IMG/VR virus record: IMGVR_UViG_3300009149_000127
Span: 1 to 35,886 of that record
Source of the DNA: a virus
Taxonomy: Duplodnaviria > Caudoviricetes
Direction: 5' to 3' (one strand)
DNA length: 35,886 nucleotides
Every line of letters begins with the position of its first letter. Positions within the stretch are counted from its first letter, which is position 1. Under the pieces are notes generated by a model, which saw nothing but the letters and a program-made list of their open reading frames with translations, had not been told where the DNA came from and ran no database searches. Made by a program: the position numbers and the translations under genes. This document shows, one piece after another, positions 1 through 35,886 of the stretch.

Positions 1-741
1 GGTGGAGGAAAAGGTGACGATGATGATAAAAAGCAGAAAAATCTCTCATTTAATGCTCCAAGTATAGATAATGTAATTCAGCCGATCACAATGAAAATTC
101 CATCTGGGAATGAGGTGTATCTCATTACAATTCAGGCACTTCTTACAAAACTGAAATTTGATTTCACAGATACATTAGTGAGAGATATAAAAATAAGTGG
201 ATCGGGTGTTGTAAATTGGATAACCAAGATCGCCATGAAAAATATCAGGCGGGCGCTCAACACATCTTTGAATCAGATTATAAAAAAATATCCATCTGTT
301 TTTGATAAATCAGTAGGAACTGAAGTTTTCAATAGAAGTTCATTCGGGGAGGCATTTCCAGATATCATGAAAACGACCTATTGTTTTGTTGATTTGTCTG
401 AACTCCCACCAGAATATGAAAATAAAATTTTTGATAAAGATGTTTTGGTTAATATGATATCACTCGGTTGGTCTGGATTTGTTTTTTATATTCCGGAAAA
501 ATCTAGATTGATTTTTATTTCCAGACGACTCACATATGATCACATTGGATCCGGACAAAGAGTGTCCCCAGATGATTTTGATATCAGATTTGTAAATTTG
601 AATATGCTTAGATCATTTAGCAATTTGGCAGAAAAATCTCAATATTTCACAAAAGACCAGCTCGATAAAATAATGTCGAATGTTTCTACTGTCGGCTTTC
701 AAAAGGGACTGTCCATTGCAAGGAAACTGGTACAAAAATAA
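1..741 (+). CDS. Hypothetical phage protein, 5'-truncated by the window edge
   Basis: The frame of ORF 91..741 is open back to position 1 (GGGKGDDDDKKQ...). Its stop TAA overlaps the next ATG (TAATG). No recognisable motif. Confidence 0.75.
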   Translation, partial: GGGKGDDDDKKQKNLSFNAPSIDNVIQPITMKIPSGNEVYLITIQALLTKLKFDFTDTLVRDIKISGSGVVNWITKIAMKNIRRALNTSLNQIIKKYPSVFDKSVGTEVFNRSSFGEAFPDIMKTTYCFVDLSELPPEYENKIFDKDVLVNMISLGWSGFVFYIPEKSRLIFISRRLTYDHIGSGQRVSPDDFDIRFVNLNMLRSFSNLAEKSQYFTKDQLDKIMSNVSTVGFQKGLSIARKLVQK

Positions 742-1310
742 TGGATTCTAATATCATTTGTAAAGGCAACTCTCCACTAGGTGGATTGCCTTTTCAAAGA
801 GAAACATTTTATACTGATAAAGAAGAAAAGAAATTTGTCAAATCAGTTAAGTCCCTTGTGCGTCAAAGTATGGAATATAGAGAATGGAAGCGATTTCTTA
901 TAGAAGATAGAGGATTGGTTGAATGTTTGTTTACAAAAGAAATAATGGACGAGTGTACTATTGAATTTCATCATCATCCTATTAGTATGGAAAATATAGT
1001 AAATGCTATATTAGATCAGTACATATATAAAGAAAAACCATTTTCTTCTTTTGACATAGCGACCGAAATAATGATTTTGCATTTTGGTATGAAGATTAGT
1101 ATTGTTCCCATGGTAAAAACATTGCACGAGAAATTTCATAATGGTTTTCTTAAAATTCCTATAAATTATGTTATAGGAGATTATAAATGGTTTATGGAGT
1201 ATTATCCTCTGAGAGAGGAAGCTCTCGATGTAGTTAATAAATACATGATTGTTAAAGAAACGAATTTTTTAGGTTGGGATAGAGGAGACACGGACAATGT
1301 CATTGAGTAA
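741..1310 (+). CDS. Hypothetical protein with degenerate HNH-like His pattern
   Basis: 189 aa, coupled to its neighbours. CLFT...IEFHHHP...LHEKFHNG resembles an HNH-type fold, but the second Cys pair is absent. Confidence 0.55.
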   Translation: MDSNIICKGNSPLGGLPFQRETFYTDKEEKKFVKSVKSLVRQSMEYREWKRFLIEDRGLVECLFTKEIMDECTIEFHHHPISMENIVNAILDQYIYKEKPFSSFDIATEIMILHFGMKISIVPMVKTLHEKFHNGFLKIPINYVIGDYKWFMEYYPLREEALDVVNKYMIVKETNFLGWDRGDTDNVIE

Positions 1311-1698
1311 AATAGATATTGATAGTAAAAATAGATCTATAGAATTATATGATTTGGAATTCTTTAGAAATAAATATCTGATTCATGATGATTTTTTCAA
1401 GGGTGGATCCGCTACAATAGATAATCCCTATATTGAATTATTGGCTCAGAACTATGATTTTCTTAGACAAAATTCTGTTCAGGCCGATCTAGATAAAAAA
1501 TATATCTTCAGACCAGATTATCTAGCATATGACATCTATGGAACTATAAGTTTGTGGCATATGTTATTGTTTGTAAATAATTGCTTTACTATAGAAGAAT
1601 TTAAACTTGAGAAGGTTTATATTCCTACTAAAGGCGCAGTAAGACAGGTTTTAAGAAATTATATTAAAAATGATATAAAGGAAGTTCAGGAGGAATAA
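1297..1698 (+). CDS. Baseplate wedge protein, T4 gp53-like (LysM-like fold)
   Basis: RPDYLAYDIYGTISLWHMLLFVNN matches the RPD.ia...YG...LwW.il..N pattern of gp53-type proteins. RBS GAGGAG upstream; lies near the spike genes. Confidence 0.7.
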   Translation: MSLSKIDIDSKNRSIELYDLEFFRNKYLIHDDFFKGGSATIDNPYIELLAQNYDFLRQNSVQADLDKKYIFRPDYLAYDIYGTISLWHMLLFVNNCFTIEEFKLEKVYIPTKGAVRQVLRNYIKNDIKEVQEE

Positions 1699-2612
1699 TG
1701 GTAAAGAAATTTTCATTAGTCAAACTAAAAAATTACTATGATGATGACTATAGAAGGTTTTCATTGAGTTCATCAGGTAAAGATAAAATCCTTTTCAATC
1801 TGCTGAAAAATACAAAAATTAGAATTGCCAATAAATTGTTAGATAAATTTGTTGATTACTTGATTGAAAATATTGAGCAGATATTCACTGTAAAATCATT
1901 CAGAGGCAAAGGTAAGATAGAATTGATTTCAGATAGTAGGTATCCGCTGAGTTGTTATGTTGATAAAAAAGGAACCGTTCTTATCAATTTCACAAAAAGA
2001 TTGACTGAATATTCAAAGAGTGAATTGGTGTCGATCATTTCGTATGGTTTGGTTTACTGGGCGGTTCTTTATGTTCCAGCATTTTCTAATGTGAATTTAT
2101 GGTTAGACTATCAAGTTGTTATACTCCATAATTTTATGATGAATATGTTTGGAAAATCGTATGGTGTTTTTAATGATATGGATTTGGTTAATAATTCTAT
2201 CTATTTATCCACATTGCATTGTGTTGTAAATATGTGGCAACAGCCATTTAAAAAATATTATTCTAGCACCATTTCAAATTACAACTTAACATCACTAGAA
2301 AAATTTCCAGAATTGATTAAAAGTACAACCGATTTAAATAAATTAAATTTTGATATCATTAGATGGGTGGATTTATTAGATAAATTTGTCTATTTTGGAA
2401 TTACAATGCAGGCAATAACATCGAGAATAGCACACCATTTATCATTGGAAGCGCTTGTTATGTTGGAATCATCTGATAGATTTTTCCCATTAATTTATGC
2501 TTCATTGATTTCGGACGCATATGGTAATCTAAGTTATAATCTTCCATATGAAACAGCCACACAGATGTCATTAAAAATAACAAAATATTTAATTTCCTCA
2601 CTGGAGGTTTAA
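1698..2612 (+). CDS. Hypothetical protein (possibly virion structural)
   Basis: 304-aa ORF with AGGAGG RBS and TAATG coupling, between the gp53-like and gp5-like genes. No recognised motif. Confidence 0.7.
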   Translation: MVKKFSLVKLKNYYDDDYRRFSLSSSGKDKILFNLLKNTKIRIANKLLDKFVDYLIENIEQIFTVKSFRGKGKIELISDSRYPLSCYVDKKGTVLINFTKRLTEYSKSELVSIISYGLVYWAVLYVPAFSNVNLWLDYQVVILHNFMMNMFGKSYGVFNDMDLVNNSIYLSTLHCVVNMWQQPFKKYYSSTISNYNLTSLEKFPELIKSTTDLNKLNFDIIRWVDLLDKFVYFGITMQAITSRIAHHLSLEALVMLESSDRFFPLIYASLISDAYGNLSYNLPYETATQMSLKITKYLISSLEV

Positions 2613-2619
2613 TATTTCT

Positions 2620-3567
2620 ATGAATACAAAGACGTTTTTTGAATTAGGAACAAATGAAAGAAAGTTATCTTACCATGATTTTTATCGAGCCACTGTCATA
2701 GACAACAAAGATAAAGAGAAATTTGGTAGAGTTAAAATCTTCATTCCTGATTTAATGAAAGAAGATAAATTTGATGATAACGAAGGTCTTTGGGCTTGGC
2801 CAGCAAACAATCCTGTTGGTGGTAGAAACAAAGGGGAAAAGAAAGAAGGAAAAGAACCGAAGCTAGATTGTCATCATTATGGTACATGTTATATACCAGC
2901 TGACGGGGCTTTTGTGTGGGTGTGGTTTGAATCAGGAAACCCAAATAGGCCATACTATATGTGTGGTTTGGATATAAGTCATAAACCAGTACCACCAGAA
3001 AACCAGCTCGGGAAAGAATGGTGGAACAAATGGACTATCATGAGGAGTCCTGATGGTAGAGTTATTATTGTGAGTGATGATCCAGATGATGAGCGTATTG
3101 AGATAACTGGGAAGAAAAGATTATATAAGAAAGAAGAAGACGATGCAACTGGATCTGTTTACACCATAGATGAAAACCAAACAGTCATTCTTTTAGATGA
3201 AAGAGATGGAAAAGAGAAATTGCTGATAAGAGATTATAAAGGAAACTTTATTAATCTTGTTCAAAAAGACGACACTTTGCATGTTGGAATGAAAGGAAAC
3301 CTAAAAGTAAAAATAGAAAAAGATACCCATATAACTTTAGAAGGCGATGTGAATATCCATGTCAAAGGAAATATTAAATATAAGGTCGATGGAAATATTA
3401 CAAGAGAAATTGGTGGAAAGGAGACAAGTAAAATTGGAGATTCGTGGGAAGTTGAATCAGATGATAAAATAGCTTTTGATGGATCGAATATATACTTGAA
3501 TTCTGGTGAAGCATCAGCAGATACAGTCTCCCCAGAACCCGAAGAACCAGAAGGAGAGAGAGACTAA
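2620..3567 (+). CDS. Baseplate central spike, gp5/VgrG-like (OB fold plus beta-helix repeats, no lysozyme domain)
   Basis: YRATVIDNKDKEKFGRVKIFIP, WAWPA and IPADGAFVWVWFESGNPNRPYY match the gp5 N-terminal OB domain. The C-terminus has ~8-aa V.G repeats (VKGNIKYKVDGNITREIGG) ending in IYLN. Confidence 0.85.
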   Translation: MNTKTFFELGTNERKLSYHDFYRATVIDNKDKEKFGRVKIFIPDLMKEDKFDDNEGLWAWPANNPVGGRNKGEKKEGKEPKLDCHHYGTCYIPADGAFVWVWFESGNPNRPYYMCGLDISHKPVPPENQLGKEWWNKWTIMRSPDGRVIIVSDDPDDERIEITGKKRLYKKEEDDATGSVYTIDENQTVILLDERDGKEKLLIRDYKGNFINLVQKDDTLHVGMKGNLKVKIEKDTHITLEGDVNIHVKGNIKYKVDGNITREIGGKETSKIGDSWEVESDDKIAFDGSNIYLNSGEASADTVSPEPEEPEGERD

Positions 3568-3821
3568 TGGCAGAAGGTGTTGCAAGAAAGGGCGACGAGT
3601 TGGATGATGGGGATGCAATAATAGATGGACCATGCTCCAATAATGTTTTTATAAATAGTAAAAAAGCTGCTTTAAAAGGAGATGCAACCGATCCAGATGT
3701 TGGTGATTTAGATGGTTCGAGAAATGTGTATGTGAATGGTGAAGACCTTCAGGCAAATGGAGACGAAACAACACTTGGATCTGTAATAACCGAAGCATCA
3801 GATAATGTTTTTGTGGGATAG
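3567..3821 (+). CDS. PAAR-like spike tip protein
   Basis: 84 aa with three PAAR-like repeats (VARKGD, AALKGD, LQANGD), NVFIN/NVYVNG and a C-terminal SDNVFVG. Directly downstream of the gp5-like gene. Confidence 0.85.
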   Translation: MAEGVARKGDELDDGDAIIDGPCSNNVFINSKKAALKGDATDPDVGDLDGSRNVYVNGEDLQANGDETTLGSVITEASDNVFVG

Positions 3822-3831
3822 GAGTTATGAA

Positions 3832-4263
3832 ATGAATAATATATTTTTGGAATTTGCTATTAAATTACTCGAGGCATATAAAGAAAAACAATATAAATAT
3901 GTCATTCATAAGCATGCTGCGTATAAAGCAGGACTCCATTATGATCTTAGAATTGAAAAAGATAATAAAAAATTAGATTCATGGGCCGTCAGAAAGGGAC
4001 CACCGGAAAAGCCAGGAGAGAAAAGATTGGCAGTGAAACAACCAGTTCATAAAAGTTGGTGGTTAACATTCAAAGGCGAGATACCAAAAGGAGAGTATGG
4101 TGGTGGCAAGTTTGAAATATGGGATACTGGAACACTTAAAAAATTGGTTGATAGAGAAAATGATATGGTTTTCGAAATAATTTCTTCGAAGAAATTAGAA
4201 GGAAAATATATTTTACATAGAATGAGTGGTCAAAATTGGATATTTTTTAAGGCTAAAAAATAA
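3832..4263 (+). CDS. Stand-alone DNA ligase D 3'-phosphoesterase (PE) domain protein
   Basis: YVIHKH..A..LHYDLRIE, SWAVRKGP, KRLAV...H and GEIPKGEYGGG..EIWDTG are LigD PE-domain motifs. Start moved to ATG 3832, after GGAG at 3821-3824. Confidence 0.88.
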   Translation: MNNIFLEFAIKLLEAYKEKQYKYVIHKHAAYKAGLHYDLRIEKDNKKLDSWAVRKGPPEKPGEKRLAVKQPVHKSWWLTFKGEIPKGEYGGGKFEIWDTGTLKKLVDRENDMVFEIISSKKLEGKYILHRMSGQNWIFFKAKK

Positions 4264-4283
4264 ACACACTTTGGGAGGAATAA

Positions 4284-5393
4284 ATGTTTGAAAAGGAAGT
4301 TAAAGATGTATTATCGGTTATCAAAGGTGTAGATGTAAAACCAATGAAACCATCCTCTAATATTTCCAAATTGATGTCTAAAATAAAAGTAACAGTAATG
4401 AATATAAAGAACCCCACTGTTAGAAGAAAATTAGATTCAAGTTTTGCAGAGGTTACAAGATTATATAAGGGAATTCTAAAGGATCCTAGTAAAAATAATT
4501 TTAATAAATTGCGCATAGCTCTTGTTAATCTGGCAAAGAATAGCAAAGTCGAATCTAATAATAATATGAACAGATTGAAAGCATCTGCTGTTGGAGGACC
4601 TCAGCCCCCAGCTGGGGCGTTTCAAAATATTGATTTTGCGGAAAAAATAGTTGATGGGTTTATGTTTTTTCTTCAGATGTTATTTTTTGCAGGGGTTGCT
4701 GTGGCGTTGTGGGCGACGGTAAATATAATTATTAATTTACTTCCGTTATTATTGGCTGTTATTCAACCAATTCTTTTTACGGTTGTCTTTATTTTTATTA
4801 TTTTACCATATACAGGGGTGGCATTATATGGAATGTATTTTGCATCAAAAGGAAAATTTGGTTATTATGCGGATGTATTAACAGAAACTATGAAGGATTT
4901 ATATAAATCTGATTGGACATTTAACACAATGTGGAAGCTTTTAAAATATGCTGCATTGATAACAGTTATAGTTGCAACGGCGATTCCGATATTGGTGGCT
5001 GCTACTGGTCTTCCACTTGTTGCAGAAATAAGTGCTATGTTGTTAGGACTTTTAAATCTCCCGGTAACTATTGGGTTCTTTACAATGACTACATATTTGC
5101 TCTTTAGGTTATACAAACAGATCACCGAAGTATTGGGATTTTCTTATTTTACTGGGTCATTGAAAGCCATGAGTGAAACATTTATAACAGTTGGTGGAGA
5201 AATAATGAGGCTGTTTTATATGGCAAAAGATTCAAGTAAAATACAATCAGCGCTGGAAAGATTCAAAGATTTCTTTGGAAAACTTAAATTAAAAGGCAAA
5301 GATCTGGCTGGAATTCAAGCAGAAGATGTTATAAACTCTTCTCTGAACTTCAGTATGATTAAAAACAATGTGATTGATGGTATTAACTATTAA
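4284..5393 (+). CDS. Multi-pass membrane protein of unknown function
   Basis: 369 aa with GGGAGG RBS. A basic helical N-terminus is followed by about four long hydrophobic segments. Confidence 0.75.
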   Translation: MFEKEVKDVLSVIKGVDVKPMKPSSNISKLMSKIKVTVMNIKNPTVRRKLDSSFAEVTRLYKGILKDPSKNNFNKLRIALVNLAKNSKVESNNNMNRLKASAVGGPQPPAGAFQNIDFAEKIVDGFMFFLQMLFFAGVAVALWATVNIIINLLPLLLAVIQPILFTVVFIFIILPYTGVALYGMYFASKGKFGYYADVLTETMKDLYKSDWTFNTMWKLLKYAALITVIVATAIPILVAATGLPLVAEISAMLLGLLNLPVTIGFFTMTTYLLFRLYKQITEVLGFSYFTGSLKAMSETFITVGGEIMRLFYMAKDSSKIQSALERFKDFFGKLKLKGKDLAGIQAEDVINSSLNFSMIKNNVIDGINY

Positions 5394-5413
5394 TTTTTTC
5401 AATTTTTAAAATA

Positions 5414-5428
5414 GAGAACATAATTAAA
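5414..5428 (+). promoter_or_regulatory. Putative phage promoter, class A (GAGAACATAATTAAA)
   Basis: Recurring GAACAWAA+A/T-tract motif, intergenic, just upstream of the RBS of the UDG gene. Confidence 0.6.
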
Positions 5429-5445
5429 CATGAGAAGGTGTAAAT

Positions 5446-6438
5446 ATGGGGAGTCCTTACAGCGTTTATTTTGATTGGTTATATGACGGAGCAGATAGTG
5501 AATTGCCAGAAGTAGTTATAGATAATAAAAGTAAATTTTCAATTCACTATCTGCTTAATCTTTTCATATTAAATCGTAAAGTGTGTCTATATGCCAATAA
5601 GTATATTAATAATTTTTATTGTATAGGTCTTTCATTTGAAGATTTTTCTAAAACAATAAAATTTATTATTCAACAATTCAGCATTCAAAAATCTGATCTT
5701 TTTCATTCAAAATTTATCTACGATAGAAAAGACAAAGAAATTTATGAAATAATGGATAGATATCCTTATTTGAAATATGGAGATATTGTGTTATTATATG
5801 ATAGATTTAAGAAACATCACAACGATGATTATAGTAAAAAAATAATTAAGAAAAAATCGGCCAAACAAAGTAAAATATCTTTCGACAACATAGTGGCTGA
5901 ATTCAAAGACATAAAGAAAAGTTGTGATGGATGTATTCTAATGGACGAGCCGATGTGTTTGTTTGATACAAATAGTAAAACAAATATTCTCAATATTGAT
6001 ATTATGTTTATTGGAGAGGCTCCAGGAATAAAAGACATCGAGGATGGAAAACCATTTGTCGGCAAGCCTGGGAAACTTTTTAGAAAATATATTAAAGATT
6101 ATATTATTAAAAATAAATTAAAATACTTTATAACAAATTCAGTTTTGTGTCGTCCAATAAATAATATAATGGATCAGAAGTATGTTTCGAACTGTTCTAA
6201 AAATTTAGATAAGGTGATCGAACTAGTGAAACCAAAGATGTTGGTTGCTGTTGGTGCAACAACGATGAATAGGTTGGGATGTGAAGAAAAAATTAGTAAA
6301 TTTCATGGAAACTCATTTGAATATAATGGGTTAAAGTGTTTTGCTTTGATACATCCAAATGCACTACTGAGAAATACGTTTAGTGAATCTGTGTATGAAG
6401 AAGATTTTCTCAAATTGGTCAGTCTTCTAAGGGGGTAA
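5446..6438 (+). CDS. Family-4 uracil-DNA glycosylase domain fused to a ~150-aa N-terminal domain
   Basis: CDGC, IMFIGEAPG..D...GKPFVGKPG, ITNSVLCRP, NC, LVAVGAT and HP motifs, with four Cys typical of the 4Fe-4S family-4 UDG. Confidence 0.85.
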   Translation: MGSPYSVYFDWLYDGADSELPEVVIDNKSKFSIHYLLNLFILNRKVCLYANKYINNFYCIGLSFEDFSKTIKFIIQQFSIQKSDLFHSKFIYDRKDKEIYEIMDRYPYLKYGDIVLLYDRFKKHHNDDYSKKIIKKKSAKQSKISFDNIVAEFKDIKKSCDGCILMDEPMCLFDTNSKTNILNIDIMFIGEAPGIKDIEDGKPFVGKPGKLFRKYIKDYIIKNKLKYFITNSVLCRPINNIMDQKYVSNCSKNLDKVIELVKPKMLVAVGATTMNRLGCEEKISKFHGNSFEYNGLKCFALIHPNALLRNTFSESVYEEDFLKLVSLLRG

Positions 6439-6440
6439 TA

Positions 6441-6782
6441 GTGGATTCATACAAAGTGAAATTACTTGGACGCAACTTGACGATAGTAAAACAGGATGTG
6501 CATCCAGGAGCAGATCCCGAAAATCAGGGCTGCGCTTTTTGTACAAATGATTTAGTGTTTGTTAATTCCGCTGATAAAGAATATTCTTTTGATGTGTTGA
6601 TTCATGAATTGATGCATCATTTTTTTTGGATAGGCGGGCGCAGAGATGATGATGAACAATCCAATTTGGAGCATATATGCAATATTGTTCCAGCATTTAT
6701 AAATGCCATGATAAATGAAAATGGATTTGATATTTTTGGAAAATTGTCTGTGTGGGTTAGTGAAGAAGAGGAGGGTCAATGA
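6441..6782 (+). CDS. Small HExxH metallopeptidase-like protein
   Basis: VLIHELMHH plus a downstream Glu (LEHIC). GTG start after AAGGGGG; ATGA overlap with the next gene. Confidence 0.6.
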   Translation: MDSYKVKLLGRNLTIVKQDVHPGADPENQGCAFCTNDLVFVNSADKEYSFDVLIHELMHHFFWIGGRRDDDEQSNLEHICNIVPAFINAMINENGFDIFGKLSVWVSEEEEGQ

Positions 6783-7498
6783 GTAAATCTCTTCCACTTG
6801 TCGAAACTGTAGTATCTTGGCAGGGTGAAGGAATATTTCAAGGAGAGTTATCGTTTTTCCTAAGATTTAAAAGATGTAATAGAAAAGTGCCATGTCCATT
6901 TTGTGACACAATGGAAAGAATAAGTGATTCGTTTGAACATAACATATGTTTTGATGATCTGTTTAACGTTGCACATACCATAAATGATAAATACGTTATA
7001 ACTGGCGGCGAGCCAACACTATATAATAATCATCTTGTGGATTTTTTTAAATATTTGGATTCTAAAATAAAAAATGGAATAGTTTCTAAAGTAACAATAG
7101 AAACTAACGGATACAAATTGAAAAATCTAATAGCAAAATTGGAAAATGGTGTTAGTTTTGTTTTTTTGGAAAATATATTTTATGATTATTCCCCAAAAGA
7201 ATTTGATAATCCGGAGGAATATAAAAAGATATTATCCATTGTAGAATTTTTATATGAAAAATATAATGAAAATTCTTATATTAAGATAGTTGCTTATGAT
7301 CACAAAGAAAAATACAAATATACAAAACAAATATTAGAAGATTTGACCAATAGGTTTCCCAAATTATTAATATATGTTATGCCAGAGGGTTCAACATATA
7401 CAGAAATAATATTGCACGCATCTGAAATTTTATCTATTGTTAAACATTATAAATGTAATTTTTCTAGTAGGATGCATTTAATTCATAATTTTTACTAA
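6779..7498 (+). CDS. queE: 7-carboxy-7-deazaguanine synthase-like radical SAM protein
   Basis: SWQGEG, FLRF..C..C..CDT, VITGGEPTL, IETNG, SPK, YVMPEG and C-terminal SSRMH are QueE hallmarks. Confidence 0.82.
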   Translation: MSKSLPLVETVVSWQGEGIFQGELSFFLRFKRCNRKVPCPFCDTMERISDSFEHNICFDDLFNVAHTINDKYVITGGEPTLYNNHLVDFFKYLDSKIKNGIVSKVTIETNGYKLKNLIAKLENGVSFVFLENIFYDYSPKEFDNPEEYKKILSIVEFLYEKYNENSYIKIVAYDHKEKYKYTKQILEDLTNRFPKLLIYVMPEGSTYTEIILHASEILSIVKHYKCNFSSRMHLIHNFY

Positions 7499-7510
7499 TG
7501 GGAGATTAAT

Positions 7511-8887
7511 GTGAAGTTGATCGATAAAAATGAAGGCTATGTTGCTGCTGCGGGACTTTCCATATTTGGAAGGTATGATAAAAAAATGGAAAACAAGGAT
7601 AATATTTATGATAAAATTAAAGACTTAATTTTGAGTTATTGTAATAAATCTCTATATTGTTATGCTAGAGGTATAAGCGAACAGCACGGATTCAGAGAAT
7701 TGAAGCACAACAAATCAATAACCAGAGATATGTTGAGAAGAAAAAATTATAATGATTTAACAAAAGAAATGGTTCTGTATATAGATAGCGGGGGTTTTCA
7801 ATGCGCACTTGGTTATATAAAAAAATCCCAGTTGGATTTATATATAGATACATACTGTGAATTTTTAATAGAGAATTGTGAACATTATGATTGGGCATTT
7901 TCTTTAGATATGCCTCCATTTGATAATTTGTTTCTCGATGCTGATGATATGTTCAAGATAAATATAGATTCATACATTAGATTGTTTGGGAATCTCCCAC
8001 AACATGTCAGGGAGAAACTTATATTTGTCAAACATTTTAGGACTCCATCGCAATATGACGTGTGGAATCGTATAATAAATAATAAGGAAGTGATGAGTGG
8101 TTTCGAAAGTAACTATTGGTCAGTTGGTGGTATAGTTGCCAATTTAACTGGTGAGCACTTCATTCCTTATATATCTTATTGTATACCATTTTCTGAAATA
8201 TTTAAATGGTGTTTGGAGAATGATAGAAAAGAAGTTACAATACACATTCTTGGTGGATGTAGTTACAGGGATATAATGTATTATATATTTGCTAAAAGAT
8301 ATGCTGAATTGAAATTGGGTCTCGTTGTTCATTTTACTTATGATTCGACAAGTCTTGCCAGACAGGTTTTGCTTGGTAGATATGTATATATAATAAACGA
8401 AAATGGCAGAATGGGAAAATGTAGTTTTAAATCAGATCAGTTAAAAGATAAAGTGCAGGGCATGACAGTTAATGATTGGATATATAAATGCATGAGAGAT
8501 GTTTGTGAGTATGCAGATATCGATATTGAGATGCCAAAAAATATATATGGAGAAAAGAATCTCAATCCAGTTGCAGAAATGCTAGTTGTAACATACCAAG
8601 TTCATCTATTCAAAAAAATGAGTGATATCTATGAAAAAATTGCGTATTCCATGACATTAGAAGAAATGGAAAATCAAGATTATTTCGATAGCAAAATAAT
8701 AGATGTTTTATTTGGAATAAATGATCATAGATATAGTAGAAAATTTAGAAGTAAAACAAATAATTTTCACAGATCCGTGATGTATTTAGCTACTGGAGAT
8801 AAAGAGAACAATAGAAAAGTGATAAATTATTACATGGCGAAAGATGAGTTAAAATTCATAAATGACGTCAGTGTTGATACATTTTAG
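7511..8887 (+). CDS. tRNA-guanine transglycosylase-fold protein (DpdA/TGT-like guanine transglycosylase)
   Basis: YIDSGGFQ (TGT catalytic Asp motif), SLDMPP, SVGG, HILGG and TYDSTS. Adjacent to queE; GTG start after GGGAG. Confidence 0.7.
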   Translation: MKLIDKNEGYVAAAGLSIFGRYDKKMENKDNIYDKIKDLILSYCNKSLYCYARGISEQHGFRELKHNKSITRDMLRRKNYNDLTKEMVLYIDSGGFQCALGYIKKSQLDLYIDTYCEFLIENCEHYDWAFSLDMPPFDNLFLDADDMFKINIDSYIRLFGNLPQHVREKLIFVKHFRTPSQYDVWNRIINNKEVMSGFESNYWSVGGIVANLTGEHFIPYISYCIPFSEIFKWCLENDRKEVTIHILGGCSYRDIMYYIFAKRYAELKLGLVVHFTYDSTSLARQVLLGRYVYIINENGRMGKCSFKSDQLKDKVQGMTVNDWIYKCMRDVCEYADIDIEMPKNIYGEKNLNPVAEMLVVTYQVHLFKKMSDIYEKIAYSMTLEEMENQDYFDSKIIDVLFGINDHRYSRKFRSKTNNFHRSVMYLATGDKENNRKVINYYMAKDELKFINDVSVDTF

Positions 8888-8899
8888 GAGGGCACAAAT

Positions 8900-10342
8900 A
8901 TGATTTCTGAAATTTTTTTGGATAAAGTTTTAGATTTATACTTTTGTAAAACAGTGGATTCATATTATGATGAGACAATTGTTAGAAATGATATTATGAC
9001 GGTATTGGCATATGCATCTAATAACGAACTCCCAATAAGAATTCTTCCAAAATTTGAATTAGTTAATTATATAATTCATGATGTGGATTGGGATAAAAAT
9101 TCATCTGATATCGTACTAGAAAATATTTCCTCATCTGATAAATTTTCTCAGTTTATAGATTTATTGAAGTATAAACAGACAATTTTATTAGATAGGGTCA
9201 GATGTCAATCAATTCTTCAGATGATTAATATGAAGAAAGAAGGCATTATTATAGAAGAAGATAAGAACATACTGGTAGATTTCTTAGATAAATATGAAAG
9301 TGGAGATTTTTCCGGAAGCGAAGAACTCGTTAAAACATATGAAGATATGATAAGTAACATATATATTAGAACTCTATTAAAGAAACGATATGATGATACT
9401 ATTAATATGAATGAGTTTGTTTTTGAAAATGAATTATCACTAGATAATTGTTTGAAAATAATAGAAAAAACCAATGATGAAACTACGAAAATAAAAAGTG
9501 GACTTCCTATGTTCGATAGGACGACACTGAGAGGTGGTTTTGATAATGGCAGAATATATATCTTCGGAGGAACTCCTGGTGTTGGAAAATCTATAATGCT
9601 TTTAAATCTTCTTTGTGGTGCTACATTCCATCCTGATAATGAAGAAGGGTTATATTTTTATTTTACGCTTGAAAACTTTATAGAAGAAAGCTTGGACAGA
9701 ATGATGAAGATAATACCATACCACGATCCAACATTTGGAAAATCTGGTAATGGTGATCCTAGAGAAGTAATAAAAGGATTGGAAAAATCAAATAAAAAAA
9801 TTCTCATGAAATATCTTCATCCTTATACTAGCACTGTCAATGATGCTATGATCTATATCGACGAAGCAATGGCGAAAACAGGTTTGAAACCAAAAATGAT
9901 AATCTTTGATTATCTAGATTTATTCTCATCCGTCAACAAAACAGATTTGTATAGATTGGAACTTGGATATGTGACAATGGAACAGAAAATGGTTGGGATA
10001 AAATATTCAGCCCCAGTTATAACCGCAACACAATTAAATGCAGAAGGATATAACAAGAATACTCCTGGATTAGGAAGTCTGACCGAGTCTAAGAAAAAAG
10101 TGGAGCATGGTGATTTCGTTGGTTTACTGAAAACAGACGATAGTGTTTCACCCATCAAGGATTTATTTGTACATGTTAGAAAAAATAGAAATGGTCCGCT
10201 TGGTGATATTGCATTTAAAATAGACTATGTTAAGATGATCATATCCGAACAAAACAAAAACAACTTTTCAAATAGCTCAATTCCTAATATTGGAATTGAT
10301 ACAAGTGATATTATTATTAATCAGGGGGGATTTGGTGATTAA
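8900..10342 (+). CDS. Replicative DNA helicase, DnaB/gp41-like (SF4)
   Basis: Walker A GGTPGVGKS, FTLE, Walker B IIFDYLDL, VITATQLN and KNRNG; AGGAGG RBS. Confidence 0.92.
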   Translation: MISEIFLDKVLDLYFCKTVDSYYDETIVRNDIMTVLAYASNNELPIRILPKFELVNYIIHDVDWDKNSSDIVLENISSSDKFSQFIDLLKYKQTILLDRVRCQSILQMINMKKEGIIIEEDKNILVDFLDKYESGDFSGSEELVKTYEDMISNIYIRTLLKKRYDDTINMNEFVFENELSLDNCLKIIEKTNDETTKIKSGLPMFDRTTLRGGFDNGRIYIFGGTPGVGKSIMLLNLLCGATFHPDNEEGLYFYFTLENFIEESLDRMMKIIPYHDPTFGKSGNGDPREVIKGLEKSNKKILMKYLHPYTSTVNDAMIYIDEAMAKTGLKPKMIIFDYLDLFSSVNKTDLYRLELGYVTMEQKMVGIKYSAPVITATQLNAEGYNKNTPGLGSLTESKKKVEHGDFVGLLKTDDSVSPIKDLFVHVRKNRNGPLGDIAFKIDYVKMIISEQNKNNFSNSSIPNIGIDTSDIIINQGGFGD

Positions 10343-10634
10343 ATCTACATTATATGTTGCCATACAAGGATTTATATCTTGTGTGTGTTTTGCATTGATG
10401 TCCTCGGCTGTTACATGGATGGCTGGTGAAGAAATTATAAGTATGACATTTGGGTTAATATATGCTAAGCAGCTGACTTATATTTATTTTTTGAAATTGA
10501 ATTTTATTTTATTGTGGACTATTTATTGGATGGAGAAGATTTGGAATCTTCCGATATTCGAGGCACTCACAATTGTAATAGAAAAATTATTCTCAACTAA
10601 AGCTAAAGGAGGAAATGATGAACATACGGTATAA
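10335..10634 (+). CDS. Small membrane protein
   Basis: GTG start at 10335 after AGGGGGGA. Two to three hydrophobic segments and a charged C-terminal tail. Confidence 0.6.
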   Translation: MIKSTLYVAIQGFISCVCFALMSSAVTWMAGEEIISMTFGLIYAKQLTYIYFLKLNFILLWTIYWMEKIWNLPIFEALTIVIEKLFSTKAKGGNDEHTV

Positions 10635-11283
10635 CCTACAAAAATACTTGTTTACTCTAATAGGTGACACGGCATTTCATTTAAGCATTACAAAAGAGTA
10701 TGGATTTAGATTTATGTTTGGAATAAATCCACCATCATATAGCTTCTCTGGTGATGAATTGTATGATTGTATAGAAAAACTTTTTGATGGTGAGTTTGAA
10801 CCAGGGGATATATTCTTGAGAAGATATGATTCTTATTTGGACACAAAATTTATACCTGGAGAAATGAATCATGCGGGTGTATATGTCGGAAAAGAAAATG
10901 GAAAACATCATGTTATCCATGCTTTGTCCCAGGGTGTCATAAAGGAGAATGCTGTTAATTTTTTAAGGACAGATCATTTCGTAGTATTTAGACCCAATAT
11001 TCCCAAAGAGCTGAGAAGTGAAGCAGCCATATCAGCATATGATTACTTAGGGAGACCTTATGATTTTGATTTCAAATTTACAGACGATTCTAGATTGGCA
11101 TGTACCGAACTCATCGGCGCATGTTATAAAAAATTCAGCGATGTATATAAATTTAATATGAAACAACGGTTTGGAAGAATTACTTTAATTGCTGATGATA
11201 TTTTCTTATCAGATGGTGAAATAGTGTTTCATACCAAGAGCATAGAAGATTTCAATATTTGGAAATTGAAGAACAAAAATTAA
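10618..11283 (+). CDS. Permuted papain-like NlpC/P60 amidase (YiiX/YebB family)
   Basis: PGDIFLRR, NHAGVYVG, VIHA...GV, YLGRPYDFDF and LACTELI; His precedes Cys (permuted order). ATG 10618 is better spaced from AGGAGG than ATG 10615. Confidence 0.82.
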   Translation: MNIRYNLQKYLFTLIGDTAFHLSITKEYGFRFMFGINPPSYSFSGDELYDCIEKLFDGEFEPGDIFLRRYDSYLDTKFIPGEMNHAGVYVGKENGKHHVIHALSQGVIKENAVNFLRTDHFVVFRPNIPKELRSEAAISAYDYLGRPYDFDFKFTDDSRLACTELIGACYKKFSDVYKFNMKQRFGRITLIADDIFLSDGEIVFHTKSIEDFNIWKLKNKN

Positions 11284-11284
11284 A
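11269..11284 (+). promoter_or_regulatory. Putative phage promoter, class A (AAGAACAAAAATTAAA)
   Basis: Motif copy overlapping the previous stop codon, ~20 nt upstream of the DNA polymerase start. Confidence 0.5.
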
Positions 11285-11302
11285 AATAAGAGGAAGAATT
11301 TA

Positions 11303-13924
11303 ATGTCTTTTTTGATGAATGAGATAAAACCAATCATGGAGAAATTCAACAATCCTGGTTTGTTAGATATTCAATATTTGAAAAATAATTTGTATTATAT
11401 TTTTAGATCTGATGGTGATAAAAAATTAATTTACAAATATAAAGGTGATACAAATTATTATTATTACAAAAATGATAGAAGTGTTGAGGCGACAGAAAGT
11501 ATTAGTAATTGTGAAATGGTGTATGGTAATTATAATAAAGTGCGAAGATACACCGAAGATAGTTCATTTGAACAGGATTTCAATATTGCAACAAGACATG
11601 CGCTGGATTTCTATTTGAGCAATCCAAACAATGATGCTAAATATAGAATTTTATTTTTAGATATAGAATTAGATTTGAAAAATTGCAATGGAATGCCAAG
11701 TAATATGAATGCGAGTGCTCCAATATGCATGATATCTTATGGCACGGATGTTGACAACATAAAAACACTATCTTTGGAAAGTCCAAAGATAAATAAAGAT
11801 AAATGGAAAAACACTACCATGTTCTTTGAATCGGAAAAGGAAATGCTAAATTATCTAATAATGGATATCCGAACGATGAATTTGGATATTTTGACGGCAT
11901 GGTATGCATATTTCGACTATGGTTATATTATGGGCAGAATGCAGTATTTGAAAATGGACTATAGTAAATTGTCTCCAGTTGGGCATGTTAGTATGAATCC
12001 GAAATATAAAGAAATAATATATGGTGGGTTTGTTATTGTCGATTTATTGGAAATTTATAAGAATTTTTCTCTCGGAGAATTATCATCATATAAACTCGAT
12101 ATGGTTGCTCAGCATGAATTGAAAGAAGTGAAGCACAAATTCGAAGGGGATATTAGAACACTATTTGAGAGAGATCCAGATAAAATGATTGAATACAATA
12201 AACAGGATGTTGCTCTCATATGTAGGATTAATAAAAAGAAGAAACATATCGAGCTTCAGAACAAACTACGAACTTTTTGTGGGATGACGTGGAAAAAATC
12301 ACTCTCAACCATAGGTCTCATTGATGGATTGCTGGTGAAATTTTCCAGACAAAATAATCATGTTATACGTTCTAATAGAAAATCCAAAGCAATAGAACCC
12401 ATCCGGGGCGCGTATGTTAAAACACCGAAAGGTGGAATATATGAATGGGTTATTGATTTGGATTATAGTGCACTATATCCTTCAATAATTAGATCATATA
12501 ACATGGGCATGGAAACTATACTCGCCGATATAGATGAGAAAGTGGCTTTTAATTATTTATATAAAGGTGAACTTCCAGAAACCGAAGTAAAAATTAGGCT
12601 ATTCCCATATTCAAACAAAGAAAAATATGATCTTATCACGCCAGACAGATTGAAAGAAATGATAGATGAAAACTATTTGACTCTGAATGGGGCATTCTTT
12701 AAGAAGCACGATCGTGGAATATCTCTATATAATACAATCTTAACAAGTTTGGATAAACTTAGAAAGGTTTACAAAAATTTATATAAAGAATATTTGGAAA
12801 AGGGCGAGGAAGAAGAATCTGATAAAAATTATATTGCACAGTGGGCTGTAAAGATTCTTTCGAATGCTATGTATGGAGCATTGCAGAATGAAAATTACAG
12901 ATATTTTAATCCAGTTCTTGGATCTGCCGTTACATCCACTGGTCAAGAATTAATTAAGATGACTGGTATGGCTGTTGATAGTGCTTTAGAAAAAGATGAA
13001 AAAATAACAAGCTTAGATTTTAATTATATCATCAAAAAATTTAGAAGTGAGTTTTATCTAGATGATATAACAACCAAAGATGTTATCTACACTGACACAG
13101 ATTCAATATTTATTGAAATGGACGCCTTGCTAAAGAAAAATAAAAGCAAGGATTATGTTAAAGACATCCTAGAATATTGGGTTCCATATATATCAAATGT
13201 CGTGAATGAAATATTTATTAAAGATAATTATATTGGTTTTCATAAATTGGATAAGAATAATTGTTTTTTGGATGTTAAACAGGAATGGATTGCCAGAAGA
13301 ATGTATATGGTCGTCAAGAAGAGATATGCATATTGGATGATTAATAATGAAGGTGTCGAGGCTGATAAAATAAAAATAACTGGGCTGGACAATAAACGGT
13401 CAGATGTTTCTCAATTCACGAGGGATAAGCTGTCGACATTATTTGAGATGATATTAAAGTCTGAAGAGAAGGTAGATATATCCCAATTATTAGATTTTAT
13501 GCATATCGCGGAGAGTGAAATGATGAGTCTTATTAAAAATAGAAACATATGTATTGGGAGGCCAGTCAATTTTAACAAAGAATTAAGTGAATATAAAAAT
13601 ATGCCGCAACACATAAAAGGGATGCTGACGTGGAATGAAATAATGAACGAAGATTTTGCAGCGGGGACAAAAGGATATTTGTATACAATAAATGGAATAG
13701 ATACATCATTTTTAGATAAGGTGCAACTTAAGAAGTATTCTAAATTTTTAAAGACAAACACATTCAAATCAGTTGATTGTATAGTAATTCCACAAGAGTA
13801 TGATTTTGTTCCAGATCAGTTTATTTTAAATTCAATAGACATATTGGATAAGGGCTGGAAAAAAATAGTAACAAGAATTTTAAATCCAATTTTCCAATTG
13901 GAAATGGAATTAGAAACATTTTAA
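11303..13924 (+). CDS. Family B DNA polymerase with 3'-5' exonuclease
   Basis: ExoI LDIE, ExoII FD..YI, ExoIII YNKQDV; polymerase motifs DYSALYPSII, KILSNAMYG and YTDTDS. Confidence 0.96.
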   Translation: MSFLMNEIKPIMEKFNNPGLLDIQYLKNNLYYIFRSDGDKKLIYKYKGDTNYYYYKNDRSVEATESISNCEMVYGNYNKVRRYTEDSSFEQDFNIATRHALDFYLSNPNNDAKYRILFLDIELDLKNCNGMPSNMNASAPICMISYGTDVDNIKTLSLESPKINKDKWKNTTMFFESEKEMLNYLIMDIRTMNLDILTAWYAYFDYGYIMGRMQYLKMDYSKLSPVGHVSMNPKYKEIIYGGFVIVDLLEIYKNFSLGELSSYKLDMVAQHELKEVKHKFEGDIRTLFERDPDKMIEYNKQDVALICRINKKKKHIELQNKLRTFCGMTWKKSLSTIGLIDGLLVKFSRQNNHVIRSNRKSKAIEPIRGAYVKTPKGGIYEWVIDLDYSALYPSIIRSYNMGMETILADIDEKVAFNYLYKGELPETEVKIRLFPYSNKEKYDLITPDRLKEMIDENYLTLNGAFFKKHDRGISLYNTILTSLDKLRKVYKNLYKEYLEKGEEEESDKNYIAQWAVKILSNAMYGALQNENYRYFNPVLGSAVTSTGQELIKMTGMAVDSALEKDEKITSLDFNYIIKKFRSEFYLDDITTKDVIYTDTDSIFIEMDALLKKNKSKDYVKDILEYWVPYISNVVNEIFIKDNYIGFHKLDKNNCFLDVKQEWIARRMYMVVKKRYAYWMINNEGVEADKIKITGLDNKRSDVSQFTRDKLSTLFEMILKSEEKVDISQLLDFMHIAESEMMSLIKNRNICIGRPVNFNKELSEYKNMPQHIKGMLTWNEIMNEDFAAGTKGYLYTINGIDTSFLDKVQLKKYSKFLKTNTFKSVDCIVIPQEYDFVPDQFILNSIDILDKGWKKIVTRILNPIFQLEMELETF

Positions 13925-13935
13925 AATTGTAAAAC

Positions 13936-13950
13936 GAGAACAAAATAAAA
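13936..13950 (+). promoter_or_regulatory. Putative phage promoter, class A (GAGAACAAAATAAAA)
   Basis: Intergenic motif copy upstream of the acidic protein gene, followed by a short CGATG/CATCG inverted repeat (13952-13970). Confidence 0.6.
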
Positions 13951-14011
13951 ACGATGATATAGTAACATCGAAAAATTTTTAACATTCTAATGTTTGGGAG
14001 GATGAATTACC

Positions 14012-15295
14012 ATGAAGAAAACTAGATCCGATCATTTAATCGAAGCCGCGGAAACACTAAGAAGAATATTTTATGAAGAATATGAAGAGGAACCGGTTCT
14101 CAAGACAACCAAAGAAATTGAAGATGAAGAAGGAGCAAACCGTGCCGAATTTCTAAATTCTCTAAAAGATCTCAAGGACGACGAAGTCCCTGCTGAGATG
14201 CCCGAAGGTGAAATGAGTGGCGAAGAAATGCCTGCAGAAGGTGAAGAAACAACTTTTGAAGCACCCGCAGAAGGTGAAGAAATGGCTGCCGAAGGTGAAG
14301 AAATGGCCGCTGAAGGCGAAGCCGGGGAAGGTGCAGGTGAAGAAGTAGAAGCTGTAGGCGAAGAAGAAGAAGAAGAAGAAGTAGAAGAAAGTTGGAGAGA
14401 AAGTTGGAGAGAAAGTTTAACAGAATCCGAAGAAGGACTCGAAGACTTGGAACAACTAGATGCGGATGATAGTCTTGAAAATGAATCAGAGGTTGAAGTA
14501 AAAACTGGACCCGTTGATGGCGGAAAGCTCGAAGAGCAAAGAGCATCAGGTGGCCCACAAGCTTCCAGAAGATCAGAATTGGAAGAACAGCAAGATGGCG
14601 TTGAGGATGTGGTTCAAATTGAAATTGAAAACGAGATGGATGAGATGGAAGTTGCATCAGGTGAACAATTCGATGCAGGTCCGGCAGAAGAAGTTTACGA
14701 AGTAGAAATGGGTGGTGAGGAAATGGCTGACGAAGAAATGCCTGCAGAAGTACCCATGGAAATGGATGATGAAGATGAAGAGGGAGAAGAAGTAGAAGAA
14801 AGAGAGCAGGAAAGTGCCAATCTACTTAGAGAATTTCAGAAATTAGAATCTGAAATGAGACAAATAATGAAAAGTTCTATAATCCAGGAAGATCTCGAAA
14901 TGGCAGACACATACCTGGATGATCTTATCGAGCAGGTCAAAACTGAAGGGATGCCTGATACAGTTTCGGCTGAATTCGATGTAATGGATACTGGAAAAGC
15001 AAAACCTAAGACTGTGGATCTTGGAGACGAATATTCAGAACTTGATATTTTCAAGGAAGATTTAGATTTCTTCGAGGAAGAAGCCGAAGGTAGTGATGTG
15101 CTCGATGAAAAGTACCCAGAAACAGATACAGATGAAGTCATTGAGAATGAAGACGAAGGTCTCGCCGCTCAAGAAAAACCGGAAGGTGGAACAGGACTCA
15201 AAGAAAATAAGACTTATCATCAACTTCAAGATGAAGAAGATTATGAAGAATTTGAGGAATGGCTTCGTTTCGGAACTGATAAAAAGAAGAAATAA
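14012..15295 (+). CDS. Extremely acidic low-complexity protein, probable prohead core/scaffold or internal head protein
   Basis: 427 aa, Glu/Asp-dominated, GGGAGG RBS, with many hydrophobic-X-E sites. Upstream of the portal-protease-capsid cluster. The function is inferred. Confidence 0.6.
   Translation: MKKTRSDHLIEAAETLRRIFYEEYEEEPVLKTTKEIEDEEGANRAEFLNSLKDLKDDEVPAEMPEGEMSGEEMPAEGEETTFEAPAEGEEMAAEGEEMAAEGEAGEGAGEEVEAVGEEEEEEEVEESWRESWRESLTESEEGLEDLEQLDADDSLENESEVEVKTGPVDGGKLEEQRASGGPQASRRSELEEQQDGVEDVVQIEIENEMDEMEVASGEQFDAGPAEEVYEVEMGGEEMADEEMPAEVPMEMDDEDEEGEEVEEREQESANLLREFQKLESEMRQIMKSSIIQEDLEMADTYLDDLIEQVKTEGMPDTVSAEFDVMDTGKAKPKTVDLGDEYSELDIFKEDLDFFEEEAEGSDVLDEKYPETDTDEVIENEDEGLAAQEKPEGGTGLKENKTYHQLQDEEDYEEFEEWLRFGTDKKKK
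14270..14417 (+). repeat. In-frame tandem repeats within the acidic protein
   Basis: 21-nt unit GAAGGTGAAGAAATGGCYGCY x2 (14270-14311), (GAA)7 (14360-14380) and 12-nt GAAAGTTGGAGA x2.5 (14387-14417, ESWRESWRES). Confidence 0.85.
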
Positions 15296-15311
15296 TTGAG
15301 GAGGAATTATA

Positions 15312-15659
15312 ATGAGATATTTAGTTTATGTTAAACTTCCAGGCAAAATGATTGAGTGGAAGAGAGGAATGTTCAGAACTCCTCTGAGACTTATAATGCA
15401 TGGCGAAAAAGAGTTGGAAGAATACAAAATTAGACTGAAAGCTGCTGGCATTCTCCCTCATCAATATGAAGTTTCAGAATTAGACAAAAAGGATGAAAAG
15501 AAAGAGGTCGCAGTACAAAAATCAGAAAAACCTCTCAAGGACATTAAACGTGAAGTTAAAGAGCAGGAGAATGTTCCCTTTAAAAAGTCTGATGAGAAAA
15601 AAGAATTAAAAGAATCAAAAGATAAAGGTGTTAGTGATAAGGATAAGAAGGAAAAATAA
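15312..15659 (+). CDS. Hypothetical protein with Lys/Glu-rich C-terminal tail
   Basis: 115 aa with GAGGAGG RBS, followed by a terminator. Confidence 0.75.
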   Translation: MRYLVYVKLPGKMIEWKRGMFRTPLRLIMHGEKELEEYKIRLKAAGILPHQYEVSELDKKDEKKEVAVQKSEKPLKDIKREVKEQENVPFKKSDEKKELKESKDKGVSDKDKKEK

Positions 15660-15681
15660 GTAACTTCTTATTTAATATAAT

Positions 15682-15719
15682 GGGGAGGGGGATATATATA
15701 ACCCTTCCCCTATTTTTTT
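15682..15719 (+). terminator. Intrinsic terminator
   Basis: GGGGAGGGG / CCCTTCCCC stem followed by TATTTTTTT. Confidence 0.8.
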
Positions 15720-15753
15720 CGTAAAAAATGTGTATGTGTCAGGAGGATTAATA

Positions 15754-16056
15754 ATGAAATTTACGTTTTTTGTATCCAACATACCTAAACCAATTATAAT
15801 TACAACAGATGATCAGGACAGAAATGAAGCTCAGGATATTATTCAAAAAGCTATGTCCAATTCTTTGGTTTTGTGTATAGAAAATCATGCGGAGTTTGCA
15901 ATAATTCGCGGATCAACAATAAATTTCGTCCTAGGTCATTCAATAATTGATGTCGACGAATCGTGCAATGCATCTAATTGTAAGATTCTTGAGGGTGTCA
16001 GAATATCTATACCAGTAGAGATGAATACCGAAGATTCGGAAGTTGAGGTTAATTGA
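15754..16056 (+). CDS. Hypothetical protein
   Basis: ATG 15754 follows AGGAGG at 15741-15746. Confidence 0.65.
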   Translation: MKFTFFVSNIPKPIIITTDDQDRNEAQDIIQKAMSNSLVLCIENHAEFAIIRGSTINFVLGHSIIDVDESCNASNCKILEGVRISIPVEMNTEDSEVEVN

Positions 16057-16058
16057 TT

Positions 16059-16487
16059 ATGACATGGTTTATAATTTGTTTTTTATCCGTGATTTTAATT
16101 ATATATACAATTTTTAATAGTCTAAGATGTGTTATGGATTTAAGGATAAAATATACTGAAAACTATGAAAAAATAAACGATATAATAATATATAAAGCAA
16201 CACAAAGTTATGATTTATTTAGGATAAGAGATTTGGCTGTTTATATAAATAATGACACCAGAATGACTCAAGAAGAATTTATATCATATGCGAAATCGTA
16301 TAGGGATTTTTTTAAGTTATTTTGTGGTGATGTAATATATTCGCTTGCTTGTAAAATATATGGCGGAGAAAAACAGCTAAAAATTTATTTGACAATCATT
16401 TTTCACAATTTTATTATAGATGATAAATTGGTAAAAGCATCCGAATCATTATATGAAAAATTGCTCAAAGAGGGGAATAATAAATGA
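16059..16487 (+). CDS. Hypothetical protein with N-terminal transmembrane segment
   Basis: Hydrophobic N-terminus WFIICFLSVILIIYTIF; GAGG upstream; stop overlaps the portal start. Confidence 0.65.
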   Translation: MTWFIICFLSVILIIYTIFNSLRCVMDLRIKYTENYEKINDIIIYKATQSYDLFRIRDLAVYINNDTRMTQEEFISYAKSYRDFFKLFCGDVIYSLACKIYGGEKQLKIYLTIIFHNFIIDDKLVKASESLYEKLLKEGNNK

Positions 16488-18409
16488 ATATTTTTGATAT
16501 GATGTTACAAAGACTACTTGGAGGAGAAGGCGATCCAACAGGACTTGATACTGATGCGGTTATAAATGAAATAGTAAAGGAAAAGCAATTAGGCAGAACC
16601 GATTCTTTTCTACAAGTTATAGGCAAATTGGTTTCGGAAAATAAAAATAAAGATTCTTTTTCTGGTTCTGAAATGTCCGAAGTGGTCAATAAAATGTTCG
16701 GTGGTGCGACAGTAGATTCTTTTAGACAATCTATGGCTGAGCGCATCGGCAGATACAGAGAATATGATGCAATCGTTAGGAAAATACCATATGCTAAAAG
16801 AGCACTTGAGGTAATATCATCAGAGGTGTTGGCCCCGGATAGTATAACGGATTCCAATTTTAATATTAGAAAGAAACGAGAAGTTGTAGACAATGAAAAA
16901 GAAAATGAAGTTAAAAGAAATATTATAGAAATACTAGAGATAACCGAAATGAAGAAAGAATCTAAAAAGTTTGTTAAAACAGCATGTAAGTATGGAGATT
17001 CTTTTATTGAATTGATTGATATGAATAAAGAATTAAAAGAAAAAGGAATTTTAGTAGAATCATTAAATTTGAGTGAAAGTTTTGTTGAAGAGAGTAAAAA
17101 CATTAAGCTCGAAGGTGTTAACATAAATCTTAAAATTTGCTCGTCACCATTTGATAAAATATCTTTATTAATGGAAGATAACTCAGCATCTGGCGGAAAG
17201 TCAACAGTGGGTGATCAGGTTGTTGACAAGGCAAAAATACAAGAAGAAGAGTATGTAGATAAATCAAGTCTTGATGATATATTATTAATCAAACATAACC
17301 CAGGGCTTGTTGTTAGAATCGGTGAGCAGGTTTGCTTCGGATATATAATTTTTCCAAAAGACTTATTGAGCGCACCAAAAATAGAAAATAATATTCTATA
17401 CAAAAGTTCTGGTAATGATAATATGAAAGAATTCTTAAAAAAGATTAAGAATCAATTATCACATAATAAAGAAATAGCATATGAAATTGATAAGAATCGT
17501 GATTTAAAGATCATGCTGACAAAATTATATTTGTTTTATAATGAGATGAATAATATGGGAATGGGCTCAGACGCAGAAATCAGATTTGTACCCCCAGAAT
17601 TAATGTTCCATTTCAAAATAGATTCGGATGATTATGATCCATTTGGTGAATCAATTTTTGCAAATCAGGAATTTGATGCGAAGATAATTGTTCTGTTTAA
17701 AATTTCAATGACATTAATGAGATTGACAAGATCCACAGAAAAGCGTTTGATAGCCTTGGAGATGGGTGTTGAGAAAAGTGTTAGAAACATAATAGAGAGA
17801 TGGAGAGAATTATATGAAAGAAGAAAATATTCCATTGCCGATTCTGGAGGAATAGATTCTGTCCCATCCTTGATAACTACATTCGAAGATATTTTCATTC
17901 CGATGAAAGATGGTAAGAGATTTGTAGAGTTTGATACTATATCTCCGCCAGCTGGATTAGATGCCAAGGTTGATGACTATAAAGTGATGCGCGATTCATT
18001 CATAGCAGGATTAAATGTTCCTCCACCATATCTCAGTGTTGAGGAAAACATAGAGAGTCGTGCAACATTATCACATGAAAATATTATGTTTGCTAAAACG
18101 ATTATAAATCTTCAGAAAGGTTTTGAATCGACTCTTAATAAATTAGTAAAAACCATTTATAGAATCGTCTATCATGAAGATTGTAGTTTTATGGATGTTA
18201 CATTTCCAAGACCAAAAAGTGCTGAATTGACAAGAGAGAGTGAATATTTTAATTCTCTTAAAGATTTCAAGGCAGTTGTTAAGGAATTGGATCTTTCCGA
18301 AGAGAAATTTATTAATAAATATATTGATAGTGATTTGTTAGATAAAACTGAAAGCGATATTGAAAAGGAGATTTCTAATCATGGTGAAGAAGAAGAACCA
18401 GCATTTTAA
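16484..18409 (+). CDS. Portal protein, T4 gp20-like
   Basis: YREYDAI, ALEVISSEV, KYGDSFIE, PFGESIF, EDIFIP..DG, GLNVPPPYL and ATLSHENIMFAKTI..LQ match gp20-family portal motifs. Upstream of the protease and capsid genes. Confidence 0.85.
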   Translation: MNIFDMMLQRLLGGEGDPTGLDTDAVINEIVKEKQLGRTDSFLQVIGKLVSENKNKDSFSGSEMSEVVNKMFGGATVDSFRQSMAERIGRYREYDAIVRKIPYAKRALEVISSEVLAPDSITDSNFNIRKKREVVDNEKENEVKRNIIEILEITEMKKESKKFVKTACKYGDSFIELIDMNKELKEKGILVESLNLSESFVEESKNIKLEGVNINLKICSSPFDKISLLMEDNSASGGKSTVGDQVVDKAKIQEEEYVDKSSLDDILLIKHNPGLVVRIGEQVCFGYIIFPKDLLSAPKIENNILYKSSGNDNMKEFLKKIKNQLSHNKEIAYEIDKNRDLKIMLTKLYLFYNEMNNMGMGSDAEIRFVPPELMFHFKIDSDDYDPFGESIFANQEFDAKIIVLFKISMTLMRLTRSTEKRLIALEMGVEKSVRNIIERWRELYERRKYSIADSGGIDSVPSLITTFEDIFIPMKDGKRFVEFDTISPPAGLDAKVDDYKVMRDSFIAGLNVPPPYLSVEENIESRATLSHENIMFAKTIINLQKGFESTLNKLVKTIYRIVYHEDCSFMDVTFPRPKSAELTRESEYFNSLKDFKAVVKELDLSEEKFINKYIDSDLLDKTESDIEKEISNHGEEEEPAF

Positions 18410-18833
18410 GTTTTTGACCGAGTCTTCCGAATCGAAATGGTTGTCACGACAAATTGTTAATGTTATATTCAATTTCGACAGGGCATTCCAAAGATTTAGG
18501 AGATTTTTCCCAAATTGCGCTTTCAATGATCTGATAAATGATAGAATATCTATAATGCATGAGATCGTGGGAGAGATGCAGGAAAACATGCCCGACATGA
18601 CGATATTGAAAAGATTGTTGGAAAGCATTTTAAAAATCATATGGACAATAGATAAACAAATGGTTAATTATATGAAACAAGAAAGAGAAAAGGAAATAAA
18701 AGAAGAGAAAGAATATAAAGAAGAAATTAAAGATAAAAAAGAAGATCAAGATGATATAAAGAATCAGCAAATTAGTAATAAAGAAGAAGTGATGAAAGAT
18801 ATAAATGAAGATAATATGCGGATGAAGCAATAG
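18381..18833 (+). CDS. Hypothetical head-module protein with charged C-terminus
   Basis: ATG 18381 follows AAGGAG; overlaps the portal 3' end; lies between portal and protease. Confidence 0.65.
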   Translation: MVKKKNQHFKFLTESSESKWLSRQIVNVIFNFDRAFQRFRRFFPNCAFNDLINDRISIMHEIVGEMQENMPDMTILKRLLESILKIIWTIDKQMVNYMKQEREKEIKEEKEYKEEIKDKKEDQDDIKNQQISNKEEVMKDINEDNMRMKQ

Positions 18834-18845
18834 GGAGGATACAAT

Positions 18846-19496
18846 ATGAATCGCTTTTTAATATCAGAAAGTGCCACTTTTGCAAAACGGGCTATAATTG
18901 AAAAGCTTCCAAATAAAGTAATATTCAAAGCAATATTGCAGACGGTAAATGGTAAAAATAGAAATGGAAGAGTATATACAAAAGCTGCGTTACAGGATGC
19001 ACTCAAATTTAAAATGGAAACGTTAGTGAATCCAAGAGGATTCGTTGGTGAATTGGATCATCCAATGATTTCTGATTATAGAGACGAACAAGCTGTTGAA
19101 ATGCGATTATCAACTGTTCTTTGGGATAGATGTTCACATGTTATAACAAAATTTTGGTTTGAGAATAATGAACTCTGGGGGATAGTTGAATCAACATTGT
19201 TTGGAGTTGGTGATCAAATTGTTAAGATAATTAAAGATGACGTGCCACTTGGTTTTTCCCTTAGGGCAATCGGACAGGGAAATAGAATGGGCGATCACAT
19301 ACTAGTTGATCAGATTGATTATTTAGTTTCTTATGATGCTGTTTCAACACCATCACATATGGAAGCACATTTCAAAAGTCTATCAGAAGAAAGATTTTTT
19401 AATATTCAAGAAAGTCTAAAATTCAATCCGGGTATGATTGAAAGTAAAGTAAGTTTTGAAAAAATATTATTCGAAACATTAAATAAATGGGCATAA
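18846..19496 (+). CDS. Prohead core protease, T4 gp21-like
   Basis: NRNGRVY, GELDHP (catalytic His), GFSLRAIG (catalytic Ser region) and YDAVSTPS. Confidence 0.92.
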   Translation: MNRFLISESATFAKRAIIEKLPNKVIFKAILQTVNGKNRNGRVYTKAALQDALKFKMETLVNPRGFVGELDHPMISDYRDEQAVEMRLSTVLWDRCSHVITKFWFENNELWGIVESTLFGVGDQIVKIIKDDVPLGFSLRAIGQGNRMGDHILVDQIDYLVSYDAVSTPSHMEAHFKSLSEERFFNIQESLKFNPGMIESKVSFEKILFETLNKWA

Positions 19497-19514
19497 TTAT
19501 ATTTGGGAGTTATT

Positions 19515-20285
19515 ATGAAAATTAAATTATCAAAAGACAATTTGCATTTTCTAGCAGAGTGTATAAAAATAGAAACAGTGAATGAGTCGATCGGTTTTAT
19601 AGAATCACCACAGATAAAAACAATATTGGAAATGGATGATAAATATATTGTTGAAAAATTCTTGAATGAAATTGCAGGTGCCACAGCAACATTTGGTCCA
19701 ATTATCACAATGATCGGAAACCTCGTTGTAAATAACATTGGAAAACTGGCAACTGGGTTGGTTATTGCGATGACTGCATCGGTTGGTCAAAAAACCGATA
19801 CCATGATAAAATCTAAACAGGGAATGAAGCAAAAGGCTTTAGATGATGCTATGGGTGAATCCTATACATTTAAAGAGGAAGCAGAACCAAACGATACAAA
19901 AGCAGATATTCAGCAAGTTAAAGAAATTAAAAACAACACCATGCAAAACAAATTATCATTCTCTGATCTTATTAAGAAAGGAGAATACAAAAAGGCAATA
20001 CCATATTTAAAAGAAATGATTAGAGATTTGTCAAAAATGCTTAGTTTGAAGGTGAAATATCATGCGGATAAAATAAATATAGATATTCCAAATAATTTTC
20101 TTGCTTCTGTTTCTATGTGGCTTTCTTTGGTAGCAGTTGGTGTTGTAGGTGCTCGACTTTTAATTCCAATTGGAAGAAGGTTCATGAATTTTTTCAGAGG
20201 TAATAATCCTGAAGAAGCAAAAAAATTCGGAGACAAAGCAAAAAAATATTTAGTAAATGTGAAAAAACAATCAGATGCTAAATAA
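19515..20285 (+). CDS. Hypothetical head-associated protein with hydrophobic segments
   Basis: ATG 19515 follows GGGAG. The N-terminus is rich in hydrophobic-X-E sites, and there is a hydrophobic helix SVSMWLSLVAVGVVGARLLI. Confidence 0.65.
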   Translation: MKIKLSKDNLHFLAECIKIETVNESIGFIESPQIKTILEMDDKYIVEKFLNEIAGATATFGPIITMIGNLVVNNIGKLATGLVIAMTASVGQKTDTMIKSKQGMKQKALDDAMGESYTFKEEAEPNDTKADIQQVKEIKNNTMQNKLSFSDLIKKGEYKKAIPYLKEMIRDLSKMLSLKVKYHADKINIDIPNNFLASVSMWLSLVAVGVVGARLLIPIGRRFMNFFRGNNPEEAKKFGDKAKKYLVNVKKQSDAK

Positions 20286-20316
20286 TTAAAAAATGCCTAG
20301 TAAACAAGTGTTTTTC

Positions 20317-20330
20317 GAGAACAAAAAAAT
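20317..20330 (+). promoter_or_regulatory. Putative phage promoter, class A (GAGAACAAAAAAAT)
   Basis: Intergenic motif copy directly before the GGAGG RBS that heads the capsid operon. Confidence 0.55.
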
Positions 20331-20342
20331 GGAGGGCGGAAT

Positions 20343-20624
20343 ATGATTCAATTATACGAACAAAAACAAAATCACAAACAGAATTTAATTGATTCGATGT
20401 TGGAGATTGTGACCCAAGGTTATGGGTCGGAAGGGAAAAGAGTTAATTTTCTTAATGCTAAAATGAAAGAAGCTCTGTCAAAACTAGATGTACTAAGAAA
20501 GAAATTAAAAATAACAGTGAGTCAAGAAAAATTTTTAACAGGAAAGCTTATTAAATCGGAAGAAACGATTGCGAAAAATCTTTCTAAACTTAAAAAGTTA
20601 ATTAAAGAGGTTGATAATGATTAA
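20343..20624 (+). CDS. Small coiled-coil protein
   Basis: 93 aa with GGAGG RBS and a heptad-like Lys/Leu pattern. Confidence 0.7.
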   Translation: MIQLYEQKQNHKQNLIDSMLEIVTQGYGSEGKRVNFLNAKMKEALSKLDVLRKKLKITVSQEKFLTGKLIKSEETIAKNLSKLKKLIKEVDND

Positions 20625-21027
20625 GATCATTGGATCTGAAAAAAGTGATTATCCTGCTGGTAGGTTAGCAGAGATTAGGAATAAGTTTGGTTTTTACCTA
20701 AAGCCTTTTATTGAAAGAGAGAATGAAGATAAAAGAAAGAATTATTTAGGCATATTGGATAAAACTAAGAATATTCTAAAACAGCTCAATGAAAGAATGA
20801 TAAAATTAAAAAATTTGAATTATGAATATAACAAGATGCAGCTAAGTGAAAAGATAGTCAAAAATTTAATATTCATTACAGAAAAAAGATTTTTATCACC
20901 ACAGCTTAGGGCTGATATAAAGACAATTATGAAAAAATTAAAAATTATGTCTTTAAAAGAATTAGAAAAACAGAACGAAATAGTAGAAACAGTTAAGTCA
21001 AAAATATTGGAAAATATTAGGAGGTAA
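20617..21027 (+). CDS. Basic helical hypothetical protein
   Basis: ATG 20617 follows GAGG and overlaps the previous gene; immediately upstream of the capsid gene. Confidence 0.7.
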   Translation: MIKIIGSEKSDYPAGRLAEIRNKFGFYLKPFIERENEDKRKNYLGILDKTKNILKQLNERMIKLKNLNYEYNKMQLSEKIVKNLIFITEKRFLSPQLRADIKTIMKKLKIMSLKELEKQNEIVETVKSKILENIRR

Positions 21028-21032
21028 CCCCT

Positions 21033-22526
21033 ATGAAGAAGAACGCAAGTTTTGTAACTAAAGACCTTCTGATCGAAAGCTTCAGAAGCGTAAAGAAAAA
21101 TTTTAGCATCGATCTACAGAATCCACTTCAAAATCTGAATGTCCTTGCCAACACAAAGGCATTCGATTATTATATTGAATCACTGTGTGAACCATTTGTT
21201 GATGCACACGACAGAATCAATATTAAAACTATGGCCAAAGGCACAAGGCAGACATTGCTCATGGAAAACGCAAAAGGATCACTCTCACATTATGAAGTGC
21301 TCTCTCTTCCATTGATACCGATTTTCTACCCTAGGCTCATTGCCAAGGATCTTGTAACTTTTGCAACAACAGACAAACCAGAAATCATCAAACCAGTGAT
21401 GAGAGCCAAATTCAACAGATGGAATGATCCGGCTGACTACGCAGCACCTTCCATGGATACAGATATTTCTAGAGGTCCGACTCTTGGAGTTCCTGGTGGA
21501 TTTGTATGTGCAATTCCGGGCTCAACAGATCTTTTAGATGCAGCAGGTGGTCTAACACCAGCATCAGCACATATCGAAAGGGATCTTAAGATTCTCGAGA
21601 TTACTGATGGCGCAAACGTTGCTGTAGTTGAACAAATTACAACCGTTGATGGTAACTTCTATATCCCAGTAACTCTTGGCGCAGCCACAGATGTTATTAC
21701 GGGTAAAGTAGATTTCCAGAATGGTATGATTACATTCAGCTCAGTGAATGGCGTGGCAACACAAGCCAAGGTTGAGGCAACAGTTTCAATCGAAGAAAAT
21801 ACAGTTTCTTCAAAACTGGAAATTGAAATTGACAAGATCAGAATTCCTATCGTCGATAGGCAGATTGAAGTCTCTTACACTATCCAACAGAAGATGGATG
21901 TTAAATCGCTGTATGATATTGAGCTCGAATCAATCATTCTCGATCTGATTGGATCACAGATTGCTCTTGATCTGGATAGTTTTATCCTTAAGTCACTAAC
22001 CGGTGTTGTTTATAAACCATCCTTGGTCCCAGCATCACATATTCAGTCTTTCAGGAAAAATCCTCCTGCTGGTTATGATTGGGGTCCAAAGAGCTGGCAC
22101 GAGAATATCGTGACAAACATCAACGAAATCGCAGCACAAATTTCTATCGACACTAGACTTGGTGAAGCCAATGTCATCGCTTCAAATACACTGAATGCTG
22201 CTCTGCTTCGCGATCTTAACACCTATAGGGTTGATTATGACCGCCAGGGTAAATCAGTAATCGGTTATAAAGCTGCTGAAATTGAAGGCGGAAATATGTC
22301 CGTGATCGATAGCCCTGTTCAGGAACTGAACAAAATGTTACTGGTTTATAAACCAGGACCGAATGAAGAACATAAATCAGTTTACTACCTGATTATGCAT
22401 ACACCTGGATTGGTTATTCCGTATCCTAAGGGCTACAAACCATCCTTCAGTGTGTTTACAAGGTATGGTACTGCTTTCATTCATCACAAAGGTTTGGGCG
22501 TGCTCGAAATAGACCCATCCGCGTAA
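21033..22526 (+). CDS. Major capsid protein (HK97 fold, T4 gp23-like)
   Basis: LPLIPIFYPRLIAKDLV, RQIEVSYTIQQKMDVKSLYDIELESIILDLIGSQIALDLD..IL and FTRYG resemble gp23-family motifs. AGGAGGT RBS, visibly higher GC than flanking genes, and a strong terminator downstream. Confidence 0.82.
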   Translation: MKKNASFVTKDLLIESFRSVKKNFSIDLQNPLQNLNVLANTKAFDYYIESLCEPFVDAHDRINIKTMAKGTRQTLLMENAKGSLSHYEVLSLPLIPIFYPRLIAKDLVTFATTDKPEIIKPVMRAKFNRWNDPADYAAPSMDTDISRGPTLGVPGGFVCAIPGSTDLLDAAGGLTPASAHIERDLKILEITDGANVAVVEQITTVDGNFYIPVTLGAATDVITGKVDFQNGMITFSSVNGVATQAKVEATVSIEENTVSSKLEIEIDKIRIPIVDRQIEVSYTIQQKMDVKSLYDIELESIILDLIGSQIALDLDSFILKSLTGVVYKPSLVPASHIQSFRKNPPAGYDWGPKSWHENIVTNINEIAAQISIDTRLGEANVIASNTLNAALLRDLNTYRVDYDRQGKSVIGYKAAEIEGGNMSVIDSPVQELNKMLLVYKPGPNEEHKSVYYLIMHTPGLVIPYPKGYKPSFSVFTRYGTAFIHHKGLGVLEIDPSA

Positions 22527-22572
22527 TACAAGCCCTCCTGTTTGATACAGGTTTGATAAAACATACATTTTT

Positions 22573-22609
22573 AGACACCTTGGAATTTTTTCCAAGGTGT
22601 CTTTTTTTT
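22573..22609 (+). terminator. Intrinsic terminator after the capsid gene
   Basis: Perfect 13-bp stem AGACACCTTGGAA / TTCCAAGGTGTCT with a 4-nt loop, then a T tract. Confidence 0.92.
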
Positions 22610-22675
22610 GTTTTTATTATGCCAAAAATAACGATTAAAAATAATAGTTCTCCTTTTTGTTTTTTTGTTTGAAAT

Positions 22676-22688
22676 GAAGTACATATAT
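22676..22688 (+). promoter_or_regulatory. Putative phage promoter, class B (GAAGTACATATAT)
   Basis: The same GAANTACATATAT 13-mer, with an upstream T tract, precedes the two minus-strand islands. Confidence 0.6.
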
Positions 22689-22723
22689 TCTAACAAAGAA
22701 AACTTTTTCGTGGAGGACTTCGA

Positions 22724-24142
22724 ATGAAACTTAATCACATCAAGGACAAGACTGGAAGGTTTGGGGAATTCGTGTTTGCTGATAAATCTAAATGGAAATT
22801 TAATATTAAAAATGCTTCAATGCGAAACTCATATGAAGAAATATTTGATTTCATCAGAGGATCGGCACTCTTGATTCCCAGATACAATGATTTTATGAAA
22901 AGCATGACAACTTATTTTGATACTTCGGATTGGGACAATTTTTTCAAAACATTAGAAGAGATTCGCGAATTATCAAAAGAAAGATTGAAAATAATGGATT
23001 TAGATATTTCAAGTTATTGCAACCCAGCAAAGAAAACTTCAAAGTCATTATATATAGATAAAGAAATGATGGAAGATCTTTTAGAAACAATAATATCTTT
23101 AAAATTAATATCTCCTTTTATTTTTGATAAGAATAATTTTTCGGAATATTGGTATAAAAAATTCATGTATACCGTAACTGGAAAATTATATGATACTGGT
23201 TTTGTTGATATTCTCTATAAATTAATAAGACAGATATCTTTTAAGTTTTCTTTATCTGATAAAAATCTTTGGAATTTAGTTTCCATTAAATATGGATATC
23301 AAAATGTTGGATACTCTTTAATGATGTTCAATTGCTTTATGCATCAATTTTTAGTAACATATGATTTTGGAGCAAAAAAGAATCCAATGACTTTTATTGT
23401 TTCTATTATAAATGAAAGTTTCACATGGCTAATCAGAACAAATATAAACTCTACAATAATTAATGACAGCAATGAAAATTATTTCGAACAATATTTAATG
23501 TCCCTAGATATAGATAAAATGATAATGAATGAATCCATGTTTAATAATCATATCCTTTTTGGTTTGAAATATTTATTTGATAAAGAAACTGTTGATAAGA
23601 TGATTTTAAGATCAACAGAATCAACTGTTTCCCCTATAATGTATACGATTGGAAATCTATTAACTTCAAAAATTACAGGAATTTCTACAAGTTTTTTAAA
23701 TGAGAGAAAAACACATTATATTATTCTCAATAATATTTTTATTTCACAATTAATATCCAAGTTATATCCAAACGATCCTTTCTTCCAAAAACTCGCACTG
23801 CTATTAAGAGTAGTTAAGAATAAGAAAAATAATCTTAGCAAAAATATTAGAAAGAAAACCATTAAAAAACATTATAAAACAATAATGGAAAAAGATGTGA
23901 GTTTCTATGGAATTAAAGATAAAAGTATAATAATCAACATATTGAATTATATCATTGAAGATTTGAGACTTCCAAGCGTTTATGATGTTGTTAAAGGATC
24001 AGTCGTAACAATACCTGAAGATTGGGTGGAAATAATATTAGATACATTAATTAAATTATTTGATGAGAAGAATGATGAATTTGATAAAATAAGGAAATTT
24101 TTCTTATCCATGGTTTCCATGGAACGAAATCTGGATGTTTAA
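22724..24142 (+). CDS. Hypothetical 472-aa helical protein (candidate RNAP promoter-specificity subunit)
   Basis: GGAGG RBS; first gene after the capsid terminator and upstream of the RNAP genes. The CDS is clear, but the function is inferred only from context and size. Confidence 0.7.
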   Translation: MKLNHIKDKTGRFGEFVFADKSKWKFNIKNASMRNSYEEIFDFIRGSALLIPRYNDFMKSMTTYFDTSDWDNFFKTLEEIRELSKERLKIMDLDISSYCNPAKKTSKSLYIDKEMMEDLLETIISLKLISPFIFDKNNFSEYWYKKFMYTVTGKLYDTGFVDILYKLIRQISFKFSLSDKNLWNLVSIKYGYQNVGYSLMMFNCFMHQFLVTYDFGAKKNPMTFIVSIINESFTWLIRTNINSTIINDSNENYFEQYLMSLDIDKMIMNESMFNNHILFGLKYLFDKETVDKMILRSTESTVSPIMYTIGNLLTSKITGISTSFLNERKTHYIILNNIFISQLISKLYPNDPFFQKLALLLRVVKNKKNNLSKNIRKKTIKKHYKTIMEKDVSFYGIKDKSIIINILNYIIEDLRLPSVYDVVKGSVVTIPEDWVEIILDTLIKLFDEKNDEFDKIRKFFLSMVSMERNLDV

Positions 24143-24154
24143 AGGAGGGAGTAT

Positions 24155-24433
24155 ATGAGTGAATTTGACAACATTATTAAAAATGTTTTATACATTCCCG
24201 GAATTGTTTGCATTGAAGACCATTCTGAAAGTATAACTTTAAAGAAATATCTAAGAGAATATTTTGACACAGATAAAACTAAATATGTTATTCAGCCCCC
24301 TAGGATAGTTAATAAAGAAGATGTTATGAAAGGATTAATAAATCCCAAGATTGTGTTTGGGGTAGATGAAGATCTGCATGAATCTAAACACAATATACTA
24401 GAAGGATTTTTGGAATATGAAGAACAAAAATAA
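24155..24433 (+). CDS. Small hypothetical protein upstream of RNAP beta'
   Basis: 92 aa with AAGGAGG RBS. Confidence 0.7.
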   Translation: MSEFDNIIKNVLYIPGIVCIEDHSESITLKKYLREYFDTDKTKYVIQPPRIVNKEDVMKGLINPKIVFGVDEDLHESKHNILEGFLEYEEQK

Positions 24434-24434
24434 A
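24420..24434 (+). promoter_or_regulatory. Putative phage promoter, class A (AAGAACAAAAATAAA)
   Basis: Motif copy overlapping the stop of the 92-aa ORF, just upstream of the beta' RBS. Confidence 0.55.
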
Positions 24435-24457
24435 TATGAACAGAGGAGTTGCGACTC

Positions 24458-27400
24458 ATGGCTGAACAAACAAAATTAAATTTAATGGATTTAGAAAGCT
24501 TCTGCGCTCATCTTCCAATAGTCAACGACTCGAAGATTTTTAAAAGTGAAAAACTACAGCAGTTTTCTGATATGGGTCTGTTTAGTCCAATTATTTTTGG
24601 AATGAAAGGGAGTGAGAAGTTTAGGTCTGCCTATGCTTGTATAGATTTGAGGGTTAAAGTATTCAATCCTGTTGTATATTCTATCTTAACAAGATTGGAT
24701 AAGAAAATAGATAGGATAGTGAATGAAGATTTAGGCTTTAATGTTTTGGATGATGGTTCTATTGAGCTATCAGAAAAAGACGCATCACATTATGGGATCA
24801 TCGGTTTGATAGAATCATTTAATTCCCTGCGTTTCCGCGCAGATACACACGATAGAAAAATATTTGTGGAAATAATAAATAATAGTAGGAAGAAAGTATT
24901 CACATCCAAAATACCGATCATACCTCCTGAGAAACGACCAATATATCCGAACAGACAGACCGGGGAATTTATGCCGGACGAACTTAATGAACATTATATA
25001 AAGGTTATTAAGATATGTAGATCAATTCCATCCAATCTGGATGGTTTTGATGAACTGACAAGATCTACGTTCGTTTCTAAGATACAATTGGCATATAATA
25101 CATTATATGAGTTTGTTAAATTGAAGCTTGGAAAGAAGGCAGGATATTATAGATCTAATCTTTTGGGAAAAAGAGTGGACCACAGTGGGCGTGGAGTAAT
25201 TGTCGGAGATCCAAATATACCCCCGAATAAAATTGGAATTACCATGAGAATTGCCGTCAGGATATTTGAACCATTCATTCTACATAACTTGTTACAACAG
25301 GAAAAAGAGTATTATGATTTATTTTCAGAAATGTATCCAAAGGAAGATTACATTGAAAAGTGTAAAAAGATTCTAAAAGATATAAGTCAGAGTATGATCA
25401 AAGTTGAACATCCGATATATACCGAAATTAAGAAGATTACTATTCGTGTTTCTAAAGATAGGGTTGTTTGTGCAAAACGTGATCCGGCTTTGCAGCGTGA
25501 TAGTTGGAGGGCATTCGAACCGATAATAGTTGATGGAAATATCATACGTATAAATCATGCCAGTTGTGAAGGATTTGGTGCAGACTTTGATGGCGATACA
25601 ATGGCAATATATTCTTTAATGACAGATGAAGCCACTGAAGAAGCCAGAAGATTGATGATGACAATGGAATCTCATAAAGGAATGAATCAGCCAACTCTCG
25701 ATCTTAAAAAAGATATTTTTCAGGGAATATACATTATGACACGTGATTATCCAATCAAAGAAACGTATACTGGCAGCATCATAGATGTAGATAATATGTT
25801 GAAAAATATAGAAAAAGGAATAGAGATAAAAGGAACTGTGATGACAGTTGGCAAATATTTATTTAATAGTGCATTTAAAGAATATGCTGATGACAAAGGA
25901 TATATTTTAGAAACAGTAACTAGCAAATCATTCAGCAAATTAATCAGAAAACTTCTAGCATATTATAAAGAAAAATTACATGAAGTCATACAAAGATTAC
26001 AAGAAATGGCATATAAAATTATTACAATATATCCAAGAAGTATTATACTTGATGATCTCCTGATAGCAGAAGATAAAGAAATTATTAAATTGAGGGAAAT
26101 ATTTAAAAAGACTGATGATCTAATAGAAAAAACAAACTTAGTAAGTCAAATGGGGGCAGTGATATTAGATAGATTGAAGAAGACGGATTCGGCTTTATAT
26201 GATTCTATTATATCCGGTGCATCGGGTAAGATGTCACAGATAACTCAGATGTTGGGTGTTAAAGGTTTGATATCTGATGCGAACAATAACTTGACAATTT
26301 CTATATCATCATCATTTGTTGATGGACTCAAACCATCTGAATATTTTGAGTCTGGTAGTGGAGCGAGAAAAGGTCTTGCTGATAGAACGCTGAAGACAGC
26401 AGACACTGGATATCTAACAAGAAAGCTTGTTTATGCACTTAGTTGTTGTAAATTGTCTGAAGATATTCATGATTGTAAAACAACAAGAACATTCAATATA
26501 CCAAATGATTCGGATATAGCTGGAAGAGTTGTGGGACGAAATGTATTGGAAGGTGATACACTTATTGAGTTAACGCCTGCCAATGTAAATAAATTTAAAA
26601 TTTTGAAATTGAGATCACCTATATTTTGTAAGTCGAGAGAAATATGTCACACGTGTTATGGGAAACTTAGAGAAATAATTAAGACCCGCAACATTGGGGT
26701 ATTGTCAGGCGAATCAGTAGGAGAACGTGGAACCCAGCTTGTTATGAGGACATTCCATACTGGTGGTATTGTATCTGTTCAAATATTTGATGTTATAGAT
26801 GCATTTTTGAAAAATCAAACATGGTTGGATAAATCGGAGTTGTCAAAGTGGCTCATTCAAAATCAACAAAACCTTATTTCAGTACAGCCAATTAAAATAG
26901 AAATTTTATTAGACACAATTCAAAAAAGCTCCATTTATGAAACACAAGAAGGGAATTTAATTATTCCAAGTTTGGCAATGGTTATAATACATCCAACTAA
27001 AGGAAGAATACTTCTCGAGGCTGATACTGGTGTAACATTGTTGAAAGATTATTTTGTCTTTGTGGATAAACATAAAATAGTGATGGAAACTAAACCAAAC
27101 ACGCCATTTATGATTATTGCAGATCAGGATGATAACTTCTCATTAATTATAGATCAGTTAGTTTCATACCTAGATAAAAAGGAAAGTGTCAGAAATATTC
27201 TCTCAGTATTCAATAGAATATGGGAAAAATATAAAGATGTTTCTACTTTAGATCTGGTCCATGTCGAAGTGCTATTATCACAAATTCTCAGAGATAAAGA
27301 TAATAATAGACTATTGGCAAGATTGACAAAAGAATGGAATCCATATAAAGTTGGAGTAAAATCTATACCATATTTAGATAACTGGAAACTGGGTCTTATG

Positions 27401-27508
27401 TTTGAAGATGTTCAGAATGCTGTACAGCAGGCTTTAATAACCTCCCATTATCAAGATACCGAGGGAGTTGTTCAAATGGATAGTTCCATATTAGAAATGT
27501 TGTATTAA
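24458..27508 (+). CDS. rpoC: DNA-directed RNA polymerase beta'-like subunit (phage-encoded)
   Basis: LLGKRVDHSGRGVI, KRDPAL, catalytic ADFDGD, bridge helix RKGLADRTLKTADTGYLTRKLV, RSPIFC...ICHTCYG, trigger loop GERGTQLVMRTFHTGG and HVEVLLSQ. ATG 24458 follows GAGGAG. Confidence 0.95.
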   Translation: MAEQTKLNLMDLESFCAHLPIVNDSKIFKSEKLQQFSDMGLFSPIIFGMKGSEKFRSAYACIDLRVKVFNPVVYSILTRLDKKIDRIVNEDLGFNVLDDGSIELSEKDASHYGIIGLIESFNSLRFRADTHDRKIFVEIINNSRKKVFTSKIPIIPPEKRPIYPNRQTGEFMPDELNEHYIKVIKICRSIPSNLDGFDELTRSTFVSKIQLAYNTLYEFVKLKLGKKAGYYRSNLLGKRVDHSGRGVIVGDPNIPPNKIGITMRIAVRIFEPFILHNLLQQEKEYYDLFSEMYPKEDYIEKCKKILKDISQSMIKVEHPIYTEIKKITIRVSKDRVVCAKRDPALQRDSWRAFEPIIVDGNIIRINHASCEGFGADFDGDTMAIYSLMTDEATEEARRLMMTMESHKGMNQPTLDLKKDIFQGIYIMTRDYPIKETYTGSIIDVDNMLKNIEKGIEIKGTVMTVGKYLFNSAFKEYADDKGYILETVTSKSFSKLIRKLLAYYKEKLHEVIQRLQEMAYKIITIYPRSIILDDLLIAEDKEIIKLREIFKKTDDLIEKTNLVSQMGAVILDRLKKTDSALYDSIISGASGKMSQITQMLGVKGLISDANNNLTISISSSFVDGLKPSEYFESGSGARKGLADRTLKTADTGYLTRKLVYALSCCKLSEDIHDCKTTRTFNIPNDSDIAGRVVGRNVLEGDTLIELTPANVNKFKILKLRSPIFCKSREICHTCYGKLREIIKTRNIGVLSGESVGERGTQLVMRTFHTGGIVSVQIFDVIDAFLKNQTWLDKSELSKWLIQNQQNLISVQPIKIEILLDTIQKSSIYETQEGNLIIPSLAMVIIHPTKGRILLEADTGVTLLKDYFVFVDKHKIVMETKPNTPFMIIADQDDNFSLIIDQLVSYLDKKESVRNILSVFNRIWEKYKDVSTLDLVHVEVLLSQILRDKDNNRLLARLTKEWNPYKVGVKSIPYLDNWKLGLMFEDVQNAVQQALITSHYQDTEGVVQMDSSILEMLY

Positions 27509-27517
27509 GGAGATAAG

Positions 27518-30500
27518 ATGTCTGAAAAATTAGTATTGCAAGAAGCCAAACGTCCTAGTCAGTTTATGTTGTTTACGACTGCTGACAAACGACTTTTCAT
27601 AACAGCCAAAGATAAAGTTGCGTTGGTTTATTTTTCAGAAAACAATAAACCATTATTAGATCTTTATCCAAAAATGAATATACCTATTGCTTATATACGT
27701 AATATTTTAATTCCGAGATTTATTTATAAATTTATTAGAATGGTTCCTAAGGGGAGTCAATTACAAGCAATAAGAATAGCATATAAACTGATGCCATTCA
27801 TGAAAGAAGATAAAATTCTGGATGTGGGTAGGCCGTTTTATTTTGACTTCAACCCCTTGATAAGTACTATACATAATAAATTTACAAACTTGAGACAGAA
27901 CGTGCCATTTGTAATGTTGTCAAACATTTTAAATAATTATATAAAAGAATTCAATGCAAAAGGTTATAAGACGATTGTGATGTATCATGTAAATACAAGA
28001 CAGGCGTTTGATAAAAATATATTCAAAAGGAAAATATTTCCATTTCTCAAACAAATACAGCTTGGTTCTAATTATTTTGATGAAATGTTTTTACTGAATG
28101 AAAATTTGGATTCTGTTACGTATCGTTTATTATATAGAAAGAATGATGAAAGATTTAGTATGTCTAAACTTTTTTCATTCTTAAAGATAATGAAATTTGA
28201 TGTTCCTGAAAATACATCAGAGGAAATGACAAAAGAACTTCCCGATGAAAAAGATTCTGAGATTACACCAACCACAGATAATGTTGTTGTGACTCCACCA
28301 TCTGTATCAGAAACTGATGGAAATATGTTAAAAAATAATAAAAAATTCAGAGAAGAGAAAGATACAATAGATGACGAATCAATTAAGGAAGTCGTGCGAT
28401 CAAATATAACAAGTGGAAAAACCAAGGAATTACAAAAAGAAATAAAAACAGATGATGATATTGCTGTAGAATTGCTCAAACACACATTAAACACCCCAGA
28501 AGAAATTGCTAAGAAAGCTGTGACGAAGCATGGTCCGAAAGCAGTTATTGAAAAAACAAAAGAATTTATGCTCCCATCTTTTGATATACAGAATAGATCG
28601 AAACATCCTTTGACAAAGAATGTAGATTTAAAAAAGATACACAATAACCAACTTCTCAATAATGTTATGGTAAAAAGAATAAATGAGGTAACGCAGCTAC
28701 AGGATGAGTATGTTGAGGAAATATTGGGTTCATATAAAGATAAAGATATTCCAGTTAAACTACTTGGGGTGACAAAAGAGATTGTCCAGAGTAGTTCAAC
28801 AGAAATATTTAAAAGTGTGTTCATACAATATAATGCCAAAATGAAATTAGCAAATGGACAGATACAAAATATTAGATTCAAGGTTCCGGCTATTATAGAA
28901 AATAATTATATCTATATTAATGGAATGAAAAAAGTTTTAATAAATCAATTAATAGCAAATCCAATTTACTTCCCAAAACCATATTTAGCATATGTGCATT
29001 CTATATATGCTACAATAAGATTGGAATATAAAGCTTTTAAAGAACCATATTTTAGTTTATTTTGTTCTGGTTTGAAGATGCCATTTATGATTGGTTTTTT
29101 GGCCGCATTCGGAGAGGAAGGTTTATATTCGTCATTTGGAATAAAAATCGTAAGAGGTGATGTCGTAGATCAGGATAAAATTTCCGTAAAATTAAAAACT
29201 AAAGATTCTAAGATATCCGTAGTTTTTGAAAATAAAGAATGGGAAATTCTGAAAAATGACTTTATTAGAGTTGCAAAATATACAATAAAGTTCATGGATG
29301 GGAAATATATTTGGAATAATGTAATTTCTGCGATGACCGGGAGCAAAAATGCCAAATATAATGTACAAACAGTTCATGCTAATATTATTGATAAACAGAC
29401 AAAAGAAATTCTTTTATCTAATAATGAACCAACAAATATAATTGATATTTATAAATTTATTATACCTAAATTGATGGAGGGATATTTTCAGGCTAGAAAT
29501 GATATAAGCAAGATGAGAGTTAGGAGTACTGAAATTATTCCTATGGCTATAAAACAGGTTTTTGATTTGGCATATTCTCGTTATAATGGTGAAACTAAAC
29601 TTAGAAATAAAGCTGTCAAGCTCGAAATAGATCAAAATAGAATTATGTCTGATATATTAACATCCGCATTGACACAGACTGCTGAGTATGTCAATCCACT
29701 GGAACAAATTTCCACGATCACCCGTGTCACATATCGTGGTGTTGGTGGCATAGATGCAAAAGCAGAATTGCTAGAAATGCGCGGTGTCCATCCGGAATAT
29801 TTTGGAAACATAGATCCAATAGATACACCACAATCATCTGCAATTGGCATGGTTCAGAATTTAACGAATGGTGCAAACTTCAGGACTAAATATGGGCATC
29901 TTGTTTCTAAAAAAATAGATGATAATCTTAAAACTGGAATGCTTAGCCCAACCACATCATTGATACCATTTATTGAAAACAATGAACCGACTAGAATGAT
30001 CATGGCATCCAACCAAATGAAGCAATCGCTTCCAATTATATACAATGAAGTTCCTGCTGTTCAAACTGGTTATGAATCTTTTATAGCAAATTATTGTTCA
30101 GGAGAATTTATAGTTACGGCAGAAGGTTCGGGAAAGGTTATAGAAGTTTCAGATAATAAGATAAAGATACAATATAAAACAGGTGAAATAGATGAGGTGG
30201 ATGTTGGAAGAGTTGTTTTGAGAAGTGGTCAGAGTTATCATAGCATTAGTGAATTGAAATCTGAAGTTCAGACTGGTGATGTTGTGAAAGCTGGACAGGT
30301 ATTAGCATCGAACCATTTATTTAAGAATGGTCAGTTGGCACTTGGAAGAAATCTACTATGTGCGTTTATGCAATGGAAGGGTGCCAATTTCGAAGACGGA
30401 ATAATAATACGAAAAGGGCTGGCCGAAGAACAAGCATTGACCAGCAGGCATTCAATGGTATATGAAATATTTCTTTCCCAGAAGGATGAGCTCATTGATT

Positions 30501-31666
30501 ATAATATTGAAATGGATGGAAAGATAGATGATAGACATATTCTTGTAGAATTTGTACCAGAAAATATTGTTCCACTATTGGGCGAAATGGACGAATATGG
30601 CGATTTGGATATAACTACAGAGAAAACAATAACCTTGAAATCCACTAAAGGAATCATATATTCTGTTGAAGTTTTTTGCAACCATAAATCACTCAATCCG
30701 ACAATGACAAAGTTGGTTAATAAATTTGGGAATCCAAAGCGAGTCGGGCAATATACTATTCGTGGTGAGAAAATTGATGGTACAATGATTAAGGTATATG
30801 TTGAAACAGAAAAAGATATAAAAGACGGTGATAAACTTTCTAATAGATATGGTAACAAAGGTGTTATAACTTTAATGGAAGATGATGATAAGATGCCTGT
30901 AACTCCATGGGGTGATAAAATTGATATTATTTTAAATCCTTTTGGAATCTATGGGCGTATTAACATGGGTCAGGTGTTCGAACTTTACTGTGGTCTAATT
31001 TCTAAAAGAATAGCTGATGAGTCCAGGAATTTAACCAAGATTGCATTCACCAAATTGATGGTGAGAATTATGACACAGTTGGACAATACTGCTGACAAAA
31101 AAATAAAGAAGGAAGTTATAAATTCACTTATGAAGATGTCTGAGAAAGACTTTCAGGTATTGAGAAATGAGAAGTTCTTTCCAATAATTGTACCTCCATT
31201 TGATGCACCTAAAACTAAACACATTATGGAAGTTATAAAAATATTAGGATTAAAAACTAAATATAAACTACATCTTCCTGAATATAATATGAAAACGAAA
31301 GATGGAGTTCCAGTTGGTTATATGTTTATTCAGAAATTGGAACATATGGCAGAGAAGAAACTTTCCGTTAGATCGGTTGGTGCATATTCACAAAAAACTA
31401 AACAACCATCAGCGGCCTCCAAGGAAAGAGGTCAGATGGTTGGAGAAATGGATAGTTGGGTATTATCAGCGTATGGAGCGGAAAAGATCATAAAAGAATT
31501 ATTTGGCCCTGCGAGTGATGATATGGCTCTTAAAAGAAAAATGATGACTGACATTTTGATGAATGGCCATGCCAATCTTCCAGATCAAAGAAAAATAAAC
31601 CCAGCACTAGAATTGACCGAAGATTATATGATAATAATTGGTTTGGAAGAAACTAGTGTTTTATAA
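27518..31666 (+). CDS. rpoB: DNA-directed RNA polymerase beta-like subunit with long N-terminal extension (phage-encoded)
   Basis: YINGMKKV, RGVHPEYFGNIDPIDTP, LIPFIEN..PTRMIMASNQMKQ, NFEDG, GDKLSNRYGNKGVI, DIILNPFG..GRINMGQ, QKLEH...K...RS.G.YS..TKQP and GQMVGEMD. Confidence 0.95.
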   Translation: MSEKLVLQEAKRPSQFMLFTTADKRLFITAKDKVALVYFSENNKPLLDLYPKMNIPIAYIRNILIPRFIYKFIRMVPKGSQLQAIRIAYKLMPFMKEDKILDVGRPFYFDFNPLISTIHNKFTNLRQNVPFVMLSNILNNYIKEFNAKGYKTIVMYHVNTRQAFDKNIFKRKIFPFLKQIQLGSNYFDEMFLLNENLDSVTYRLLYRKNDERFSMSKLFSFLKIMKFDVPENTSEEMTKELPDEKDSEITPTTDNVVVTPPSVSETDGNMLKNNKKFREEKDTIDDESIKEVVRSNITSGKTKELQKEIKTDDDIAVELLKHTLNTPEEIAKKAVTKHGPKAVIEKTKEFMLPSFDIQNRSKHPLTKNVDLKKIHNNQLLNNVMVKRINEVTQLQDEYVEEILGSYKDKDIPVKLLGVTKEIVQSSSTEIFKSVFIQYNAKMKLANGQIQNIRFKVPAIIENNYIYINGMKKVLINQLIANPIYFPKPYLAYVHSIYATIRLEYKAFKEPYFSLFCSGLKMPFMIGFLAAFGEEGLYSSFGIKIVRGDVVDQDKISVKLKTKDSKISVVFENKEWEILKNDFIRVAKYTIKFMDGKYIWNNVISAMTGSKNAKYNVQTVHANIIDKQTKEILLSNNEPTNIIDIYKFIIPKLMEGYFQARNDISKMRVRSTEIIPMAIKQVFDLAYSRYNGETKLRNKAVKLEIDQNRIMSDILTSALTQTAEYVNPLEQISTITRVTYRGVGGIDAKAELLEMRGVHPEYFGNIDPIDTPQSSAIGMVQNLTNGANFRTKYGHLVSKKIDDNLKTGMLSPTTSLIPFIENNEPTRMIMASNQMKQSLPIIYNEVPAVQTGYESFIANYCSGEFIVTAEGSGKVIEVSDNKIKIQYKTGEIDEVDVGRVVLRSGQSYHSISELKSEVQTGDVVKAGQVLASNHLFKNGQLALGRNLLCAFMQWKGANFEDGIIIRKGLAEEQALTSRHSMVYEIFLSQKDELIDYNIEMDGKIDDRHILVEFVPENIVPLLGEMDEYGDLDITTEKTITLKSTKGIIYSVEVFCNHKSLNPTMTKLVNKFGNPKRVGQYTIRGEKIDGTMIKVYVETEKDIKDGDKLSNRYGNKGVITLMEDDDKMPVTPWGDKIDIILNPFGIYGRINMGQVFELYCGLISKRIADESRNLTKIAFTKLMVRIMTQLDNTADKKIKKEVINSLMKMSEKDFQVLRNEKFFPIIVPPFDAPKTKHIMEVIKILGLKTKYKLHLPEYNMKTKDGVPVGYMFIQKLEHMAEKKLSVRSVGAYSQKTKQPSAASKERGQMVGEMDSWVLSAYGAEKIIKELFGPASDDMALKRKMMTDILMNGHANLPDQRKINPALELTEDYMIIIGLEETSVL

Positions 31667-31677
31667 TTTTAACGACA

Positions 31678-31709
31678 AAAAAATGGGTGAAATTAATCAC
31701 CCATTTTTT
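31678..31709. terminator. Bidirectional intrinsic terminator
   Basis: AAAAAATGGGTGA / TCACCCATTTTTT inverted repeat between the convergent beta gene and the 83-aa ORF. Confidence 0.88.
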
Positions 31710-31725
31710 ATTTTAGTAAATCCTT

Positions 31726-31977
31726 TTAGACGAATATTTTTTTGATAGCGTTTGTCATTTTTATCAAAATTATATCCTTCATTCCGCATTCGCAGATTTG
31801 TTCTATTAAAGCATAAAGTCCCCCATCACTGAATTCCCCATTTTCTTCCCTCACATTCATTCTTACGCTCGGCACTGCCGATCTCCCCAATTTTAAAATT
31901 TTATTGCATTTCTTGCAATTAGTATTGCCTAAAAATATACTCAATGCGGCATACTGCTGTTTGGTTAAACAATACAT
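31726..31977 (-). CDS. Small putative zinc-ribbon protein
   Basis: CKKC ... CECG; RBS GAGGTGA on the minus strand at 31981-31987. Confidence 0.65.
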   Translation of the reverse strand: MYCLTKQQYAALSIFLGNTNCKKCNKILKLGRSAVPSVRMNVREENGEFSDGGLYALIEQICECGMKDIILIKMTNAIKKIFV

Positions 31978-32288
31978 TGTTCACCTCAATAATTTTAGTA
32001 TGACCTCTCTCAATGGTGTTTCTCAATAGAATTTCTTTTTTTTAATTTAAAATTTTGTTTGAATTCCTTAAACCGTTAACTTTCTTTTTTTTAAATTATT
32101 TTCGAAATATGGATATTGGATTTTTGTAGTTAGATTATTTCTATTTGACTAGTACGAAGAATAATATCCCGAGATATCCATAAAGCTAGTTATTGCGTTA
32201 TATACGCCTCCTTGATAATATTATTTTGTTATTTATGTGTCCAAGCTTTTGTTAATACAATAACTAAAGCATAATTTTTTTATCCCCG

Positions 32289-32310
32289 AAAAAAGGGGCC
32301 GTGCCCCTTT
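32289..32310 (-). terminator. Intrinsic terminator (minus strand)
   Basis: The minus strand reads AAAGGGGC-ACG-GCCCCTTTTTT just after the stop at 32317. Confidence 0.8.
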
Positions 32311-32316
32311 AAAACG

Positions 32317-32793
32317 TTATAGTCGAAGCGATCCGATTCTTGCACCCTTAATAAGATCGGCTTCCTCATTCATAGCTTCTCTGATCCCTTTCAGGATCGT
32401 GCGGAGAACTTTACACTGCTCTTGATTTTCTCCACTAATGGATATACCGCTTTCAATTCTTTTCTTAATTTCTTCCTTATCCCAGATTGCATGAACCCTT
32501 TCTGGGTTATCTGTTGGGATAAATTTTGTGTATACCAACTGACCCTGAAACAGATCTTCTAATGCGATCGATTCGTTTCTGCTCATCGTTTTGATAAACG
32601 GTGAGCCGGTACATGCCACTCTGTAGTGGCCCTCATTCCCATATATGGCCACAGTCATCTTAGAACTTTTGCGCTCCATCAATAGAGCTGTCCCTTTCAG
32701 TAATTTCCCCATCCCGACAAACGGCATGCTAGCCACTGTCAGTGGGAACATTGCTACGTTCACTGCTGCCTGTCCCATCGTGCTCCTGTTCAT
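32317..32793 (-). CDS. Hypothetical protein (158 aa)
   Basis: Start moved to MNRSTMGQ, after GAAGGAGGG at 32798-32806 (minus strand). This removes the overlap with the upstream ORF. Confidence 0.72.
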   Translation of the reverse strand: MNRSTMGQAAVNVAMFPLTVASMPFVGMGKLLKGTALLMERKSSKMTVAIYGNEGHYRVACTGSPFIKTMSRNESIALEDLFQGQLVYTKFIPTDNPERVHAIWDKEEIKKRIESGISISGENQEQCKVLRTILKGIREAMNEEADLIKGARIGSLRL

Positions 32794-32794
32794 G

Positions 32795-33076
32795 TTACCC
32801 TCCTTCGTATTCTGTTCTGGCCAGTTTGTATACAGTTTTTCTGACCCTTGCTCTGCATTTGTCCATTGGCACTGTGTGCCATTTTTCAATGAGCCCATTC
32901 CATTTTCCATCAGCTGTCTCACCAAATAGAAAATTTCCAAACCATTCTTTGAATCTCCTGCCTGTTTGTTTTGTCCTCCTCCAAGGACCGGGAAATTGAT
33001 TGTTAAATTTTCTCATTCCTACATAGCCCCAGAAAAAGCATCCGATTTTACTGCCAGCTATGAACCATGTAAACAT
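32795..33076 (-). CDS. Hypothetical protein (93 aa, Trp/Gly/basic-rich)
   Basis: Start MFTWF follows GGGAGGT at 33081-33087 (minus strand); its stop abuts the next start. Confidence 0.65.
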   Translation of the reverse strand: MFTWFIAGSKIGCFFWGYVGMRKFNNQFPGPWRRTKQTGRRFKEWFGNFLFGETADGKWNGLIEKWHTVPMDKCRARVRKTVYKLARTEYEGG

Positions 33077-33104
33077 ATACACCTCCCACATATTATAATA
33101 AAAC

Positions 33105-33173
33105 GGATCACATGAATAGTTAGAAAACTATTCGCATCAAACCCAGATTAAAAATCCATTCTGGGTGTGATCC
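33105..33173 (-). other. Predicted three-way-junction structure in a 5' leader
   Basis: Perfect helices GGATCACA/TGTGATCC, GAATAGTT/AACTATTC and CCCAGA/TCTGGG, nested as a three-way junction. Strand assigned from the flanking class B motif and RBS. Confidence 0.55.
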
Positions 33174-33223
33174 TACGTCATAATACATGCGGAAAAAATT
33201 GAAAACGGTCTATTCACTAACTT

Positions 33224-33236
33224 ATATATGTATTTC
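33224..33236 (-). promoter_or_regulatory. Putative phage promoter, class B (GAAATACATATAT)
   Basis: Motif on the minus strand, upstream of the 33076/32793 genes. Confidence 0.6.
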
Positions 33237-33290
33237 TACAGTGCAAAAAAAGGTCAAAAAATCACCTATTTTTTTATGTTTTTAAAAAAA

Positions 33291-33305
33291 GAGAACATAA
33301 TAAAA
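33291..33305 (+). promoter_or_regulatory. Putative phage promoter, class A (GAGAACATAATAAAA)
   Basis: Intergenic motif at a divergent junction, where a + strand promoter is required. Confidence 0.65.
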
Positions 33306-33344
33306 TATAAATGGGTAAACCATAAAATTAATTAGGAGGAAAAT

Positions 33345-33875
33345 ATGCTTATAGGATTCGTCGATGAACCTGGGGTCGCAATGGTAGCTATGTCAGAAAA
33401 TGAAAATAATGGTGAACAGCATCCAATTGTTAAAGCTAAAATAACATTCCATATGAATGATAAGAATGAGAGTTATGCACTTATCAATTTTATAACTCTT
33501 GTCAAAGATGAGAATGTTAGTGATGATATTAAAAATCTTGCAAATGGATATAAGGTTCATATTATGAGAGAATTATCATCAATCTTTGTTGGATCTAAAC
33601 TTAGATATGATGTTGAAGGAAAACATTATCATTTTGTTAAAAAACTTGGTGAAAAGGAAAATATCTTAATTCCTGTGTATGAAGAAAGCAAACCGGAAAC
33701 TGAAGAAGAGAAGACAGATGAGATGGCAAACGAATCGACACCAGTGGTAGAAACTCAAGTAGAAGAGATTGAAACTGTAGAGGCTGAAGAAGTTGGGATC
33801 GCAGTGGACCCACCAAATATGTCAGAAGATAATATTGAGGAAGCAGTCATTGTCGAAGAGGAAGAAAAAGAATAA
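33345..33875 (+). CDS. Hypothetical protein with acidic C-terminal tail
   Basis: 176 aa with AGGAGG RBS. Confidence 0.75.
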   Translation: MLIGFVDEPGVAMVAMSENENNGEQHPIVKAKITFHMNDKNESYALINFITLVKDENVSDDIKNLANGYKVHIMRELSSIFVGSKLRYDVEGKHYHFVKKLGEKENILIPVYEESKPETEEEKTDEMANESTPVVETQVEEIETVEAEEVGIAVDPPNMSEDNIEEAVIVEEEEKE

Positions 33876-33887
33876 TAGGAGATTATT

Positions 33888-34481
33888 ATGAGAGTTTGGT
33901 TTATTTCAGATACACATTTTTTTCACGAAAAAATCAAATTCTATTGTGATCGTCCTGATAATTGGTTTGAAAAAATAATCGACAACTGGAATGATATTAT
34001 TTCTGAAGAAGATAATGTTTGGCATCTTGGTGATTTCATGTTTGGAAAACAGGAATCCAAGATTAAATATTTAAAAGAAAATTTAATTGGAAATGTTAAA
34101 TTGATACAAGGTAATCATGAAAGATCTGGTTCGGCATGGTTTATGGATAATTTTAATATGGAACTTATAAAGAAAAGATTTATAACGATTGTTATTGAAG
34201 ACAAAAAAATAGCACTCAGCCATGTTCCGCTGAAAGCCGAGTTACTCAAAAAAGAAAAAATATATATGAATATTCATGGACATATACACAATTCAGCATA
34301 TGCAATTAAAGAAGAAAAAAATTGTCTTTGGGTTAATGTATCTGTTGAAGTTATAAATTACAAACCAGTTAGCTTTGAAACTATTATGAAGAATGTTGAG
34401 TTTTTGAGACTTAATAAATATAAAGAAATGGAAATAATGTTTCATGAACAACATGTGGAAAAGGTTGACGAGAAAGATTAA
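33888..34481 (+). CDS. Calcineurin-like metallophosphoesterase
   Basis: SDTHFFH, HLGDF, GNHE, LSHVP, NIHGHIH and NVSVE motifs. Confidence 0.9.
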   Translation: MRVWFISDTHFFHEKIKFYCDRPDNWFEKIIDNWNDIISEEDNVWHLGDFMFGKQESKIKYLKENLIGNVKLIQGNHERSGSAWFMDNFNMELIKKRFITIVIEDKKIALSHVPLKAELLKKEKIYMNIHGHIHNSAYAIKEEKNCLWVNVSVEVINYKPVSFETIMKNVEFLRLNKYKEMEIMFHEQHVEKVDEKD

Positions 34482-34501
34482 TAAAACAAAGGAGAACTAT
34501 C

Positions 34502-34699
34502 ATGGAAGAACTCTGGAAAGAAATATCAGAAACATGGGAAGAGTTCCAAACCCAGAATGCAAAATTTATTGAAAAAGAAAATAAAGCTGCAGCTGGAAGG
34601 GCGAGAAAAGCTACAAGCAAACTCGCACGACTTTTTCTAAAATACAGGAAAGAATCAGTGGAATTGGCGAAAAAAGTTCAGAAGAAAAAGAAGGCATAA
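34502..34699 (+). CDS. Histone H1-like protein (Hc1 family)
   Basis: EKENKAAAGRARKATSKLARLFLKYRKESV matches the Hc1 pattern (NKAAG.RARK.S..L....K.yRK.Sv); AAGGAG RBS. Confidence 0.78.
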   Translation: MEELWKEISETWEEFQTQNAKFIEKENKAAAGRARKATSKLARLFLKYRKESVELAKKVQKKKKA

Positions 34700-34710
34700 T
34701 TAATTTTGTT

Positions 34711-34748
34711 GTGGGGGTTGGACATATAAATTCGACCCCCACTTTTTT
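34711..34748 (+). terminator. Intrinsic terminator
   Basis: GTGGGGGTTGGA / TTCGACCCCCAC stem followed by TTTTTT. Confidence 0.85.
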
Positions 34749-34755
34749 CATTTTG

Positions 34756-34770
34756 CAGAACAAAAATAAA
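34756..34770 (+). promoter_or_regulatory. Putative phage promoter, class A (CAGAACAAAAATAAA)
   Basis: Motif immediately after a terminator and upstream of a small ORF. Confidence 0.6.
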
Positions 34771-34820
34771 CGTACATCCCATACTAAAAACGTATTGAGT
34801 ATTTGTTAGATGGAGGTCAC

Positions 34821-34976
34821 ATGTGCAAGTTCTGTCAAATATTTAAGTCCAATTTTGATATTGAGAATGAAGAAATTAGTGATAATGAATTTGAATATAT
34901 TATTTGTTCATATTTTTCTGAGGAAAAATTAGTAACTGATGAACAATGTGAAAACTGTCAACTAAAACAAGAATAA
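34821..34976 (+). CDS. 51-aa acidic Cys-rich protein (not in the ORF track)
   Basis: GGAGGT RBS at 34812-34817. Translates as MCKFCQIFKSNFDIENEEISDNEFEYIICSYFSEEKLVTDEQCENCQLKQE, with two CxxC motifs. Confidence 0.7.
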   Translation: MCKFCQIFKSNFDIENEEISDNEFEYIICSYFSEEKLVTDEQCENCQLKQE

Positions 34977-34996
34977 AAAAATCCAAAGATTGTTAC

Positions 34997-35437
34997 TTAT
35001 CTTTGGATCTTTCCATACCATTCTTTTCCTATTGCACCCATTTCAGTAAACAGTTTAGATGTTTTGGTTTTTATATAGATACATGTTCTCTTGATATATG
35101 ACCAAAGTTTCTTTGTCTTTTCTTTAGTTGATTCATCCAGAAATGGTGAATCAATTTCCTCAATGGAATATGTCCCAGAAATCTTTATCACTTTCCCATC
35201 ATGAATGAAAGTGCAGATTCCTTCCTTTTCCATCACCTTAAATCTTCCCTCCCATTTTCGAATAGTATCACCATTCATATCATAGAGTGTGACTACACGT
35301 TTCAACCCCACAATGCTACTTTCAAATTTTCTGACTTTGATCGCATAAGTCCCGAATCCAGTCCGGAGCATATATCCAAATATGGGTGTGAAAATAAGAG
35401 TGAAAAGAATGGCACGCATTAAGATTGTTTTTCTCAT
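34997..35437 (-). CDS. Hypothetical protein with N-terminal membrane anchor/signal and beta-rich domain
   Basis: AAGGAGGT RBS at 35442-35449 (minus strand); hydrophobic N-terminus; beta-strand pattern RVVTLYDMNGDTIRKWEGRF...DGKVIKISG. Confidence 0.72.
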   Translation of the reverse strand: MRKTILMRAILFTLIFTPIFGYMLRTGFGTYAIKVRKFESSIVGLKRVVTLYDMNGDTIRKWEGRFKVMEKEGICTFIHDGKVIKISGTYSIEEIDSPFLDESTKEKTKKLWSYIKRTCIYIKTKTSKLFTEMGAIGKEWYGKIQR

Positions 35438-35452
35438 ATGTACCTCCTTCGG

Positions 35453-35475
35453 AAAAAAACGGGGTTTCCCCCGTT
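35453..35475 (-). terminator. Intrinsic terminator-like hairpin (minus strand)
   Basis: The minus strand reads AACGGGG-GAAA-CCCCGTTTTTTT directly at the stop of the 82-aa ORF. Confidence 0.75.
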
Positions 35476-35722
35476 ATTCGTTCTGTGCAGATGCTCTTGT
35501 CTTTGACAGTGCCGCTGGCGGATCGATCCTATCCATAGTCCATTGAAATCCCAGGCACATGATTGTGCCAACAGCGATACATGGAACGGCCAATGCCGAT
35601 CCCTGATATGCCAAAAATGTCCCCAGGATGTTCATCCCGGGACCGATGAGCAACATCGTCCACCCTACAATGGTGGACACCCAGCCCATAAGTCTCGCAT
35701 GTGCGCTTCTCAATCCACTCAT
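35474..35722 (-). CDS. Small two-helix membrane protein
   Basis: 82 aa with two hydrophobic segments; GGGGGTG RBS upstream on the minus strand. Confidence 0.65.
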   Translation of the reverse strand: MSGLRSAHARLMGWVSTIVGWTMLLIGPGMNILGTFLAYQGSALAVPCIAVGTIMCLGFQWTMDRIDPPAALSKTRASAQNE

Positions 35723-35772
35723 AATAACACCCCCATAATTTTATCTTTACATTATCTCTCATTCACCTATTT

Positions 35773-35785
35773 ATATATGTAGTTC
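35773..35785 (-). promoter_or_regulatory. Putative phage promoter, class B (GAACTACATATAT)
   Basis: Motif on the minus strand, ~50 nt upstream of the 82-aa ORF start. Confidence 0.6.
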
Positions 35786-35811
35786 GTTATGTCATAAAAA
35801 AAGAAAAAATA

Positions 35812-35826
35812 GCGAACAAAAATAAA
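35812..35826 (+). promoter_or_regulatory. Putative phage promoter, class A (GCGAACAAAAATAAA)
   Basis: Intergenic motif at a divergent junction, upstream of a GGAGG RBS. Confidence 0.6.
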
Positions 35827-35853
35827 TATCTGCTTTGCGTTTGGAGGAAATAG

Positions 35854-35886
35854 ATGGAACTTGATTTTGAAAAACAACAAATTTCA
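35854..35886 (+). CDS. Start of a CDS running off the window (MELDFEKQQIS...)
   Basis: GGAGG at 35843-35847, ATG at 35854, open to the window end. Confidence 0.6.
   Translation, partial: MELDFEKQQIS

Follow-up and report, generated by a model that had tools for sequence, protein, structure and literature searches.

Among the closest described systems are those of phages AR9 and phiKZ, which encode a virion RNA polymerase (vRNAP), a non-virion one (nvRNAP) and a promoter-specificity factor, gp226 or gp68 (PMC7598289, PMC5312081, PMC9209446), the factor belonging to the non-virion enzyme in both (PMC9209446, PMC7598289). Whether the two enzymes go back to one duplication or to two captures has been called untraceable or unknown in reviews (PMC7598289, PMC13282480), one analysis takes their split subunits as primitive rather than as the outcome of splitting (PMC7824862), and according to a 2020 review virion polymerases were yet to be purified and their sigma-free promoter reading lacks an explanation (PMC7598289). 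Like the locus described here, the mReC, the multi-subunit RNAP-encoding Caudovirales of Weinheimer and Aylward (2020; PMC7481178), combine unsplit beta and beta' outside the cellular clades with a PF07068 capsid. The words sigma, virion, AR9, phiKZ and "two copies" have 0 occurrences in the main text of that paper (PMC7481178), in which a sigma-like factor, a two-set layout, a virion/non-virion mapping and promoters are undiscussed, both polymerase sets of one contig (G004) being rows of its Dataset 2. In the literature searched we found no earlier account of a sigma-like gene of the kind described below (ORF472), of two sets, of a virion grouping or of two promoter motifs in mReC.

Lineage and gene content of the window

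The window is the whole stretch of 35,886 nucleotides analysed here, and it is a fragment of an uncultured jumbo (giant) phage of the mReC lineage, known since 2020; the first-pass annotation had proposed an undescribed system, and a record matching the window (L208) already appears in the 97-contig table of the mReC paper (PMC7481178). Its beta' and beta (1016 and 1382 aa) exceed the limit of at least 800 aa each used for mReC, and its major capsid protein matches PF07068 (E 1.2e-19). The polymerase stands apart from those of cells and NCLDV (in the beta' tree, from the archaeal, eukaryotic and NCLDV enzymes) and groups at 99.4/93 with set 1 of G004, whose contig is present in mReC Datasets 1 and 2 (PMC7481178); set 1 denotes the beta'-beta pair of the window's type and set 2 the other pair in relatives. 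The mReC methods give NADxDGD as a screening filter where the window reads GADFDGD (PMC7481178), and this filter is more a screening rule than a biological trait, L208 being in the table regardless. No gene for the terminase that is an mReC trait (VOG01069/PF03237) was found in the window with Pfam and PHROG.

The head module (16484..22526, plus strand) comprises the portal (16484-18409; PF07230, Portal_T4), the prohead protease (18846-19496; PF03420, S77) and the Gp23-type capsid (21033-22526; PF07068), and a terminator-like hairpin with a 13-pair stem and a T run closes the capsid operon (22573..22602, plus). The earlier description of this module as T4-like holds as far as the Gp23-type Pfam matches go, but the head genes resemble those of AR9 too (portal E 8e-21, capsid 2e-8, protease 5e-9), and the same polymerase block is found behind baseplate genes instead in G002, G003 and L003. 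As had been noted, the neighbours of the polymerase are capsid genes, and no ribosomal-protein gene was found among the 37 window ORFs scanned. In record G001 (L001) these genes recur in identical order, 98-100% identical, so the join of head and polymerase genes is not peculiar to the assembly of the window. A 116,852-base contig coding for the same ORF472 and beta' is also on record.

Each polymerase subunit is encoded by one ORF on the plus strand, beta' before beta, as the first-pass annotation had read. The compact, unsplit beta' (24458..27508; Pfam Rpb1_2/4/5) has 1016 aa counted from the ATG at 24458, the frame being open already from a TTG at 24449, and trees and reciprocal profiles suggest that it is of the virion type; the unsplit beta (27518..31666; 1382 aa; Rpb2_3/6/7) has an N-terminal extension of about 430 aa. 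The catalytic GADFDGD of beta' was located exactly, at 25577-25597, and beta carries GDKLSNRYGNKG (residue 1104) and KLEH (residue 1273). As a lineage marker, the role in which it had been offered, GADFDGD was rejected: among the 15 best beta' matches (window protein included) the first position is G in 6, N in 7 and S in 1, the remaining fragment being without the motif; P0006, 84% identical to the window beta', has N, and G also occurs in the lower, bacterial-type matches P0021, P0036, P0086 and P0089.

An N-terminal zinc ribbon, named for nvRNAPs in the literature (PMC7824862), is absent from the beta' of the window, as from set 1, AR9 gp145 and phiKZ gp180, and is present in set 2 and phiKZ gp55; the non-virion gp270 of AR9 lacks it too, which counts against the ribbon as a virion mark. 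The beta extension includes a folded domain (residues 20-230) and an acidic linker (229-306), and the best match of its model (E 1e-10) is a 921-aa PBS1 protein, by its length gene 80, which has 99% identity to exon 1 of the AR9 virion beta gp189. The beta of phage 201phi2-1 is cleaved at residue 275 (PMC5694885). By modelled fold, the extension thus appears to be common to the window and the N-termini of virion beta subunits, although its sequence profile detected it neither in AR9 gp189 (no better than shuffles) nor in phiKZ gp178. P-loop-kinase-like folds match residues 20-230 with a Z of at most 8.0, a level that chance arrangements also reach; no Walker A motif was seen in the alignment of these residues, and no family is named.

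Two polymerase sets in relatives and their phylogenetic placement

Two beta'-beta sets are present in five related records (G002, G003, G004, G005, G007), among them 2/2 clade records at least 80% complete, and the mReC supplement gives the contig of G004 twice, with 1005/1367 and 900/1014 aa. A search for a second set or an alpha subunit, which the first-pass annotation had suggested, thus succeeded in relatives for the former; alpha was found in none of five relatives (0/5), and a second set was not found in the window record (G000, 12% complete), G001 (18%), the closest relative G018 (119 kb, 38%), G019 or G020, all five of which are 9-38% complete.

In separate trees of beta' and beta, SH-like support is 0.98 and 0.97 for grouping set 1 with the virion enzymes of AR9 and phiKZ, and 0.95 and 0.90 for grouping set 2 with the non-virion ones. 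The concatenated maximum-likelihood tree unites set 2, G005_B and the non-virion enzymes at 99.5/99, set 1, the virion enzymes and G005_A at 87.7/86 (64.3/80 without G005_A, whose position shifts between trees), and both groups against the rest at 99.8/100. Constraining set 1 to the non-virion enzymes (p 0.001) or the four split enzymes to one another (p 0.0014) was rejected, while a topology built by hand that places the virion enzymes outside was not (p 0.058); reciprocal profiles agree with the virion/non-virion pairing in 7/8 comparisons. These trees use LG+F+G4, which is not site-heterogeneous, with phiKZ rows 46-50% covered for beta' and the phiKZ non-virion beta absent. The grouping of set 1 with virion enzymes is, as judged from sequence, moderately supported, and with moderate confidence the window pair is orthologous to gp145/gp264/gp189 and gp180/gp80/gp178/gp149.

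A predicted sigma-like subunit next to the polymerase

ORF472 (22724..24142, plus) is predicted, from profile and fold model, to be a sigma-like promoter-specificity subunit of the gp226/gp68 type. Searched against PDB sequences, the profile of its family (78 sequences) had AR9 gp226 as sole match (E 1.4e-7), scoring 34.0 bits on it vs -8.8 for the best of 2000 shuffles. The structure model (pLDDT 87.6) matched 7s01_A (2e-5) and 8que_B (5e-5) in Foldseek, and a fold comparison (VIA) gave Z 19.7 at an rmsd of 16.0 over 403 aligned residues; residues 105-245 match bacterial sigma2 domains (Z 5-7.2) and residues 257-450 the phiKZ chain 7ogp_B (Z 8.6, rmsd 4.4, 168 aligned). Homology to the gp226/gp68 type extends over the full length, and the modelled fold likewise has a sigma2-like region in the N-terminal domain, a finger and a C-terminal domain of its own. 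In the profile alignment (about 15% identity) the bubble-contacting S245 and Y246 of gp226 correspond to T223 and F224, the latter position being F or Y in 77/78 family rows.

Taken alone, ORF472 has no match in Pfam or PHROG and no usable one in the ESM Atlas; 5/78 family members match phrog_25005 ("RNA polymerase"), and tblastn of the member P0130 against cultured phages found nothing. Because the profile misses phiKZ gp68 by sequence, its blanks in 16/21 genomes carry little weight. Between ORF472 and beta' lies a 92-aa ORF (ORF92; 24155..24433, plus) that matches no Pfam or PHROG family, nor the profile of five small ORFs at the same place in relatives. The sigma-like gene is no more than two ORFs ahead of set 1 beta' in 8/8 records that show both (window, G002, L003, G003, G004, L005, L015, G018), and none of the examined set 2 loci has it alongside.

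Promoter-like motifs and operon layout

A class B (early-type) promoter-like motif, TACATATATT, lies 44 nt upstream of ORF472 (22680..22689, plus) and a class A (late/middle-type) one, AGAACAAAAATAAA, 36 nt upstream of beta' (24421..24434, plus), and a terminator-like hairpin follows beta (31678..31709, plus). Other class A sites are found at 5415..5428 (plus), 13937, 33292 and 34757, with looser ones near 11271, 20319 and 35814; other class B sites lie at 35772..35781 (minus, upstream of small minus-strand ORFs), at 33223-33232 (minus) and, within a gene, at 1020-1029 (plus). Class A has 5 matches in the window vs 0.04 expected and class B 4 vs 0.59, odds flattered in both cases by patterns drawn from the window; both motifs also emerge unprompted as the top upstream-enriched 8-mers in the relative G003. 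The accessory factor and the two candidate promoter classes of the first-pass annotation are accordingly real features by profile, fold and motif enrichment, and sigma-70-type promoters gave no signal in 20000-35886 (94 vs 80 +/- 9 expected).

The window included, a class B-related motif precedes the sigma-like gene in 6/9 loci examined, and a class A-related motif directly precedes beta' or the small ORF before it in 7/9. In the window, ORF472 and ORF92 are 12 nt apart and ORF92 and beta' 24 nt apart, with no terminator found between, so read-through from the class B site into beta' is possible; in G002 and L003 a terminator-like hairpin separates the sigma-like gene from set 1. The class B motif of the window resembles the AR9 early consensus, and its class A motif has the AACA core of AR9 late promoters (PMC5312081) but no constant TA/G six bases downstream of that core, as AR9 has. 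In G003, the class B consensus CTATATATATTAAT-nnn-TG (21 sites) is close to AR9 early AAATATATATTAT-6N-G (PMC5312081), early-type and AACA late-type motifs are mostly on opposite strands (22/25 plus, 24/29 minus), and head or tail proteins make up 12/34 of those scanned from class A operons vs 0/22 from class B operons. Class A sites also precede DNA polymerase and are found inside the operons that carry set 2 in G004, G007 and L016; upstream of set 2 in G003, the class B match is single and weak.

Proposed working and alternative explanations

With a probability of about 0.7, we read the window pair as the virion RNAP of a two-polymerase system of the AR9/phiKZ type, the adjacent ORF472 serving a second, non-virion core outside the fragment. 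By analogy with AR9, the class A site at 24421 would drive late expression of beta'-beta, which would then be packaged into heads and injected; the pair is thus likely a late-made, packaged enzyme. Once injected, the pair would read class B (TACATATAT-type) promoters without alpha or sigma, including the one before ORF472, whose product would then join the second core to read the class A (AGAACA-type) promoters of DNA polymerase, head, tail and virion-polymerase genes. Since set 1 is virion-type and, in AR9 and phiKZ, factors of the gp226 type work with the non-virion enzyme, ORF472 likely partners a second core, presumed to be encoded outside this 12%-complete fragment, and the window probably holds one half of a two-polymerase system.

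The first-pass annotation had called the system self-contained, which would mean that ORF472 binds the adjacent beta'-beta, a single core then reading class B by itself and class A together with ORF472, or that the roles of the cores are swapped relative to AR9. The constant position of the sigma-like gene beside set 1, the tight spacing in the window, the five records in which only one set was seen and the sigma gene annotated directly before beta'-beta in Carin-5 would all fit; but those five records are largely incomplete, relatives hold a second set, grouping set 1 with the non-virion enzymes was rejected, set 1 is separated from the factor by a class A site, accompanied by a terminator-like hairpin in G002 and L003, and the AR9 and phiKZ counterparts of the factor go with the non-virion enzyme (PMC9209446, PMC7598289), all of which makes this reading unlikely. 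Distinctly unlikely, too, is that the window's sublineage has a single virion-type core, which would read early TACATATAT promoters alone after injection and AGAACA promoters when bound to ORF472, a proposal that stands because no second set was seen in G000, G001 and G018 and the sigma gene is beside set 1 in 8/8 records. If true, such switching by three genes only would resemble a state that preceded the virion/non-virion duplication or that followed when the second enzyme was lost.

The roles of the sets would be unreadable from the tree if mReC and AR9/phiKZ had duplicated separately and their pairing were a long-branch artefact. The AR9/phiKZ branches measure 1.1-2.0 substitutions per site, G005_A moves between trees, and long-branch attraction has been noted for these enzymes (PMC7598289); attraction would, however, unite the four split enzymes, a grouping that was rejected, and zinc-ribbon loss, beta extension and promoter placement agree without any tree, so that we find this explanation very doubtful. 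That bacterial rpoBC was captured recently, or that the assembly is chimeric, is almost certainly wrong: the best solved-structure matches of beta' and beta by sequence are bacterial subunits, but the best bacterial matches reach about 30% identity along part of the length, Bacteria are united at 100/100 to the exclusion of the window, and forcing the two together was rejected (AU p 5e-78). The rpoB-rpoC order and the beta' zinc ribbon are lacking, gene order is identical in G001 and G018, and the composition of the polymerase genes is like that of the remainder of the window; the phylogeny that had been suggested as a check thus upholds a deep-branching phage enzyme, probably next to the virion enzymes of AR9 and phiKZ.

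Significance

That each enzyme has whole-gene sisters, and that the outgroups are whole-gene too, speaks for a single duplication, after which the genes of the two enzymes were split independently. G005 is partly split and the beta' genes of G018, G003 and L003 contain inserted ORFs, which look like steps toward fission. A two-gene version with a candidate promoter also makes direct expression and testing feasible.

Comparison with known systems

Among cultured phages, one annotated beta'-beta pair is found in Yersinia phage GN1 (YerA41-like), Cobetia phage Carin-5 and Rhizobium phage TM30. Whole beta' precedes whole beta in GN1 and Carin-5 as in the window. The three phages form a separate long branch outside the two-set clade, and the ORF472 family has no match in their genomes; the sigma-annotated gene directly upstream of beta'-beta in Carin-5 encodes 196 aa, and its beta' has the zinc ribbon, unlike that of the window.

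The phiKZ-like phages, with which the first-pass annotation had contrasted the locus, in fact hold the closest cultured relatives of the system. A single-sequence search with phiKZ gp54 (chimallin) had no match in G003, G004, G005 or AR9. Two paralogous cores without alpha, as seen in the window's relatives, one gp226-type factor, and an AT-rich early-type motif with an AACA-containing late-type one are common to AR9/PBS1, phiKZ and the system described here. AR9 and phiKZ differ in having four or five polypeptides per core, the virion core being split into at least five, whereas the window has two; in the window the polymerase genes are clustered, the family B DNA polymerase is in one piece, and the uracil-selecting V206 of AR9 gp226 is replaced by N181 in ORF472 (same alignment, about 15% identity). 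By this analogy the window enzyme would work like a phiKZ-type vRNAP, but it is not to be filed as one.

Beta'-beta pair and its lineage

The beta' subunit (24458-27508, plus strand, 1016 aa) and the beta subunit (27518-31666, plus strand, 1382 aa), in which both lysine-bearing motifs are present, are each encoded by a single open frame. The predicted sigma-like ORF472 (22724-24142, plus strand) and the 92-aa ORF92 lie upstream, and a head module (Portal_T4, S77 protease, Gp23 capsid) is located 5' of the pair. The first-pass annotation was right about two single-frame subunits, beta' then beta, near T4-like head genes, but the features it considered unusual are more widespread. Among the best 15 beta' matches, the first residue of the GADFDGD motif (read from the sequence at 25577-25597, plus strand) is G in six and N in seven, including P0006 (84% identical, N); the gene order recurs in the cultured phages GN1 and Carin-5; and the head genes resemble those of AR9 as well as T4. 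Phages related to phiKZ are also reported to have homologs of the portal, protease and capsid proteins of T4 (PMC5694885). The window is an entire assembly, a linear virus record estimated to be 12% complete, which implies a genome of about 300 kb.

The enzyme is a member of mReC, the multi-subunit RNAP-encoding Caudovirales (PMC7481178), and both this lineage and the window's contig are already published. The relative L007/G004 (length 149,482) is a contig published in the mReC paper; in the IQ-TREE analysis the window's enzyme and the set 1 pair (the window-type pair) of that contig fall together at 99.4/93. The record L208, of the same size as the window and with a 100% identical ORF472 at equal offset, is among the 97 contigs of that study; its stated NADxDGD filter differs from the GADFDGD of the window, yet L208 is in its contig table all the same (PMC7481178). 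The main text of that paper makes no mention of sigma, virion, AR9, phiKZ or two copies, and its Dataset 2 contains both G004 sets. In the literature surveyed, mainly listings and abstract openings, with subscription papers mostly outside, we found no paper that describes, for mReC, the promoters, this sigma-like factor or how the enzymes map onto the virion and non-virion types.

Two polymerases in related phages

Two beta' and two beta genes each are carried by G002, G003, G004, G005 and G007. Set 1, the window's type, has a beta' of about 1005 aa, a beta of about 1370 aa and a sigma-like gene upstream, and set 2 has subunits of about 900 and 1020 aa with no sigma-like neighbour. An alpha domain was found in none of the five relatives searched (14/14 controls positive). 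One set is seen in the window and in G001, G012, G018, G019 and G020, all 9-38% complete; since the partial record of G018, the closest relative (ORF472 76% identical), shows one set, a second has not been seen in the window's sublineage. Next to the relatives with two sets, it is unlikely that the window's pair, as the first-pass annotation proposed, works as a self-contained holoenzyme.

In G018 (L206 11785-17335) beta' is broken a few residues past NADFDGD by an ORF of 647 aa, which probably marks an intron carrying a homing endonuclease; ORFs of 295-333 aa lie within the C-terminal part of beta' in G003 and L003, and the G007 beta consists of two overlapping ORFs. G005 (L006, L199; 357 kb, 100% complete) has two partly split polymerases, one grouping with the non-virion clade and the other unstable near the virion clade, and a distant ORF472-family gene; it is a possible intermediate. 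The set 2 genes of G003 (L190 8673-13307) follow a conserved operon that encodes one protein with a JAB domain, a pair of ThiF/E1-like proteins and a Rho_N protein whose C-terminus is weakly ThiS-like. This block, also present in G002, G004, G007, G012, L008, L009, L016 and L017, is a candidate system for ubiquitin-like conjugation next to the polymerase of non-virion type. A single beta-beta' fusion of ~2000-2500 aa, forming a separate branch, occurs in the viral contigs L012-L014, L018, L020-L025, L027-L030, L033, L035, L037-L039, L042 and L050; six searched genomes with this fusion gave no ORF472-family match.

Virion-type or non-virion-type

The loci and the AR9 and phiKZ pieces were aligned to beta' and beta profiles, and in the FastTree analyses of each subunit by itself (70 taxa by 818 columns and 51 by 816) set 1 falls with the virion enzymes, while set 2 joins those of non-virion type. 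The IQ-TREE analysis (31 taxa x 1634 columns, with two split-type phages, phiKZ poorly covered, and a model that is not site-heterogeneous) unites set 2, G005_B and the non-virion enzymes at 99.5/99, and set 1, the virion enzymes and G005_A at 87.7/86 (64.3/80 when G005_A is omitted), and separates both clades from GN1, Carin-5, the fused-type phages and Bacteria at 99.8/100. Tree-free comparisons point the same way. Reciprocal profiles agree in 7/8 cases, and the beta' zinc ribbon is missing from set 1, AR9 gp145 and phiKZ gp180 and retained in set 2 and phiKZ gp55, although the non-virion AR9 gp270 has lost it too. A model of beta residues 1-460 (pLDDT 65) has as its best viral match a 921-aa PBS1 protein (E 1e-10), by its length presumably gene 80, which corresponds to exon 1 of AR9 gp189; sequence alone gave no link between the beta N-terminus and gp189.

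Constrained searches rejected two groupings: set 1 with the non-virion enzymes (p 0.001), and all four split enzymes in one clade (p 0.0014). Five of six hand-built alternative trees were likewise rejected, and the one placing the virion enzymes outside both sets survives (p 0.058); a separate duplication in this lineage, with a misleading tree, is rather improbable. Recent capture of bacterial genes, or a chimera, is far less credible still, for a tree forcing the window's enzyme to group with Bacteria was rejected at p 5e-78 (that tree included six bacteria, and the trees of single subunits 15 and 14).

Predicted sigma-like subunit

Profile and model comparisons identify ORF472 as a predicted sigma-like subunit of the gp226/gp68 type. 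Alone, it has no match in Pfam or PHROG; it has three close homologs, and a profile search extended these to 80 clusters, mostly of 430-550 aa. The family profile (78 sequences: the four close ones and longer matches, with five short matches omitted) matched, with a cut-off of E 10, a single distinct PDB sequence, that of AR9 gp226, over its whole length (E 1.4e-7); the bias term is high, yet the real gp226 scored 34.0 bits versus -8.8 for the best of 2000 shuffles. With the predicted structure (pLDDT 87.6), Foldseek returned only 7s01_A, 8que_B and 7um0_A under 0.001; the phiKZ chains among the matches are taken as gp68 because their residue numbering reaches 521, the length of PHIKZ068. Against 7s01_A the model gives Z 19.7 over 403 aligned residues, with an rmsd of 16.0 that probably reflects domain movement, and its residues 105-245 match bacterial sigma2 domains at Z 5-7.2. 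In AR9, Y246 and S245 of gp226 hold the non-template strand (PMC9209446); in the profile alignment they correspond to F224 and T223, and the uracil-selecting V206 to N181, so uracil dependence would not be expected for ORF472.

Promoter-like motifs

The late-type class A motif (AGAACAWAAWWAAA) occurs five times in the window versus 0.04 expected and the early-type class B motif (TACATATATW) four times versus 0.59, both patterns having been chosen from the window itself. In G003 both classes emerge unprompted, and 29/56 class A and 65/124 loose class B matches are intergenic, in a sequence that is 8.5% intergenic. Among its 291 called genes, 25 have A, 29 have B and one has both, the strands being largely opposite; among the proteins that the author picked from these operons, 12/34 of those from class A and 0/22 of those from class B are proteins of the head or tail. 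Class B stands 5' of the sigma gene in 6/9 loci (exceptions G003, G018 and G004, in which the start may have been called too far 5') and class A 5' of set 1 in 7/9 (exceptions G004 and L015). Against a clean split, class A also heads the DNA polymerase and is found within the set 2 operons of three relatives, and G003 has but a weak class B match 5' of its set 2. The AR9 early promoter, AAATATATATTAT-6N-G, is near the G003 class B consensus, and of the late AACA-6N-TA/G (PMC5312081) class A has the AACA but no fixed TA/G.

Other genes of the window

A one-piece 873-aa family B DNA polymerase (11303-13924; best PHROG phrog_262) matches both halves of the split AR9 polymerase (gp132, gp152). An acidic repetitive 427-aa ORF near the head module (14012-15295), with a class A site upstream, is a candidate scaffold or internal head protein. 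Consecutive genes at 5446-8887 encode a UDG-family protein, a radical SAM protein of QueE type (phrog_2076, 6e-27) and an ORF weakly similar to tRNA-guanine transglycosylase (phrog_887, 3e-4); together they may form a module for 7-deazaguanine modification of DNA or for queuosine. A stand-alone LigD 3'-phosphoesterase domain (3805-4263), a C92 papain-like amidase (10615-11283) and a 65-aa histone H1-like ORF of the Hc1 family (34502-34699; PF07432, 5.5e-14) are also encoded.

Proposed scheme and comparison with AR9 and phiKZ

By analogy, the simplest reading would be the AR9 scheme with whole genes, to which we assign a probability of about 70%. Judging each functional step from homology and placement, a packaged set 1 core would read class B promoters, yielding ORF472 and presumably set 2, and set 2 with ORF472 would read the class A promoters of set 1 and of the genes for replication and structure. 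The g226 gene of AR9 is expressed continuously and has early promoters, and in phiKZ the virion-enzyme genes are transcribed by the non-virion enzyme (PMC5312081). Whether the two enzymes originated by duplication or double capture is described as unsettled (PMC7598289; PMC13282480), and the split state has been regarded as primitive (PMC7824862); the lineage itself is known, and its two-gene enzyme makes a question raised in that literature testable.
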